NCBI GenBank assembly: GCA_965221695.1
Contig: OZ244905.1
Coordinates: 3,456,001-3,520,000 of the forward strand
Direction: 5' to 3'
Source: Gammaproteobacteria bacterium
Lineage (GTDB): Bacteria > Pseudomonadota > Gammaproteobacteria > Eutrophobiales > Eutrophobiaceae
Length of the DNA stretch: 64,000 bases
This document shows, piece by piece, positions 1 through 64,000 of this stretch (position 1 is its first letter; each line of letters begins with the position of its first letter). The translations under genes and the position numbers were made by a program. The notes beneath the pieces were generated by a model. It had not been told where the DNA came from, did no database searches, and saw only the letters and a program-made list of their open reading frames with translations.

Positions 1-268
1 TGCGGCTGATCTTGAGCTGTCCCGGTTCCAGCACACAGCGCGGGTCCGGCGACCACCACAGAATCGGTTGCCCCTGGCTGTACCAGGGAAAAATACCGCG
101 CCGGTAGGCATTCAGCAACGTATCGGGTTCCAGGTTGCCGCCGATAGCCAGCAGCCCGTCCGGTTGGCGCAGGGCTTTTGTGACGTCAGGCAGGTTTGCG
201 ACGATACGATTGTCCGCGACCCAGAAGAATTGCCCGCCTGCTATCTGACCGGTACCCGCTTGCGCCAT
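1..268 (-). CDS. aat: Leucyl/phenylalanyl-tRNA--protein transferase (5' part; runs off the window)
   Basis: Not in the ORF track. Manual translation from ATG at 268 gives ...[45 protein letters not shown]..., the hallmark Aat N-terminal motifs. Confidence 0.93.
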
Positions 269-286
269 GTTTTATCCGGGTTAACG

Positions 287-1261
287 CTAACCGCCAAAAA
301 AATCCAGCAACAGGCGGTTTACCGTAGCAGGTTGTTCCAGCATGAACCAATGCCCGGCGTCCTCTATGCGTTCATAGCGCCAGGGTCCCGACACGTTGAT
401 ACGCGACTCCTGCATCTGTTTTTCCTTCAGGAACGGGTCGGCGCTGCTCCAGATGCCCATTACCGGCATGTCTACCAGGGGATAGTTGAGGCCGGTATGC
501 AGCCCGCCCCAGCCCCGGGTGTTGGCGCGGTACCAGTTCAACGCCGCAGTCAGCGCGCCGGGACGTGACAGGTCCCGGATAAAATGATCCTGGTCGCCGC
601 TGTCGCGGGTGATACGCCTGAAGAAGTCCCAGTCGTTCGCGGTCAATGCGTTCTCCGCGATCCCGGTCTTGTTGAAGAAATCGAAATACCAGGACGCCTC
701 TCTCTGCTCAATGGTGTCCCAACCGGGATTGCCCGAAGAGCCGACCGACATCACGACCAGTTGCTCGAAGCGCTCCGGTAGGGTCGCGGCCATCACCCAT
801 GCGAGCCCGGCCCCGAAGTCGTGGCCGACCAGCCTGGCCTTTTTTATCTCAAGTTGGTCCATGATGCCGATGATGTCTCCGGCAAGCAGTTCGATGCGAT
901 AATGCTCGACCCCATCGGGACGGCTGGCATGGCCGAAACCGCGTTGGTCCGGCGCGATGACCCGGTAGCCGCCATCGGCAATCGCCTGTACCTGGTAGCG
1001 CCAAACCTCGCGCGAATCCGGGAAGCCATGCAGGAACACCACGTCCGGTCCCTCTCCGTACACGGTGACCGGAAACACCAGGTCATTGACGGTCACGGTC
1101 CTGGAATGGGCTGACATGTCGAAGGGTGTTACGGTTTCCTGCTGCGCCAGGCAAGCCTGGCAACAGAGCAGGATCATGATTGTACTGAGGATGGGTTTGC
1201 CGATCTGGCGGGCGCGTGCTGGCATAGTCTGCGGATAGAAATATCTGATTCTTGCGCACAT
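287..1261 (-). CDS. Alpha/beta hydrolase, epoxide hydrolase-like, probably exported (true start may be downstream, near 1222 or 1177)
   Basis: HGFP oxyanion motif, GHDFG Asp nucleophile, two cap tyrosines (SWYF, NWYR), DAGHW catalytic His; signal-peptide-like MILLCCQACLA. Confidence 0.85.
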   Translation of the reverse strand: MCARIRYFYPQTMPARARQIGKPILSTIMILLCCQACLAQQETVTPFDMSAHSRTVTVNDLVFPVTVYGEGPDVVFLHGFPDSREVWRYQVQAIADGGYRVIAPDQRGFGHASRPDGVEHYRIELLAGDIIGIMDQLEIKKARLVGHDFGAGLAWVMAATLPERFEQLVVMSVGSSGNPGWDTIEQREASWYFDFFNKTGIAENALTANDWDFFRRITRDSGDQDHFIRDLSRPGALTAALNWYRANTRGWGGLHTGLNYPLVDMPVMGIWSSADPFLKEKQMQESRINVSGPWRYERIEDAGHWFMLEQPATVNRLLLDFFGG

Positions 1262-1354
1262 GATACGTTACAATTTACCAGGCTGAAAGCGCGCACTAAT
1301 TTAGTAGTGAAAGTCAGGCAAAATAATGTATCGCCTGCGGCGATAATTTTTTCA

Positions 1355-1379
1355 CTGGATTCCCGTTTACACGGGAATG
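1355..1379 (-). repeat. REP-like palindrome ATTCCC-N8-GGGAAT
   Basis: CTGGATTCCCGTTTACACGGGAATG; related to the copies at 1409, 2966, 15260 and 41046. Confidence 0.75.
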
Positions 1380-1408
1380 GGGTGGGGGCACTTGCGTGAG
1401 CACTGCCA

Positions 1409-1441
1409 CCGTACCACTCCCACGAAAGTGGGAGTCCAGTC
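1409..1441 (+). repeat. REP-like palindrome ACTCCC-N8-GGGAGT
   Basis: CCGTACCACTCCCACGAAAGTGGGAGTCCAGTC; an inverted near-identical copy lies at 2966-2998. Confidence 0.8.
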
Positions 1442-1500
1442 AAATACTGTGCCGCCCGCAGGGCGGCCCTTTGTAAATATGAAATCTACAGGTTTATGAA

Positions 1501-2880
1501 TTGAAACATCTGGCGTACATTGCGCTTGGCGCACTGCTTGCCCTGCTCGGCAATAACTTCTTCGCCAGTTCGACTAAGCCTGATTTGCAGCGTCTTTACA
1601 TGCAAAGCATGGCCGTGAAAGACCAGCCCCCGGTCGTCTTTATCCACGGCATCCTCGGCAGTAAACTCAAACATGAGCAGACCGACGAAGAACTATGGTT
1701 CGGGCCTTTATGGAAATTGCTGTTTGATCATCATTATGACCTGGCGATGGGCATTGATCCGGTCACGTTGCAGCCGCAGCCCGGCGCGCTAAAGGCGTTT
1801 GCGATTGCAGACAATACGGCCGGCAAGGACTACTACGGGAACGTGCTGCGCACCCTGGAGGAAGTGGGCAACTATCAGAAGGCGATGCCCGGCCAGGAAA
1901 TCCGCGCGCAGACAAAGTATTACTATGAGTTTTACTACGATTGGCGACTGGACAACGCAGTAAACGCGGCGCGCCTCGCGGATTTTATTGATCGCATCAG
2001 GTTGGACCACGACAATCCGGACCTGAAGGTCGATATTGTCGCACACAGCATGGGTGGCCTGATTGCCCGGTACTACATACGTTACGGCCGCGCCGATGTA
2101 TTGGACAGCAACGATTTCCCGGTAAACATGTACGGCGCAGAGCGGGTCAGGCGCGTTGTTCTGCTGGGGACTCCCAGCCTGGGGTCGGTAAAAATTCTGA
2201 ACGCGTTTATCGATGGCATCCAGGTCGGCTTCAGGAAGATCAATACCGAGATCCTGGTGACCATGCCGAGCCTGTACCAGTTGTTGCCGCATCCCATCAA
2301 TACCTGGATCGTGACTGCCGAGGGCGCGCCGCTGGCGCGTGACATATTCGATGTGAACCTGTGGCGGCGTTTCAAGTGGTCGATCTTTGATGAGGATACT
2401 CGTGCTCGCATCCGCGCCCGATATGATAATACTGAGGAGGCTGAAGCCTATCTCAAGACCCTGGACGCGTATTTTGACAAATCACTGGAGCGTGCCCGGC
2501 GCTTTGTCTGGTCCTTGACCGTGCCGTTGCCAGAGGAACATCCGCGGTTGATCGTATTTGGCGGCGGTTGCGCGCTGACCCCGGCCCGGATCCTGGTTGA
2601 AGAAGTGGAGGGCATATCGGAAATCCGGATGTACCCGGACGAGGTCACGCAACCGGTTCCGGGTGTGGATTACGATATGCTGCTGTTGGAACCGGGTGAC
2701 GGCGCAGTGACCAAGGCGTCCCTGCTGGGGCGCAACACCCTGGACCCGAGCGTGCCGCGCCATGAATACAGTTTTTTCCCGTTGCACCATGCATTCCTGC
2801 TCTGCGAAAAACACGACAGTCTGACCGGCAATATCAGTTTCCGGGATAATTTACTGAATACACTGTTATCGGTGGATTGA
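1501..2880 (+). CDS. Exported lipase/acyltransferase (LCAT/PGAP1-like alpha/beta hydrolase)
   Basis: N-terminal hydrophobic signal; VVFIHGILGS, YDWR, AHSMGG nucleophile elbow, LGTP, GDGAV and C-terminal EKHDSL. Confidence 0.85.
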   Translation: MKHLAYIALGALLALLGNNFFASSTKPDLQRLYMQSMAVKDQPPVVFIHGILGSKLKHEQTDEELWFGPLWKLLFDHHYDLAMGIDPVTLQPQPGALKAFAIADNTAGKDYYGNVLRTLEEVGNYQKAMPGQEIRAQTKYYYEFYYDWRLDNAVNAARLADFIDRIRLDHDNPDLKVDIVAHSMGGLIARYYIRYGRADVLDSNDFPVNMYGAERVRRVVLLGTPSLGSVKILNAFIDGIQVGFRKINTEILVTMPSLYQLLPHPINTWIVTAEGAPLARDIFDVNLWRRFKWSIFDEDTRARIRARYDNTEEAEAYLKTLDAYFDKSLERARRFVWSLTVPLPEEHPRLIVFGGGCALTPARILVEEVEGISEIRMYPDEVTQPVPGVDYDMLLLEPGDGAVTKASLLGRNTLDPSVPRHEYSFFPLHHAFLLCEKHDSLTGNISFRDNLLNTLLSVD

Positions 2881-2928
2881 TTGTGAGCGCAATAATAATC
2901 GCATTTTTTGTTTTGTGTACTCTGACAG
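2876..2928 (+). repeat. Internal relic of the IS5-like MITE
   Basis: AATCGCATTTTTTGTTTTGTGTACTCTGACA matches the internal hairpin region of the full element at 49539-49689. Confidence 0.65.
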
Positions 2929-2965
2929 GCCTACAGCGGTTCGTCCTGCGGGCGACATAATAGTA

Positions 2966-2998
2966 GACTGGACTCCCGCTGTTGCGGGAGTGGTACGG
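2966..2998 (-). repeat. REP-like palindrome ACTCCC-N8-GGGAGT
   Basis: GACTGGACTCCCGCTGTTGCGGGAGTGGTACGG, the reverse complement of the 1409-1441 copy apart from the N8 spacer. Confidence 0.8.
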
Positions 2999-3079
2999 AG
3001 GTATAGACTGGCCTGTGCCAAAATTTAGATGCAGTCGCGACCTGCAGAGTTCTGATCATGAGGGTTTGGAATTGAGGCT

Positions 3080-4804
3080 ATGAGAATAATCGTGTCATTG
3101 AAATCAATAATTCTTGCGCTGTCGTTATTCGGCGTTGGCGTGCAGGCCGTTGCACTCACCGCTCTTCAGGATGAAGCGGCATTGCATCCGGACAATATCA
3201 TTTACCTGGAGCAGAACTGGGATGATGCCGACCGGCAGTGGTTCTACCACCTGGACCAGGGTTCCAGCCTGTTGTCCTATGACTTGTTCCTGCGCCTGGA
3301 GCGGCACGACAGTGAAGAGTTGTTGCGCGACCCGCTGAACATGATGCGCTTCGGTTTCCTGCCCGGGGTCAGGTCGCGGACAAATCCCGACGCGTTGCCC
3401 ATCGGTTTCGCCCGCAATCGGGACAATGTCGGCCTGACCTGCGCGGCCTGCCATACCCAGCATATCCGTTATAACGGCACGCTGCTGCGCATTGACGGTG
3501 GCCAGGCCATGATGGACCTGCAACTTTTTCTGGAACACCTGGAGCAGTCTCTTGCGCGCACGCTCAGCGACAATGATAAGCTGGATCGGCTGAGCCGGCG
3601 CTTCCATGACGGCGGACCCACACAGGAGGAATTCCTGGCATTGAAGAGCCTGCTGCAACAGGACTTTGCCCGCATCAGCGACACCAACCGCCGCAACCAC
3701 ACGCGCGTCCCGTATGGCTTTACGCGCCTGGATGCGTTCGGAGCGATCCTGAACAAGAGCCTGTCCCTGACCGGCGTGGAAGACAATTTCAATGAACCGG
3801 ACGCCCCCACCAGTTATCCTTACCTGTGGGATACGCCGCAGCATGATTACGTGGAGTGGAACGGTTCCCAGGCCAATTCCCATGTCGGCGCGCTGGCAAG
3901 AAATGTCGGCGAGGTGATCGGGGTTTTCGGCCGGGTGGATACCACACCGGCGACCTGGCTGGGCTTCTACGACGCCGGCTATCCCTCCACGGTGCGCGCG
4001 GACAACCTGCGCGCGGTAGAAAAAAAAGTTGCCGAATTGCATTCACCGCTGTGGCCGGCGGTCTTTCCCGCCATCGATCATGAGCAGGCAGCGCGGGGCA
4101 GGGCGCTATATGAAACCTATTGTCTCAGTTGCCACCAGGATATCGACCGGACCGATCCGGGACGCAGCATCAAGGTGCGCATGAGTAGCATAGAGAAACT
4201 GGGAACCGATCCGAAAATGGCGAAGAATGTCGTCGAAATACTTGGAAAAACCGGCATTTTCCGCGATAAACCACGCTTCTACCTAGTTGGGTCCGTGCTC
4301 GGTGAGGAGGAACCCGCGCTGTTTGTGCTGAACAACCTGATTGGCGGCGTGCTGAGGAACAACCCGTTGCAGACCTTGCTGGCAATCAGGGATGCGAAAA
4401 AACTGGGTCACCCGGATGTAATACATCCGCCGAAATACCTGGACGGGGCGCTCCTCGAAAGCGGCAAGACGGTTACCGACCGGGCGTTGCTGGCTTACAA
4501 GGCAAGACCGTTGAACGGCGTCTGGAGCAGCGCGCCCTTCCTGCATAACGGTTCGGTCGCGAATCTGTATGAACTGATGCTGCCCGCTACCGAGCGCAGC
4601 GATACGTTCTACATCGGTAGTTGGGAATATGACCCGGTAAAGGTCGGTTATGTCGACCGTCCGGCGCCCGGCGCATTCATGGTTGATACCAGCCTGCCAG
4701 GCAACAGCAATGCCGGACATGAGTACGGCGCCGGCGCTGACGGGCTGCCTATCCTGACCGATGAGGAAATATGGGCATTGGTTGAATACTTAAAAACGCT
4801 TTAA
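3080..4804 (+). CDS. Di-heme cytochrome c protein, RoxA / fatty-acid di-heme cytochrome c peroxidase-like
   Basis: Signal peptide; two CxxCH motifs (CAACH, CLSCH); YKARPLNGVWSSAPFLHNGSV MauG/RoxA-type motif; C-terminal GNSNAGHEY...LVEYLKTL. Confidence 0.85.
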   Translation: MRIIVSLKSIILALSLFGVGVQAVALTALQDEAALHPDNIIYLEQNWDDADRQWFYHLDQGSSLLSYDLFLRLERHDSEELLRDPLNMMRFGFLPGVRSRTNPDALPIGFARNRDNVGLTCAACHTQHIRYNGTLLRIDGGQAMMDLQLFLEHLEQSLARTLSDNDKLDRLSRRFHDGGPTQEEFLALKSLLQQDFARISDTNRRNHTRVPYGFTRLDAFGAILNKSLSLTGVEDNFNEPDAPTSYPYLWDTPQHDYVEWNGSQANSHVGALARNVGEVIGVFGRVDTTPATWLGFYDAGYPSTVRADNLRAVEKKVAELHSPLWPAVFPAIDHEQAARGRALYETYCLSCHQDIDRTDPGRSIKVRMSSIEKLGTDPKMAKNVVEILGKTGIFRDKPRFYLVGSVLGEEEPALFVLNNLIGGVLRNNPLQTLLAIRDAKKLGHPDVIHPPKYLDGALLESGKTVTDRALLAYKARPLNGVWSSAPFLHNGSVANLYELMLPATERSDTFYIGSWEYDPVKVGYVDRPAPGAFMVDTSLPGNSNAGHEYGAGADGLPILTDEEIWALVEYLKTL

Positions 4805-4852
4805 CCTGAACGTAGTGACGGACAAGTCCGAATAGAACCGGTCAATTACCCG

Positions 4853-6043
4853 ATGACACACAGATTTCAATTTGCCGCTGCACGCGCTTGCCGGAACTCC
4901 GGGATAACCGGGATTTGCCATGGGAACAGGTTGCCGGCCGGCTGTATGCCGGCGTTTGCCGCGCTGGTTCTGGCCGTTATTCTTGCAGGTTGCGCCGATA
5001 AGGATTTCAGCAATGAAGTACTGCGGGAGGACGAGGTGGAGCAGGGCGAGGCTGCCCGGACCAGCTTCGAACGGCTGGTGGAGGAATATCGAACCACGTA
5101 TGTCGCCCGCGGCGCCCATGCCAAGGCCCATGCCTGCGTGCGGGCTTATTTCGATGTGCTGCCGGATCTCCGCAGCGAGTTCCGTTACGGCGTGTTTGCC
5201 GAGCCAGGTAGGCGTTACCGGACCTGGGTACGGTTTTCCAACGGCCATTTCAACCTGGCGACCAGCCAGGATTACAACAACGACGCCAGGGGCATGGCGC
5301 TGAAGCTGATGGGGATTCGCGGCAAACCGCTTGAACGGGATGGCATCAACGGTTCGACACAGGACTTTCTGATGGCAAACACGCCGGTGTTTTTTGTCAG
5401 GAACATGGCGGATTACAATTCATTTATCGCCAAGCCGGAAAACCTGAGGGCTTTTTTCTTCCCTGGCTTAAATCCGTTCAAATGGCGCGTCAAGGAATTG
5501 TTCGCGGGCAAACGAGTGCTTTCCCCGCCACCTGCGAGCGTGCTTGACCCGGTGTATTTCAGCATCACGCCTTATAAACTGGGCCCGCGCAACATCAAGT
5601 TCGCAGCGAGGCCCTGCAATGCGCGCGCCGCGGACAAACCGGTCATCGATGAGCATACCGGGCCTGATTTCTTGCGTGAGCAACTGCGTGAAGAACTGGA
5701 CCACACCGCCGCCTGTTTCATCTTCCAGGTGCAGGCGCAGCCCCTGGACGCAGACGGACTGTCCCTGGATGATGCAACCCAAGCCTGGACTGAAGAAGAT
5801 GTCCCGTTTGTGCCGCTGGCGACGATCAGCATTCCGCGGCAGGATTTCTCAGGCGATCAACAGGCCCAATTCTGTGAAAACCTGTCATTCTCGCCCTGGC
5901 ATGCATTGCCGGAACATCGCCCTTTGGGACAGCTTAATCGTTTGCGCAGACATGCCTACCCTGCCTCATCCGACTATCGGCACGAACAGAACCAGGCGCA
6001 GGTACCGAACGCGCTAGCCTACTGGCGGTCCGGAAATCTATGA
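4853..6043 (+). CDS. Catalase-related heme protein, probable lipoprotein (start probably near 4946)
   Basis: RGAHAKAH distal His, VRFSNG, DARGMALK, QDFLMAN, FSPWH, RRHAY proximal Tyr; LAGC lipobox; much shorter than a true catalase. Confidence 0.85.
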   Translation: MTHRFQFAAARACRNSGITGICHGNRLPAGCMPAFAALVLAVILAGCADKDFSNEVLREDEVEQGEAARTSFERLVEEYRTTYVARGAHAKAHACVRAYFDVLPDLRSEFRYGVFAEPGRRYRTWVRFSNGHFNLATSQDYNNDARGMALKLMGIRGKPLERDGINGSTQDFLMANTPVFFVRNMADYNSFIAKPENLRAFFFPGLNPFKWRVKELFAGKRVLSPPPASVLDPVYFSITPYKLGPRNIKFAARPCNARAADKPVIDEHTGPDFLREQLREELDHTAACFIFQVQAQPLDADGLSLDDATQAWTEEDVPFVPLATISIPRQDFSGDQQAQFCENLSFSPWHALPEHRPLGQLNRLRRHAYPASSDYRHEQNQAQVPNALAYWRSGNL

Positions 6044-6167
6044 CATCTGATTAGCCCGCAGGCAAGCGGGACGCGTGCGGTCCCGGGTTGGGCCAGGATA
6101 ATTCGGCGCCGCGCTCAAATAAAACCAAAGAATGTTTGGCAGTATCAGGGTAACAGCTAACGAAGCG

Positions 6168-7322
6168 CTACTCTGATCCCGGAGATCCGGTTTTGTAGGG
6201 CAAATGCGCGCTTAAGACGTCCACGTATGAATTCAGTTGCGCGGTCTCCTGTTGCAGGTAGTCTGCCACCGCGCGTCGGAAGCCATGATGCTGTATCCAA
6301 TGCCCGGATAGCGCCAGGAATGGTTCAAAGCCACGGTTCAGCTTATGCTCGCCCTGTACGCCCGCATCGACCGAACTCAGCCGGTGTTCCAGGCAATACT
6401 CAATGGTCTGGTAGTAGCACAGTTCAAAATGCAGGTTTGCCAGGTATCTGTCGCAACCCCAATGCCTGCCATATAAGGTGGTATCGCTGAGCATCGCAAA
6501 CGCGCCGGCGACATATTCATTGCCTTGTTTCGCCAGTATCAGCAAGGTGTTGTCCGGCATTGCCGTGCTCAGGTGGTGAAAGAAGTCCAGTGTCAGGCGT
6601 GGGCTGCCCCAGCGGCGGTAGAACGTGCTGCAGTAAAACTCGTAGAATACGTCCCAATGCTCTTCGGTGATGTCCGCGCCGCGCAGGCGTGCGATATCAA
6701 GGTTTTCCTCCCGGACCGCCCTGCGTTCCCGCCTAATCTGTTTGCGCCGCTTTGATGTCAGGCTTTGCAGGAAGTCGTCGAAGTTCTCATAATCGCGGTT
6801 ATGCCAGTGGAACTGGCAGGTGTGGCGCAGTAACAGGTCGTTATCTGTCAGGATTTTCGGGTCATCTTCCTGCGTGAACAGGCAGTGGAATGAAGACAGG
6901 TGAGAGCGTTCCGCCAGTTCTGCGACGGTCTTGATGATCAAGGACTTAATCGCGCGATCTCTGCCGGCGGAATGGTTGATGAGAATGCGCGGGCCACATA
7001 CGGGAGTGAAAGGAATGGCTGATACCAGTTTCGGATAATATCTGCCGCCGGCTCTTTCAAAAGCATCGGCCCAGGCCCAGTCAAACACAAACTCGCCGTG
7101 TGAGTTGTCCCTGATATAAAGCGGCATCGCCCCCAGCAGTTTATCCGCAGACGTCGCCAGCAGGTGGCAAGGCTCCCAGCCGTGTCCTTCCAGGCACTTG
7201 AAGCGCTCCAGGCCGTTCAGGAAGTCGTATTGTAAAAACGGGTTGTTGTTGCGCTCCAGTTGATCCCATTCCGCCTTATCAACTTGGTCAAGGCTTCTGG
7301 TCTGCCTGATCGTGATTTCCAT
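6168..7322 (-). CDS. GNAT/FemAB-like protein (DUF482 family)
   Basis: SHGEFVFDWAWADA, YYPKL, IPFTP, LYGRHWG, LHFELCYYQ and GEHKL motifs. Confidence 0.9.
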   Translation of the reverse strand: MEITIRQTRSLDQVDKAEWDQLERNNNPFLQYDFLNGLERFKCLEGHGWEPCHLLATSADKLLGAMPLYIRDNSHGEFVFDWAWADAFERAGGRYYPKLVSAIPFTPVCGPRILINHSAGRDRAIKSLIIKTVAELAERSHLSSFHCLFTQEDDPKILTDNDLLLRHTCQFHWHNRDYENFDDFLQSLTSKRRKQIRRERRAVREENLDIARLRGADITEEHWDVFYEFYCSTFYRRWGSPRLTLDFFHHLSTAMPDNTLLILAKQGNEYVAGAFAMLSDTTLYGRHWGCDRYLANLHFELCYYQTIEYCLEHRLSSVDAGVQGEHKLNRGFEPFLALSGHWIQHHGFRRAVADYLQQETAQLNSYVDVLSAHLPYKTGSPGSE

Positions 7323-7388
7323 GCCTGGCTGAGAAATCCGGGCTTAACTAACCCCGGCAAACTCCGATGAATGACTGGCGCAGCCGGT

Positions 7389-7721
7389 TTATTCTCCGCC
7401 CTTGGTATACAGCGGGAATGGCATGATGTTTTTCCCTTTCTCGTCAACTTCCGTTATCCTGGCTCCACCTTGTTTATCCATTTCGTCGATGCGAATCACC
7501 GAATGCATGGGGATATAAGTGCGGGTGACATGGTTGAACTCGGATTTCAGGTTTTCCTCGGTCGGGTCGACCACCAGCGAGTTTTTCGCGCTGAATACCA
7601 GTTGCTCCATTTCCACAAAACCGAACATGGCGCCCTGATGAACGCGGCGCGCGTACATTTCATAAATCTTGCCCTGATTATGAAAGATGACTTTGTAGAT
7701 CGGCTTTTTTGACATAATCAT
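7389..7721 (-). CDS. DUF1820 family protein
   Basis: IYKVIFHNQGKIYEMYAR, VVDPTEE and RTYIPMHSVIRIDE pattern. Confidence 0.8.
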   Translation of the reverse strand: MIMSKKPIYKVIFHNQGKIYEMYARRVHQGAMFGFVEMEQLVFSAKNSLVVDPTEENLKSEFNHVTRTYIPMHSVIRIDEMDKQGGARITEVDEKGKNIMPFPLYTKGGE

Positions 7722-7770
7722 TCTACCTGAATGCGCTCGGGATGGAGTCTAACATATCTGGAAACTTCGG

Positions 7771-8760
7771 TTATTCATTATGAAACAGTCTGGCTGTGGA
7801 TGAAAAGAGTTTTTCCATCAGCGGCCTTTTGCGCAAGTAGCTCACTTCATAGATTTCAGCCGTTTCAGCCGCGGCGCTCAAGTAATCGTCACTGGTCCGC
7901 AGCGAGTCCACCAGGTTAAGTTCCAGGGCTTTCTTACCGTGCCAATGTTCCCCGGTGGCAATTTGTTCCACATCGACTTGCGGTCGGTTTTCCTGGACAA
8001 ACTGTTTGAAGAGTTCATGGGTATCTTCCAACTCCGCGCGCAGCTTTTCCCGGTCCGCTTCGGTATTCTCTCCGAACAGGGTCAGAGTGCGTTTAAATTT
8101 ACCGGCGGCAATCTGTTCGAAATCTATGTCGTGTTTTTTCAGCAGCTTGTGGAAATTGGGTATCTGTGCCAGCACCCCTATGGAACCTACAATTGCGAAC
8201 GGCGCGGCGATGATATGGTTCGCGACACAAGCCATCATATAGCCGCCGCTGGCTGCAATTTTATCTACCGCTACCGTCAGGACGATATTTTTATCCCTGA
8301 TCCGGCGCAACTGGGATGCCGCAAGCCCGTAGCCGTGTACAGTGCCGCCGCCGCTTTCCAGTATTACCAGCGCTTCATCTTCTGCCTTTGCAGTCGTCAG
8401 TATGGCAGATATCTCCTCCCTCAATGAGGCGACCTCGTCTGCCCTGATGTCCCCCTTGAAATTGATCACGAACAGTCGCTTTTTCTCGTCCGCATCCGTT
8501 TTATCCGCATTTTTCAGTTTTTCCTTGTGCGCTTTTGCGGCTTTTTTAAATTTTTCCTTGGGCAGGGTCGCGGCCTCCAACATGAGTTTCGCATGATCGA
8601 GTTTCTGGTTGATATGCTTGACTTCCAGCCGTCCTTCCTCGCCGACCCGGCCGCGCATTTTCAGCGCCGTGGCCAAAAAGACCACCGCCGCCACGCCGCC
8701 CAGCGCGGTTGTGAACTTTGCCAAAAACATTCCATATTCATAAAGAAAATCCATCCACAT
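7771..8760 (-). CDS. sohB: Protease SohB (S49)
   Basis: N-terminal YGMFLAK TM segment; LESGGGTVHGYGLAASQL, AASGGYMMAC, GSIGV, ATGEHW. Confidence 0.93.
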   Translation of the reverse strand: MWMDFLYEYGMFLAKFTTALGGVAAVVFLATALKMRGRVGEEGRLEVKHINQKLDHAKLMLEAATLPKEKFKKAAKAHKEKLKNADKTDADEKKRLFVINFKGDIRADEVASLREEISAILTTAKAEDEALVILESGGGTVHGYGLAASQLRRIRDKNIVLTVAVDKIAASGGYMMACVANHIIAAPFAIVGSIGVLAQIPNFHKLLKKHDIDFEQIAAGKFKRTLTLFGENTEADREKLRAELEDTHELFKQFVQENRPQVDVEQIATGEHWHGKKALELNLVDSLRTSDDYLSAAAETAEIYEVSYLRKRPLMEKLFSSTARLFHNE

Positions 8761-8861
8761 ATTTGCTGTGTCTCCCGGTGGGTTGCGTTAAGTCAGTGAA
8801 TTATACCTCGAATAAGGATATATTCTCCGGTTCATCACAAACAGCAAGCATCCAGCACACA

Positions 8862-10598
8862 ATGCCAAAGGTAAAACCATTAACCCGCGCGCTGCCATTC
8901 CTGCGCCCCTACACCGGCAGGATCCTGTTTGCGCTGGTATGTCTGAGCGCGGCGGCGCTGGCTGCGTTGGCTATGCCGCTGTCCATCAGGCTGGTGGTGG
9001 ATTACGGTTTTTCCGGCGCCAACGGCCAATCTATAGACATTTATTTCATTGCATTGCTGCTGTTATCCATGATTTACGCAATTTCCTCTTCACTGCGCTA
9101 TTACACGGTGATGTGGATAGGTGAAAGAGTGGTTGCCGACATTCGAAATGCGGTGTATAGCCACGTGATACAGATGGATCCCACATTTTTTGAAGTCAAC
9201 AAGTCCGGGGAAGTATTGTCCAGATTGACCACGGACACCACCCTGGTCCAGGCCGTGGTCGGCGCCGGGGTTTCCATCGCGTTGCGCAGCGCTTTTATCC
9301 TGGCCGGCAGTCTCGTCATGATATTTGTCACCAACGTGCGCCTCAGTATTCTGTTGTTCGGGTTGTTGCCGGTGGTGGTGTTACCCATCTTGATCTATGG
9401 CAGGAAAGTCAGAAAGTTGTCCAGGGAAACCCAGGACCGGGTTGCCGATTCCAGTGGAATTGCCGGGGAAGCGCTGAATTCCATACAGGTTGTTCAGGCC
9501 TTTACCCTGGAGACTGCGCAAAGTCGCCGTTTCAGCGACGCGGTGGAACGCGCTTTCATAGCCGCAAGAAGACGCCTCTCCGTCGGGGCGCTGTTATCCG
9601 GCCTCATTGTGTTATGCGCGTTCAGCGCGATCGTAATCGTGCTGTGGACCGGCGCCCGTTCCGTCATAGACGAAAGTATCAGCGCCGGCGTCCTGGTGCA
9701 GTTCCTGTTTTACGCTACCCTGGTTGCCGGTAGCGCCACCGCGATAGGAGAGGTCTGGAGCGACATGCAGCGGGCCGCCGGCGCCATGGAGCGCGTGATG
9801 AGCATTCTGGACAGCCGGCCGGCCATCGCAAATTCTGCCGGCAACCTCCCGTTTCCCACTGATGGCAGTAATCACATCGTCATGGACAACGTGAGTTTCA
9901 ATTACCCCAGCCGCCCCGGTCAGATGGCCCTGGACGGGTTTTTCCTGGATATCATCCCTGGTGAGACACTGGCGCTGGTAGGCCCGTCGGGCGCCGGCAA
10001 GAGCACAGTCTTTCAGTTATTGTTACGGTTTTATGATCCGGCTTCGGGCGCGATCCGACTGGATGGAGTCGATATTCGCCGTGCGGACCTGCGCGCGCTC
10101 AGGAAGCGGATCGGCATCGTGCCGCAGCAGACGGCGCTGTTTGCCGAAAGCGTACTGGAGAATATCCGTTTCGGCAGGCCGGACGCTACGGACGATGAGG
10201 TTGTTATGGCAGCCAAAGCGGCCTATGCGGATGATTTCATCCGGCAACTGCCCGACGGCTACCAGACATTCCTGGGCGAGAAAGGCGCGCGCCTGTCCGG
10301 CGGGCAGCAACAGCGCATCGCCATTGCCCGGGCCGTGTTGAAAGATCCGCCCATATTGTTGCTGGATGAAGCCACCAGCTCACTGGATGCGGAAAGCGAG
10401 AACCTATTGCAGCAGGCATTGCAGCAGTTGATGGCAAACCGCACGGTAATTGTGATTGCCCACCGGCTGGCCACCGTGAAAAAAGTTGATAGGATCATCG
10501 TGATGGACCGAGGCAGGGTGGTTGATAGCGGCAACCATGACAGCCTGATAGCCAGAGATGGCATCTACGCGCGACTTGCGGAACTGCAGTTTGACTAA
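8862..10598 (+). CDS. ABC exporter, fused permease and ATPase (MsbA-related)
   Basis: TM domain with SRLTTDTT; Walker A GPSGAGKS, LSGGQ, LLDEATS. Start moved to ATG 8862 to avoid overlap with sohB. Confidence 0.9.
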   Translation: MPKVKPLTRALPFLRPYTGRILFALVCLSAAALAALAMPLSIRLVVDYGFSGANGQSIDIYFIALLLLSMIYAISSSLRYYTVMWIGERVVADIRNAVYSHVIQMDPTFFEVNKSGEVLSRLTTDTTLVQAVVGAGVSIALRSAFILAGSLVMIFVTNVRLSILLFGLLPVVVLPILIYGRKVRKLSRETQDRVADSSGIAGEALNSIQVVQAFTLETAQSRRFSDAVERAFIAARRRLSVGALLSGLIVLCAFSAIVIVLWTGARSVIDESISAGVLVQFLFYATLVAGSATAIGEVWSDMQRAAGAMERVMSILDSRPAIANSAGNLPFPTDGSNHIVMDNVSFNYPSRPGQMALDGFFLDIIPGETLALVGPSGAGKSTVFQLLLRFYDPASGAIRLDGVDIRRADLRALRKRIGIVPQQTALFAESVLENIRFGRPDATDDEVVMAAKAAYADDFIRQLPDGYQTFLGEKGARLSGGQQQRIAIARAVLKDPPILLLDEATSSLDAESENLLQQALQQLMANRTVIVIAHRLATVKKVDRIIVMDRGRVVDSGNHDSLIARDGIYARLAELQFD

Positions 10599-10673
10599 CC
10601 TGGATATAGCCCAGTACTCCGAGCTTCTTGGCATCTGGCGAACACGTATGCGTCGCCAGCGGTCCCTGCGCCG

Positions 10674-11150
10674 TCACTCTACATACGGAATAAATCGGCC
10701 CAGGATAATCACACAGACCCAAAAGGTTAAGGATAGGGCAGAAACTGTCTTGACCGCCAACCCGGGTTCTCGTGCGCCTGCTTCCATGGCTTTGCTGTGA
10801 GCTGTCATAGCGAAATATAGCGCGTTCAACCCGGCCAGGAGGATGCACAGCATCTTTAGGCGAAACGCGATGTTGGGGTAATAACGGAACGGATCACTGA
10901 AAAAGAACAGGGTCCCGGTTACCAGGTTGATACCAAATCCGGCCAGGGCCAGCGGCAGGAACCGGGACACTGCGGCAACCGGGAAGCTGCGGGTAAAGCC
11001 CAACAGTCTGCAATCCACCACCAGCAGCGATCCGATTAGCAGCGAAAGCCCGATGAAGTGCAGGGTTTCAGCCATCGGGAACAACCAGACACTGTCTCGC
11101 ATCGCCTGGCCCAGCGCCGAGGTTTCTATACTCAGGAGGAGGTCATACAT
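10674..11150 (-). CDS. Small four-TM membrane protein (DUF6644-like)
   Basis: FPMAETLHFIGL...DCRLLG...GTLFF...F.LKM...GRFIPY; start set at ATG 11150 just after the upstream paralog. Confidence 0.7.
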   Translation of the reverse strand: MYDLLLSIETSALGQAMRDSVWLFPMAETLHFIGLSLLIGSLLVVDCRLLGFTRSFPVAAVSRFLPLALAGFGINLVTGTLFFFSDPFRYYPNIAFRLKMLCILLAGLNALYFAMTAHSKAMEAGAREPGLAVKTVSALSLTFWVCVIILGRFIPYVE

Positions 11151-11154
11151 AAAC

Positions 11155-11646
11155 TTATATTTCGTGCCCGAACTCGATATAAGCGATGAGCCGTCCGGCG
11201 ATAATTGCGCCGGCCCAGAATACCAGAGAGCAGCCAGCAACGAGTTTCGTTCCGATGGGTATTTCGGGACCGTGTGCCGGCATGGCAACAGCATTCTGTA
11301 AGGCCCGTGCCAGCAGCCACAGCGATGCGGCGCCCAGGGTGATAAGCGATATCTTGAACCAAAACACCGGGTGGTAAAAAAACTTCACAGGGTCGCCCGA
11401 AAACAGCGCCAGGCCGGTTACAAGATTCAATGCGAGCCCTACCCAGGCGACGGCAGATAAGCGCGCGAACAGCGAATAAGGAACGGCGCGGGCAAATCCC
11501 AGGATGCGGAGACTGATCATAGTGGCCGTGCCGGCGACTACAGCCATGCCCAGCGCATGACAGGCCAGCACAATCGGATACCCCCAAATCGATTCTGCCA
11601 CCCAGGTCCCCAGGGCGCTGTCTTGCAACCAGATCAGGAAACTCAT
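11155..11646 (-). CDS. Small four-TM membrane protein (DUF6644-like), paralog of the downstream gene
   Basis: YPIVLACHALGM...LRILG...TGLALF...FWFKI...GRLIAY. Confidence 0.7.
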   Translation of the reverse strand: MSFLIWLQDSALGTWVAESIWGYPIVLACHALGMAVVAGTATMISLRILGFARAVPYSLFARLSAVAWVGLALNLVTGLALFSGDPVKFFYHPVFWFKISLITLGAASLWLLARALQNAVAMPAHGPEIPIGTKLVAGCSLVFWAGAIIAGRLIAYIEFGHEI

Positions 11647-11733
11647 GAATATGCGCGCAGTATGCAAACGAAAATTATAATACCTGGCGACTTAAGGCGC
11701 ACGGCTATTCGATGAACGACCTGGTCAGGCCAG

Positions 11734-12978
11734 CTAGCTGATGCTATTCAAATACCAGCGGACAAAGATCTTGACCCGTTCTTCGTGCATGGAGTAGGGG
11801 CCGGGCCGGTAACGGCTAGACATAATCCCGGCGTTATTGTTTTCGGTAATCTTCTTGTCTTGCATGGTGGTCACGTGCCAGAGCCAGGCCAGGTTTTCCG
11901 GGTCGTAATCTACGCCTTCTACCGCGTCCTTGCGCACCAGCCAACTGAACTGCACATCGGTATTGACCGCGTCACGCGGGGTGAAACGCACCATCAAGGC
12001 AAAATCATTGAACGCAAGGATATAATTGGTCGGATTGAACACGAACGCGGTTTCACCGTGATCATATTCCCTGAATCTACCCATTAGCTTCTTGCAGCCG
12101 GGTTTGCCATCCCTGGTCTCCGAGGCAAAATTCCGATCATTGATAGGGACTCTCGAGAGTTGCGCTAGGTCCAGCGAATGTTCGTCCCGTTCAAATTCGG
12201 GGACGGGGTGACCCAAGGCCAGGGTCTTTTGCGTCCATTCATCCAGAATTGGCTGGTATTTCTCCAAGGCTTCTTTTGGGCCGGAACCCGGGCCCGCTCC
12301 CAGCGCCAGCAGTTGGTCGCGGGGATGAACGCTACAATACTCCGGGTGCGCCGGAGCGCAGTGGTAGCATTCGAGGAAATTTTCTACTACGAGCTTCCAG
12401 TTGCAATGGTTCGGGTAATCGCGCTTAACTGCGATCTTTGCGTCCTTGAAGCCATGGAAATCCATCATTTCATCAAAGAGGGAATACTGCTCGGCAAAAT
12501 CGGGGGGCGCATCCTCGGACAGGCACACGAAGATCAAACCGTGATAGACGGTGACGTGCAGCTTGTGCAGGTTATGTTGTGTCCTGTCAAAGTCAGACGG
12601 CATCAGTTGCGGCGGACGCAATTCTCCGTCCAGATTGTAAGTCCAGGCGTGATACGGGCAGGCGAGCAGTTTCTTATTACCTTGCTGTTCCAGGCAAATG
12701 CGCGAACCCCGGTGCCGGCAGACGTTAAACAAGGCATTTATCCTGTCCTCCGACTCACGCACGATAATGATGGACTCATTGCCAATACTGAACAGGAAGT
12801 AGTCGCCCTTATCGGGTATGCGTGATTCGTGGTCGACCAGTAACCACCTGCGGAAAAACAGGCGCTCCAGGTCACGCGAAAATATGTCCGGCGACCGGTA
12901 AAACGCTTGTTCCAGAGAATAACCGTCCCGGTATTCTGTGATCATCCGGTCAATGCCGGCGCTGACGACAGCGTTCAT
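11734..12978 (-). CDS. Rieske non-heme iron oxygenase alpha subunit, glycine betaine/stachydrine demethylase-like
   Basis: Rieske motif NVCRHRG...CPYHAWTY; iron-site motif NWKLVVENFLECYHCAPAH; QD and YRPGPYS near the C-terminus. Confidence 0.88.
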   Translation of the reverse strand: MNAVVSAGIDRMITEYRDGYSLEQAFYRSPDIFSRDLERLFFRRWLLVDHESRIPDKGDYFLFSIGNESIIIVRESEDRINALFNVCRHRGSRICLEQQGNKKLLACPYHAWTYNLDGELRPPQLMPSDFDRTQHNLHKLHVTVYHGLIFVCLSEDAPPDFAEQYSLFDEMMDFHGFKDAKIAVKRDYPNHCNWKLVVENFLECYHCAPAHPEYCSVHPRDQLLALGAGPGSGPKEALEKYQPILDEWTQKTLALGHPVPEFERDEHSLDLAQLSRVPINDRNFASETRDGKPGCKKLMGRFREYDHGETAFVFNPTNYILAFNDFALMVRFTPRDAVNTDVQFSWLVRKDAVEGVDYDPENLAWLWHVTTMQDKKITENNNAGIMSSRYRPGPYSMHEERVKIFVRWYLNSIS

Positions 12979-12988
12979 ATTCTTTTAA

Positions 12989-13015
12989 GGAACCTCTGTT
13001 TTAGCCAGAGACATC
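12989..13015 (+). mobile_element. Degenerate minimal MITE copy
   Basis: TTAA followed by GGAACCTCTGTTTTAGCCAGAGACATC. Confidence 0.6.
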
Positions 13016-13084
13016 ACCAACGGTGTGATTCCGATGGGCGCGGTACTGGCAGACCGCAATTTTTATCACGGTCCCGAGTATGCT
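13013..13084 (+). pseudogene. Relic of an omega-amino acid (beta-alanine)--pyruvate aminotransferase
   Basis: Translates as ITNGVIPMGAVLADRNFYHGPEYA, resembling the class III aminotransferase segment after the PLP lysine (AKG-ITNG-x-IPMGAV...GPE). Confidence 0.7.
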
Positions 13085-15042
13085 CAGCTCATATCCAGGA
13101 CCTGGCTGGCCGCGCGCTCGCCTTCTTCCGCAGCGGTTGTCCAGAGTTGGGCGCCGGTCAATTCGGAATGGCCAAAGGCAATGCGTCCGAAAGGTTCGCG
13201 GATCATGTCGCTGGCGGAGAGTTCGCCGTGTTTGCCGTGGTAAAATCCGGGAGGCGATACCACGTAAGCGTGCCCCCAGCGGTTCGAGACGATGCCGGCA
13301 ATATCGCGTTTGGCATCGAAGCCGTATGCCGAAAACATCTTATTGAACTGCTCCCGCACGCCCCGTTCCACGTCTGCATAAGACAGGGCGAACAACTGCA
13401 TGCGGGCAGTGGTTGCCTGCTGTGGCATAGGGATGCCGGGGTTGCAAAATGAGTTGTACATGGTCAGCGCCGTGGGTTTGCCCGGGTCCAGTGGCATGGG
13501 TTCCTTCCCGTCGATTAGCATCTGCCGGCGCAGGCTGAAGAACCATCCGTAGCCTTCAAACCAGCGCACGGCGCTCGCGCCCAGCTTCTCCAGGAATTTC
13601 CAATTGCGCAGGGCCACGTTGATGGTGTGCATGGGCGCATGATGGAAGGTCGCCATCGCGTCCTGATAATCTGGCGGCAAGTCCTTGCAGACCAGCCGGT
13701 TCACCCACTGACCGCAGGCCATCACGACGTTTTTCGCCTTTACCTTGTGTAATTTGCCATCCTTATAATAGATGACGGACACGCTGCGCGCGGAGTTCGG
13801 TGAGCCGTCATGCATCACGCCGGCCACGGTGGCGGACAGGCGCATGCGCGTCGGCTGACCGGCGCGATCCAGAGCGTCCCAGTTGATATCATTAAACAGA
13901 ACCGCGGACAGGGAATTGTCCCCCTTGATGGAAGCGGGGATCATAGCCTTGACGAAGTGGCGGGCGATACCGGTGTTGCCGCCGGGGAAACTGGCCAGGT
14001 AAACGTATTCGGATGGGTCCTCCAGGCCGGCATAACGTTTGTAGGAAATCACGCCCGGCTGGACAAACTCGTAGGCGGAGTACGCGGAGATAACGTCCGC
14101 CCCCAGTCCGCAGCCCATGGCCGCGGTCTGCGGATTCAGATAAGGCATCACGTCTTTGGAGACGCCGACATGACGGGTTAGAAACTCTTCGTAAGTCATG
14201 CTGTCCAGCCAATGGTGCCAGTCGTCTTTCCGGTAGGGCACATCCTTGTAAACCTCCATGTGCAACAGGTCGCGCTTCAGACTGTCAGCTATCGGCGCAT
14301 CCTTGAAACCGCTGTTCCAGGGGTTCAGCGTCATGCCGTGGTTTTCATAATAATGCGCCAGGTCTGCATGCTCCCAGGCAATGTGCATCGGGCTGTAAAC
14401 GTCCTTGGGGATAATCAGGTCTTTTTCGAGGTTTTTTGCGGCCTGGTATTTGAATTCCTGCGGCAGTCCCAGCTTGTCCCAATAGCGATGATGCCAGCCA
14501 ATGGGCTTGGTGCGGTTTGGCGGAAAGACGCTGCCGTTCGATCCCTGGGGCGCCCATAGCCGGATGCCGTCTACTTCAAATTCATTCTGTTTCGCCTCAC
14601 CGCCGAAGATGGCATGGTTGTCCATGATCAATGTGGAGCCGTTCGGTCTGTCCTCGTGGTAGCGATATGCGGCTGCGAGTCCGGAAAAACCGCCGCCGAC
14701 CACGACCAGATCATAGACTTCGCCTGAATCAATAGCGTCCTTGAAGGCTTTTTCAAATGTGCCGTTGCGGATGCCATGGCCGTCATTAATCACTTCATGG
14801 GTGTTGCCGTTGGCGTTGCTGTAATCGCCGATACCACCGGGTCCGGTCCAGTCAGGACCCATGCCGGTCAAGGGGACAGCGAGCGTCTGCGCGTTGGCGT
14901 TGCGCATCAATCCCGGCGCGTTGGCATACAGCAATCCGGCCCCGGCGCCGATCAAGCTGCTACCGATAAAATCCCGGCGGGTAATCTCAGCGTCCAAGCC
15001 CAGCAGTCTGTCTGCGCGGGCGTTGTTTTGCGGTTTAGTCAT
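13084..15042 (-). CDS. spdH: Tat-exported FAD oxidoreductase, spermidine dehydrogenase-like
   Basis: ITRRDFIG twin-arginine signal; VVGGGFSG; DNHAIFGGEAKQNEF; FPGGNTGIARH; NRWGHAY; PFGRIAF. Exact substrate uncertain. Confidence 0.7.
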   Translation of the reverse strand: MTKPQNNARADRLLGLDAEITRRDFIGSSLIGAGAGLLYANAPGLMRNANAQTLAVPLTGMGPDWTGPGGIGDYSNANGNTHEVINDGHGIRNGTFEKAFKDAIDSGEVYDLVVVGGGFSGLAAAYRYHEDRPNGSTLIMDNHAIFGGEAKQNEFEVDGIRLWAPQGSNGSVFPPNRTKPIGWHHRYWDKLGLPQEFKYQAAKNLEKDLIIPKDVYSPMHIAWEHADLAHYYENHGMTLNPWNSGFKDAPIADSLKRDLLHMEVYKDVPYRKDDWHHWLDSMTYEEFLTRHVGVSKDVMPYLNPQTAAMGCGLGADVISAYSAYEFVQPGVISYKRYAGLEDPSEYVYLASFPGGNTGIARHFVKAMIPASIKGDNSLSAVLFNDINWDALDRAGQPTRMRLSATVAGVMHDGSPNSARSVSVIYYKDGKLHKVKAKNVVMACGQWVNRLVCKDLPPDYQDAMATFHHAPMHTINVALRNWKFLEKLGASAVRWFEGYGWFFSLRRQMLIDGKEPMPLDPGKPTALTMYNSFCNPGIPMPQQATTARMQLFALSYADVERGVREQFNKMFSAYGFDAKRDIAGIVSNRWGHAYVVSPPGFYHGKHGELSASDMIREPFGRIAFGHSELTGAQLWTTAAEEGERAASQVLDMS

Positions 15043-15072
15043 ATGCTTCCCCCTGGCATTAAGTTTGTCTTG

Positions 15073-15255
15073 CTAATGTAGCATTATTTTGTGAAACGCG
15101 GAAGAAGACAAATGGTACTGTTGCTTGAAACGCTTGTTGAAATGCGCGCTGTCCTGGAAACCCCAAAAAAAGCAACATTGGAGAATTCTCTGTGTTAAGT
15201 GTCGCGCGCGCAAATCCAAGCGTTGGCGAATGATATACTGCCTGATCTGCGCCAC
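15073..15255 (-). pseudogene. C-terminal fragment of an AraC/XylS regulator
   Basis: QYI..QRL...CFFWGFQDSAHFNKRFKQQY matches the second AraC HTH; there is no N-terminal domain. Confidence 0.7.
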
Positions 15256-15259
15256 CTAG

Positions 15260-15308
15260 CATTCCCGTGCAACCCCCCGTTTTCACGGGGGCAGGCTACG
15301 GAATCCAG
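15260..15308 (+). repeat. Composite REP-like element
   Basis: CATTCCCGTGCAA[CCCCCCGTTTTCACGGGGGCAGGCT]ACGGAATCCAG: a REP unit with a second hairpin nested inside. Confidence 0.6.
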
Positions 15309-15366
15309 TTGAACAATGGGTCGCCCTCCGGGCGTCAGTTGTATACGGATAGCATGAATTAAAGAC

Positions 15367-16677
15367 ATGACAAACACTATCATCCGCTTTCTGGAATGCC
15401 GTTTCAGGCTCACTGAATACGGCGTCAAGGTTCGCACAGAGGCGCTGGCGGGTTGCGCCACCTTCGCCACTATGGCCTACATCATCTTTGTCAACCCGCA
15501 GATGATGGCTGCTGCCGGCATGGATCAAGGCGCAGCTTTCGTCGCTACCTGTCTGGCCTCGGCGCTGGCCTGCTTGATCATGGGTCTGTATGCAAACTGG
15601 CCGGTGGGACTGGCGCCGGGAATGGGCATGAACGCGTTCTTTACCTACACGGTGGTCGGCAGCCTGGGCTACAGTTGGCAGATAGGACTGGGCGCAGTGT
15701 TCCTGTCCGGAGTCCTGTTCGTCATCATCAGCGTTACTCGCTTGCGTGCGTGGTTGCTGAACAGCATTCCGATGAATCTGCGCCTGGCCATGGGTTGCGG
15801 AGTGGGATTATTTATCGGGTTTATTGGTCTGCAGAACGGTGGCATCGTAGTATCCAGTCCCGCGACCCTCCTTAGCTTGGGCGACCTGACCCGGCCTGAA
15901 CCCATGCTTGCCGCGGCCGGCTTCCTGCTCATCGCCGGGCTGAGTGTGCGCGCTGTCCCCGGCGCCATATTGTTGGGTATTCTGGCGGTGACGGTCATGG
16001 GTCTGCTTGTTGGATTGGCGAGCTACCAAGGGCTGGTTTCCGCTCCGCCGGATCTGGCCGCGACCTTTCTGCAACTGGACATCGCCGGCGCCCTGGAGTT
16101 GGGCCTGATCAGCGTGATAGCCGCATTCCTGTTTGTCAACCTGTTCGACACCACCGGCACACTGATGGGCATCGCCCAACAGGCCGGCCTGGTGGACGGA
16201 CAAGGCAGGGCGCGGAACCTGGAACGGGCGCTGAAGGCAGACAGTTGCTCCAGCGTGGTCGGCGCATGTCTTGGATGCACACCAGTGACCAGCTACGTGG
16301 AAAGCGTGGCGGGCATCGCCGCAGGCGGCCGCACCGGGTTGAGCGCAGTGACGGTCGGCATCCTGTTCCTGCTGGCTATATTCCTGGCGCCGCTGGCGCG
16401 TATGGTCCCGGAATTTGCCACCAGTGGCGCCTTGATCTTCGTGGCCCTGTTAATGTTAGGCGGCATGCGCTACCTGGCCTGGGACGATGCCACCGAGCTG
16501 CTCCCGGCGCTGCTTACCATTGTCGCGATACCGCTGACATTCTCCATTGCCGATGGCATTGCCGCGGGTTTCATGACTTATGTTTGTGTTAAGTTGGCCA
16601 GCGGCAAACGCCAGGAAATTACTTCGGGAGTATGGTTGTTGGCTCTGATCTTCCTGGCCCGGTTTATCTTCCTGTAG
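15367..16677 (+). CDS. NCS2/AzgA-type nucleobase permease
   Basis: TMAYIIFVNP, APGMGMNAFF, LFDTTGTL, TSYVES, GGRTGL, PLTFSIADGI. Confidence 0.92.
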   Translation: MTNTIIRFLECRFRLTEYGVKVRTEALAGCATFATMAYIIFVNPQMMAAAGMDQGAAFVATCLASALACLIMGLYANWPVGLAPGMGMNAFFTYTVVGSLGYSWQIGLGAVFLSGVLFVIISVTRLRAWLLNSIPMNLRLAMGCGVGLFIGFIGLQNGGIVVSSPATLLSLGDLTRPEPMLAAAGFLLIAGLSVRAVPGAILLGILAVTVMGLLVGLASYQGLVSAPPDLAATFLQLDIAGALELGLISVIAAFLFVNLFDTTGTLMGIAQQAGLVDGQGRARNLERALKADSCSSVVGACLGCTPVTSYVESVAGIAAGGRTGLSAVTVGILFLLAIFLAPLARMVPEFATSGALIFVALLMLGGMRYLAWDDATELLPALLTIVAIPLTFSIADGIAAGFMTYVCVKLASGKRQEITSGVWLLALIFLARFIFL

Positions 16678-16812
16678 CAGTCCGTAGCTGGGCGCAGATG
16701 CGCGCTGACGAGGGTCAACAACGCCGGCCGGTAATATTTGTACTCTGCCCCAACATGATAAAATGATATACTTCCAGATAATGCACAAGCCTTGTAGAAG
16801 CGGGAGAATAAC

Positions 16813-17751
16813 GTGAGCGAAGTGGAAAACGGCAACGGCGCAGGGCATTCGGAGTGTGATCACTGCGGCATTTTTACCATCCCCGGGCCCCATCCCATCA
16901 TGGGAGCATGGCGGGATATTTCCTACAGCCCGGTGCGCGACAGAATCTGGTCAGTCAGCGAAGGGATTTACCGCTCCATATTTCTGGAAGGCGAAAAAGG
17001 GGTTATTGCTTTTGACACCCTGACTACACCCGGCACCGCCAGGGCCTATGCCGGCGCCATAGGCAGGGTATTCCCGAAAAAACCGATCCACACCATCGTC
17101 TATTCCCATGATCATCTGGACCACACCGGATTTGCCGCGGACTTGGCCCCGGACGCGGACATCATCGCCCACAGGTTATGCGCCGAGGTGGTTGCGGCGC
17201 GTAAGTCCGACGGCCAGTTACCGGCCACGGAAGTCTGGGATGGCGAGCGCAAGTCTTATGAGATTGACGGGATTTACTTCGAACTGCTTTATCCTGGCCC
17301 GACCCACGGCGACGGGAATATCGCGGCCTGGTTTCCGCAGAGCAAAATACTGTTCATGGTGGACACTATCATCCCCGGCGTGGGCTACACCTTTTTCCCG
17401 GACTGGCACTTCAAACCCTACGTGCCGAGCATGAAGCGCCTCTTGAGCCTGGACTGGGACATATTCATTCCCGGTCATTTCTGGATCACCGACCGCCAGG
17501 GTTTTATGGATAATCTGGACTATTACGAACTGATGGCCGAATTTGCACAGCAGGCGATTATCGATGGACTGGATCCCCATGACTGGGAGGGCGTATGCAG
17601 CTATACCGAGGAGAAGCTGTCAGCGTCTTTCGGCAACCTGTTCCGCTACCACGAGTACTGCGCGATGAACCTGTCCAGGTATATGCAGACCTACCTGACC
17701 GGGGGCTGGGGTATTGAGGGCAATATAAACCCCGTTACCACACCGTTTTAG
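16813..17751 (+). CDS. MBL-fold metallo-hydrolase (paralog 1)
   Basis: YSHDHLDH, PTHGDG, VDT and PGH ligands all present. Confidence 0.85.
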   Translation: MSEVENGNGAGHSECDHCGIFTIPGPHPIMGAWRDISYSPVRDRIWSVSEGIYRSIFLEGEKGVIAFDTLTTPGTARAYAGAIGRVFPKKPIHTIVYSHDHLDHTGFAADLAPDADIIAHRLCAEVVAARKSDGQLPATEVWDGERKSYEIDGIYFELLYPGPTHGDGNIAAWFPQSKILFMVDTIIPGVGYTFFPDWHFKPYVPSMKRLLSLDWDIFIPGHFWITDRQGFMDNLDYYELMAEFAQQAIIDGLDPHDWEGVCSYTEEKLSASFGNLFRYHEYCAMNLSRYMQTYLTGGWGIEGNINPVTTPF

Positions 17752-17818
17752 GGAAACTGTGATTAAGTCAGAGTTTCCATGCTCCGACAAGTCCTGTAAG
17801 GGCTTGTTCAGAGCTTCT
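17752..17818 (+). mobile_element. IS5-like MITE, 67-bp variant
   Basis: GGAAACTGTGATTAAGTCAGAG...CTTGTTCAGAGCTTCT flanked by TTAG and TTAA. Confidence 0.75.
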
Positions 17819-17835
17819 TTAAGCTTAATCAGGAA

Positions 17836-18756
17836 TTGACAATGAGCGAGAACAGGGGATTATTCACGACCGACAAGGCACAAGCTTATCTTGCTTTTGA
17901 GCCGGACCTGACACTTGAGCAGTTGTCTGAGCGTCTCTGGACGGTTAGCGATGGGACTTGCAGGGCTATTTTCATCGAGGGCCGCGAAGGCGTCATCGCG
18001 TTCGATACCTTTGGAACCCCGGGCCGGGCGCGCGCCTATGCCGGCGCCATCAACAAAGCTATACCGGACCGGGAAATCACTACGATAATCTATTCCCATG
18101 ACCACCTGGACCACGCCGGTTTCGCCGCCGACCTGGCGCCCGGCGCGCAGATCATTGCCGACGAGCTCTGCGCAAAGGTCGTTAAGCTGCGCGCTGCCGA
18201 GGGGCAACTCCAGCCTACCCGGATATTGCGCGGCCATGAAAACCGGATCACTGTGGATGGCGTGGAACTTGTGCTGTTGAACCCGGGGCCTACCCATGGT
18301 TCCGGCAATTTGGCTGCCTGGTTTGCCGAAGAGAAACTGCTGTTCTCCTCGGATACCATACTGGCTAATGCCCGTTACGGGCTGATGCCGGATATACACC
18401 TGGCGAATTTTGTCCGCTTTATGCGCGGTTTTCTTGAGTTGGACTGGGACAGGTTTGTGCCTGGACGTTACGGGTTGACGGACCGGGCCGGGTTCATCCG
18501 CGGCTGCGAATATATCGAGGCGACGCAGGAGGCCTGCCAGCAGGCTTTCGTGGAATTCGTGCCTATCTGGGCATACGATCCTATGCGGGAGTACGTTATG
18601 CACAAGTTGGCCGACCGTTTCGGCGACCTGGACGGCTTTGCCGAGCATGTGGGCCTGACGGCCATGCGCATTGTGCATCATTACCTTATGGGAGGCTGGT
18701 CGCTGGAGGATACACCTGAACCGGGTTATCTCCTCGCCGACGCTGTGAAACTGTAG
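17836..18756 (+). CDS. MBL-fold metallo-hydrolase (paralog 2, last His ligand replaced)
   Basis: YSHDHLDH, PTHGSG and SDT present, but PGR where paralog 1 has PGH; collinear with paralog 1. Confidence 0.85.
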   Translation: MTMSENRGLFTTDKAQAYLAFEPDLTLEQLSERLWTVSDGTCRAIFIEGREGVIAFDTFGTPGRARAYAGAINKAIPDREITTIIYSHDHLDHAGFAADLAPGAQIIADELCAKVVKLRAAEGQLQPTRILRGHENRITVDGVELVLLNPGPTHGSGNLAAWFAEEKLLFSSDTILANARYGLMPDIHLANFVRFMRGFLELDWDRFVPGRYGLTDRAGFIRGCEYIEATQEACQQAFVEFVPIWAYDPMREYVMHKLADRFGDLDGFAEHVGLTAMRIVHHYLMGGWSLEDTPEPGYLLADAVKL

Positions 18757-18773
18757 AGAGTAGGTACTAGGTC

Positions 18774-20087
18774 ATGCGGTCCGTTCCGGCAGGGATATTC
18801 TACGGCTGGTGGAATGTTGCCACCGGCTTTGTGGGCATGGGTTTCAGCTATGCCATGTTCACGATTTTCGCCTTCGGCGTGTTTGTCAAACCCTTGGCTG
18901 ACGAGTTTGGCTGGACCCGCGGGGAGTTGTCGTTCGCCATTACCATGACCAATTTTGCCGTGGTCCTCGCCTCTCCTGGACTCGGTTTCATCATAGACAA
19001 GTTTGGCGTGCGTCGAATATTGATCCCCTCGGTGATAATGATGGGGCTGACGGTTGCATCAATGGCCTTACTCAGCGCCAGTTTATGGCATTTTTATGCT
19101 CTGTACTTTCTCATCCCATTCCTGGGCGCGGGGACTCTGCCGCAGAGTTACTCAAGGACGCTAATTGCCTGGTTCGAACGGCGCCGGGGTATCGCCCTGG
19201 GTATCTCACTGTCGGGTTTCGGCGTCGGGGCAATGCTGGTGCCGGTGGTGGCGCAACTGATGATCGATAGTTACGGCTGGCGCATGGCATATGCGGGGTT
19301 TGGCGCGGCCGTGTTGCTCCTGTCGTTGCCTATGGTGGTATTCGTACTCAGGGAGAACCCGGCTGAGATGGGATTGAAGCCGGATGGCGGCCCGGCGCAA
19401 ACCTCAGAGTCCGGCGCCGCCGTGTTGCCCGGTTCTTCAGCGCCCGGTGGAGCCGGCAAGAATGGGATGGCGCCCCAGGCCGTCGGCTTGTCTTGTCGGG
19501 AGGCCGCGCGCACGCGCAGTTTCTGGCTGATACTGATCTCGTTCATGTTGGTGGGCATCGGCATTACCAGTATCATTGCTCACCTCGTGCCTTTGCTGAC
19601 AGATCGCGGTGTGGCGCCGACCGACGCCGCGTTATACATGAGTTCTCTTGCCCTGGGCCTGATCGCCGGACGACTGCTGGCCGGTTTCTTAATGGATTAT
19701 TTCTTTGCGCCGTATGTGGCGGCCTGCTTCCTGCTGGGTCTGATAGCCGGCATCGTCATCCTGGCGAGCGGCACAGCCGGTATTCTCGTGCTGGTCGCCG
19801 CCTTGCTGGTAGGTATGGCGACGGGGTCTGAGATCAGCGAGATCGCATATATCTGCAGCCGCTATTTCGGGCCGCGCGCGTTTGGGCTCATCTACGGATT
19901 CATGTTCTCAGCATTCCAACTGGGATCGATGGCCGGATCGCCGTTGCTGGGCTTATATCACGACCGTGCCGGCGATTATGTGGGGGCGTTATGGATTGTG
20001 GCCGCGCTGGTCGCAATCGGCGCCGTGCTGATAGCGCTGTTGGGTCCTTATCCGGATAAATTCCCGAATAAAGGTCCTGACATTTAG
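18774..20087 (+). CDS. MFS transporter (OFA/MCT-like)
   Basis: FYGW, EFGWTRG, DKFGVR, WFERRRGIALG, RYFG; about 12 hydrophobic segments. Confidence 0.9.
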   Translation: MRSVPAGIFYGWWNVATGFVGMGFSYAMFTIFAFGVFVKPLADEFGWTRGELSFAITMTNFAVVLASPGLGFIIDKFGVRRILIPSVIMMGLTVASMALLSASLWHFYALYFLIPFLGAGTLPQSYSRTLIAWFERRRGIALGISLSGFGVGAMLVPVVAQLMIDSYGWRMAYAGFGAAVLLLSLPMVVFVLRENPAEMGLKPDGGPAQTSESGAAVLPGSSAPGGAGKNGMAPQAVGLSCREAARTRSFWLILISFMLVGIGITSIIAHLVPLLTDRGVAPTDAALYMSSLALGLIAGRLLAGFLMDYFFAPYVAACFLLGLIAGIVILASGTAGILVLVAALLVGMATGSEISEIAYICSRYFGPRAFGLIYGFMFSAFQLGSMAGSPLLGLYHDRAGDYVGALWIVAALVAIGAVLIALLGPYPDKFPNKGPDI

Positions 20088-20127
20088 CCCGAACATCTCA
20101 CCAATCGATGCAATGATCGCTTTAGGG

Positions 20128-20138
20128 TCAGAGCTTCC
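20128..20138 (+). repeat. Isolated MITE right end
   Basis: TCAGAGCTTCC followed by TTAA. Confidence 0.5.
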
Positions 20139-20161
20139 TTAACACACACAGGAGCATTATC

Positions 20162-20464
20162 ATGTTGTTTATCTGTTATTTCGAGATCATGCCGGAAGCA
20201 ATTGCCGAGGCAGCAAAGTCCACCTTGAGACATTCCGAACGACGAGGGGAAGGGTCTAGCGACGTTAAGGTAATTTTCGAGGCTCAGGCTGCGTCCCATT
20301 GGGGCATTGCCGCATTCGAGGCTAAGAGTTCAGAGGCGGTATTTCGCTATATCCGTCCCTGGTGTCCGGTCAATGGCAAGATACTGGTAGAGCCGGCGCT
20401 GCGCGTGGACAACGGCGAGTTTGCACAAAGCTTTCCCCGGGAAATTCTCGAAAGAAACCTCTGA
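20162..20464 (+). CDS. Small hypothetical protein (DUF3303-like)
   Basis: Good RBS (AGGAG); G..FEA.S.EAVFRYIRPW...VEP pattern. Confidence 0.55.
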   Translation: MLFICYFEIMPEAIAEAAKSTLRHSERRGEGSSDVKVIFEAQAASHWGIAAFEAKSSEAVFRYIRPWCPVNGKILVEPALRVDNGEFAQSFPREILERNL

Positions 20465-20600
20465 GATTAAGATGAAAGAGCACTAGTAATTAGTGTTTGC
20501 GGCGCTGCTGGCATTGAATGACCCGGGCGGGATGCCAACCCGCTTTCAGCGCGTTTCCAGGGGGGACAACGGTGCGGAAATGATATAAAATCCGGAAGTT

Positions 20601-21236
20601 ATGAGTAGTCGGGACTACACGGCCCTGGATCATCTGATCATGGGCTTTGAAAATATCATTTCCGTAATCGATGCTAAGGACCATAGCCCAAGCCCGGGCA
20701 AAAACGCGCCGGATTTACCGGATAAAGAATTGGAACGGCAACGTAGCGCGGCCCTGATGCGGGTGAACCATGCCGGGGAGGTGGCAGCCCAGGCGCTTTA
20801 TGCCGGTCACGCGGTTATGACAAGGGACCAGCAAACGCGCGACTCCATGCTCCAAGCCGCCAAGGAGGAGCGCGACCACCTGGCCTGGTGCGAGGCGCGG
20901 GTCAGAGAGTTGGATAGTCATATCAGCTACCTCACTCCGGTCTGGTATTTCGGTTCATTTGTGATTGGCGCAGTAGCAGCCAGCGCGGGTGATAAATGGA
21001 GCCTGGGTTTTGTCATGGAAACAGAACGCCAGGTTGTCGAACACTTGGATGAGCACCTGCAACGACTGCCGGAACAGGATCGGAAGAGCCGTTTCATATT
21101 GGAGCAGATGCGGCGCGACGAACTGAGGCATGGAGCCGTCGCGCGGGATTCCGGCGGGGTTGAGTTGCCCTTGCCGGCGCGAGTATTGATGCGTTGTTGC
21201 GCAAAAGTGATGACCGGCGTCGCTTACTGGTTGTAA
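20601..21236 (+). CDS. coq7: Demethoxyubiquinone hydroxylase Coq7
   Basis: LMRVNHAGEVAAQALY, EERDHLAWC, ETERQV..HL and DELRH di-iron motifs. Confidence 0.95.
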   Translation: MSSRDYTALDHLIMGFENIISVIDAKDHSPSPGKNAPDLPDKELERQRSAALMRVNHAGEVAAQALYAGHAVMTRDQQTRDSMLQAAKEERDHLAWCEARVRELDSHISYLTPVWYFGSFVIGAVAASAGDKWSLGFVMETERQVVEHLDEHLQRLPEQDRKSRFILEQMRRDELRHGAVARDSGGVELPLPARVLMRCCAKVMTGVAYWL

Positions 21237-21388
21237 CTCCCAAGACAAGACGCTGCCTGATCAACTCAAAGCTAATGAGACAGGGAACTTTTGGCTTGGG
21301 CGCTATCTAATAAAATACAGCAACCTCTAAAATGCCATCCTTGGTAATTTTAGAGGCGCCTTTACCACTGATAACTATGGAAGACACA

Positions 21389-22756
21389 ATGCGCCACATT
21401 AAATATTCTTGCCTGACCCTGTTCGCGATGCTGTTGTGCTTCGGTCACGCGCAGGCAGCCCTACCCGGATCAGCAGACGGCCAGGAATTGCCGAGTCTTG
21501 CGCCGATGCTGGAAGAGGTGACGCCGACCGTGGTCAACATCGCGACCGAAGGACGGGTGCAAGTGAGGCAGAACCCGTTGTTTGCCGATCCTTTCTTCAG
21601 GCGTTTTTTCAACATGCCGGATCAGCCGCTTGAAAGAAAGACCCAGAGCCTCGGTTCGGGCGTCATTGTCGATGCCGAACGCGGCTTGGTGCTGACTAAC
21701 AACCACGTTATCGCCAATGCCGTGCAGATCACTGTAACCTTGCGCGATGGTCGCCAGATGGACGCCGAAATTGTCGGTTCCGATCCGGCAACGGATGTGG
21801 CTGTTATCAAAGTGCCGGTGGAAAACCTCACCGATATCGGGCTTGCAGACTCGGATGAATTGCGGGTGGGCGATTTCGTGGTGGCGATAGGCAATCCGTT
21901 CGGCCTGGGACAGACGGTCACTTCCGGGATTGTCAGCGCGTTAAGCCGCAGTGGTCTCGGCATTGAGGGCTATGAGGATTTTATCCAGACAGACGCATCC
22001 ATCAATCCGGGAAATTCCGGGGGGGCGCTGGTCAATCTCAAGGGAGAACTGGTAGGCATCAACACGGCCATCTTTTCCCGCAGCGGGGGGAATATCGGCA
22101 TTGGGTTTGCGATACCCATTAATCTTGCCTTGCAGATCATGGAGCAACTGCTTGACAAGGGAATGGTGGAACGGGGCTTTATCGGTGTGCAACTGCAAGA
22201 TCTCAACCCCGACCTGGCACAGGCATTCGGGCTCAAGAACAAGAATGGCGCGATAGTGAACAGCGTGATGCCTGATTCCCCCGCGCAAGAAGCCGGCTTG
22301 CAACCCGGAGACATTATTGTTTCGATTAATTCAAAGAAAGTAAAGGCGGCAGCCGACGTCAGGAATCAGATCGGTTTGCTGGCTGTTGGCGAACAGGTCG
22401 AGTTCGAAATCCTACGCGCCGGGGACAAAAAGATTCTCACAGCCCGGGTCGCTGCTTCCAAGGAATTGGAACTGTCCCAGGGCGCGCGTAATCCACGCTT
22501 GCAGGGAGTGACACTGGGCGATATAGAGGAGGATCATCCCTATTTCAATCGTATCAAGGGCGTGCTGATCATGGCTATCGAGCGCGGTTCACGGGCGTGG
22601 TCAGCGGGCCTGAGAAAAGGGGACATCATTACCTCAGTGAACCACGAGCCGTTTGCAGACCTTCAGGAGTTTTTGCGGTTAGTCGACGGTCTCGATAATG
22701 CCTTGTTGTTCCGGGTAATCAGGGGGGATGCCGCCGCTTTCCTGGTGATAAAATGA
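21389..22756 (+). CDS. degQ: Periplasmic serine endoprotease DegQ/DegP
   Basis: Signal peptide; LPSLAPML, TNNHV, FIQTDASINPGNSGG; two PDZ domains. Confidence 0.92.
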   Translation: MRHIKYSCLTLFAMLLCFGHAQAALPGSADGQELPSLAPMLEEVTPTVVNIATEGRVQVRQNPLFADPFFRRFFNMPDQPLERKTQSLGSGVIVDAERGLVLTNNHVIANAVQITVTLRDGRQMDAEIVGSDPATDVAVIKVPVENLTDIGLADSDELRVGDFVVAIGNPFGLGQTVTSGIVSALSRSGLGIEGYEDFIQTDASINPGNSGGALVNLKGELVGINTAIFSRSGGNIGIGFAIPINLALQIMEQLLDKGMVERGFIGVQLQDLNPDLAQAFGLKNKNGAIVNSVMPDSPAQEAGLQPGDIIVSINSKKVKAAADVRNQIGLLAVGEQVEFEILRAGDKKILTARVAASKELELSQGARNPRLQGVTLGDIEEDHPYFNRIKGVLIMAIERGSRAWSAGLRKGDIITSVNHEPFADLQEFLRLVDGLDNALLFRVIRGDAAAFLVIK

Positions 22757-22770
22757 TTGTTTAAGGAACG

Positions 22771-23703
22771 TCAGACCAACCCGGATTCCTGTTTGCCCGG
22801 TATATCACATTGCCGGATGAGGCGCATGACAAGTTGCGTCAGTTGTTTTTTCGGATAGGTATTGCGCCAGGCCAGCGCGATGTCGCGTTCCGGCGCAGGT
22901 TTAGCAAACGGGCGGTACGCAACCAACTGCTTTAGTCCGTCCTGCTCCTGGATCGCGGTGGAAGGCAAAATGGTCACGCCTGAGCCGGTTGCCACCATCT
23001 GTTTGATGGTTTCGATAGAACTGCCTTCCAGGGTCTTTTGAATTTTATCCTTGGAAAAAGTATCACTTTTGCAAGCGGGACACACATCCATGACCTGGTC
23101 TCTAAAACAATTGCCCGATTTCAGCAGCAGCAGGGTGTCTTCGATCAGGTCATCCGCCTTGATCTGTTTTTTGTGGGACAAGCGGTGGCGCTTCGGCAAC
23201 ATGACCGTGAACGGTTCCTTGTACAGGATTTCCAGGGTGGCGCCCGGCTGTTCAAACGGCGTAGAGATGATGATCATATCCAGTTCGCCACGTTTCAACC
23301 GTTGCGCGAGGTTCATGGTGAAGTCCTCTTCAATGATCAGAGTCAACCCGGGCGCCTCGCGATTGAGCAGAGGGATAAGATGGGGTAGCAGAAAAGGTCC
23401 GATGGTGTAGATGACGCCCAGTTTCAGGGAGCCTTTTAACTGGTCCTGGTCCGAACCGGCGATGGTCTTGATGGCGTTTACCTGCTCCAGCACGGTCATC
23501 GCCTGTTCCACGATGCGCCGGCCTATGGGCGTGATGGTGACATCATGAGGGCGCCTTTCGAAGATTGTCACATCCAGTTCGTCTTCCAATTTCTTTATGG
23601 CGACGCTGAGCGTGGGCTGGCTGACGAAACAGGCAGCCGCGGCCCTGCCGAAATGAAGTTCACGGGACACAGCGACAATATAACGTAGTTCTGTCAGGGT
23701 CAT
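22771..23703 (-). CDS. oxyR: Hydrogen peroxide sensor OxyR (LysR family)
   Basis: MTLTELRYIVAV..HFGRAA..CFVSQPTLS; redox cysteine pair in GNCFRDQVMDVC; GSSIETIKQMV. Confidence 0.9.
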   Translation of the reverse strand: MTLTELRYIVAVSRELHFGRAAAACFVSQPTLSVAIKKLEDELDVTIFERRPHDVTITPIGRRIVEQAMTVLEQVNAIKTIAGSDQDQLKGSLKLGVIYTIGPFLLPHLIPLLNREAPGLTLIIEEDFTMNLAQRLKRGELDMIIISTPFEQPGATLEILYKEPFTVMLPKRHRLSHKKQIKADDLIEDTLLLLKSGNCFRDQVMDVCPACKSDTFSKDKIQKTLEGSSIETIKQMVATGSGVTILPSTAIQEQDGLKQLVAYRPFAKPAPERDIALAWRNTYPKKQLTQLVMRLIRQCDIPGKQESGLV

Positions 23704-23710
23704 AACAGCG

Positions 23711-24505
23711 TTATCCTACGGCCTGCGCCCGGCGCGAATTTTGTTTGTCAGCGCGCGCGCCAGAGTGGATCATTCTTAACAGGTCGAGATCGACGAAACA
23801 GCGTCCATATGCCGCGCCTGCCGTAACAGTGAAAGGTTGGTCTGGCTCTCCCAGGTGGTTCAATACCAACGATGCGCCGGAAAAGTCATTGTCTGTAGTC
23901 AGAGGATGGGTGGTGATAATCGTATTGAGGCCAGCCGCCAGCGCTGCGAGATTGCCATTCGACGTGTCTTCAATGGCGATACAGGCTTCAGCTTTCAGTT
24001 CCAGTTCCGACAAGGCGCGCTGGTAGACCGCAGGCGATGGCTTCTTGTCTTGCACCTGGTCAGAGCTGATCACGACCGAAAACAGCCTGGCGCCGGCGCT
24101 GCCGAAAGTTCGGTTCAACAGTGCATTGACGTTGTCGCTTGAGGAGCTGGTTGCGATAGCGAGCTCCAGGCCGGCTGCGCGGCATTCCAACGTCAGACGG
24201 CGAATGCCAGGGCGCAGTTTAATGACATCGGAGACCAGGATCTGCCGGTACAAGGCGGATTTTCTTTGATGCACAATATCCACCATCCCGGGCAGTTCAT
24301 TATCGGCCACACCGGCTTGTTGCAGGCAATGGCGAATTCTTTCCCTGCCGCCGGAAATGGAGAGCAGGCGCTTGTACTCAAGGCGGGACCAGTTGAGCGG
24401 GCAGGCACATTCCTTGAAGGCAAGATTGAAGGCCTGGCGGTGCAGCTCCTCCGTGTCGGCAAGGGTACCATCCATGTCAAAGATAATTGCCTTCAGATCG
24501 CTCAT
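23711..24505 (-). CDS. HAD-IA hydrolase, CbbY-like
   Basis: FDMDGTLADTE, HRQAFN, GGRER, KKPSPAVY, IED. Confidence 0.85.
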   Translation of the reverse strand: MSDLKAIIFDMDGTLADTEELHRQAFNLAFKECACPLNWSRLEYKRLLSISGGRERIRHCLQQAGVADNELPGMVDIVHQRKSALYRQILVSDVIKLRPGIRRLTLECRAAGLELAIATSSSSDNVNALLNRTFGSAGARLFSVVISSDQVQDKKPSPAVYQRALSELELKAEACIAIEDTSNGNLAALAAGLNTIITTHPLTTDNDFSGASLVLNHLGEPDQPFTVTAGAAYGRCFVDLDLLRMIHSGARADKQNSRRAQAVG

Positions 24506-24515
24506 ACCACAGGGA

Positions 24516-26057
24516 TTATGGCTTAGCCTGGCGCATCGCCTCAGTCTTGTTGTTGAAGATAATCTTTTGCCATTGCGTCGGGCCCGTCTGATGAATGGAA
24601 TTGCCGTTGCTGTCCACCGCCACGGTTACCGGCATGTCGCGCACTTCAAATTCATGGATGGCTTCCATGCCGAGGTCGGCAAAGGCTACTACCCTGGACG
24701 CGGTAATCGCCCGGGAAACCAGGTAGGCTGCGCCGCCGACGGCCGTCAGGTACACCGCGCTATGTTTCTTTATGGCCGCCAGCGCTGCCGGGCCGCGTTC
24801 CGCCTTACCGATCATGCCGATCAACCCGGTTTTCTCCAACAACAGGTCGGTGAACCTGTCCATTCTGGTGGCTGTGGTTGGGCCTGCGGGACCGACGGTC
24901 TCATCCCTTACCGCGTCGACCGGCCCCACGTAATAGATAAAACGATTGGTAAAATCGACGCCCTCCGGCAGCGCTTGTCCCTGTTTCAGCAAGCTGTCGA
25001 TGCGCTTATGCGCGGCATCCCTACCGGTGAGCAGCTTGCCGCTCAGTAGTAGAGTTTCGCCGGGGCGCCAATCGGCCACATCGGCGCGGGTGAGCGTGTC
25101 AAGATTGACGCGGCGTGAACCGGGTCCTGCCTCCCAACTGATATCCGGCCAGTCATCCAGGCTCGGCGGCGCTTGCCGAGCGGGACCATTGCCGTCCAGG
25201 GTGAAATGTGTATGGCGGGTGGCGGCGCAGTTGGGGATCAAGGCCACTGGCAGGGACGCGGCATGGGTCGGAAAGTCGATGATCTTCACATCCAGCGCGG
25301 TGGTCAGGCCTCCAAGACCCTGGGCGCCAATACCCAGGTCGTTCACCCGCTGATAGATTTCCAGGCGCAACTGCTCCAATCTGGTCTTTGCGCTCCGTTG
25401 GATGAGTTCCTGTATGTTAATCGGTTCCAGCAACGCCTGTTTTGCCAGCACAACCGCCTTCTCCGCAGTGCCGCCGATACCGATGCCAAGTATACCCGGT
25501 GGGCACCAGCCCGCGCCCAAGGTCGGCAGCACATCCACAACCCAGTCTGCAATGCTGTCGCTGGGGTTCAACATCGCCATTTTTGCCTTGTTTTCAGAAC
25601 CACCGCCTTTTGCCGCAAGCTGGACCTCGAGCGTGTCGCCGGGAACCACTTCCATATGAATCACCGCCGGTGTGTTGTCGCCGGTATTTTTCCGGGCTCC
25701 GGCCGGATCGTCCAGGATAGAAGGACGCAACACGTTGTCCGGGTGGGTATAGGCGCGCCTGACACCCTCATTGATCATATCAGCCACACTTGTGCTGGCC
25801 TGGTCCCAACGCACATCCATACCGATGCGGATAAACACCGTGACGATCCCGGTATCCTGGCAGATCGGCCGATGGCCTTCGGCGCACATCCTGGAATTGA
25901 CCAGGATCTGCGCCAGCGCATCTTTTGCTGCCGGGGACTCTTCTCGCCGGTAAGCATTATGCACCGCGTCGACGAAATCAAGCGGATGATAATAGGAGAT
26001 GAATTGCAAGGCATCTGCCACGCTGGTTATTAGGTCATCCGGTTTTATTAGGGTCAT
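24516..26057 (-). CDS. Fumarate hydratase class I (Fe-S)
   Basis: RPICQDTG, KGGGSENK, GAGWCPPG, NCAATRH, GRDAAH, AGPTTATRMD; start at ATG 26057. Confidence 0.95.
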   Translation of the reverse strand: MTLIKPDDLITSVADALQFISYYHPLDFVDAVHNAYRREESPAAKDALAQILVNSRMCAEGHRPICQDTGIVTVFIRIGMDVRWDQASTSVADMINEGVRRAYTHPDNVLRPSILDDPAGARKNTGDNTPAVIHMEVVPGDTLEVQLAAKGGGSENKAKMAMLNPSDSIADWVVDVLPTLGAGWCPPGILGIGIGGTAEKAVVLAKQALLEPINIQELIQRSAKTRLEQLRLEIYQRVNDLGIGAQGLGGLTTALDVKIIDFPTHAASLPVALIPNCAATRHTHFTLDGNGPARQAPPSLDDWPDISWEAGPGSRRVNLDTLTRADVADWRPGETLLLSGKLLTGRDAAHKRIDSLLKQGQALPEGVDFTNRFIYYVGPVDAVRDETVGPAGPTTATRMDRFTDLLLEKTGLIGMIGKAERGPAALAAIKKHSAVYLTAVGGAAYLVSRAITASRVVAFADLGMEAIHEFEVRDMPVTVAVDSNGNSIHQTGPTQWQKIIFNNKTEAMRQAKP

Positions 26058-26122
26058 GGTTTTGTCGCTCTGGTTACGATGGTAGTATAACCCAGGCCAT
26101 CCCACAAAATATGCGCAATTCA

Positions 26123-27436
26123 ATGCTTCCCCAGGAAATCATCAGGAAAAAAAGAAATGGCATAGCGCTGGCCGCGGATGAAATACAGTATTTTGTAGAC
26201 GGTCTTTGCGATGGTTCGATTGCGGCGGAGCAGGTTTCTGCGCTGGCGATGGCTGTTTATTTTCGCTCCATGGACAGCGCGGAGACGGCTGAGTTGACCC
26301 GGGCCATGGCGCGTTCGGGGAGCGTGATAGACTGGGCTGACGAGCGGATTGAGGGGTTGCTCGTCGATAAACACTCGACCGGTGGCGTGGGAGACAAGGT
26401 GAGCCTGATATTGGCGCCGCTGGTCGCCGCTTGCGGCGCTTACGTGCCGATGATTTCAGGGCGCGGGCTGGGACATACCGGCGGCACGCTGGACAAGCTG
26501 GACAGTATCCCCGGCTATAACACCGCGCCGGAACTGGCAGAGTTCAAACGGGTAGTCAGGTCAGCCGGTTGTGCGATCATCGGCCAGACGCCGGAACTGG
26601 CGCCGGCGGACCGGCGTTTATATGCGATCCGGGACGTGACTGCGACCATCGAGTCCGTGCCGCTGATCAGCGCCTCCATCCTGTCCAAGAAGATTGCCGC
26701 CGGCCTCGACGGGCTGGTCATGGATATCAAGACCGGTTCGGGGGCGTTCATGGCAACCGAGGCTGAGGCGCTGGAACTCGCTAGTTCCCTGGTGAATTCG
26801 GCCACCGAAGCAGGCTTGCCGATCAAGGCGGTAATCACGGATATGTCGGAAGTACTGGGACACAACGCCGGCAATGCGCTGGAGGTACGCGAGACGATTG
26901 ATTTTCTGACCGGGACGCGGCGCGACGACCGCCTGCATGAAGTCGTCTTCACCCTGGCGGCGGAGATGCTGGCGCTGGCCGGTCTGGAGCAGGACCGGCA
27001 GGCAGCGCATTCATTGTTGCAAACAGCGCTGGACCGGGGCCGGGCGACCGAGGTTTTCGCCGCCATGGTAAGCGCTCTCGGCGGGCCTGCGGACTTCATT
27101 GAGCGGCTCGATGACTACCTGCCGCCGGCGCCGGTTGTGAGGCCGGTTTTCCCCGACGGCGAAGGGTATGTTACCGCCATTGATGTGCGCCAGGTAGGTA
27201 ATGCCGTGGTCGCGCTGGGCGGCGGCAGACGGCGGGTTGAAGACAGCATCGACCACAGCGTCGGCCTGACTGAGATCGCGGGCCTCGGCGCCCGTCTCGG
27301 CCCCGATACCCCGGTAGCAATTGTTCATGCCCGGGATGAAGCCGGGGCGCACGCGGCTGCCAAGTCGCTGCGCGGGGCGTTTGTGGCTGGCGCTGAGCCA
27401 CCGCCGGCAAGACCGGTGGTGCAGAAATTAATTTGA
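26123..27436 (+). CDS. deoA: Thymidine phosphorylase
   Basis: MLPQEIIRKKR, DKHSTGGVGDK, ISGRGLGHTGGTLDKL, SILSKK, LGGGR. Confidence 0.95.
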   Translation: MLPQEIIRKKRNGIALAADEIQYFVDGLCDGSIAAEQVSALAMAVYFRSMDSAETAELTRAMARSGSVIDWADERIEGLLVDKHSTGGVGDKVSLILAPLVAACGAYVPMISGRGLGHTGGTLDKLDSIPGYNTAPELAEFKRVVRSAGCAIIGQTPELAPADRRLYAIRDVTATIESVPLISASILSKKIAAGLDGLVMDIKTGSGAFMATEAEALELASSLVNSATEAGLPIKAVITDMSEVLGHNAGNALEVRETIDFLTGTRRDDRLHEVVFTLAAEMLALAGLEQDRQAAHSLLQTALDRGRATEVFAAMVSALGGPADFIERLDDYLPPAPVVRPVFPDGEGYVTAIDVRQVGNAVVALGGGRRRVEDSIDHSVGLTEIAGLGARLGPDTPVAIVHARDEAGAHAAAKSLRGAFVAGAEPPPARPVVQKLI

Positions 27437-27467
27437 TTTACCTTCTATTCAGTTCATCACTGACCGG

Positions 27468-29702
27468 TCAGAAATTCAGGCGCGCCTTCACGCCGATTTC
27501 ACGCCGGTCGGTATTCCAGAGAGCGAAGCCGATAAAGAACGGGAAGTAATTTTTTACCCTGGCGTATTCCTCGTCGGCAAGGTTGATGCCGTAAATGGCC
27601 AGCCTCCAGCGGTCATTTGGGGATCGATACTGAATTTGCGCATTGAGTAAGCCATAACCGTCCTGTCTTTCCTCCGGGTGATTTGATATCTGGCCATAAT
27701 AACCGCTACGATAAGAGTAATCGGCGCGAAATTGCAGGTCTCCACCACCCAGTGGAATATCGAGTTGCGGAGACACGCTCCATGTGTGTTTGCTGACGTA
27801 AGGCAACCTGTTCCCATCACTGAAATTGGCGTTCAGGGACGGGTCGATATCAACATCGCTGATCTCGGCATCCGTATACGCGTAACTTGCGTCTATCCTG
27901 AACATGGTTGACAGCAACGCCGCGAGTTCCACTTCAACGCCGCTGATATCGGCTTCGGCAGCATTCAAGGTGCGCGTAGTAAAGGCATCCTGGATCTGGT
28001 TAACCTGCGCCTGGTAGTCCTGGTAATCACTGGTATAAAGAGCCAGGTTGAAACGCAGGCGATTGTCCAACAACTCCGATTTCAGACCCAATTCATAGAC
28101 GTTTACGTATTCCGGATCATAGATATTGACGGAATTCGGGTTTCCGGGGCGTGCGTTAAATCCACCGCTACGAAAACCGCGCGAATACATTGCGTACAGC
28201 ATGATATCTTCGTTGACTTGCAAATCAACGCTGGCGGTGCCGGATACCGCGTCCCATGATTCGCTCAATTCGGTCGGTGGGATCCGGTAAATCAGTTCGC
28301 CGCCATCCAGCATCGCTTGCTGCGCCGGATCGCCCGCCCGCAACCTCTGGTAATACAGGTCGTAGTCTTTTTCCTCGTCTGTATAGCGAATGCCCCCGGT
28401 TACGCTGAGCATTTCATTGAAATCCAGGGTGCCTTGCGCGAACAACGCATAACTGTCCGTTTCAACCGCGCTACGGCGCTGGTCAAGACTGAAAAACACG
28501 TCATCATCCTGGAGGTTCTCGCCTTCTTCCGTGAAGTAGTATAGCCCGGCGATCCACCTGTAGGTGTCACCTTCGCCCAGAAATTGAATTTCCTGTGAAA
28601 ACTGGTCAGCGTCTCCTGTTTCGTGGTAGTAGACCAGTGTAATCGGCGCGCCGTCAAACTCAAGGTTGCCCTCATATTCCATCTCCCGGTAGGCGCTAAT
28701 CGATTTTACGGTAATGTTCTCGCTGACATTCCACTCCCATGTAGCCGCAATGCCATATGATTCTTGCTTGGTCCCCAAGTCATCCAACGAATAGTTCTTG
28801 TAACGGCTGATTTCCGTTCCCGCCGGGCAGGCGCTGTATATTCCCGGCGAAGTTTCTTCATAGCAGGGCGCTGTTCCTATCCCGGAATTGTAAAGGGTGT
28901 GCGGCACAGCGCCCTGGTTGGCGTCAAATACGTCGGCAACCAGGGAAAACTTGACAGACTCACCCTCCCAGTAGAGTTGCGCGCGGGCGCTCAGGCTGTC
29001 TTCATCACCGAGGTCGTCTCCCGTAAACACCTGTTCACCCACTCCGTCACGGTTTTTATATTGAATACTGGCCTTGATCGCCAGGTTATCACTGGCCGCG
29101 ACTTCCCCGGACACTTCCACGTTAATTCGTTCATCCTCGCCGGCGGTCACGGCGATATGACCTCCGTTTTCAAATTTTGGCTTTCTGCTGACCACATTAA
29201 CCGCGCCGCCTATAGTATTCTTGCCGAACAACGTGCCCTGAGGCCCTCGCAACACCTCTACCCGTTCGAGGTCGAGGATATCCAGGGCCGCGCCCATGTT
29301 ACGACCAACGTAAACTCCGTCAACGTACAGCCCGACTCCCGGGTCGGTCGTGATCATGTGGTCGGATTGCCCGATACCGCGTACAAATATGGCGCCGGCT
29401 TCTGCGCTGCCCATGCCGTAAGACGTGAACGACATACCGGGCGTGTACCTGCCTATATCCCGGAGATCCAGCATGTTTGCTTCCTCCATCGTCTCCTGGG
29501 AAAAAGTGGTGATGGAAATAGGCGTATCCTGCTGCGTTTCTTCACGTTTGCGCGCGGTTACTACGATCTCTTCGAGCTGCGCGGTTTGTGACCTGGCCTG
29601 AGCCGGCAATAGCGGGGGGGCGAGCGCTAAGGTAAAGAGGATAAATGTAAACGTAAACCGGTATATAAGGCGCAGGTTATTCAACTTGCCAAGCATGTTC
29701 AT
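27468..29702 (-). CDS. TonB-dependent receptor
   Basis: RBS GGAGGAG before ATG 29702; signal peptide; LEEIVVTARKREE TonB box; ERVEVLRGPQGTLFGKN plug; terminal Phe. Confidence 0.93.
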   Translation of the reverse strand: MNMLGKLNNLRLIYRFTFTFILFTLALAPPLLPAQARSQTAQLEEIVVTARKREETQQDTPISITTFSQETMEEANMLDLRDIGRYTPGMSFTSYGMGSAEAGAIFVRGIGQSDHMITTDPGVGLYVDGVYVGRNMGAALDILDLERVEVLRGPQGTLFGKNTIGGAVNVVSRKPKFENGGHIAVTAGEDERINVEVSGEVAASDNLAIKASIQYKNRDGVGEQVFTGDDLGDEDSLSARAQLYWEGESVKFSLVADVFDANQGAVPHTLYNSGIGTAPCYEETSPGIYSACPAGTEISRYKNYSLDDLGTKQESYGIAATWEWNVSENITVKSISAYREMEYEGNLEFDGAPITLVYYHETGDADQFSQEIQFLGEGDTYRWIAGLYYFTEEGENLQDDDVFFSLDQRRSAVETDSYALFAQGTLDFNEMLSVTGGIRYTDEEKDYDLYYQRLRAGDPAQQAMLDGGELIYRIPPTELSESWDAVSGTASVDLQVNEDIMLYAMYSRGFRSGGFNARPGNPNSVNIYDPEYVNVYELGLKSELLDNRLRFNLALYTSDYQDYQAQVNQIQDAFTTRTLNAAEADISGVEVELAALLSTMFRIDASYAYTDAEISDVDIDPSLNANFSDGNRLPYVSKHTWSVSPQLDIPLGGGDLQFRADYSYRSGYYGQISNHPEERQDGYGLLNAQIQYRSPNDRWRLAIYGINLADEEYARVKNYFPFFIGFALWNTDRREIGVKARLNF

Positions 29703-29788
29703 ACTATCTCCTCCCACATCTCGGTAAAATTTCACTTACCATTGCCGCAGTCTGCGCATCGCATCATTGCGGCATCTACCGGCTGGAT

Positions 29789-29804
29789 TGTATAATATTA
29801 TACA
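29789..29804. promoter_or_regulatory. Perfect 16-bp palindrome upstream of the TonB receptor (candidate operator)
   Basis: TGTATAATATTATACA. Confidence 0.55.
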
Positions 29805-29827
29805 CTATTGTCAAACTATTTTGTCAA
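29799..29827. promoter_or_regulatory. Tandem TTGTCAA half-sites (candidate TetR operator)
   Basis: TATACAC-TA-TTGTCAA and CAAACTA-TT-TTGTCAA; same right half as the 32441 palindrome. Confidence 0.5.
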
Positions 29828-29899
29828 TTATTTTACCTGAGAACATGTTTCGCAAGATAGGTTTCGGCGCCGTAAACCATAGGTACGATACTTCGCATT

Positions 29900-31522
29900 C
29901 TATTCATCAAGGATAAGTGCGCTGGCTTTTTCTGCGATCATTATGGCCGGCGCATTTGTGTTGCCACGGGTAATTACAGGCATAATTGATGCATCCGCGA
30001 CCCGCAAGCCTTGTACCCCATGCACCCGCAATTGTGCGTCCACTACCGCCTGATCATCAATGCCCATCTTGCAGGACCCGACCGGGTGCAAGGTAGTCAT
30101 AGCGGCATCTCTCAACCACACCCTCAATTCTTCATCTGTCCTGTAGCGCGGACCCGGCGCCAGTTCTCTCCCCCTGATCCCGTGGAATGCCTTGCGCGCA
30201 ATAACCTCACGCATCAGTTGCACTCCGGCAATCGTGTTCTCGATATCTTGCTGAGCTTCCAGATAATTGGCGTAAATCAGAGGGGCGTCTGCGGCATCAT
30301 TGGAACGCAAAGCGATCCGTCCCCGGCTGCACGGGGTCACCGGGCCAATTCTGATCGTCAGACCATGACAGGCAGGGACATCCTCGCTACGGAAAAATGG
30401 CAATGACCAGTGCAGGTTCGCGCTGTCTTCGGTGGCAGGCATGAAATGGGTCTGGATATCCGGCGCTTCCAGGTCGGCGGAAGACTTGATGAATGACCCT
30501 GCTTCGTAGGGAAACGTCGTGACAAAGCCGGATCCAAACAGGGTGGCTTGAATTATCCCAAGAGTAACCTTGTCGATACGCAGGTCATTTCGCAACGACA
30601 GCGGCTGGTTTAATTCGTATACCAGGCAACAATCCACATGGTCTTGCATGTTTTTTCCCACACCTGGCAGGTGATGGATTACCGGAACGCCGTGTTGCTC
30701 CAATTCACCGGCGTCACCGATTCCCGACAACATCAGCAATTGCGGAGAATTAATCACACCGGCGGCCAGTACGATCTCTTTTTTTGCCCTGGCGAATACC
30801 ACCTTATTACCCAACCGGTATTCAACCCCGTTGGCGCGCTCCCCCGAAAATACGATGCGTTGTGTCAATGCGCCGGTTTCTACTTCCAGGTTCGCGCGCC
30901 GCGCTGCCGGCCGGAGGAACGCGGTTGCCGCGCTACAGCGTCTGCCACGTCTGATCGTGAAATCATAACGGCCAAATCCCTCCTGAGTTTCCCCGTTGAA
31001 ATCATCGGTATAGGAATAACCGGCCTGTTGGCCTGCCTCGATAAATGTGTCGAACAAAGCATTATCACCGCGAGCGCGACATACCGTCAGTTCCCCGTCG
31101 CGGCCATGGTAACTGTCATGCCTATCAATATGTCCCTCCGAGCGCTTGAAAAAGGGTAGTACGCTGTCATAAGACCAGCCCGGCAACCCCAGCCGCTCCC
31201 AACCGTCGTAATCCGCGGGATTGCCGCGGACATAAATCATGCCGTTTATCGTTGAACTGCCGCCTAATACTTTACCCCGCGGCCAGTATATTTTACGCCC
31301 GTTGAGGTGGGGTTCTTCTTCGGTGTGGTAGCGCCAGTTATAGATGCCCGAATGCATCAGCTTGCCCATCAGCATAGGCAAGCGAAACAGGTAATTGGTA
31401 TCCCGCCCACCCGCTTCAAGCAACAGCGTCCGGTGTTTCGGGTTTGCCGAAAGTCGGTTTGCCAGCACGCAACCTGCGGAACCGGCGCCGACGACTATAT
31501 AATCAAACTCTCTGGACATCAC
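29900..31522 (-). CDS. GMC oxidoreductase (choline dehydrogenase-like, substrate unknown)
   Basis: GAGSAGC, RGKVLGGSSTING, SPQLLMLSGIG, LHPVGSC His and GNTNA Asn, LRVADAS. Confidence 0.92.
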   Translation of the reverse strand: MMSREFDYIVVGAGSAGCVLANRLSANPKHRTLLLEAGGRDTNYLFRLPMLMGKLMHSGIYNWRYHTEEEPHLNGRKIYWPRGKVLGGSSTINGMIYVRGNPADYDGWERLGLPGWSYDSVLPFFKRSEGHIDRHDSYHGRDGELTVCRARGDNALFDTFIEAGQQAGYSYTDDFNGETQEGFGRYDFTIRRGRRCSAATAFLRPAARRANLEVETGALTQRIVFSGERANGVEYRLGNKVVFARAKKEIVLAAGVINSPQLLMLSGIGDAGELEQHGVPVIHHLPGVGKNMQDHVDCCLVYELNQPLSLRNDLRIDKVTLGIIQATLFGSGFVTTFPYEAGSFIKSSADLEAPDIQTHFMPATEDSANLHWSLPFFRSEDVPACHGLTIRIGPVTPCSRGRIALRSNDAADAPLIYANYLEAQQDIENTIAGVQLMREVIARKAFHGIRGRELAPGPRYRTDEELRVWLRDAAMTTLHPVGSCKMGIDDQAVVDAQLRVHGVQGLRVADASIMPVITRGNTNAPAIMIAEKASALILDE

Positions 31523-31531
31523 TGTTTTTTC

Positions 31532-32392
31532 TTACCATTCGATTGGTTGTGCGTTCATTGCGGCCAGCTTGTCATTACAAAGCTGAAACGGGTTAGGGTG
31601 ACGTAAAAATGCATCCCCCTCTGCCGGGTGGGGTAAAGCCACAATTCCCGGGTGATTGTGGAGTTCGGCCTCTGACACAATACCGCCGGTTAGCGCGACC
31701 TCTCGCGCCGCGTCGCCGAACAGGAGCACAACGACCGGCTGCGACGGTCGATTGGAAAAGTAGGTGAGCAAGCGCGTGATTAACGGCCGCCAAAGTGGCA
31801 GGTGGCCACGCAGTTGATGGGGGTCGCCTGATACAGAAAACCGGGTCAGGGTGAGACTCGCGTTCAGCATCAGGACTCCCTGTTTCACCCAGCCCTGTAC
31901 CAGCCGATCGGGCGCCGGAAAGTCAGAGTCCGGACCACCAATGGCGCGCAGCACATCCGGCCAGCGCTCGGTCCCTTCGGCGTAACGCGGTTCCCCCGTG
32001 CGAAAAGCATACACGAACTGCATCAGGCTTCTGACACTACATGAAAACATTTTCTCCAATTCGTTCCAGTAACGGCAGTCGCCCGCTTCAAATGCCCGGC
32101 CAGTGGAGAAACTGATGCTGGGATAAGGGTCTTGTCCCACCACCACACATCGCACCCGGTCCGGCGACAATCCGTCAAACGCCCGGAACATATGCGCGTT
32201 GGGCGGTTCTCCGGGTAATACAAATCCCTTGCGTGTCGGAAAAATCGGTTCCCAGGAATGTAATTCCAGCCGCTCATCCACCTGGTCAAAGGCGAGTTCA
32301 GCGCCATCCAGCGCCTGTTGCCATTCAGGTGAAAGATCGGCGCGCCAGTCGCGCAACAACTCGCACAAAGCCACCTTGAGAGGTATCGCCAT
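31532..32392 (-). CDS. Atypical uracil-DNA glycosylase family-1-like protein
   Basis: VVVGQDPYP, TGRAF, WVKQGVLMLNASLT, LLFG, LPHP, NPF..CN.KL and terminal PIEW; HPSPLS replaced by HPAEGD. Confidence 0.8.
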   Translation of the reverse strand: MAIPLKVALCELLRDWRADLSPEWQQALDGAELAFDQVDERLELHSWEPIFPTRKGFVLPGEPPNAHMFRAFDGLSPDRVRCVVVGQDPYPSISFSTGRAFEAGDCRYWNELEKMFSCSVRSLMQFVYAFRTGEPRYAEGTERWPDVLRAIGGPDSDFPAPDRLVQGWVKQGVLMLNASLTLTRFSVSGDPHQLRGHLPLWRPLITRLLTYFSNRPSQPVVVLLFGDAAREVALTGGIVSEAELHNHPGIVALPHPAEGDAFLRHPNPFQLCNDKLAAMNAQPIEW

Positions 32393-32440
32393 CGTTAATC
32401 TCCATTTGCAAAGCCAGAACGCTGTTAACTATATGTAGAC

Positions 32441-32456
32441 TTGACATCTTTGTCAA
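32441..32456. promoter_or_regulatory. RutR-like operator palindrome upstream of the UDG-GMC genes
   Basis: TTGACATCTTTGTCAA (TTGACA-N4-TGTCAA); compare the E. coli RutR box TTGACCAnnTGGTCAA. Confidence 0.65.
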
Positions 32457-32527
32457 AATATAGTTTTGCGCTTAGAAGGTTCGCTATCAGTCGGTCCGGA
32501 ACCGGTGTGGCGATATGACGCTGGAAT

Positions 32528-33145
32528 TTACTCGAATCCGCAACCCTTGAGGATGATGTGGGTAATGGTATCCACACCCAGGGCGAAGTGCACGCGCGTC
32601 AGGCGCTTTACCCCGAGTATGTTTTTAATCTGTTGCTCGAAATCTGCGTAATACTGCGTTGATCCCCAGATAAGAAAAAAGAAATGGCGCGGGTCCAAGT
32701 GGTCCATCCTGCCCTCGTTCATCCAACGTTCCAGCACTTCACATTTTTCATCCGTTAGTTTCCTGATTTCCTCGTTTTCCTCCTCTGTCAATATGCCTGA
32801 ACCCCTGATCACCTCATCGGCAAAAATCTTTGAAGCGGCCGGGTGCTTCATGGAATATTCTATCTTGGCGCGAATATATTTCCTGATGACCTCTTTGGGT
32901 TCTCCATCCGCCGTAATCTGTCCTAACGCATTAATCCATTCAGTGCGCAAGTCATTGATGATGCGGCGGTAGATGTGATTTCTTGAAGGGAAATAGTAGT
33001 ACAGGTTTGGCCGGGGAATATCGACAGCCTTGGCAATATCCTCCATTCGGGTGCCCTGAAACCCATGGGTCACCACGAGTTTTGCTGTTGCGCGCAAGAT
33101 TCTAGCTTCCTTGTATTGGCGTAGTTTCGATGATTTTGGTTTCAT
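32528..33145 (-). CDS. TetR family regulator, RutR-like
   Basis: HTH with RPNLYYYF; SKIFADEVIRG, DPRHFFFLIWGSTQYYADF. Confidence 0.88.
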   Translation of the reverse strand: MKPKSSKLRQYKEARILRATAKLVVTHGFQGTRMEDIAKAVDIPRPNLYYYFPSRNHIYRRIINDLRTEWINALGQITADGEPKEVIRKYIRAKIEYSMKHPAASKIFADEVIRGSGILTEEENEEIRKLTDEKCEVLERWMNEGRMDHLDPRHFFFLIWGSTQYYADFEQQIKNILGVKRLTRVHFALGVDTITHIILKGCGFE

Positions 33146-33300
33146 CTTTTGTTGATGCCCGCCGTTGAAATCAGGGGACCTCCTGGTTCATCTCTGTGCA
33201 AGGTCTTCAGCGTCGCTATTCTATTTCGTATTGTGTGTCATTTCAATAGCCATATTTTCATAACTTTTTGATTTGGATAGAATAATAATGCCGAATAGTT

Positions 33301-33316
33301 TTTACCATAAGATAAA
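33301..33316. promoter_or_regulatory. RutR-like operator
   Basis: TTTACCA-TA-AGATAAA in the divergent TetR/NIPSNAP region; its reverse complement nearly equals the 38993 site. Confidence 0.6.
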
Positions 33317-33423
33317 AATATGATTGACTGAGAAAGAAATATCTGTCTACAATGGCGACTGTCCGAAAGCGCGGCTGCATATCGTAATATCGTAGAAACA
33401 GGACACTTGCGGAGAAAACGTCA

Positions 33424-33744
33424 ATGGTTATTGATCATCGCACCTATACGTTCCGTCCCGGCACATTGAAACAGTGGCTGGAGAAGTACGAAACTGAAGG
33501 CTTGCCGATTCAAAAAAAACACTTGGGGGAATTTCTGGGTTTGTTTACCACAGAAGTGGGCAACCTGCACCAGGTCGTTTTTATGTGGGGATATGAAAGT
33601 ATGGGAGACCGGGAACGACGCCGCGCCGAAATGGAGACCGATCCGGAATGGCAAAATTTTATCGAAGAAGTCTGGTCCCTGGGAATCATCCAGGCGCAGG
33701 AAATAAAATTTCTCAAACCAGCTTCATTTTCTCCCATCAAGTAA
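33424..33744 (+). CDS. NIPSNAP family protein
   Basis: HRTYTFRPG, G.F.TEVG.LHQVVFMW.Y, RERRR, DPEW, FSP. Confidence 0.9.
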   Translation: MVIDHRTYTFRPGTLKQWLEKYETEGLPIQKKHLGEFLGLFTTEVGNLHQVVFMWGYESMGDRERRRAEMETDPEWQNFIEEVWSLGIIQAQEIKFLKPASFSPIK

Positions 33745-33857
33745 ATTGAGATGACGTTGTTCCAGGCTTGTACCACGCGTATGCAGTCGGCCGTTAAGCG
33801 TTTTCGCCGCTTCGACCACAGTCATCATCAGCGTATGACAGGGCAATTTACGATTAA

Positions 33858-33948
33858 GAAACCTCTGATTAAGTCAGAGAGCAAAACAAAATCGCATTTT
33901 TATTTTGCGTGCTCTGACAAGTCCAGGATGGACTTGTTCAGAGATTCT
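33858..33948 (+). mobile_element. IS5-like MITE, 91-bp variant
   Basis: GAAACCTCTGATTAAGTC...GACTTGTTCAGAGATTCT with TTAA on both sides. Confidence 0.85.
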
Positions 33949-33969
33949 TTAAAATAAGAGGCGCACCAG

Positions 33970-34980
33970 GTGGATTTCGGCATTTGTTTTAAAGGCAACG
34001 TCAGCCCTGAAAGAGCGCGTTACCTGGTTCGCCAGGCGGAAACGGGCGGATTTTCCTATTGCTGGTTTTATGACTCACATATTCTGTGGCGCGATTGTTA
34101 TGCTGCTATCGCCTTGTGTATGGAGCATACGAAAACCATGCGTTTCGGCCCATGCGTCACTAATCCGGACGTCAGAGATTGGTCCGTCGCAGCCAGCATG
34201 TTTGCCGGCCTGGCTCTTCAAAGTAACGGGCGTTTCGATATTGGTGTGGGGCGAGGCGACAGTTCCCTGCGGGTAATGGGTAAGAAACCCGCCAGCCTTG
34301 CGCGCGTTGCCGAATTCACGGAAAAAGTCAAAGCCATGGTCCGGGGTGAACAGGTGACTTATGCGGCATGCGCGGAACCTGTCCGGTTCACCTGGTCCGC
34401 AGGTCATGATCTGCCCGTATGGATCGCCGCCTACGGCCCCAAGGCGCTGGCCACAGCAGGCAGACACGGCGACGGCGTCATCCTGCAGATTGCAGAGCCG
34501 ACCCTGGTCGCCTGGTTTGTCGAGCAGTGCCGTCGTGCCGGTAAGGCTGCCGGACGGGACATGTCGGATTTCAGGGTAATGTCTGCAGCGCCGGCGTATT
34601 TTGGCTCATCCGACGAATGTATTGCAGCGACGAGATGGTTCCCGGCAATGGTCGGCAACCACATCGCCGACATCGTTGAGAAATATGGCGCCGATACGAC
34701 AGAAGTACCGAAAAGTCTCACTGCCTATATTGAGAAACGGCGCGGTTATGACTATAAAAAACACGGTCGGAGCGACAACCCATACCTGGATTTTATTACC
34801 CCTGAGATTGTCACAAGTTTCAGTGTGTTAGGCAGTCCGGCCGACCATATCGCCAAATTGAAAGCGCTGGAAAAGACGGGGGTAACGCAATTCAATATCT
34901 ACCTGGACAACGGCAAAGAAGAGCAAATCATTGCCAACTACGCAGAAGCCGTAATTCCGGCGTTTATCAGCCAGGGTTGA
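33970..34980 (+). CDS. LLM-class putative F420-dependent oxidoreductase (TIGR03842/CPS_4043-like)
   Basis: WFYDSHILW, GPCVTNP..RDW, GVGRGDS, WIAAYGPKAL, RWFPAMVGNH, GYDY..H, GVTQFNIYL. Confidence 0.85.
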   Translation: MDFGICFKGNVSPERARYLVRQAETGGFSYCWFYDSHILWRDCYAAIALCMEHTKTMRFGPCVTNPDVRDWSVAASMFAGLALQSNGRFDIGVGRGDSSLRVMGKKPASLARVAEFTEKVKAMVRGEQVTYAACAEPVRFTWSAGHDLPVWIAAYGPKALATAGRHGDGVILQIAEPTLVAWFVEQCRRAGKAAGRDMSDFRVMSAAPAYFGSSDECIAATRWFPAMVGNHIADIVEKYGADTTEVPKSLTAYIEKRRGYDYKKHGRSDNPYLDFITPEIVTSFSVLGSPADHIAKLKALEKTGVTQFNIYLDNGKEEQIIANYAEAVIPAFISQG

Positions 34981-35016
34981 GCTATCTCTCCCGGCAATGA
35001 TCACACTATTGTGTTG

Positions 35017-36558
35017 TTATCGAGTACTCGGAAAAGAAAACTGTGTTTCCTCGACAAGATCTGTTGGCCAGCGTTGGCTGATAGTCTTGCGGCGCGTATA
35101 AAACCGGACTGAATCAGGGCCGTAGGCGCTTAGGTCGCCGAACAGGGAGCGTTTCCAGCCGCCGAAGCTGTGACTGGCTACCGGCACCGGCAGCGGTACG
35201 TTAACGCCGACCATGCCAACCTTGATATTGTCGGTGAAGCGTCGGGCGCTGCCACCGTCACGGGTAAATATACATGTGCCGTTGCCGTATTCGTGTTCAT
35301 CGATGAGTCGCATTGCTTCCTGCAGGCTTGACACACGCAACACGCATAACACGGGACCGAAGATTTCCTCGCGGTAAATGCGCATGGCCGGCGTGACCCG
35401 GTCAAACAGGCAGCCGCCCAGGAAGAAGCCGTCCGGCTGGCGCTGAACAGTCATTTCACGCCCGTCCACGACCAACTGCGCGCCTTCGGCCACGCCCGCG
35501 TCAACATAGCTGCGTACTTTTTCATAGTGCGGTTTACTGATCAGAGGCCCCATCTCATTATCGCTTTCTGTGCCGGGGCCTACTTTCAGAGCAGAGACCT
35601 TTGAGGCCAGCTTGTTGACCACTTCATCGGCAACGGCGTCGCCCACACACAATACTGCTGAGATAGCCATGCAACGTTCGCCACAGGAACCATAGGCGGC
35701 GCCCATCAGCGCATTCACGGCATTGTCCAAATCCGCATCCGGCATGATCACGGCATGATTTTTCGCTCCCCCCAGCGCTTGCACCCGTTTGCCGTTTGCT
35801 GTGCCGGTCCGGTAAACGTATTCAGCGATGGGCGTAGAGCCGACAAAACTGACCGCTTGTATCCTGGGGTCTGCCAGTAGGATATCCACGGCTTCTTTGT
35901 CCCCGTGCACCACGTTGAAGACACCGTCCGGCGCCCCGGCTTCCTGGAGCAGTTCGGCGATACGGGTCGGCGCGCTGGGGTCTTTTTCCGATGGTTTCAA
36001 TACAAAGGTATTGCCGCAAATAAGCGCCATGGGATACATCCATAAAGGCACCATGGCGGGGAAATTGAAAGGGGTGATCCCGGCGACCACCCCCAGCGGT
36101 TGAAATTCCGACCAACTGTCAATGCCGGGCCCAACATCTTTGCTATGTTCTCCTTTTAACAGTTCAGGCGCGCCGCATGCGTATTCAACCACCTCTATGC
36201 CCCGGGTCAACTCGCCGCGGGCGTCATCCAGGACTTTGCCATGTTCTTCAGTCAACAGTCCGACAATTTCATCAGTATGCTGTTCCAACAGGTTCTTGAA
36301 ACGAAACATGATGCGCGCGCGTTTCACTGGAGGAGTCCGGCGCCAGCCGGGATACGCGGCAGCCGCAGCGGCAATGGCTTTTTCCACCGTTGCTTTGCCG
36401 GCCAACGCCACTTGGCGTGTAATTTGACCAGTCGCGGGATTATAGACCGGCAAGGCGCGCTCATCAGTACCGCTGACTAACCTGCCGTTGATGTAGTGGC
36501 ACACAAGGTCGTCGCGGTCATGCCGGCTTTGAAGGGCTTGTACTGAACTCATTGTCAT
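35017..36558 (-). CDS. mmsA: CoA-acylating (methyl)malonate-semialdehyde dehydrogenase
   Basis: ITPFNFPAMVP, KPSEKDP, GGAKNH, GERCMA, EEIFGP, FGGWK.SLFGD. Confidence 0.93.
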   Translation of the reverse strand: MTMSSVQALQSRHDRDDLVCHYINGRLVSGTDERALPVYNPATGQITRQVALAGKATVEKAIAAAAAAYPGWRRTPPVKRARIMFRFKNLLEQHTDEIVGLLTEEHGKVLDDARGELTRGIEVVEYACGAPELLKGEHSKDVGPGIDSWSEFQPLGVVAGITPFNFPAMVPLWMYPMALICGNTFVLKPSEKDPSAPTRIAELLQEAGAPDGVFNVVHGDKEAVDILLADPRIQAVSFVGSTPIAEYVYRTGTANGKRVQALGGAKNHAVIMPDADLDNAVNALMGAAYGSCGERCMAISAVLCVGDAVADEVVNKLASKVSALKVGPGTESDNEMGPLISKPHYEKVRSYVDAGVAEGAQLVVDGREMTVQRQPDGFFLGGCLFDRVTPAMRIYREEIFGPVLCVLRVSSLQEAMRLIDEHEYGNGTCIFTRDGGSARRFTDNIKVGMVGVNVPLPVPVASHSFGGWKRSLFGDLSAYGPDSVRFYTRRKTISQRWPTDLVEETQFSFPSTR

Positions 36559-36568
36559 TCTCTTTACT

Positions 36569-38918
<2,350 letters not shown>

Positions 38919-38992
38919 GGATCGCTTACTTCCACTTATATTAAAGCGTCTGATAAATTATAATAATAAATCTTATTCCAGGCAATAAATAT

Positions 38993-39008
38993 TTTATCTT
39001 TTGGTCAA
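38993..39008. promoter_or_regulatory. RutR-like operator
   Basis: TTTATCT-TT-TGGTCAA between the divergent ureidopropionase and TetR genes. Confidence 0.65.
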
Positions 39009-39018
39009 ATAAAGTCAA

Positions 39019-39043
39019 GGGAACCGATTGAGTCAGAGCTTTC
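39019..39043 (+). mobile_element. Degenerate minimal MITE copy
   Basis: GGGAACCGATTGAGTCAGAGCTTTC. Confidence 0.55.
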
Positions 39044-39084
39044 ATAACATCATCAACCATAAAATCATCACAAGAACATCCATT

Positions 39085-39753
39085 ATGCTGAATGAGAACC
39101 CGCCTCTACTTAATGCTCTTGAAAATGAACAGAAGGCGCGCAACAGGAAGGACAGCAGGATACAGGCCCGCAACAGGGAGAAGATCCTGAGCGCAGCCAC
39201 TGAAGTCTTTTCCCTATATGGCTATCGGGGCGCTACCATTGACCAGATTGCCGATAAGGCCGAGATGTCGAAACCGAACCTGCTGTATTATTTTGCTTCC
39301 AAGGAAGACCTGTATTTCACAGTATTGCGAAATATCCTGGAAATCTGGTTGCAGCCCTTGAAGGAACTGGATGAAAACGAATCGTCGGAACACGAGATCG
39401 GCGCCTATATTGACCAGAAGATAGAATTTTCCAGGTTGTACCCGATGGCATCCCGTGTGTTTGCAAATGAGATTGCCGCCGGCGCGCCGATCCTGAAACC
39501 GGTATTGGATACTTACTTACGCGATATCGTGAAGAAAAAAGCCCGCGTCATAAGAAAATGGGTTAAACGAGGGGAGATGGCAGATGTGGACCCATACCAT
39601 TTAATTATGATGATCTGGGCTGTCACCCAACATTACTCCGACTTTGCCGTACAAGTTGACGCGCTGCTGGGCAAGTCACTGGATGAGCCCCGGTTTTATA
39701 ATCAGACCAGAAAAAATATCAAAAAGATCATTATGACGGGCATATTGAAATAG
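39085..39753 (+). CDS. rutR: RutR/PydR-type TetR pyrimidine regulator
   Basis: MSKPNLLYYF.SKE.LY, W..PL, SRVFANEI, DPYHL..MIWAVTQHYSDF; divergent from the hydA operon. Confidence 0.8.
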   Translation: MLNENPPLLNALENEQKARNRKDSRIQARNREKILSAATEVFSLYGYRGATIDQIADKAEMSKPNLLYYFASKEDLYFTVLRNILEIWLQPLKELDENESSEHEIGAYIDQKIEFSRLYPMASRVFANEIAAGAPILKPVLDTYLRDIVKKKARVIRKWVKRGEMADVDPYHLIMMIWAVTQHYSDFAVQVDALLGKSLDEPRFYNQTRKNIKKIIMTGILK

Positions 39754-39773
39754 TTTACAAATGGTTGTAGCTG

Positions 39774-41003
39774 ATGAATCCGCCATTTCATTTTGATCCC
39801 TACTCGGCGGAGTTTGCACAGGACCCGTACCCTGTGTATGCGCGCCTGCGCCGGGAATGTCCGATGTATTACCATAGGAATTGGGACGCATGGCTGTTTT
39901 CCAGGTATGAGGACATAAAGACGCTGGTAATGGATGATCGCCTGGGCAGGACCATGGATCATGTGATGTCCCGTGACGAGATTGACGCGGACCGGGCGAG
40001 CCGGGATTGGGATGCGGCGCCCAATCACAGCCGTTATGTGAAGGTCTCGATCATTGACAGCGAGGGTGCGTTGCACGACCGCCTGAGAAAAGCGGTGTTC
40101 AGGATGTTCACGCCGGCGCGGGTGAACCGCTTGCGCGGGTTTATCCAGGAATTGGCAGACCGGCAGATTGATGCCCTGGAGGGAGTTCGGGAGTTCGATT
40201 TCATCGAAGACCTGGTTGCCCCGGCGCCCGGATTTATCATTGGAGAGATGCTGGGCGTGCCGGAGCGGGACCGCCCGCAACTGCGCGCCTGGTCGGAAGA
40301 TATCGTGCAGTTTTTTGAGCCGGAACGGACGGTTGCGCACAGGGAGCTGGCGGAACGGGCGACAACGGAATTTGTCGCTTACCTGGGCGATTTGACCGCA
40401 ACACGCCGGAAGCAACCGGGAGACGATTTGATCTCGGCGATGATCGCGTGGCGCGACGGGGACAGTCGTCTGGACCAGGTCGAATTGATTTCCACCGCGA
40501 TGACGGTGCTGATGGCAGGGCATGGTTCGACCATCGACGCATTGGGTAACGGCATGTTGGCGTTGCTGCGGCATCCGCAACAGATGGCCGCGTTGCAAAC
40601 AGATCCCGGGTTGATCCAGACAGCGGTCCAGGAGATGTTCCGTTTTGACGCGCCGTTGCCGTATTTTCACCGCTATGTGCTGGAAGATATGACGTATCGG
40701 GGCCATTCATTCTCAAAAGGCGCGAAGTTCGGCTTTCTTTACGCCGCGGCCAACCGCGATGAGGCCGGGTTTCCAGCGCCGGACAGGTTTGATATTCGCC
40801 GGGAACCGAACCGGCACCTGACATTCGGCGGTGGCGCCCATCACTGCCTGGGCAGTCACCTGGCGCGTTTGAATATGGCGGTCATCTTCAAAACCGTTTT
40901 GCGGCGCTTGCCCGGGTTGAAACTGGCCGCGGAGATGGATGCGTTGCAATGGAGGCCGGGCATCCAGAGTCGCGGCCTGACGCGGTTGCCGGTGAGGCTT
41001 TGA
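39774..41003 (+). CDS. Cytochrome P450
   Basis: DPYPVY, HDRLRK, I-helix AGHGST, EMFR (ExxR), heme motif FGGGAHHCLG. Confidence 0.93.
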   Translation: MNPPFHFDPYSAEFAQDPYPVYARLRRECPMYYHRNWDAWLFSRYEDIKTLVMDDRLGRTMDHVMSRDEIDADRASRDWDAAPNHSRYVKVSIIDSEGALHDRLRKAVFRMFTPARVNRLRGFIQELADRQIDALEGVREFDFIEDLVAPAPGFIIGEMLGVPERDRPQLRAWSEDIVQFFEPERTVAHRELAERATTEFVAYLGDLTATRRKQPGDDLISAMIAWRDGDSRLDQVELISTAMTVLMAGHGSTIDALGNGMLALLRHPQQMAALQTDPGLIQTAVQEMFRFDAPLPYFHRYVLEDMTYRGHSFSKGAKFGFLYAAANRDEAGFPAPDRFDIRREPNRHLTFGGGAHHCLGSHLARLNMAVIFKTVLRRLPGLKLAAEMDALQWRPGIQSRGLTRLPVRL

Positions 41004-41045
41004 TGCATGCAGAATGACCACTATCCAAGATGTACCCCGCCCAGA

Positions 41046-41074
41046 ACCACTCCTGCACAAGCGGGAGTCCAATC
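41046..41074 (+). repeat. REP-like palindrome
   Basis: ACCACTCCTGCACAAGCGGGAGTCCAATC, located between convergent genes. Confidence 0.65.
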
Positions 41075-41103
41075 ATATAATGTGTGGACTAAAAGGCGAT
41101 TCT

Positions 41104-42597
41104 TTACTGAAACTGGGCCTGGAGCATGTGCGGTTTCACCAGCAAACGCTCCAGTAGCTCAAAGAACAGTTCTACCAGGATAGCCAGGCAAGCGGCGGGT
41201 AGCGCCCCTTGGAGAATCAGGCCGGTATCATTCAGCGCGAGCCCGGTGACGATTGGCTCGCCCAAGCCGCCTGCGCCGATGAAAGCAGCCAGTGTCGCTG
41301 TGCCGATACTGATGACCGCGGCGGTGCGGATACCGGCAAGAATATTCGGCAAGGCCATCGGCGCCAATACGTGACGTAATTGCTCCCAGCGGGTCAAGCC
41401 TATGGCCGCGGCGACCTGCTTCAGCAATGGGTCAATGGTTGTCAGCGCGGTGACGGTATTGCGCAGTATCGGCAGCAGAGAATAGAGAAATAGCGCAACA
41501 ATCGCGGGTTTCTCGCCAATCCCAAGCAACGGTATCATCAGCGCCAGCAGCGCGATGGAAGGTATCGTCTGCAGAAGTCCTGCGAGATAGACCGTGACAT
41601 TTGCCAGCGAGCGTATGCGGAATACCGCGATACCCAAGGGCAGACCAACCAGGCAGCCTAATCCCAAGGCGATAGCCGTGAGTTTGAGATGAGTAATGGT
41701 ATTGGCCAGGATGGTTGAGCGCAGCGCATCCTCAACCTTGGTCACGCCTAATCCCTGTTCCCGGATGAACCCGCTTGCAACCTCTGCGAAACTACGACCT
41801 TCGATAGTTGTCATCCCGTTCAACTGCTGCATTCGGTCGTTATCAAGCGCGCCGGCAAGCCGGCCGATTGCCTGCTTGGCCCGTTCCGGGAGGTCCGAGC
41901 GCGCGAGCGGCACCGCCAGATAGCGCGGAAAAAACCCGCGATCATCATCCAGAACGGCCAGATTGTAGCGGACCAGCTCCCCGTCGGTGGAATAAGCGTC
42001 GGTAATGTCGATGGAACCGTCGACCAGGGCCTGATAGGCCAGTCCGTGTTCAATGCCGGTCGGCTTTACCACCAGGTTATAGGTATCAGCCAGACCGGGC
42101 CAACCATCCTTCCGATTCAGAAATTCCAGGGAAAAGGCCAGCGCCAGTTCCGGGTGGCTCGCCAGCTCCGATATGCGTGTTATCCCTTTTGCCGCGGCCG
42201 CGCTTTGCCTCATCACCAGGGCATAGGTATTGTTGAACCCGAGGGCATCAAGCGCCCGCAAACCCTGTCCTGCGACTGCCGTGTTCAACTGCTCCAGGCT
42301 TGCATCCGGTTCGTCCAGCTTCAGGATGGCTTCCGCCAGGGTGCCGGTATATTCCACGTAGATGTCAATGGCCCCGTTCACCAGCGCCTGGTAACAGACC
42401 AGGGTTCCGCCCAGGCCGAATTTCCGTTCGACGGCAAAGCCTTCCAACTCCAGCAACTGCGCGACGATTTCTCCCAGCAGATAACCTTCATTGAAATTCT
42501 TGCTACCTACGACAATCCGCTCCTGTGCCTGAACCGGCGCCGCGCAGCTCAGATACAGGAGCAGGACAACGACGAGGTGGCGCCGGTCAGACATCAT
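41104..42597 (-). CDS. Osmoprotectant ABC transporter, fused substrate-binding and permease
   Basis: VGSKNFNE, EYTGT, GFNNTY and YSTDG binding domain, followed by LQTIPSIALL...IGAGGLG permease. Confidence 0.9.
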   Translation of the reverse strand: MMSDRRHLVVVLLLYLSCAAPVQAQERIVVGSKNFNEGYLLGEIVAQLLELEGFAVERKFGLGGTLVCYQALVNGAIDIYVEYTGTLAEAILKLDEPDASLEQLNTAVAGQGLRALDALGFNNTYALVMRQSAAAAKGITRISELASHPELALAFSLEFLNRKDGWPGLADTYNLVVKPTGIEHGLAYQALVDGSIDITDAYSTDGELVRYNLAVLDDDRGFFPRYLAVPLARSDLPERAKQAIGRLAGALDNDRMQQLNGMTTIEGRSFAEVASGFIREQGLGVTKVEDALRSTILANTITHLKLTAIALGLGCLVGLPLGIAVFRIRSLANVTVYLAGLLQTIPSIALLALMIPLLGIGEKPAIVALFLYSLLPILRNTVTALTTIDPLLKQVAAAIGLTRWEQLRHVLAPMALPNILAGIRTAAVISIGTATLAAFIGAGGLGEPIVTGLALNDTGLILQGALPAACLAILVELFFELLERLLVKPHMLQAQFQ

Positions 42598-43363
42598 GCC
42601 TGCCCATGTCAGATAACAAGTGACTGACATAGTCATCTACCGGGTTGTTTCTGATCTGTTGCGGGCTACCCTGTTGGATAATCCGGCCCTGTTTGAGTAT
42701 TACCATCCGCTCGGAAAGTCTTGCCGCCTCGCTGATATCATGGGTGACCAGTAGCACGGCACAGCCGCCGGCTTGCTTTAGTTGCAGCATTTCCTCGTAT
42801 ATGGCTTCGCGGGTAATGGCGTCCAACGCCGAGAAGGGTTCGTCCAGCAACAGCAGCGGCGGGTCCAACATCAGCGCCCGGCACAGTCCCACCCGTTGCG
42901 CCTGTCCTCCCGATAGGCTGTATGGGTAGCGCCCGGACAATTCGTCGCCCAACTTGAACAGCGCCAGCAGTTCGTTATAGCGTCGCGTTATCCGTTCTGC
43001 TGACCATCCTTCCAGTCTGGCGACCAGCGTAACGTTTTCCTGGACAGTGAGGTGAGGAAACAGGCCCGCCCCTTGCACCACATAACCCATCGCGCGGCGG
43101 ATGCCAGGGAGGCGGTCATAATCAAGCGGTTGGCCGAGAATGCGCACTACGCCGGTATCCGGCCGGATCAACCCGTTGATGAGCTGTAACAACGTCGACT
43201 TGCCGCTCCCGCTCTCGCCGACAATTGCCGTCGTGCTGTTTGCCCTCAACGCCAGTGTCAGGTCGCGGATAACCGGTTTGTCAGCGTAGGACTTGACGAC
43301 ATCCTCAAATTCGACGGCAGGCAACAGCAGGGGAACGAGATCGCCTTCGACCAGGCTTTTCAT
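42587..43363 (-). CDS. Osmoprotectant ABC transporter ATP-binding protein
   Basis: GESGSGKST, LSGGQ, LLDEPF, VTHD; overlaps the permease start. Confidence 0.9.
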   Translation of the reverse strand: MKSLVEGDLVPLLLPAVEFEDVVKSYADKPVIRDLTLALRANSTTAIVGESGSGKSTLLQLINGLIRPDTGVVRILGQPLDYDRLPGIRRAMGYVVQGAGLFPHLTVQENVTLVARLEGWSAERITRRYNELLALFKLGDELSGRYPYSLSGGQAQRVGLCRALMLDPPLLLLDEPFSALDAITREAIYEEMLQLKQAGGCAVLLVTHDISEAARLSERMVILKQGRIIQQGSPQQIRNNPVDDYVSHLLSDMGRHDV

Positions 43364-43647
43364 GAGCTTGTTTCATTGGGAGTTGAAGCGCGCACCGGTC
43401 TTGTTCAGAAGCCGAGTTTTACGGCAATTCGATGAGCAGTATAATGCAGGCAGGTAGTTTATGCAGGAAAATTTTGTTCAGAATGCAGGTTTTCTCATAT
43501 TCCGGCGCACATTAGTTGTATTGCCCTGCCGGCCACTACGGGCGAGTTGAGGGCGCCTGAGTCTTGAATATAAGCGTTAAGCTATGTACGCTATCGCAAG
43601 ACGATAATCGGCGCTTCTGATTGTGTTATTCGATGGGGGAAATCAAG

Positions 43648-44823
43648 ATGAGAACAATACCCGGGGAGTTTATTGCGGCATTACTGGCGAGCGCGCTACT
43701 GACAATATTCGGGTGCTCGAATGGCAACGAGCCTATTCACGAGAATGCGGTAGGCGAAGGTGAAGGCCAACTCGATATCGTAGCCTGGGCGGGCTATATC
43801 GAAAGAGGGGAAACCGATCCGAAATTCGACTGGGTGACAGCATTCGAGGAACAGACCGGTTGCATGGTCAAAGTCAAGACCGCCAATACCTCCGATGAAA
43901 TGGTGGCTTTGATGAACGAGGGTGGTTTTGACCTGGTGACAGCCTCAGGCGACGCGTCCGTTCGTCTCATCGTCGGTGGTCGTGTCAGAGAGATAGATCC
44001 GGCGCTTATCCCGAGCTGGGACACAATCGATGACAGGCTGAAAAATGCTCCCTGGCATACAATCAACGGCAAGCATTATGGCGTTCCCTACATGTGGGGG
44101 CCAAATGTCCTGATGTATAACACCGAGGTTTTTTCGGAGCCACCCACCAGTTGGAACGTGGTATTCGAGGAGATGATACTTCCCGACGGAAAATCTAACA
44201 AAGGTCGTGTCCAGGCTTACGATGGCCCGATTCATATTGCCGATGCCGCCAATTACCTGATGTACCACAATCCGGAATTAGGTATTGAAAACCCTTACGA
44301 ACTTAACCAGGATCAATACCAGGCGGCGCTTGACCTGCTCAGGCAACAGCGGAAACTGGTAGGGCGCTACTGGCATGACGCCTTTATCCAAATGGATGAT
44401 TTTACTAATGAAGGCATAGTCGCGTCAGGCTCCTGGCCGTTTATGGTCAACATTCTGCAATCCAAAGGCTTTCCGGTTGCATCGACGATTCCGCAAGAAT
44501 TATCAACCGGCTGGGCCGATACGACAATGATGCATGTGGAAGCGAAACATCCAAATTGCGCATATATGTGGATGGAACACTCCCTCACGTCAAACCTGAT
44601 GAGTGACTTATCAGTCTGGTTCGGCGCCAACCCCAGCGTTCCCGAAGCCTGCGCGGATGGCCGCGGTATGCAGACGGCAGCAGGCTGTAAGAAGAACGGC
44701 ATGGATAATTTTGACAAAATCAAATTCTGGACGACGCCAGTGACGGATTGCGCAACTCAGAATGAGTGTGTTCCGTATTACCGCTGGGTAAGCGATTATA
44801 TCGGCGTTATCGGTGGTCGCTGA
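43648..44823 (+). CDS. ydcS: Polyamine-type ABC substrate-binding lipoprotein (YdcS-like)
   Basis: IFGC lipobox; GEGEGQLDIVAWAGYIERG, TSDEMV, TASGDAS, GWADT, KHPNCAY.W. Confidence 0.82.
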   Translation: MRTIPGEFIAALLASALLTIFGCSNGNEPIHENAVGEGEGQLDIVAWAGYIERGETDPKFDWVTAFEEQTGCMVKVKTANTSDEMVALMNEGGFDLVTASGDASVRLIVGGRVREIDPALIPSWDTIDDRLKNAPWHTINGKHYGVPYMWGPNVLMYNTEVFSEPPTSWNVVFEEMILPDGKSNKGRVQAYDGPIHIADAANYLMYHNPELGIENPYELNQDQYQAALDLLRQQRKLVGRYWHDAFIQMDDFTNEGIVASGSWPFMVNILQSKGFPVASTIPQELSTGWADTTMMHVEAKHPNCAYMWMEHSLTSNLMSDLSVWFGANPSVPEACADGRGMQTAAGCKKNGMDNFDKIKFWTTPVTDCATQNECVPYYRWVSDYIGVIGGR

Positions 44824-44834
44824 TTGTGAGCTCA

Positions 44835-44861
44835 GGAATCGCTGATTAAGTCAGAGGTTCC
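44835..44861 (+). mobile_element. Minimal 27-bp MITE hairpin
   Basis: GGAATCGCTGATTAAGTCAGAGGTTCC. Confidence 0.7.
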
Positions 44862-44882
44862 TGCTTCGTTAACCGGATAGTA

Positions 44883-45929
44883 ATGCAGCGCCATTCAAAG
44901 CCGATTGCTGAGGCACAGGCCGTTCTTGAAGCGCCAAACCAGGCGGTTCACCTAAATAAAATCTCTAAGTATTTTGGCGAGACGCGTGCGCTCGACGGCG
45001 TCGAGCTCGTCATCTATGAGGGCGAGTTTTTTGCGATGCTCGGTCCGTCAGGTTCTGGAAAAACCACTTGTCTACGGGTGATTGCGGGATTTGAGCAGCC
45101 TTCAGCCGGAGAAATCAGCATTTTTGAAGAAGAAGCTTCTGCGATACCGCCTTACAGGCGCAAAGTTAACACGGTGTTCCAGGACTATGCGCTTTTTCCC
45201 CACCTCAACGTTGAGGATAACGTGTCCTATGGCCTGAAGATCAAGGGCGTGAGCAAGGAGCAACAGCGCCAAGCTGCCGAACAAGCTTTAGCCCTGGTGC
45301 GCCTGCCAGGCTATGGTCATCGAAAACCGGGCCAGTTGTCAGGCGGGCAACGCCAGCGGGTTGCGCTTGCGCGCGCCCTGGTCAACAAACCAAAAGTGCT
45401 ATTGCTCGACGAGCCGCTGGGCGCGCTCGATCTGAAACTGCGCGAGGAAATGCAGGAAGAGTTGAAGGAACTGCAGAGAAAACTCGGCATCACTTTTGTC
45501 TTTGTCACCCACGACCAGGGCGAAGCGCTTTCCATGGCCGATCGAATTGCTGTCTTCAATAAAGGAAAAATTGTCCAGGTCGGCGCTCCGCAAGAACTCT
45601 ATCACCGGCCTGACAATGAATTTATCGCCAACTTTGTCGGTTCTTCAAATATCCTCCCCGCTGAGCTGGTAGCAAAGCTGGTGGGTCAACATTGTCCCGC
45701 AAGTCTGCGCCCGGAGGCGGTCAGATTGGTGAATGCCGGCGGCCACGCGGCAACTGTCACGGGCGCGAGTTTTCTCGGCGCGTCTGTTAAAGTATCGTTG
45801 CAGATGGGTGACTTGCGGTTGAATGCGCTGCTTGAAAATAGCGCCAGCCTGCCTCAAGTCGGCCAGCGCGTGCATATTGATTGGAAACGCAGCGATTTGC
45901 ATCTGATGGAAAAGAGCAAGGATGAATAA
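44883..45929 (+). CDS. ydcT: Polyamine-type ABC ATP-binding protein (YdcT/PotA-like)
   Basis: GPSGSGKTT, VNTVFQDYALFPH, LSGGQ, LDLKLRE. Confidence 0.82.
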   Translation: MQRHSKPIAEAQAVLEAPNQAVHLNKISKYFGETRALDGVELVIYEGEFFAMLGPSGSGKTTCLRVIAGFEQPSAGEISIFEEEASAIPPYRRKVNTVFQDYALFPHLNVEDNVSYGLKIKGVSKEQQRQAAEQALALVRLPGYGHRKPGQLSGGQRQRVALARALVNKPKVLLLDEPLGALDLKLREEMQEELKELQRKLGITFVFVTHDQGEALSMADRIAVFNKGKIVQVGAPQELYHRPDNEFIANFVGSSNILPAELVAKLVGQHCPASLRPEAVRLVNAGGHAATVTGASFLGASVKVSLQMGDLRLNALLENSASLPQVGQRVHIDWKRSDLHLMEKSKDE

Positions 45930-46866
45930 ATCATTTTCAGTTTATCGCGCCGGTGGAGGCTGGTTGAACCGGCTGGCCGATTTGCTCTGGCGTCGGCCAA
46001 AACTACTGTTGTCGCTGATGTTGTTGCCACCGCTGTTATGGTTGGGTGTGGTGTATATCGGTTCCATGTTCGCGTTGCTGGCGCAAAGTTTCTTTTCCAT
46101 TGATGAGTTTTCCGGGCTGATCAGGCGCGAGTTCACGTTAAAGACCTACAGGGAACTCCTGGTTATTTCCAATCTGGATATTATCTTCCGCACGATTGCA
46201 ATGGCGGCCTCAGTGACGTTTGCTGCGGTTATAGTTTCCTTTCCCATCGCATATTTCGCGGCACGATACGCGCGCGGCAAATGGAAAGCAGTATTTTACT
46301 TAGGTGTGATGCTGCCGTTTTGGTCAAGCTATCTCGTTAAAGTCTATGCCTGGAAGCTCATTCTGGCCAAAGAAGGCATTTTGACCTGGTTGTTTGAAAA
46401 CCTGCGCCTGCTATGGTTGCTTGACGGCATGTTAGGCATTCCGGTTATCGGCGGCAACTCGCTGTCCGTCAGCTATATCGGCGCCTTTCTCGTTTTTCTG
46501 TATGTCTGGCTGCCTTACATGATCTTGCCTATGCAAGCGGCCATAGAGCGTGTGCCAGTGAGTTATCTGGAGGCATCGGCAGACCTGGGAGCGCCGCCCT
46601 GGCAAACCTTTAAGACAGTGCTTTTGCCGCTGGCCTTGCCTGGCGTGATTGCCGGGTCTATTTTCACCTTCTCGCTGACTCTTGGCGACTACATCATACC
46701 GCAGATCATCGGCTCATCCCGGCTGTTCATCGGCCAGGCTGTGTATGCGCACCAGGGCACCGCGGGGAATATCCCACTGGCTGCCGCGTTCACTGTCGTG
46801 CCGATTGTTGTGATGGGATTTTATCTCTGGATGGCGAAACGCAAGGGGGCGTTCGATGCGCTCTGA
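45922..46866 (+). CDS. ydcU: ABC permease (YdcU-like)
   Basis: [32 protein letters not shown]. Confidence 0.8.
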
Positions 46867-47689
46867 TACGCACAAGAGAGCGCCGCTGATGTTAAAAGTC
46901 GCCGCCTGCTTGGGCATGCTGTTTTTGCACCTGCCCATACTGCTGATTTTTGCGTACGCGTTTACCACGGAAGACAAGACCTTTCAGTGGCCCTTGCCGG
47001 GTTTGACTCTCAAATGGTTCGCAGTAACCTGGAATCGGCCTGACGTTTGGGAAGCCTTGTATCTTTCGGTGCGGGTTGCGGCGGTGTCGACATTTCTGGC
47101 ATTAATCCTGGGAACCTTGTGCGCTGCGGCGGTTGCGCGCGCCAGGTTCTTCGGCCGAGAAACCATTTCACTCCTGGTCATTTTGCCTATTGCGCTTCCC
47201 GGGATTATCACCGGCATTGCCTTACGCTCCGCGTTTAACATTGCAGATATACCATTTTCGTTTTGGACGATTATCCTTGGTCATGCCACTTTCTGTATAG
47301 TGATCGTTTACAACAACGCTGTCGCCAGGTTCAGACGCCTTTCAGGGTCATTGATAGAAGCCTCCATGGATCTTGGCGCGAACGGCTTTCAAACCTTTCT
47401 GTATGTAATTTTACCGAATATCTCAACCGCCTTGTTGGCGGGTGGCTTGCTGGCCTTTGCCCTGTCATTCGATGAGGTGATCGTCACTACGTTTACCGCG
47501 GGTCAGCAGGCGACATTGCCAATCTGGATGCTAGAAGAGCTGGTGCGTCCCCGGCAGCGCCCGGTAACCAATGTGGTCGCCATGGTTGTAGCGCTGGTTA
47601 CCTTCTTCCCGATACTCGCCGCTTACTACCTGACGCGGGACCGCGATAAGGTCAACAGCGCGGGGAACCGGTATTTGCCAAAAGGATAG
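46856..47689 (+). CDS. ydcV: ABC permease (YdcV-like)
   Basis: [28 protein letters not shown]. Confidence 0.8.
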
Positions 47690-47866
47690 CCCGGATATGG
47701 CGGCAGTAGATGCTATGGACGCATCCAGCGCAGTTTGTAATAATGCGTAGTTGGGAGTAACTTTTACCATCTGATATTGATCATGTCCCCAACAACGTCA
47801 GGCAAGCTGTTGAAAATCCGGGTTAGCGTTTACCGGTTATTGGAAGCCGCATATTTATAGCCGAAC

Positions 47867-49504
47867 ATGAAAAACTATTCTTTCGATACCTTCCGTGGTG
47901 ACCTTTTCGGAGGCATCACGTCCGCAGTGGTGGCGTTGCCGGTTGCGCTTGCATTTGGCGTTGCAACCGGGCTGGGCGCGGCAGCCGGGTTATATGGCGC
48001 AATAGGCGTGGGCTTTTTCGCCGCGGTGTTCGGCGGCACGCGCTCGCAGATTTCCGGCCCGACCGGTCCCATGACGATCGCGATGGCAGTGGTAATCACG
48101 ACTCATGCATCGACTGTTAGCGAAGCCTTTGCCGTCGTCATATTGGGCGGGCTGTTGCAAATGCTGTTGGGCGTCCTCAGAATGGGTCGGTTCGTGGTCT
48201 ATACGCCCTACGTGGTGATCTCAGGGTTTATGTCCGGGGTCGGGATCATCATCATGCTGATTCAGATCATGCCCTTCCTCGGAGCGCCCCCTGTGAGTGG
48301 CGGCCCGGTTGCGGTGCTGCGCGCGCTGCCTGATGGATTGGCGAATATGAATCCAAGCGCAGCAGCCCTTGGGACGCTTGCACTCGCCGTCGCGGTCTTG
48401 TGGCCCCGACGCCTGGCCAGGTACGTGCCGGGTTTGCTGATGGCGCTTGTCGCGGGAACGCTGCTCAGTGTGCTGTGGCTGCCTGATGTTTCCGTAATCG
48501 GTGAGGTGCCCACCGGATTGCCCTCGATACAAGCGCAATGGCCCGGCTTCGCGTTTCTGTTGGGCGCGCTCCAGCCGGCTCTGATACTTGCTTTGCTTGG
48601 TTCGGTGGACAGCCTGCTGACTTCACTGGTTGCAGATTCGCTGAGTGGAACCCGGCATAAACCGAATCGCGAACTCGTGGGGCAGGGCATTGGCAACATG
48701 GTTGCGGGACTGATCGGCGGTCTGCCCGGAGCCGGGGCTACCATGGGCACCGTCACCAACATTCGATCTGGCGGGTCGACACCGGTATCCGGAGCGATAT
48801 ACGCATTACTGGCGCTCATCCTGATGTTGGGGATGGGCGATCTCGTCCAACCGGTGCCACATGCTGTTCTCGCCGGGATCGTGATTAAAGTCGGCTGGGA
48901 TATTATCGACTGGCCTCTTATCACCCGCATCCATCGTATTCCCAAGGCGAATCTTATCATCATGGCGCTGACCCTGGGCCTCACGGTCTTTGTCGACCTG
49001 GTAACGGCCGTGGCATTCGGATTGATTGCCGCAGGGATGGTGCATGCCCGGCAGTTGGAGAAGCTGGAACTGGATAGCGTGATCTCCGTTCCTATCCTGG
49101 ATAAGGTGTTTTTCGCTAGTCACCCGGAGTCAGACGCAATGGACTTGTACTCCGCCCGGGTCGGGTACGTCCGTCTTAATGGCCACTTCACCGTTGCGTC
49201 TTCGCAGAATCTCTACAGCGTTATCGGGGAAGATCTGAAAGACCATGAAGTCGTGGTCTTCGACTTCAGCGAAGCCATGCACATCGACGACAGCGCCGCA
49301 ATGACGATCAACCGCCTGATCATCAGCGCCGGAAAACAGGACACCCAATGCATCGTGATGGGTCTTTCCGGCTCGACAGCCAAAACACTGGAAGCGCTCG
49401 ACATACTGCGCGATCTCCCGGAAACCCATGTAGTAAAGACAATGGACGAAGCGCGCAACCAGGCCTTGCGGCTATTGACGGAACGGGATAAACAAAAGAC
49501 TTGA
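47867..49504 (+). CDS. SulP family anion transporter with STAS domain
   Basis: ALP.ALAFG, ISGPTGPM, DSLLTS, NRELVGQG; C-terminal STAS with IDDSA. Confidence 0.92.
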   Translation: MKNYSFDTFRGDLFGGITSAVVALPVALAFGVATGLGAAAGLYGAIGVGFFAAVFGGTRSQISGPTGPMTIAMAVVITTHASTVSEAFAVVILGGLLQMLLGVLRMGRFVVYTPYVVISGFMSGVGIIIMLIQIMPFLGAPPVSGGPVAVLRALPDGLANMNPSAAALGTLALAVAVLWPRRLARYVPGLLMALVAGTLLSVLWLPDVSVIGEVPTGLPSIQAQWPGFAFLLGALQPALILALLGSVDSLLTSLVADSLSGTRHKPNRELVGQGIGNMVAGLIGGLPGAGATMGTVTNIRSGGSTPVSGAIYALLALILMLGMGDLVQPVPHAVLAGIVIKVGWDIIDWPLITRIHRIPKANLIIMALTLGLTVFVDLVTAVAFGLIAAGMVHARQLEKLELDSVISVPILDKVFFASHPESDAMDLYSARVGYVRLNGHFTVASSQNLYSVIGEDLKDHEVVVFDFSEAMHIDDSAAMTINRLIISAGKQDTQCIVMGLSGSTAKTLEALDILRDLPETHVVKTMDEARNQALRLLTERDKQKT

Positions 49505-49538
49505 TTGACAGCTTATAGCTCGCTCGCAATTGATCTAA

Positions 49539-49689
49539 GGAACCTCTGATTAAGTCAGAGGTTTCTACGATACAAGGATGTATCGTCAATATCAATGACT
49601 GTAAGGCATTGATATTGTGAGGAAAACAAAAATCGCATTTTTGTTTTCCGTACTCTGACAAGTCCAGGATGGACTTGTTCAGAGTTTCC
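49539..49689 (+). mobile_element. Longest IS5-like MITE copy (151 bp) with CTAA target duplication
   Basis: TIRs GGAACCTCTGATTAAGTC and (reverse complement) GGAAACTCTGAACAAGTC; CTAA at 49535-49538 and 49690-49693; five internal hairpins. Confidence 0.88.
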
Positions 49690-49749
49690 CTAATTTTCAA
49701 TTCCCGCCCGGAGGGCGACCTGTTTTACTGCTGGCTTCCCGTCCGCTGC

Positions 49750-50571
49750 TTACAGCATTGGAAATAGTCTTACTTCCTGCGTCTCTACTGGCGCCTGCTC
49801 CAATTCTTTTCGCATATCCTTGCTCTCTGGAATGGGTGAAAGATACTGTCCATTAAATGTCAGTTCTATTCCCTCCGGGTCGTCGAAGGGGTACGGGGTC
49901 AGGGCATAAGTTCCGGGTTCTAAGGGAGTAATGGTAACTTCCGCGTCCTGCTCGGCATCCATTGGCACATGGGTGAAGCGGGTTTCTTTGCGGAGGGCTT
50001 CGTGAGTGCAGTTGAAGTAGAGCGCCAGAGTGTCAAAGAATTGGAGTTGTTTATAATTCTGGAACAGGTGGCTTTCTTCGGTTAACTCTGCGGTATCGGG
50101 GTCCATTTTGAGTTGTTTCTTGAGACGTTCCTGGCGCTCAAGTTCGCCCTCCAGCATGGTATCAGCCAGAGCCCGGTTGTCGTCAGCCAGACTGTCCAGG
50201 AGTACTTTGTCGGACATGCCGTAACGGCCGTTGTACAGGCCCCAACTGTGCATGCTGGAGATGAGTTCGCAATAGGGGTGATGCGCGCCGTTCAAGTCCG
50301 GGGAGGCGCTGCTGGTCTTGACTATGAGGGGGAAAGGAGTTTGTACCAGATTGTAGGGCAGACCGGTTGAAGGGTCGTGTAACGCCTGGGCGTCAAGTTC
50401 CTGCCAACCCGCGTCGTGGTGTCTGATGACGCGCAGCATCAGCGCGCGGGGCTCTACCGGTTCGAACTGTTCATTGCCAAAATGTTCTGCAAAGCGAGCG
50501 GCAAACTCGGTGTGTTGATCCATAGTGATTATGAAGTGTTTTGCTCCTTCATGCGCGCTTTGTACTATCAT
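49750..50571 (-). CDS. DUF3891-like protein
   Basis: I....H...A....EHFGN, HHDAGW..LD, LISSMH, LQFFD.LAL, PYPF pattern. Confidence 0.7.
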   Translation of the reverse strand: MIVQSAHEGAKHFIITMDQHTEFAARFAEHFGNEQFEPVEPRALMLRVIRHHDAGWQELDAQALHDPSTGLPYNLVQTPFPLIVKTSSASPDLNGAHHPYCELISSMHSWGLYNGRYGMSDKVLLDSLADDNRALADTMLEGELERQERLKKQLKMDPDTAELTEESHLFQNYKQLQFFDTLALYFNCTHEALRKETRFTHVPMDAEQDAEVTITPLEPGTYALTPYPFDDPEGIELTFNGQYLSPIPESKDMRKELEQAPVETQEVRLFPML

Positions 50572-50728
50572 GCAGGTTCTCCGGTTGGGCGTGTCGGGTT
50601 TGCGTGGCGGATGGCGGTGGTTTCGAGAGAGAGGTCGTGTTTCTCACAGGCAGACGAGACGGCTACGATCCCAGGTTGGCAGAGAGGAGTGAGGGCTAGC
50701 TTGGATTTTCCATCAATTCGGAGTGTTT

Positions 50729-51490
50729 TCACTGGGCAACAAAACCTCCGTCAACTGACAGCGCTGCGCCGACTACAAAACTTGCCTGGGAGGAGCAAAG
50801 CCAGACCACTGCATCTGCAATTTCTTCCGGGTCTCCCATCCTGCCGACCGGTTCGCGTGAGATGATTGTGTCGATAATGTCAGGCTGACCTGCAAGGATT
50901 TTATCCACCAGCGGAGTTTGCACCGGGCCAGGGCAGACGGCGTTGACGCGTACACCTGTTTGTGCATATTCCAGCGCGGCGGTTTTTGTCAGACCGATGA
51001 CACCGTGCTTGCTGGCTGAGTAAGCAGGCATGCCGCCGGATCCTACCAGTCCGAAATTTGAGGCGTTATTGACGATAGCGCCGCCGCCTTGTTTCAGCAT
51101 CTGCGTTATTTGATATTTCATACATAACCAGACGCCTTTGAGGTTTATCCCGATGATTCGATCCCAGTTTTCTTCGCTGCAATCCGCGGTTTGGCTGAGT
51201 TCGCCCTGGATGCCTGCATTATTGAATGCGCAATCGAGACTGCCGTAGGCGTTGACAGTAGCTGTTACCATGTTTTCTACTGCTTCGGGCTGTGATACGT
51301 TCGCGACAACGAACAGGGCTGTTCCCGCTTCCGCCTCAATCTGCGCAATGGTTTCGGCGCCAGCATTCGGATCGATGTCAGCGACGACGACATTGGCGCC
51401 GGCACGCGCGAAAGCGAGGGCAGCGGCGCGGCCTATTCCGGAGCCTGCGCCGGTGATAAGCGCGGTTTTGTCAGCGAATGTGCCGTTCAT
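50729..51490 (-). CDS. Short-chain dehydrogenase/reductase
   Basis: TGAGSGIG, NNAG, YSASK, VNAVCPG, VDGG. Confidence 0.93.
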   Translation of the reverse strand: MNGTFADKTALITGAGSGIGRAAALAFARAGANVVVADIDPNAGAETIAQIEAEAGTALFVVANVSQPEAVENMVTATVNAYGSLDCAFNNAGIQGELSQTADCSEENWDRIIGINLKGVWLCMKYQITQMLKQGGGAIVNNASNFGLVGSGGMPAYSASKHGVIGLTKTAALEYAQTGVRVNAVCPGPVQTPLVDKILAGQPDIIDTIISREPVGRMGDPEEIADAVVWLCSSQASFVVGAALSVDGGFVAQ

Positions 51491-51497
51491 GGTACGC

Positions 51498-51821
51498 TTA
51501 CTGATAGGTGATGAATCTGTCCGCTTCAACCATATTCAGCACGGCCGGATTCTTATACATTTCAACCAGGTTGCAGATCTCCACCAGCGACAAGGCCAGA
51601 TTGCATAAACGCTGAGCCTCCTCGGGCATTTCGTCATAGTGGTATTGGTTGAGGTAGATGATAATTTCTTCCAGTCGCTTTGAGATGGCAGTATGGAACT
51701 CAGTGATCTCCTCCATTGAGGACTCCACGCGCTTAGCGATGCGTTCGCGTTCGGTTGGCAGCGACCAGTCCATGTAAGTCTCTAGCTCGTTGAACGGTTG
51801 GGGTAGCATGGCCATGGTCAA
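51498..51821 (-). CDS. Hypothetical protein translationally coupled to the Rieske oxygenase
   Basis: ATGA overlap with the upstream stop; LP..F.ELE...DW.L.TE.ER..KR..SSMEE...F pattern. Confidence 0.75.
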   Translation of the reverse strand: MTMAMLPQPFNELETYMDWSLPTERERIAKRVESSMEEITEFHTAISKRLEEIIIYLNQYHYDEMPEEAQRLCNLALSLVEICNLVEMYKNPAVLNMVEADRFITYQ

Positions 51822-52999
51822 ACCCCCGCCATTTCACGCTCGACAACGTTATGGAAATGCCGGATTGTAATCTCCTCATCCTGCATGATCATATGGGAAC
51901 GAGCGCGGGAGGCCAACCCTTTCTGGATTTGTTCGTGCTGGAATGCGTCTTCCATCAATGTGTCACGCAAACGACCGATAGTCCATTCCTGGGCCAGCCG
52001 TTGGCCAACGTTTTCAGCCGGTGGGAAGTAATAGCGCATCTCCCAGATGCTGCGATCTACCGCGAGCGGCCAGAAATTATAGGTCATGAAAAAATCGCCG
52101 GACACTCCTTCAAACAGAAGGATGGCGGAATTGGGAAACAGCAGGTACCAGTCGAAATTGCTTATCCGGTTGTTCATGCGCACATTACTGGCTGCGCTAT
52201 CCAACCGGTTGAGCAGCGCCTCCGTCGGCAGCGGCTTGTGGTTGGGATTGTACTCGCATGACCAGACGCTGTGGTAGTTGTACAGGTTCACATTCGAGAA
52301 ACGGCAGAATCTGTCATTTTTCATTACAAACGCATCGCCAATGGTAAAGCGGTGCTGGAAGGGGAGGTGATACAGTTCATTCTGTGCGTCCAGCCCAGTC
52401 TTCCAGTTGGCGGCTTCTTCAACTTTATAGGTCTTGAGCAGGCGCATGTTCCCGAAACCGGCGCCATCGAGTTGGGTTCCCAGGCCGCCAAGGAACTCCC
52501 GCAATGTCTCAGCGGGTTCAGGCGCGAGATTGATAAAGATAAAACCTTCCCAGATGTCACAGTGAATCGATGTGAGGCCATACCGGCTTTTGTCGAGATT
52601 GAAAAAGTTGTCCTCATCTGGCACGAACGCCAGGTTTCCTTCCGGTGTGAACGCCCAACCGTGAAAGTTGCAGCCAAAACGCCCCGGACATTTGCCGCGA
52701 TCGTTTGTAACGAGAGTATTGCCTCGGTGCGGACAGACATTGTGTAGCGCGCGAATCTTGTCGTCATTGCCGCGCACGACGAGGACGGATACGCTACAGA
52801 CGGCCAGTTCACGCACAAAATAATCACCGGCTTCGGGGATTTCTTCCACGCGGCCGGCCATGATCCAGTGACGTCTGAAAATCAGCTCGCGCTCACGCTC
52901 GAAATACGCCGGGTTGATGCAGGGTTCTGTAGACACCGGTCCGGCGCCTTCATCGGGATATTTCTCCGACCATTGTTTGTCTATCATTCGGGTTTGCAT
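51818..52999 (-). CDS. Rieske non-heme iron oxygenase alpha subunit
   Basis: HNVCPHRG...CNFHGW; NWK...DAQNELYHLPFQH; ED ligand near the C-terminus. Confidence 0.9.
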   Translation of the reverse strand: MQTRMIDKQWSEKYPDEGAGPVSTEPCINPAYFERERELIFRRHWIMAGRVEEIPEAGDYFVRELAVCSVSVLVVRGNDDKIRALHNVCPHRGNTLVTNDRGKCPGRFGCNFHGWAFTPEGNLAFVPDEDNFFNLDKSRYGLTSIHCDIWEGFIFINLAPEPAETLREFLGGLGTQLDGAGFGNMRLLKTYKVEEAANWKTGLDAQNELYHLPFQHRFTIGDAFVMKNDRFCRFSNVNLYNYHSVWSCEYNPNHKPLPTEALLNRLDSAASNVRMNNRISNFDWYLLFPNSAILLFEGVSGDFFMTYNFWPLAVDRSIWEMRYYFPPAENVGQRLAQEWTIGRLRDTLMEDAFQHEQIQKGLASRARSHMIMQDEEITIRHFHNVVEREMAGV

Positions 53000-53065
53000 A
53001 CTATCTTCTCCTGGTTGATAAGCTGATACGGCAAAGATTTGCTCAGCCCGGATTTGCCGGCGCGT

Positions 53066-55447
53066 TCAAGCTGCTTGTGGCTGATTAATGTTGTTGATTA
53101 AGTCCATCACTTGTTGTGGTCCTATTGGCGTTATCTTCGGTACCAGGATGCCGTCGTAGTCTGACAAGGCATCCGCCAGCGCATTCGATAACGCAATGTG
53201 TATCGATAGCATTGCGGCTTCGCCGGCGCCTTTAAAACCACCTTCGGTATACGGCGATGGAGTCACCACATGCGCGCATTCAATGTCAGGCAGATTTCTT
53301 GCATTCGGGATCAGAAAATCCATGAACGATGAGTTTTTCAATTGTCCGTTTTCATCGTAATCCAACGATTCCAGCAGGCCCATGCCAATGCCTTGCGCCG
53401 CGCCGCCTCGCATCTGTCCGTCAACAATTTTCGGGTTGATCATGTTTCCGCAATCTTCGACCGCTACAATGCGTTTGATATCGATAATCCCGGTTTGCGG
53501 ATCCAGCTCAATCTCTACCGCATGGGAACCGTTCGCATAGGCGGCCGGTGGGTCGTAGTGGCGTGTGGAACTCAGTGTCGGTTCCACCTCGTCTTCATCC
53601 GGTCGGGCGCTGCGGTCGAAATAGGTGATAAAGGCAATCTCAGCTACTGATCTACTGATGTCTCGGGAGCCTTTAACGAAAATTTCGCCGTCTTCGATGC
53701 TCAGGTCGGCCTCATTTGCTTCCATCACATGCGCGGCAATTTTCAATAACTTGTTGCGCACGTCTGTCGCCGCTCGAATTACTGACCCGCCACCGATCAC
53801 TGCGCTGCGGCTGGCAAATGTGCCCATACCGTAGGATGATGTGGCGGTATCGCCGTCCAGCACGATGACATCTTCAAAAGGCACGCCCAGAGTATCCGCA
53901 GCGACTTGGGCAAGTGTCGTTTTCAGCCCCTGTCCGTGGCTGAACTGCCCGCTTTTTACTGTTACCTTTCCGCTTGGGTCCATTTCCACCGTCGCGGTGT
54001 CGTGCAAGGTCGCAGGAAAGCCGCTTTCCGCTGCAGAGCGGCTGCCCCAGTTGGTTTGCTCGACGAAAAACGACACGCCAATACCCTTGAGTTTTCCTGC
54101 CGCGGTCAGCCTGGGTTGTGTTTTTCTCTGCTCGTAATCGGATATCTCCAAACACTTATCCAGCACTTTGTGGTAGTCGCCGCTATCGTAGGTCTGGTTT
54201 GTCACCGTGGTATAGGGGAACTGGTCGACGGGGATGAAGTTTTTACGGTAAAGGTCGATGATATCCAGATTCAGCAGACGGGCCGCTTTGGTCATCACCA
54301 TTTCACGCGCGTAGCTCCCTGAAGACCAGCCGACGCCGCGGTAGGCGCCGGTGTTCATTTTATTCGTCAGGCACACTACCGATTCAAATTTGATATTCGG
54401 CAGCGTGAACGCGCCGGGTGCGCTGGTGTTTGCAGGGACCGATTCAATCAAGCCCGACCAGGGGTATTGTGAGTACGCGCCCGAGTCGCCGATATTTTTG
54501 ACCTTCATGCCAAGCATGGCGCCATCGCGCTTGAACGCAATGGACATATGAATCACGCATTGCTTCGCATGGGACGCGGCAAGCAGGTGTTCGCGGCGGT
54601 CTTCCACCCATTTTACCGGCTGTTTTATCTGTTGCGCGATCCAGGGCACAATGAATTCTTCCGGAAAGAAATGCGCTTTCTGTCCAAAGCCGCCGCCTAC
54701 CGTCGGCGCAATCACCCGGATGATTTGTTCCGGGATGTCGAGATGCAGCGCAATAGATGTGCGCAAGAAATAAGGCATCTGTGTCGATGACCATACCGTC
54801 AGGGTATCATCCCAGTTCCAGGTGGCCACCACGCCTCGCGTTTCCATCGGCGCGGCGGTGGTGCGTCCGGTCATGATTTTTTCACTGACAATGAGGTCGG
54901 CATCCGTAAAAGCCTGATCCACATCGCCGTGGCTGTAATGGTCCGAGTAGTAGATGTTGCTGCCGAGATCCTCATGAAGCAACTGTGCGTCCGGTTGCAT
55001 TGCCTCTTCAACGTTGGCGCAGACCGGCAGAGGTTCGTATTCGACTTCTATCAATTCGGCAATATCTTCGGCAATATAACGGCTGGGAGCGACCACTGCA
55101 GCGATGATCTCGCCTACGAAACGCGCTTTGCCGGTCGCGAAGAACGGTTGGCGCACTGGTTTGAGTTCGCCCCGTGTGCCTGGGATGAAAGTGTTAAAAC
55201 CAGCGCTGAGTTGCTCAGCGGTGAATATCTGCAGGCAATGTGGGTGTTGTTGCGCCGATTCGAGCTTGATGTGTTTGATACGCGCGTGCGCATGAGTACT
55301 TCTGAGAAAGGCCACTTCCTGCATTCCCGGTATCCTGATATCGTCGACGTACTTTGCCTGTCCCATCAGGATCTGCGGGTCTTCGCTGCGTTTTCGGGAA
55401 ACGCCGATGTGTTTTGTCACGCCGCTCAGAACGATTGGTTCTTTCAT
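53066..55447 (-). CDS. Molybdenum hydroxylase large subunit (xanthine dehydrogenase family)
   Basis: RSTHAHA, VGGGFG, AYRGVG, SHGQG, FASRS, INP.IVDGQ..GG, KGAGE. Confidence 0.92.
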   Translation of the reverse strand: MKEPIVLSGVTKHIGVSRKRSEDPQILMGQAKYVDDIRIPGMQEVAFLRSTHAHARIKHIKLESAQQHPHCLQIFTAEQLSAGFNTFIPGTRGELKPVRQPFFATGKARFVGEIIAAVVAPSRYIAEDIAELIEVEYEPLPVCANVEEAMQPDAQLLHEDLGSNIYYSDHYSHGDVDQAFTDADLIVSEKIMTGRTTAAPMETRGVVATWNWDDTLTVWSSTQMPYFLRTSIALHLDIPEQIIRVIAPTVGGGFGQKAHFFPEEFIVPWIAQQIKQPVKWVEDRREHLLAASHAKQCVIHMSIAFKRDGAMLGMKVKNIGDSGAYSQYPWSGLIESVPANTSAPGAFTLPNIKFESVVCLTNKMNTGAYRGVGWSSGSYAREMVMTKAARLLNLDIIDLYRKNFIPVDQFPYTTVTNQTYDSGDYHKVLDKCLEISDYEQRKTQPRLTAAGKLKGIGVSFFVEQTNWGSRSAAESGFPATLHDTATVEMDPSGKVTVKSGQFSHGQGLKTTLAQVAADTLGVPFEDVIVLDGDTATSSYGMGTFASRSAVIGGGSVIRAATDVRNKLLKIAAHVMEANEADLSIEDGEIFVKGSRDISRSVAEIAFITYFDRSARPDEDEVEPTLSSTRHYDPPAAYANGSHAVEIELDPQTGIIDIKRIVAVEDCGNMINPKIVDGQMRGGAAQGIGMGLLESLDYDENGQLKNSSFMDFLIPNARNLPDIECAHVVTPSPYTEGGFKGAGEAAMLSIHIALSNALADALSDYDGILVPKITPIGPQQVMDLINNINQPQAA

Positions 55448-55462
55448 GTTCAGTCTCCTCGA

Positions 55463-55951
55463 TTAAGACGGGTCGGTAGACAATGTTGTCGTGGCTGCCG
55501 CTACGACCGAATCCACGATCTCATGGTAGCCGGTGCAACGACACAAATTGCCCGACAGCGCTTCCCGAATTTCGGCGCGTGTAGGCGTCGGGTTTTCTTC
55601 CAAAAACGCTTTCATGGTCATCAATATCCCCGGCGTGCAGAACCCGCATTGCAAGCCATGGTTTTCCCAAAAGGCCTGTTGTAAGGCGTTCAGTTTGCCG
55701 TTCTCCGCCAAGGATTCCACTGTCTCAATGGCCTTGCCTTCGGCCTGTAGAGCGAACGTCAGACAGGAGCGCACCGGTAACCCGTCCATCAATATGGTGC
55801 ATGAGCCACAGATTCCGTGTTCACATGCGACATGCGTGCCGCTGAGGGCAAGCTCATGTCGAATGAAGTCAGATAACAGGAGGCGTGGTTCTATTTCCCT
55901 GCTGTAAGAGACGCTGTTTACATTAAGCGTGATCGGTTTTTTCTGAATCAT
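55463..55951 (-). CDS. Molybdenum hydroxylase 2Fe-2S subunit
   Basis: CEHGICGSCT, RSC, QCGFCTPG, NLCRCTGY. Confidence 0.95.
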   Translation of the reverse strand: MIQKKPITLNVNSVSYSREIEPRLLLSDFIRHELALSGTHVACEHGICGSCTILMDGLPVRSCLTFALQAEGKAIETVESLAENGKLNALQQAFWENHGLQCGFCTPGILMTMKAFLEENPTPTRAEIREALSGNLCRCTGYHEIVDSVVAAATTTLSTDPS

Positions 55952-55994
55952 ATTTTAATGCCCCAAGAGGTTTGCGCTGTGTTGGTGTGCAAGT

Positions 55995-56870
55995 TCAAGC
56001 ATCGCGCCCAGCTCGGTTGAATGCGTCTTCAAGGGCGCGCGCAGTCAGCGCTTGCGCGGCATTGCGGCGGTATTCTTCAGTAACGTGCACATCGCTTTCC
56101 GGATCAATTGCCTCGCCTACATTTAGCGCCGCTTCTTGTAATAGTTCATGCGAGTGCGAGTTGCCTAATAAGATATTTTCTACTTCCTGGGCGCGCACCG
56201 GGGTTGCGGCAACGCCAAACAAGACAACTCTGGAATAACTGCACTTGTTATTGGCATCCAGGTTGATAATAGCGGCGCTACCGGCCAGCGCAAAATCTCC
56301 GGAACGGCGAGCGATTTCATGGAATCCCCATCCGCTGGTTGGCGGTGGCGCCTTGAACAGAATGGATGACAATATCTCATCAGCCTGCAACGATGTGGTC
56401 ATATAAGTGATGAAAAAGTTTTCTGCCGGAGTTACCGTTTTATTCGCAGCGCTTTCAATGGTGAACTCTGCATCCAGTAACAACGACATCGCCGGCAATT
56501 CGGAAGCCGGGTCAGCATTGGCGATGCTGCCACCCACAGTGCCTTTGTTGCGAACCTGGATATGGGCAATATGCTTTAGTGCATGGGCCAGAACCGGTAT
56601 TCGTCGGTGTAGCGCCGTATCTATTTCCGCAAATCGATGGGTCGTGGTCGCCTTCACTCTGATGCCGTCCGGCTCATCACTGATACGATTAGGCTCAGTT
56701 ATGTTGCTGATATCGATCAATACCCGAGGTCTGGCCAACCTGAAATTCATCGCGGCGATGAGGCTTTGTCCACCGGCCAGAATCTTTGCGTCATCTCCAC
56801 ATCCCTTTAACAGCGCGCACGCGTGTTGTATATTTTCAGCTCTGTGATAATCAAATTCTGCTGGTTTCAT
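55995..56870 (-). CDS. Molybdenum hydroxylase FAD subunit
   Basis: MKPAEFDY, LAGGQSL, RN.GTVGGS.ANADP, RRSGDFAL. Confidence 0.95.
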   Translation of the reverse strand: MKPAEFDYHRAENIQHACALLKGCGDDAKILAGGQSLIAAMNFRLARPRVLIDISNITEPNRISDEPDGIRVKATTTHRFAEIDTALHRRIPVLAHALKHIAHIQVRNKGTVGGSIANADPASELPAMSLLLDAEFTIESAANKTVTPAENFFITYMTTSLQADEILSSILFKAPPPTSGWGFHEIARRSGDFALAGSAAIINLDANNKCSYSRVVLFGVAATPVRAQEVENILLGNSHSHELLQEAALNVGEAIDPESDVHVTEEYRRNAAQALTARALEDAFNRAGRDA

Positions 56871-56931
56871 ATCACACTTCTCCCGCAGGTTGAATTTGCA
56901 TTGTCTCGAAATTATGTCCCATCAAATTTAA

Positions 56932-56958
56932 GGAAACTCCGATTAAGTCAGAGCTTCC
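56932..56958 (+). mobile_element. Minimal 27-bp MITE hairpin
   Basis: TTAA followed by GGAAACTCCGATTAAGTCAGAGCTTCC. Confidence 0.7.
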
Positions 56959-56960
56959 TG

Positions 56961-57021
56961 AACAGGCGCGCGCGTGTTTTTTCGGCTTTGTAACAGGCAA
57001 ATTCTGCTGGTTTTATATCAC
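56961..57021 (-). pseudogene. Decayed duplicate of the 5' end of the FAD-subunit gene
   Basis: Imperfect direct repeat of 56809-56875 with core CAAATTCTGCTGGTTT(C/T)ATATCAC; ATG changed to ATA. Confidence 0.75.
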
Positions 57022-57494
57022 GTTCCTGTCATCGTTTGCGGTGATGTCGGCACATAATGGTTTCCCATTTCATCGACCAGATCCTTGAAAAAAGTCTTGG
57101 CCATATGCTTTGATATTCCGGTTATCACTCTCCCGCCAATGCCGGCGATGGTCCCGCCCACATCCGCGTTGCAAGACCAGCGCATCAGGGCGCCGCTGGT
57201 GTTCGGTTCAAATCGGCAATCCACTTTCATATTCACATAGCCCGGTCTGCCAGAACCCTCACAATCCAGAATGTAATGGTACGGGTACTCGACTTCGGTC
57301 GAGCGAATCGTTCCTTCGTAGTCGCCTTTTATTGCCGCCACGCCGAGTGATAACGTTACCCGGTAGCTGCCGTCTTCCCCAGACGCGATGGCTTTGCAGC
57401 CGGGTATGACTTTGGCCAGGATTTCCAGATCATGTAACGCGTGCCATACTTGCGTGGCGTCATACGGGAAGTCCGTCTCACCTTCAAGTTTCAA
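57018..57494 (-). CDS. coxG: CoxG-like SRPBCC protein
   Basis: VW..L.D...L...IPGC, G.Y.G, VGG.IA..G.R.I, FF; next to the M-S-L genes. Confidence 0.8.
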   Translation of the reverse strand: MKLEGETDFPYDATQVWHALHDLEILAKVIPGCKAIASGEDGSYRVTLSLGVAAIKGDYEGTIRSTEVEYPYHYILDCEGSGRPGYVNMKVDCRFEPNTSGALMRWSCNADVGGTIAGIGGRVITGISKHMAKTFFKDLVDEMGNHYVPTSPQTMTGT

Positions 57495-57506
57495 GCTGTT
57501 TTTTCC

Positions 57507-59249
57507 TCAAAAGGTAAACTTCAACTCGGTGAACACCGAATCATTTCTTTGGAACTCGCCAAAGAATGAATCCAGGTTTCCGGAAATTACATTGATGCCC
57601 ACACGCGCGCTTAAGCTGTGGTTGAAGTTGTAACCAATGAGGCCGCGCACCCAGGAAGCCCGCTGACGATGTCCGAATTCATGCAGGCCGAAGAGTTCCA
57701 CGTGCAGCGTTTTACCTGGTAGGAAGTCATTAAACATAAACAAGGTAGCGACATAGCGCGTGCGGTCGCGCAATCCGTTAAAGCCATCCGATGCGCCGCC
57801 GATGATGTAACCGGTGTCGCCACAATAACGTTGCGCGGCACAGGCGATGGAGTCCAGGTGCGTAAATTGACCGGGTCCCGGATCGCGCAGTATCTCATCG
57901 CGCCAAAGTTGCGCGGAGACAAACCAGGGCGTCTTGAAGAAGCTGGTGGGGCCGATATACAGGTATTGGTCCAAACCAACCAGGGCAGTCACGCTATCTG
58001 CGGTGACTGTTTCCAGATCCGGCTCGTAAAAACGTTGCCCGAAATTATAAACGAGTTCGCCACGCAACACCGTGCCTTTGAACTGGCCGGGCAGAAATTC
58101 CAGGGCCTTGTCAAATGAGGCGCCCAGCAGTTCGTAGCGGTGGCGAGCAAAATCGATACCGCCGCCAATGGCGCGGGGGCCAGCAATGTCGAAGGCAAAT
58201 CCGGCATTGATGCGATTGCCAAGGATATAAAATGGAATGTCTTCATTCAGGTAGCCGAAGTGGAAGGAATAAGTCATATCTGAGAACGGCCCCAAGCCAT
58301 CGCCGGTGCGCGCCCGCCAGCGAACGAAGACTTCCGATTTATCGATGGCATCGCCTTCGTCCCAGGCATAGTTGTCGAAGAAATCCGGCTCGCCGAAAAG
58401 GTTCGCAGAGACGTTGATTACCTGGTCAGCAAAGTCCACCACAGCCAGGGTGTAGGGATGTTGCCCCTCTTCTTCCGCGCGAAAACCGGGGAAACGCGCC
58501 GGTGTGTAATCCCAGTTCCAGACTACTTGCAGTTCCTTGGAAATACCGCCCGGAAGCCAGTCCACCCTGGATAAATCGTACTTGATATTCAACATGTCCT
58601 GCGGAATCATGAAACGTTCCTGCTCGAATGTCAGCGGATTGCGGAAGTTGCGCGGGGTGATGACATCCAGCACAGTCACCCCATCAGAACGTCCCCAGGT
58701 CACTATCTGCCGCCCGGCCCGAATATGTAGCGGGTGATAGTTGATATCCAGGTAGGCTTCGCGCACCAGCGGGTCCCACTTGTCATGCAAGCCATCTTTG
58801 AAATTGGTCTCCCAGTTCTTGGCGATTGAGCCGTTTTTGTCTTCGATTTCAAACATGGCGTCATAGTACGCGCGCAGCTTTAACACCGGCGTGATGTTTC
58901 TGATGCCTTTATATACCATCTCCATGCTGAGCTCGGTGCGCAGCGCATTTACCGTATCGTAATTTGAGCGGTTGCTCGGTGTGCCGAGTTCAGATGGTCC
59001 GAGGAAAACGCCTGGGGCGACCGCGAGAGCGAACTCTCTGCCCTGGTCAGGTTTGCCGCCGATGCGAAAATCCCCCAACACGAACACCTCGCCGCTCACT
59101 TCGAGGTCGCCAAATTCATAGCGGGCGAAACTATCTCCCGACCAGCCCGACAGCGTGATGACAACAACCGTTAACAACGCGGTGAAATGATGTTGATTAG
59201 AATTAATCATGGTTGTTTCCTCCGATATAAGACTACAATTACCCATCAC
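57507..59249 (-). CDS. DUF1302-like outer-membrane protein
   Basis: Signal peptide; REAYLD, RAGRQIVTWGRSDG; terminal beta-strand ending in Phe. Confidence 0.75.
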   Translation of the reverse strand: MMGNCSLISEETTMINSNQHHFTALLTVVVITLSGWSGDSFARYEFGDLEVSGEVFVLGDFRIGGKPDQGREFALAVAPGVFLGPSELGTPSNRSNYDTVNALRTELSMEMVYKGIRNITPVLKLRAYYDAMFEIEDKNGSIAKNWETNFKDGLHDKWDPLVREAYLDINYHPLHIRAGRQIVTWGRSDGVTVLDVITPRNFRNPLTFEQERFMIPQDMLNIKYDLSRVDWLPGGISKELQVVWNWDYTPARFPGFRAEEEGQHPYTLAVVDFADQVINVSANLFGEPDFFDNYAWDEGDAIDKSEVFVRWRARTGDGLGPFSDMTYSFHFGYLNEDIPFYILGNRINAGFAFDIAGPRAIGGGIDFARHRYELLGASFDKALEFLPGQFKGTVLRGELVYNFGQRFYEPDLETVTADSVTALVGLDQYLYIGPTSFFKTPWFVSAQLWRDEILRDPGPGQFTHLDSIACAAQRYCGDTGYIIGGASDGFNGLRDRTRYVATLFMFNDFLPGKTLHVELFGLHEFGHRQRASWVRGLIGYNFNHSLSARVGINVISGNLDSFFGEFQRNDSVFTELKFTF

Positions 59250-59279
59250 ATTCAGATTATTTTCAGCAATCCGGGTTCA

Positions 59280-61805
59280 TCATGCGCACTCCGCGCCAAC
59301 AGGTTTGGATACGATCGCCTGCGCGCGATCGTTTTCCAGATGAAGCCCACGGGTCAGGAAACCGGGACGAAACAGGCTCCATACCACAGGGGCTGCAAAG
59401 AAACTGAGCAGGAACGTGGTAAGCAGTATCAGCGCCATGCTGAAACCGACATAACCGACATAAAGCGGAACGATGGATACCGCCAGACACCCGGTAAACA
59501 ACGCGCTAAATGAAAAAATCAAAGGCTCTCGAACCAGTGTAAAACCATCAAACAGAGCCCGTTTGAAATTTCCGTCTTTCACGAATTCTTCACGAAAGCG
59601 ATACAGGAGATACACTTCGGCATCAATGCCAACACCGCTTGCGATAGCCAACGCGGCGGTCACATTGGAATTGAATTCGATACCGATCAGGTGGATCAAA
59701 AACATCCATATTAGGATGCCAATCGCGAGTGGGAACATCAGCAGCAAGGGCGCGACGACAGAGCGCAGCATCAGCGCTGCAGCGATAAATGAAGCCAGAG
59801 CGCTCAACAATGTAGCCAGTACCATCCATTTTTTGATTGAGCGATTAAACGCGTCGGCAATGCCGACATTGCCGGCTGCCAGTTTCAATTCGACATTCAG
59901 TTCATCGGTGTCCCAGTTGGCCGCGACATACTCATTTGCCCGGTCCAGCAGTAAGGCCACAGTTTCCGGGCTGGTATCCCGCACAAACGCGATGATTGCC
60001 GTGTTCTGGTAGTCCGGGTCGACCACGAAATCAAACGCGCCCGGCAATCCTCCGGTGAGGAAGTAGATGGCTTCGTTAACTGCCATCTGCGCTCGCCCTT
60101 CGGTCGGAACCCTGAATGCCTCGTCACGATCTTCATTCAGGAAACGGTTCATGATCTTGATATAAAACGGCAGTCCGATCACTGCCGACACCTGTTCTGT
60201 CTGCCCCAGATAGCGGGAGAACTCATCCATTGCCACCAGCGCCTTCGGTGTTTTGACATCCCCGGGGTTTTTACCTTGGGCAAGAATTGCAAGGGTGTAA
60301 ACGCCGCCGAACAAGCGGGTGATCTCCTGTTCCATCTCGTAAAGCTGATTCCCTTCCCAGGATCTGGTCAGATAGTTGTGCACAGCGTAGGTGTTGTTCT
60401 GGCCCGTGCTGATCTCTGATGCGAGAAAACGGCCGACTGCAGTGTCCTTGGCCACAGGTATCGACATCCAGACGCTGAGCGAGATAAGCAGCAACAACCC
60501 TGAGCCGCAGAGCACGGCCCATTGCGCGGAACGGTTGTAGATCAAGGGTCGCACTATCACCGCTGTGGTGCGATAGATAAAGCCGCGCTGTGTTCTGCGA
60601 CCGGTTTGGGCGTAAATCATTGCTTCGCGCAGACTCGACGCAGGCATATAGGAAAGCAGCGCCACGAGAAATGTCGGCACGATGACAATGATCGCCAACA
60701 GCCCGAAGGCAGTGACCTGTCCCAGTACTCGGACATTGTCAAAAGGCACAAACGATAATACGACAAATGCCATCAGGTCGGTGCACAGCACAACGATCAG
60801 GGGACGGGTCATGTGGATCAGTGTTCGTTCCAACGCCGCCGACACCGGACGATCTTCGCTCAATTCATCGGTTAAAAGGCGCTTGATAAACAATACACTG
60901 TGCGATGCAGCAACTGCCAGTATGATGAAAGGCGCAATCAGCGCCGCCGATGAGGTCAGCACATCGCCTTCAAACAGACGCTGAAATGCAAACGCCCAGA
61001 TTGAGGCCATCACACCTACTAAAAGTGGCGGAACAACGCCAACGACTGACCTGAAAGCAAAGATCAATACGATTGCAATGACAGCCACTACCAGCACGAA
61101 CGCGCCCAGGATATAGGGCAGGCCATCACTGTTGACCCAGCCGATGAGAATGGGCGAACCGGCTGCGGTAACGACATGTGTCTCATCGTTTTCGGCGCCG
61201 ATGATGTCCTGCACCGCCTTGTAAATGGCAATCGGGTCGGTAACCGGCAGGCTGAGACCCGCGCGCACATCCTGCAGCCCGGTTCTGAAGTCTGCTTGAA
61301 TGATGACTGCAGACCAGTCTTTCGAGACTAAAGTTCCCTTCAGGGCAGCGTTATTCTCAATCCCGAAGCGCACTCGAGCAAGTTCTTGCGCGGTCTCCGG
61401 CGCGCGATTCGGGTTTTCAAAAAGAATGCTTGCGTCAAGCAGATCCGCAGTGCCTTTCAGGTAGCGCGAATTAATGGTGGAAAGCGAGCGCACCGCATAA
61501 GGAATGACGCCATGCACTTCCTGGAGCCGGTCGGTAATTCTCTTTACCTTCGCTAGTGTTTCTGCTTGCACAATGCTTGCGCCGTCTTTGCGCGAAATCA
61601 TGATGGTTACCATGTTCGCGCCGCCAAACTTGCGTTGCAGGGTATCGTTGAGCGCGACAGAGGGGTCGTCTTCGGGTGGCCAGCGGTTCGGATCATCGTA
61701 AATCTTCAGGCCCAATGCAAAATACGCGGCGCCGGCTGTGACAACCAGTGTCGCGGCAAATAGCATGGCCCGATAGCGAACCAGGAAGGCAGACAGACGC
61801 TCCAT
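59280..61805 (-). CDS. RND/MMPL family transporter
   Basis: Twofold repeat of TM plus periplasmic domain plus five TMs; FGGAN, GVGID, YRFREE. Confidence 0.85.
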   Translation of the reverse strand: MERLSAFLVRYRAMLFAATLVVTAGAAYFALGLKIYDDPNRWPPEDDPSVALNDTLQRKFGGANMVTIMISRKDGASIVQAETLAKVKRITDRLQEVHGVIPYAVRSLSTINSRYLKGTADLLDASILFENPNRAPETAQELARVRFGIENNAALKGTLVSKDWSAVIIQADFRTGLQDVRAGLSLPVTDPIAIYKAVQDIIGAENDETHVVTAAGSPILIGWVNSDGLPYILGAFVLVVAVIAIVLIFAFRSVVGVVPPLLVGVMASIWAFAFQRLFEGDVLTSSAALIAPFIILAVAASHSVLFIKRLLTDELSEDRPVSAALERTLIHMTRPLIVVLCTDLMAFVVLSFVPFDNVRVLGQVTAFGLLAIIVIVPTFLVALLSYMPASSLREAMIYAQTGRRTQRGFIYRTTAVIVRPLIYNRSAQWAVLCGSGLLLLISLSVWMSIPVAKDTAVGRFLASEISTGQNNTYAVHNYLTRSWEGNQLYEMEQEITRLFGGVYTLAILAQGKNPGDVKTPKALVAMDEFSRYLGQTEQVSAVIGLPFYIKIMNRFLNEDRDEAFRVPTEGRAQMAVNEAIYFLTGGLPGAFDFVVDPDYQNTAIIAFVRDTSPETVALLLDRANEYVAANWDTDELNVELKLAAGNVGIADAFNRSIKKWMVLATLLSALASFIAAALMLRSVVAPLLLMFPLAIGILIWMFLIHLIGIEFNSNVTAALAIASGVGIDAEVYLLYRFREEFVKDGNFKRALFDGFTLVREPLIFSFSALFTGCLAVSIVPLYVGYVGFSMALILLTTFLLSFFAAPVVWSLFRPGFLTRGLHLENDRAQAIVSKPVGAECA

Positions 61806-61839
61806 ATTATCCCCTCAGTCTCGGACGATAATCTATCGG

Positions 61840-63033
61840 CTATTCCCAGAACAGTATTTTACGAACCGGTTCCTTGCTGAGGTTGTCGAGACTCACGATG
61901 TCTCGAGGCATTCTGTCGTAGTTGATCCAGAACGTGTTCATGTACCAGTCCATACGAAAGCCGCTTTTCGGCTCATAAAAGTACTCCCCCGCCCAGATCA
62001 TCTGCCAATCTTCGAGCTGGTCATTGGCATTTTGCAGACGCGGGTCAGAGGTTGCTACCGCGCGCCGATTAACCCGCTGGCGTATCAGTTCCCCCTTTGA
62101 ATCGAATACCTCTTCATACCAACTGCTACCGGTCTTTATGCCGATGATACGACGCTGTTTGGCGTACCAGTACGACTCTGAGTGCGGGGTTATTTCCAAA
62201 ATGTATGAGGGTTCGCAGACACCATCCAGTCCTACATTTATCTGTTCGCCCTTGGTCTCTGTGGTAAAGCCCATGGTTCCCTCAGCTTGACCGGCATACA
62301 GTGTATGGCCGACCACCTTGTAATCGATGTCGGGAAAGGGTTTCACCTGGGGAAAGTCTTCCCAACGTACGATAGTGCCGGGAATCACGTCTTGGCGCGC
62401 AGCCTGCGGCAGACGGCGCACGCGCCGTGCGGCCGGCGTGTAGAGGAATTCATCGTTGAACTTTTCGCCGTAGTAGATTGTTGTCGAAATGCCCAGCCCG
62501 CGAAAATCATTGGGCGCTACAAAGGTAAACATGTATTGCGCGCGCACCTTGTCGATCAGGCTTTTAGGCAGGCCATCCTGGTTTTGCCGGTAAGCTATCA
62601 TCCATTCGAACAGGCGTTTGTCGCGCAAGGTGCCGTTCGGAGAAATGAGGTCAATAGTCCACTCGGTGATGTAATTATCGCCAAACTCATTAAAATAAAG
62701 CGCGGTATAGGAACGGTCATGGACTTCGCGTCCATCATGTTTGACGCGTTCGGCAACCGGTTTTTCCCAGGGGTAGGGCAGTCCCGGTTGGACCCAGCGG
62801 TCGTAAATTGCGGGGCCGATCGCCTTGTAGTCAACATTATGCCAAGGCTGTGGCTTCCAGTTGACAGTCTCATCGCCCCATTTGCAGGTGTAGGTTCCGG
62901 GTTCGGCGCCTGGCGCAATGGAATATTCCTTGTCCAGGATCATTTCTGCGCCGACCGACCCTGAGGAAATGAAAAATGACAGAGGCAACAGGATGGTTAA
63001 GAAGGTGGATACAACGCGGTTCATTGATTTCAT
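61840..63033 (-). CDS. DUF1329-like periplasmic protein
   Basis: Signal peptide; AP.D.RG and LYTPAARRVRRL...D motif. Confidence 0.75.
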   Translation of the reverse strand: MKSMNRVVSTFLTILLPLSFFISSGSVGAEMILDKEYSIAPGAEPGTYTCKWGDETVNWKPQPWHNVDYKAIGPAIYDRWVQPGLPYPWEKPVAERVKHDGREVHDRSYTALYFNEFGDNYITEWTIDLISPNGTLRDKRLFEWMIAYRQNQDGLPKSLIDKVRAQYMFTFVAPNDFRGLGISTTIYYGEKFNDEFLYTPAARRVRRLPQAARQDVIPGTIVRWEDFPQVKPFPDIDYKVVGHTLYAGQAEGTMGFTTETKGEQINVGLDGVCEPSYILEITPHSESYWYAKQRRIIGIKTGSSWYEEVFDSKGELIRQRVNRRAVATSDPRLQNANDQLEDWQMIWAGEYFYEPKSGFRMDWYMNTFWINYDRMPRDIVSLDNLSKEPVRKILFWE

Positions 63034-63158
63034 GAGATAGCCTCCAGGATTAAAACAAAAAACTTCACCGGAATACCGGTTTGTTCACACGCCAGTCAAC
63101 TATTGGGCCAGGCCCAACCGAATACTTCGCTGAGCATAGCCTATGGTTTGATTTACTC

Positions 63159-63199
63159 ATAGAATCGTTTCTATTTTCTGTTCATTGTAACGTTTCTAT
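63159..63199. promoter_or_regulatory. Two LacI-type operators upstream of DUF1329
   Basis: ATAGAATCGTTTCTAT (63159-63174) and ATTGTAACGTTTCTAT (63184-63199), both with a central CG. Confidence 0.7.
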
Positions 63200-63228
63200 T
63201 TATTATATGTTTCGATTTTGATTATAGC

Positions 63229-64000
63229 TTACATTCGAGAACAGTTTGGCGCGGCGCTGGATTCCCGCAGCACCAGTTCAACGGGATGAGGGCGTAGCAG
63301 TTCCGGCTTTTGCTGGCACTGGGTCATGGCAATAAGCAGTTTCGCTGCGCTCATACCCATTTCGTAAGCTGGCTGACGCACTGTGGTTAATCGGGGAGTC
63401 AGCAATTGCGCCGTGGGGATATCGTCAAAGCCGACTATACTCACCTCACCCGGCACGTGGATGCTATTCGACCTGCAGTACTCCAGCGCGCCGATGGCCA
63501 TCAGATCATTAGCGCACAACAACGCGCTTGGACGCTGGTTTTTCGGCGAATTAAGGAACGATTCTGCCAACTGGTAGCCTGAATCCATCTGGTAATCGCC
63601 CTCCCGAATACCCATTTCATCGGGATTAATGCCACCCATCGCCAGCCCTTCACGGTAACCGGCAAGACGCTGTTCCGAGGTCCAGTGCGAGCCAGGTCCT
63701 GCGACACAGGCAAATCGTTTATGGCCCAGTTCCACCAGGTGGGAAGCTATCTCCCTCGCGCCGCGACGGCCGTCAGCAACTACGGTCGGCAGGTCCAGGC
63801 CGGGAAACCGCTCATCTACCAGGACCACCGGTCCGATTGACTGTAACTTGAGCAGAGACAGGGGCGATTCCTGGAAACCACTTTCATATATGACGCCATT
63901 CACCCGTTTGCTGCGCAGCAGTCGTTCATTTCCGAATTCCGCTTCTTCGGTGTTCTCAGCGCTACAGAGCACGACGAGCACATCATGCATTGCCGCGGCT
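63229..64000 (-). CDS. LacI family regulator (N-terminus outside the window)
   Basis: HLVELGHKR, RLAGY, CANDLMAIG, SIVGFDD, LTTVRQP, LVLRES; frame open to the window edge. Confidence 0.92.
   Translation of the reverse strand, partial: AAAMHDVLVVLCSAENTEEAEFGNERLLRSKRVNGVIYESGFQESPLSLLKLQSIGPVVLVDERFPGLDLPTVVADGRRGAREIASHLVELGHKRFACVAGPGSHWTSEQRLAGYREGLAMGGINPDEMGIREGDYQMDSGYQLAESFLNSPKNQRPSALLCANDLMAIGALEYCRSNSIHVPGEVSIVGFDDIPTAQLLTPRLTTVRQPAYEMGMSAAKLLIAMTQCQQKPELLRPHPVELVLRESSAAPNCSRM

What the first reader, a model, noticed from the sequence alone, without database searches (positions are those of the whole stretch)
27468..33145. UDG-fold protein apparently repurposed for pyrimidine catabolism: TetR, UDG-like, GMC oxidoreductase, TonB receptor
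Seen: a family-1 UNG-like gene ends 9 bp before a GMC oxidoreductase, followed by a TonB receptor. The unit lies behind a RutR-like palindrome, beside a RutR-like TetR, and between deoA and the dihydropyrimidinase operon. Uracil-pocket and catalytic residues appear retained (GQDPY Asp/Tyr, the Phe of GRAF, the Asn of LMLN, the His of HP). The DNA-engaging parts are altered: HPSPLS with its intercalating Leu becomes HPAEGD, the PPSL loop becomes SCSV, and there are insertions. Known: repair UNGs need those loops for base flipping and are not normally found in catabolic operons. Inference: an N-glycosidase for a small uracil nucleoside/nucleotide or scavenged oligonucleotide, with the GMC enzyme oxidising a sugar or hydroxymethyl group and the receptor importing the substrate. 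This is my best candidate for an undescribed system. The retained Tyr argues for an unsubstituted C5 rather than thymine or 5-hydroxymethyluracil.
Basis: partly seen in the sequence, partly recalled or inferred. Interest (0 to 1): 0.88.

Follow-up and report, generated by a model that had tools for sequence, protein, structure and literature searches.

The report
UNG-like enzyme locked into catabolic cassette
A diverged relative of the DNA-repair enzyme uracil-DNA glycosylase is always found fused into an operon with a flavin alcohol oxidoreductase and a small NIPSNAP protein under a pyrimidine-type repressor, which suggests that a DNA-repair fold has been recruited to break down some unusual pyrimidine nutrient.

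Summary
On the minus strand lie a RutR-like TetR gene (32528-33145), a perfect TTGAC-N6-GTCAA palindrome (32441-32456), a family-1-UNG-like gene (31532-32392), a GMC flavoenzyme 9 bp later (29900-31522) and a TonB receptor (27468-29735).

In 80 related loci:
- GMC is present in 77, and directly downstream in 75.
- NIPSNAP is present in 71.
- The TetR is present in 70.
- The palindrome (at most 1 mismatch) precedes the UNG-like gene in 53.

In the window's genus, the three core genes occur together in 11 of 23 genomes. A family-4 UDG is in 22 of 23 and canonical ung in none, so the UNG-like gene is accessory rather than the housekeeping repair enzyme.

Uracil-pocket and catalytic residues (E. 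coli D64, Y66, F77, N123, H187) are invariant. The Leu-intercalation and Gly-Ser DNA loops are lost.

Uptake genes differ by lineage: a BMP-type ABC system in Alphaproteobacteria, and TonB receptor/MFS in Gammaproteobacteria.

Best reading: an undescribed feeder module that turns a non-standard pyrimidine compound into uracil. The substrate and the chemistry are not established. No description was found in print.

The parts
31532..32392 (-). UNG-like protein (P0001, 286 aa), first gene of the core cassette. It keeps the residues aligned with E. coli D64, Y66, F77, S88, N123 and H187. It lacks the HPSPLS Leu loop (HPAEGD instead) and the Gly-Ser loop (GD instead).
   Evidence: AF2 model: pLDDT 84.9.
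29900..31522 (-). GMC-family FAD oxidoreductase (P0002, 540 aa) of the choline-dehydrogenase-like subfamily. It starts 9 bp after the UNG-like stop codon.
   Evidence: It is the directly downstream gene in 75 of 80 related loci.
33424..33744 (+). NIPSNAP / dimeric alpha-beta-barrel protein (106 aa), the third core member. It is divergently placed in the window. In most other loci it follows GMC directly.
32528..33145 (-). RutR-paralogue TetR repressor (P0004). It keeps the two uracil-stacking Trp residues but has R74/I78/I134 where RutR has L74/L78/L134.
   Evidence: Pocket roles are taken from PMC4325133.
32441..32456 (.). Putative operator: the perfect palindrome TTGACA-N4-TGTCAA, 49-64 bp upstream of the UNG-like start codon.
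   Evidence: The same palindrome type lies upstream of the UNG-like gene in 53 of 80 loci.
27468..29735 (-). TonB-dependent receptor (P0003). It is the lineage-specific uptake component, 164 bp downstream of GMC.
   Evidence: Present in 21 of 80 loci. A perfect palindrome lies within 350 bp upstream of the receptor in 11 of 18 scored loci.
33970..34980 (+). LLM-class (TIGR03842) oxidoreductase next to NIPSNAP. This is context, found in 18 of 80 loci, and its membership of the cassette is uncertain.
26111..27436 (+). Thymidine phosphorylase deoA, convergent with the receptor gene. This is context, found in 7 of 80 loci.
35017..38918 (-). Reductive pyrimidine catabolism genes: methylmalonate-semialdehyde dehydrogenase, dihydropyrimidinase and a CN-hydrolase. 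They are the likely sink for uracil. This is context.
   Evidence: Present in 13, 10 and 7 of 80 loci respectively.

Best explanation
The unit is a three-gene catabolic module made of an UNG-derived uracil-pocket hydrolase, a choline-dehydrogenase-like GMC flavoenzyme and a NIPSNAP (dimeric alpha-beta-barrel) protein. A RutR paralogue represses it through a TTGAC-N6-GTCAA operator. It is wired to lineage-specific uptake systems: TonB receptor plus MFS in Gammaproteobacteria, and a BMP-type ABC transporter in Alphaproteobacteria.

Proposed role: it acts in the cytoplasm on an imported, non-standard uracil-bearing (or, after deamination, cytosine-bearing) small molecule and releases uracil. The uracil then enters the reductive pathway, which is encoded next door in the window and elsewhere in the alphaproteobacterial carriers.

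Proposed parts within it:
- The UNG-like protein uses the conserved Asp-activated water, with Asn, His, Phe and Tyr holding the uracil, to cut the bond at N1 of a substrate that is not duplex DNA.
- The GMC enzyme oxidises an alcohol group of the same substrate or of the released sugar-like part.
- NIPSNAP handles the resulting carbonyl or hemiacetal species, as an isomerase or mutarotase.

Shown: the anatomy, the synteny, the co-inheritance, the operator and the residue conservation.

Inferred: every chemical step and the identity of the substrate.

My odds: about 0.8 that this is a catabolic module rather than DNA repair, and about 0.45 that the UNG-like protein is a small-molecule N-glycosidase.
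For: Synteny:
- Of 80 related loci (the best 80 of 209 relatives found), a GMC ortholog at 59-98% identity is present in 77, NIPSNAP in 71 and the RutR-like TetR in 70.
- GMC lies on the same strand directly downstream in 75 of 80, with an estimated gap of median 6 bp (range 0-70). NIPSNAP follows GMC within 60 bp in 64 of 66 same-strand cases.

Co-inheritance in the window's genus (23 genomes including the window's own):
- The UNG-like gene is in 11.
- A GMC ortholog of at least 63% identity is in exactly those 11. Other genomes hold only paralogs of 48% identity or less.
- NIPSNAP is in 10 of the 11 and in 0 of the 30 genomes without the UNG-like gene. The missing case is a 3.2-kb contig.

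Not the housekeeping UDG:
- A family-4 UDG is in 22 of the 23 genus genomes and canonical ung in 0 of 23.
- Canonical ung coexists with the cassette in 2 of 5 alphaproteobacterial carriers.

Regulation:
- The palindrome with at most 1 mismatch lies within 200 bp upstream of the UNG-like gene in 53 of 80 loci, and is perfect in 19. Background is 0.015 and 0.0036 per 200 bp.
- A perfect palindrome lies upstream of the TonB receptor gene in 11 of 18 loci.
- Cassette regulators keep W77 and W167 but differ from RutR at positions 74, 78 and 134 in 41 of 43. The canonical LWLLW pocket occurs only in 2 distal regulators. According to PMC4325133, position 78 abuts C5 of bound uracil.

Enzyme features:
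- D64, Y66, F77, N123 and H187 (E. coli numbering) are invariant. The Gly-Ser Ser is mostly Asp or Glu, and HPSPLS is HPA plus small or acidic residues.
- All 15 aligned members are acidic, with pI 4.7-5.9.

Uptake and accessory genes:
- BMP substrate-binding protein in 47 of 80 loci and ABC ATPase in 50 of 80.
- At the operon end there is either an amidohydrolase-type deaminase (16 loci) or a RihA-like nucleoside hydrolase (8 loci). No locus has both.
- The operon ends there.

Sink: dihydropyrimidinase is present in 5 of 5 alphaproteobacterial carriers.
Against: - There is no biochemical or expression evidence.
- The nearest solved relative, Nitratifractor salsuginis UNG (5x3g, 23-24% identity), is by my recollection of Li et al. 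2017 an active, Ugi-insensitive DNA glycosylase. That paper was not held. BdiUng, another UDG without a Leu loop, acts on single-stranded DNA (PMC5449639, sections 24 and 28). Loss of motif B therefore does not exclude a nucleic-acid substrate.
- The Ser aligned with E. coli S88 of the phosphate-pinching PPS loop is invariant.
- The five alphaproteobacterial carriers checked already have standard routes for common pyrimidine nucleosides, and RihA-like hydrolases sit in 8 operons. This makes the need for another glycosidase unclear and leaves the substrate unnamed.
- The nearest characterised GMC enzymes oxidise primary alcohols: choline dehydrogenase, a chloramphenicol oxidase and alcohol oxidases. 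This does not favour oxidation of a sugar at C1.
- The operon holds no genes for further breakdown of a sugar product.
Confidence: 0.45

Rival explanations
1. Base-level pathway. The module converts a C5-oxidisable pyrimidine base to uracil, for example 5-hydroxymethyluracil, or 5-hydroxymethylcytosine after deamination. GMC oxidises the hydroxymethyl group to formyl or carboxyl, as 5-hydroxymethylfurfural oxidase does with its substrate. The UNG-like pocket holds the ring while the C5 carbon is removed (decarboxylation or deformylation), with NIPSNAP assisting. This would be a bacterial counterpart of the fungal thymidine salvage route.
For: - The nearest characterised GMC relatives oxidise primary alcohols, and 5-(hydroxymethyl)furfural oxidase is among the hits.
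- The alphaproteobacterial operon is self-contained: transporter, deaminase and three enzymes, with no sugar-catabolic genes.
- The BMP binding protein's nearer solved relatives include the atrazine periplasmic binding protein. By recollection that protein is a base binder.
- The deaminase's solved relatives are triazine hydrolases and nucleoside or base deaminases.
- The regulator residue that abuts C5 of uracil in RutR is Asp or Asn in 30 of 43 cassette regulators.
- The fungal route via thymine-7-hydroxylase and iso-orotate decarboxylase is known (search listing and abstracts).
Against: - The whole glycosylase catalytic set, including the water-activating Asp and the Tyr that in UNG excludes C5 substituents, is invariant even in distant family members that lack a GMC neighbour.
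- No UDG-fold enzyme is known to cleave a C-C bond (recollection).
- Gammaproteobacterial regulators have Ile or Val at position 78 and Arg at 74, not Asp.
- RihA-like and nucleoside-deaminase-like partners point to nucleosides.
Confidence: 0.17
2. The protein is a genuine nucleic-acid glycosylase acting on uracil in single-stranded DNA, oligonucleotides or duplex DNA. It is either co-expressed with a pyrimidine-catabolic operon as a guard against uracil or analogue misincorporation while pools are perturbed, or it works on scavenged oligonucleotides.
For: - Its closest relatives by sequence and fold are all DNA glycosylases.
- The catalytic residues and the PPS-loop Ser are invariant.
- BdiUng shows that a UDG without a Leu loop can still excise uracil from single-stranded DNA (PMC5449639).
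- The window's genus has no canonical ung.
Against: - A family-4 UDG is present in 22 of 23 genus genomes, while the UNG-like gene is in only 11, and always together with GMC.
- GMC follows with an estimated gap of 30 bp or less in 74 of the 75 same-strand loci, and the genes share a RutR-type operator. Both are atypical for a repair gene.
- The Gly-Ser and Leu-loop serines are replaced, mostly by acidic or small residues, and all 15 aligned members are acidic.
- The family is rare: 209 relatives in a collection of 185,579 species genomes, and 1 of 400 sampled genomes of the phylum besides the window's own.
Confidence: 0.15
3. Oxidative pseudouridine (C-glycoside) cleavage. GMC oxidises a ribose hydroxyl of pseudouridine. 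The UNG-like pocket binds the ring flipped about its N3-C6 axis, so that C5 sits where N1 normally does, and stabilises the O4 enolate while the C-C bond breaks. This is analogous to the C-glycoside 3-oxidase plus deglycosidase systems (recalled).
For: - PsuG was not found in any of 41 genomes of the window's relatives, including all 11 cassette carriers there.
- The logic of a GMC enzyme plus a cleaving enzyme has a precedent (recollection).
- The Tyr gate would face the unsubstituted N1-H.
- Nucleoside-type uptake is present in Alphaproteobacteria.
Against: - 4 of 5 alphaproteobacterial carriers have a canonical PsuG, so there is no complementary distribution.
- This GMC enzyme resembles choline dehydrogenase, not pyranose or glycoside oxidases.
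- Nothing specific supports this reading.
Confidence: 0.05
4. The adjacency is fortuitous or a local peculiarity, and the genes are functionally unrelated.
For: None, beyond the lack of direct functional data.
Against: Synteny in 75-77 of 80 loci across Alpha- and Gammaproteobacteria, joint presence or absence within one genus, and a shared conserved operator.
Confidence: 0.01

Closest known systems
Family-1 uracil-DNA glycosylase (E. coli Ung and relatives)
   Same: - The fold and the order of motifs match.
- GQDPY, the stacking Phe, the LLLN Asn, the HP His, the PPS-loop Ser and the C-terminal (P)I(D)W end are all conserved.
   Different: - Identity is only 27-32% in the alignment.
- It scores far below the ung equivalog cut-offs (63 vs 185.75 bits).
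- HPSPLS is replaced by HPA plus small or acidic residues, with no intercalating Leu. The Gly-Ser loop is mostly Gly-Asp.
- There are four insertions, including one of about 32 residues.
- The proteins are acidic.
- The gene is accessory, operonic with GMC and NIPSNAP, and under a TetR operator.
Nitratifractor salsuginis 'unconventional family-1 UNG' (PDB 5x3g/5x3h)
   Same: - It is the best match by both sequence and fold (E 1.6e-08; Foldseek TM 0.56/0.64).
- It shares GQDPYP and the extra secondary-structure elements between motif A and the LLLN strand.
   Different: - Identity is only 23-24%.
- The sequence alignment stops at residue 233, so the C-terminal third, including the motif-B region, is not shared.
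- By recollection of Li et al. 2017 it is an active DNA glycosylase. The paper was not held, so its gene context is unknown to me.
BdiUng (Blr0248) of Bradyrhizobium diazoefficiens, a 'new class of UDG'
   Same: It is a proteobacterial UDG with a motif-A-like GQDP(A), the Asn and His kept, no Leu loop, insensitive to Ugi and poor on duplex DNA (PMC5449639: abstract and sections 24 and 28 read).
   Different: - BdiUng has Ala instead of the motif-A Tyr and lacks the stacking Phe.
- It is described as closer to family 4 in overall fold.
- It did not appear among the sequence or fold hits here.
- No link to GMC or NIPSNAP is reported in the sections I read.
RutR/PydR pyrimidine-catabolism repressors and their TTGACCAnnTGGTCAA-type operator (consensus recalled)
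   Same: TetR_N plus TetR_C_3 architecture, a best NCBIfam match to RutR, conserved W77 and W167, and a 16-bp TTGAC...GTCAA palindrome.
   Different: - It scores below the RutR cut-offs (166 vs 368 bits).
- Pocket positions 74, 78 and 134 differ: RWIIW in the window and I/L-W-D-x-W in Alphaproteobacteria, against LWLLW in E. coli RutR and in the window's second RutR at 39028-39753.
- The effector is therefore probably not plain uracil.
Choline dehydrogenase BetA and other bacterial GMC alcohol oxidoreductases (a chloramphenicol-inactivating oxidoreductase, alcohol oxidases, HMF oxidase)
   Same: Full GMC N- and C-terminal domains. It passes the choline-dehydrogenase subfamily model (664 vs 605 bits). 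The best solved relative is 9lq0 at 441 bits.
   Different: - It fails the betA equivalog model (568 vs 732 bits).
- It forms its own orthologous group that exists only together with the UNG-like gene.
- There are no betaine genes in the cassette.
Bacterial NIPSNAP / dimeric alpha-beta-barrel proteins (Atu4242, Burkholderia xenovorans entries)
   Same: 34-40% identity and TM about 0.9 to structural-genomics NIPSNAP entries.
   Different: - None of those entries has a described function.
- The next fold neighbours are cofactor-free oxygenases, IsdG and the isomerase LsrG, at 7-18% identity.
- The role of this protein is therefore open.

Membership tests
UDG superfamily (Pfam PF03167) | Score at or above the Pfam gathering threshold | tested here: met
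   26.7 bits against a cut-off of 24.3, which is marginal. Many homologs carry no precomputed Pfam hit.
Family-1 UNG | Motif A, GQDPY, with the water-activating Asp and the C5-gating Tyr | tested here: met
   G86-Q87-D88-P89-Y90 are invariant in 15 of 15 sequences and align with E. coli G62-Y66.
Family-1 UNG | Motif B, HPSPLS, with the intercalating Leu and the phosphate-binding Ser residues | tested here: not met
   Only His-Pro is kept. The window has HPAEGD, and the family has HPA followed by small or acidic residues.
Family-1 UNG | Score at or above the NCBIfam ung equivalog cut-offs | tested here: not met
   TIGR00628 scores 63.1 against 185.75. NF003592 scores 66 against 162. The whole-genome search gives only sub-threshold matches at this gene.
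Family-1 UNG | Uracil excision from DNA and inhibition by Ugi | not testable with these tools
   This needs enzyme assays.
Family-1 UNG | Stacking Phe, uracil-reading Asn and leaving-group His | tested here: met
   F101, N177 and H255 are invariant and align with E. coli F77, N123 and H187.
RutR (TIGR03613 / PRK15008) | Equivalog score, plus the uracil-pocket residues L74, W77, L78 and W167 | tested here: not met
   166 bits against 368, and 147 against 230. The pocket reads R74, W77, I78, I134, W167. Residue roles are from PMC4325133.
GMC oxidoreductase | The N-terminal FAD domain and the C-terminal substrate domain | tested here: met
   PF00732 scores 192 bits and PF05199 scores 125 bits. 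The residues that I take to be the conserved His/Asn active-site pair (H479, N521/N523) are invariant. That identification is from memory of GMC enzymes.
Choline dehydrogenase BetA | The betA equivalog score | tested here: not met
   TIGR01810 scores 568.3 against 732.1. Only the broader subfamily model NF002550 is passed, at 663.9 against 605.
NIPSNAP (PF07978) | Pfam score and the ferredoxin-like beta-alpha-beta fold | tested here: met
   108.9 bits against 22.3. The model has pLDDT 90.8 and TM about 0.9 to NIPSNAP structures.
TonB-dependent receptor | Plug domain plus a 22-strand barrel domain | tested here: met
   PF07715 scores 71.3 bits and PF00593 scores 157.7 bits. No substrate-specific NCBIfam model is passed.

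The most novel reading that the evidence does not exclude
This would be the first member of the uracil-DNA glycosylase superfamily whose physiological substrate is not a nucleic acid. In this reading an UNG fold was recruited as the uracil-releasing step of an undescribed three-enzyme pathway (UNG-like + GMC flavoenzyme + NIPSNAP). The pathway funnels a non-standard pyrimidine into uracil, under a RutR paralogue that senses that compound. Candidate substrates are an unusual or modified uracil or cytosine nucleoside, or a 5-hydroxymethyl pyrimidine.
Probability: 0.5. Interest if true: 0.85.

Novelty: new variant of a known kind. Interest (0 to 1): 0.72.

Why it matters
All members of the UDG superfamily characterised so far, to my knowledge, work on nucleic acids. 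A clade that is inherited and regulated strictly as part of a flavoenzyme operon would show how a base-flipping repair enzyme can be stripped of its DNA-handling loops and reused in small-molecule metabolism.

It would also add a route to pyrimidine catabolism and give the bacterial NIPSNAP proteins, so far without function, a first biochemical context. It would define a new effector class for RutR-type repressors.

The cassette occurs in cultured soil Alphaproteobacteria (Ensifer, Mesorhizobium, Rhizobium, Labrys) as well as in uncultured Gammaproteobacteria (record titles). The question can therefore be tested directly by genetics and enzymology.

In practice, these genes are annotated as 'uracil-DNA glycosylase' in public records. 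That name is probably misleading for counts of repair capacity.

Tried and rejected
- **Complex prediction (GMC with the UNG-like protein).** The verdict was 'no answer' (score 0.00), so nothing can be concluded about binding.
- **Metagenome contig scan with distant family members.** The degenerate GQDPY pattern pulled in mostly canonical UNG genes. Only L100 was a true relative (44% identity), and its neighbours (a CBM96 protein and a protein kinase) say nothing about function.
- **Longer proteins in the family.**
  - P0152 and P0192 carry an N-terminal stretch of about 240 residues with no Pfam match.
  - P0143 (UNG-like N-terminus plus a molybdopterin-binding domain) and P0127 (UNG-like plus the end of a GMC domain) look like gene-call or assembly chimeras. 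I gave them no weight.
- **Pseudouridine idea.** PsuG is present in 4 of 5 alphaproteobacterial carriers and absent from all 41 relatives whether or not they carry the cassette. There is no complementary pattern, so I downgraded it.
- **Plain deoxyuridine idea.** deoC is in 5 of 5 and a pyrimidine nucleoside phosphorylase in 4 of 5 alphaproteobacterial carriers, so a standard route already exists. Downgraded.
- **The cassette as the uracil-degrading pathway itself.** Dihydropyrimidinase is present in 5 of 5 alphaproteobacterial carriers and RutA in 0 of 5. The cassette therefore looks like a feeder, not a replacement.
- **NCS1 permeases (12 of 80 loci).** In L033 the permease is followed by a dihydropyrimidinase. 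I count these permeases with the neighbouring reductive pathway, not with the cassette.
- **Sequencing runs.** No RNA holder was listed, and read laying was not used. There is no evidence on expression either way.
- **ESM Atlas.** It returned only the family's own clusters, named 'uracil-DNA glycosylase'.
- **Literature.** Nine full-text searches found no paper that describes an UNG-like/GMC/NIPSNAP cassette.
- **Model coordinates.** The tools return no coordinates, so I could not inspect the pocket or check whether the insertions cover the DNA groove.

Full report
**What is in the window.** Four minus-strand ORFs fill 27468-33145.
- A TonB-dependent receptor lies at 27468-29735 (Plug plus barrel).
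- A GMC oxidoreductase lies at 29900-31522. It carries both GMC domains. It passes the choline-dehydrogenase subfamily model at 664 vs 605 bits, but fails the betA equivalog at 568 vs 732.
- A 286-residue UNG-like protein lies at 31532-32392. It scores 26.7 bits on Pfam UDG against a cut-off of 24.3, and 63 bits on the NCBIfam ung model against 185.75.
- A TetR regulator lies at 32528-33145. Its best match is RutR, below cut-off at 166 vs 368 bits.

Nine bases separate the UNG-like stop codon from the GTG that begins the GMC ORF. Between the TetR stop and the UNG-like start lies TTGACATCTTTGTCAA (32441-32456). It is the only perfect TTGAC-N6-GTCAA site in the 64 kb.

- deoA at 26111-27436;
- methylmalonate-semialdehyde dehydrogenase, dihydropyrimidinase and a CN-hydrolase at 35017-38918;
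- a second regulator at 39028-39753 that is closer to RutR (252 vs 166 bits on TIGR03613, though also below its 368-bit cut-off; its pocket is canonical, see below), followed by a P450.

**The protein is a diverged family-1 UNG.**
- A profile of 15 homologs matches solved family-1 UNGs at E values down to 5e-17.
- The single sequence is closest to 5x3g. The fold search identifies 5x3g as the UNG of Nitratifractor salsuginis, at 23-24% identity and TM 0.56/0.64. E. coli, KSHV, Deinococcus and human UNGs follow.
- The AlphaFold2 model is confident (pLDDT 84.9), except for residues 183-196.

An alignment with E. coli Ung fetched from K-12 shows the following.
- Invariant columns fall at E. coli G62-Y66 (GQDPY), F77, S88, N123 and H187-P188, and at the C-terminal Trp.
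- The Gly-Ser loop is Gly-Asp or Gly-Glu in most members.
- HPSPLS is HPA followed by small or acidic residues (HPAEGD in the window).
- There are insertions of about 7, 32, 6 and 8 or more residues.
- All 15 aligned members are acidic, with pI 4.7-5.9.

The PPS-loop Ser is kept throughout, and SCSV is a peculiarity of the window's protein and its closest relatives within a family consensus of SPSV.

The roles of these loops in pinching DNA phosphates and intercalating Leu are established knowledge of UNG. I recall them, and they are partly restated in PMC5449639, sections 24 and 28.

**The gene is accessory and not the housekeeping UDG.**
- The window's genome also encodes a family-4 UDG (228 bits vs 125), a deoxyinosine glycosylase and a third UDG-superfamily protein. 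It has no canonical ung.
- Among the 23 genomes of the genus (including the window's own), a family-4 UDG is found in 22. The exception is a genome that is 77% complete.
- Canonical ung is found in 0 of the 23. The UNG-like gene is found in 11.
- In five alphaproteobacterial carriers, a canonical ung coexists with the cassette in two.
- The family is rare. There are 209 relatives in a collection with one genome for each of 185,579 species. One of 400 sampled genomes of the phylum carries it, besides the window's own. It has 133 representatives at E <= 1e-30 in the 50%-identity library.

**The conserved unit is UNG-like + GMC + NIPSNAP.** I searched the 80 best related loci, each with up to 8 kb of flank, using the window's proteins.

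| Gene | Loci of 80 |
|---|---|
| GMC ortholog (59-98% identity) | 77 |
| NIPSNAP | 71 |
| RutR-like TetR | 70 |
| TonB receptor | 21 |
| LLM oxidoreductase | 18 |
| Methylmalonate-semialdehyde dehydrogenase | 13 |
| Dihydropyrimidinase | 10 |
| deoA | 7 |
| CN-hydrolase | 7 |
| P450 | 6 |

- Three loci lack GMC. L054 is cut by the contig end. L049 has NIPSNAP directly after the UNG-like gene. L046 has none of the partners.
- GMC is the next gene on the same strand in 75 of 80 loci, with an estimated gap of median 6 bp (range 0-70).
- NIPSNAP follows GMC within 60 bp in 64 of 66 same-strand cases.
- Within the genus, the GMC ortholog (at least 63% identity) occurs in exactly the 11 genomes that have the UNG-like gene. 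The other genomes have only paralogs of 48% identity or less.
- NIPSNAP occurs in 10 of those 11 and in none of the other 30 genomes searched.

Kin are not independent, so I give no statistic. The pattern is joint gain or loss.

**Regulation.**
- A TTGAC-N6-GTCAA palindrome with at most one mismatch lies within 200 bp upstream of the UNG-like start in 53 of 80 loci, and is perfect in 19. The rest of the same loci give 0.015 and 0.0036 such sites per 200 bp.
- In loci with a TonB receptor, a perfect palindrome lies within 350 bp upstream of the receptor gene in 11 of 18.
- I aligned the regulators with E. coli RutR. They keep the two Trp residues that sandwich uracil (W77, W167).
- At positions 74/78/134 they read R/I/I or R/V/I in 11 gammaproteobacterial-type regulators (H/I/I in one more), and I-or-L / D (N once) / M-I-V in 30 alphaproteobacterial-type regulators.
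- The canonical LWLLW pocket appears only in E. coli RutR, in the window's second RutR, and in two regulators that lie 2.6 and 5.5 kb from the cassette.
- In PMC4325133 (highlights, abstract and passages read), L78 is the residue that clashes with the C5-methyl of thymine.

The cassette regulators are therefore RutR paralogues. They probably bind a uracil-like ring, but not plain uracil. That last step is inference.

**Uptake and accessory genes differ by lineage.**
- In the alphaproteobacterial-type loci the operon continues as follows. A BMP-family binding protein is in 47 of 80 loci, and a double ABC ATPase in 50 of 80. Two permeases follow.
- At the operon end there is either an amidohydrolase-superfamily deaminase (16 loci) or a RihA-like pyrimidine ribonucleoside hydrolase (8 loci). 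No locus has both.
- In two genomes extended further, the operon ends after the deaminase.
- The deaminase's nearest solved relatives are a methylthioadenosine/S-adenosylhomocysteine deaminase and triazine hydrolases.
- The binding protein's nearest solved relatives are 'basic membrane protein A', 'Lbp' and the atrazine periplasmic binding protein.
- Gammaproteobacterial-type loci carry the TonB receptor, often with an MFS transporter (11 loci). They sometimes carry NCS1 permeases (12 loci) that sit next to dihydropyrimidinase.

**What it most likely does.** The genetic evidence supports a catabolic or salvage module for an imported pyrimidine-related compound. I put that at about 0.8.

The simplest reading of the UNG-like protein is that it still does UNG chemistry. 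An Asp-activated water attacks the carbon attached to N1, while Asn, His, Phe and Tyr hold the uracil and stabilise the leaving group. The whole catalytic set is invariant even in distant relatives at 32-44% identity.

The substrate is unlikely to be duplex DNA, because three of the four phosphate-pinching serines and the Leu wedge are gone. Acidic residues stand at two of those sites.

A tentative idea is that these carboxylates stand in for the DNA phosphates that help stabilise the cationic sugar in UNG. That role of the phosphates is recalled from the UNG literature and was not tested here.

GMC would oxidise an alcohol of the substrate or of the released moiety. Its closest characterised relatives act on primary alcohols.

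NIPSNAP has the dimeric alpha-beta-barrel fold. That fold is shared with cofactor-free oxygenases, IsdG and the sugar-diketone isomerase LsrG. NIPSNAP would process a reactive carbonyl or hemiacetal.

Uracil would then enter the reductive pathway. That pathway lies next door in the window, and dihydropyrimidinase is present in 5 of 5 alphaproteobacterial carriers.

**Evidence against, and rivals.**
- No assay or expression evidence exists.
- The nearest solved relative is a DNA glycosylase. BdiUng shows that a UDG without a Leu loop still works on single-stranded DNA. A nucleic-acid substrate, or a 'guard' glycosylase co-expressed with a pyrimidine operon, therefore remains possible (0.15).
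- Carriers already have standard enzymes for common nucleosides. RihA-like hydrolases are in 8 operons. In the five alphaproteobacterial genomes checked, a nucleoside phosphorylase is in 4 of 5, deoC in 5 of 5 and PsuG in 4 of 5. The substrate should therefore be something these enzymes cannot handle.
- A self-contained alternative is a base-level route from 5-hydroxymethylcytosine or 5-hydroxymethyluracil to uracil (0.17). It fits the primary-alcohol GMC relatives, the deaminase, the absence of sugar genes and the Asp at regulator position 78. However, it asks a glycosylase active site to break a C-C bond, and it conflicts with the conserved C5-gating Tyr.
- An oxidative pseudouridine route (0.05) lacks any complementary distribution with PsuG.

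**Comparison with what is known, and novelty.**
- The protein fails membership of family-1 UNG in the strict sense. Motif B is not met and the equivalog score is not met. It is clearly derived from that family.
- It resembles the 'unconventional' Nitratifractor UNG in its N-terminal two-thirds, and canonical UNG in its C-terminal end.
- Nine full-text searches found no description of the cassette. Supplements were closed.
- Public records name these proteins 'uracil-DNA glycosylase'.
- I rate it a new variant of a known kind: a known fold in an undescribed, tightly conserved metabolic context, with function still to be shown.

Noticed in passing
window 33970-38918; own genome G000: The window encodes dihydropyrimidinase, a CN-hydrolase and methylmalonate-semialdehyde dehydrogenase. 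The whole genome, however, has only one DHO_dh-family (PF01180) gene, so no PreA-type dihydropyrimidine dehydrogenase was found. The first step of the reductive pathway may be carried out by something else. The TIGR03842 LLM oxidoreductase at 33970-34980, which recurs near the cassette in 18 of 80 loci, is a candidate.
   Followed up: partly
window 39028-39753 (+) and 32528-33145 (-): There are two RutR-like regulators 6 kb apart. The distal one has the canonical uracil pocket (LWLLW) and sits beside the dihydropyrimidinase operon. The cassette one has RWIIW. The distal ORF, as listed, starts about 40 residues before its RutR match begins, so its true start is probably downstream.
   Followed up: partly
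window 35017-36630 (-) and 36569-38017 (-): The listed methylmalonate-semialdehyde dehydrogenase ORF overlaps the end of the dihydropyrimidinase ORF by 62 bp. Its family match begins at residue 43, so the real start codon is probably later.
   Followed up: no
window 39774-41003 (+): A cytochrome P450 lies directly after the second RutR gene. P450 homologs occur in 6 of 80 related loci. Its role is unknown.
   Followed up: no
proteins P0152 and P0192: Distant members of the UNG-like family carry an N-terminal extension of about 240-260 residues with no Pfam match. This may be a fused partner domain.
   Followed up: partly
proteins P0143 and P0127: These are chimeric-looking predicted proteins. 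One is an UNG-like N-terminus joined to a molybdopterin cofactor-binding domain. The other is UNG-like joined to the tail of a GMC domain. They are probably gene-call or assembly artefacts, but P0143 hints at a molybdenum hydroxylase neighbour in some genome.
   Followed up: no
L003 (G000:C1:2717341-2720604), ORF 1168-1824: This is a third UDG-superfamily gene in the window's genome (218 aa, Pfam UDG 30.5 bits). It matches no NCBIfam model.
   Followed up: no
window 11734-16677: A Rieske ring-hydroxylating oxygenase alpha subunit (11734-12978), an NAD-binding flavoprotein-like ORF (13084-15042) and a xanthine/uracil-family permease (15367-16677) lie upstream of the region. This may be another N-heterocycle utilisation cluster.
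   Followed up: no
UNG-like protein residues 183-196 (window about 31805-31846, minus strand): The only low-confidence stretch of the model (pLDDT below 50) coincides with the nearly invariant motif GDPHQxRGHLPLW, a 6-residue extension of the UNG loop. It may be a mobile lid or a partner-binding loop.
   Followed up: no
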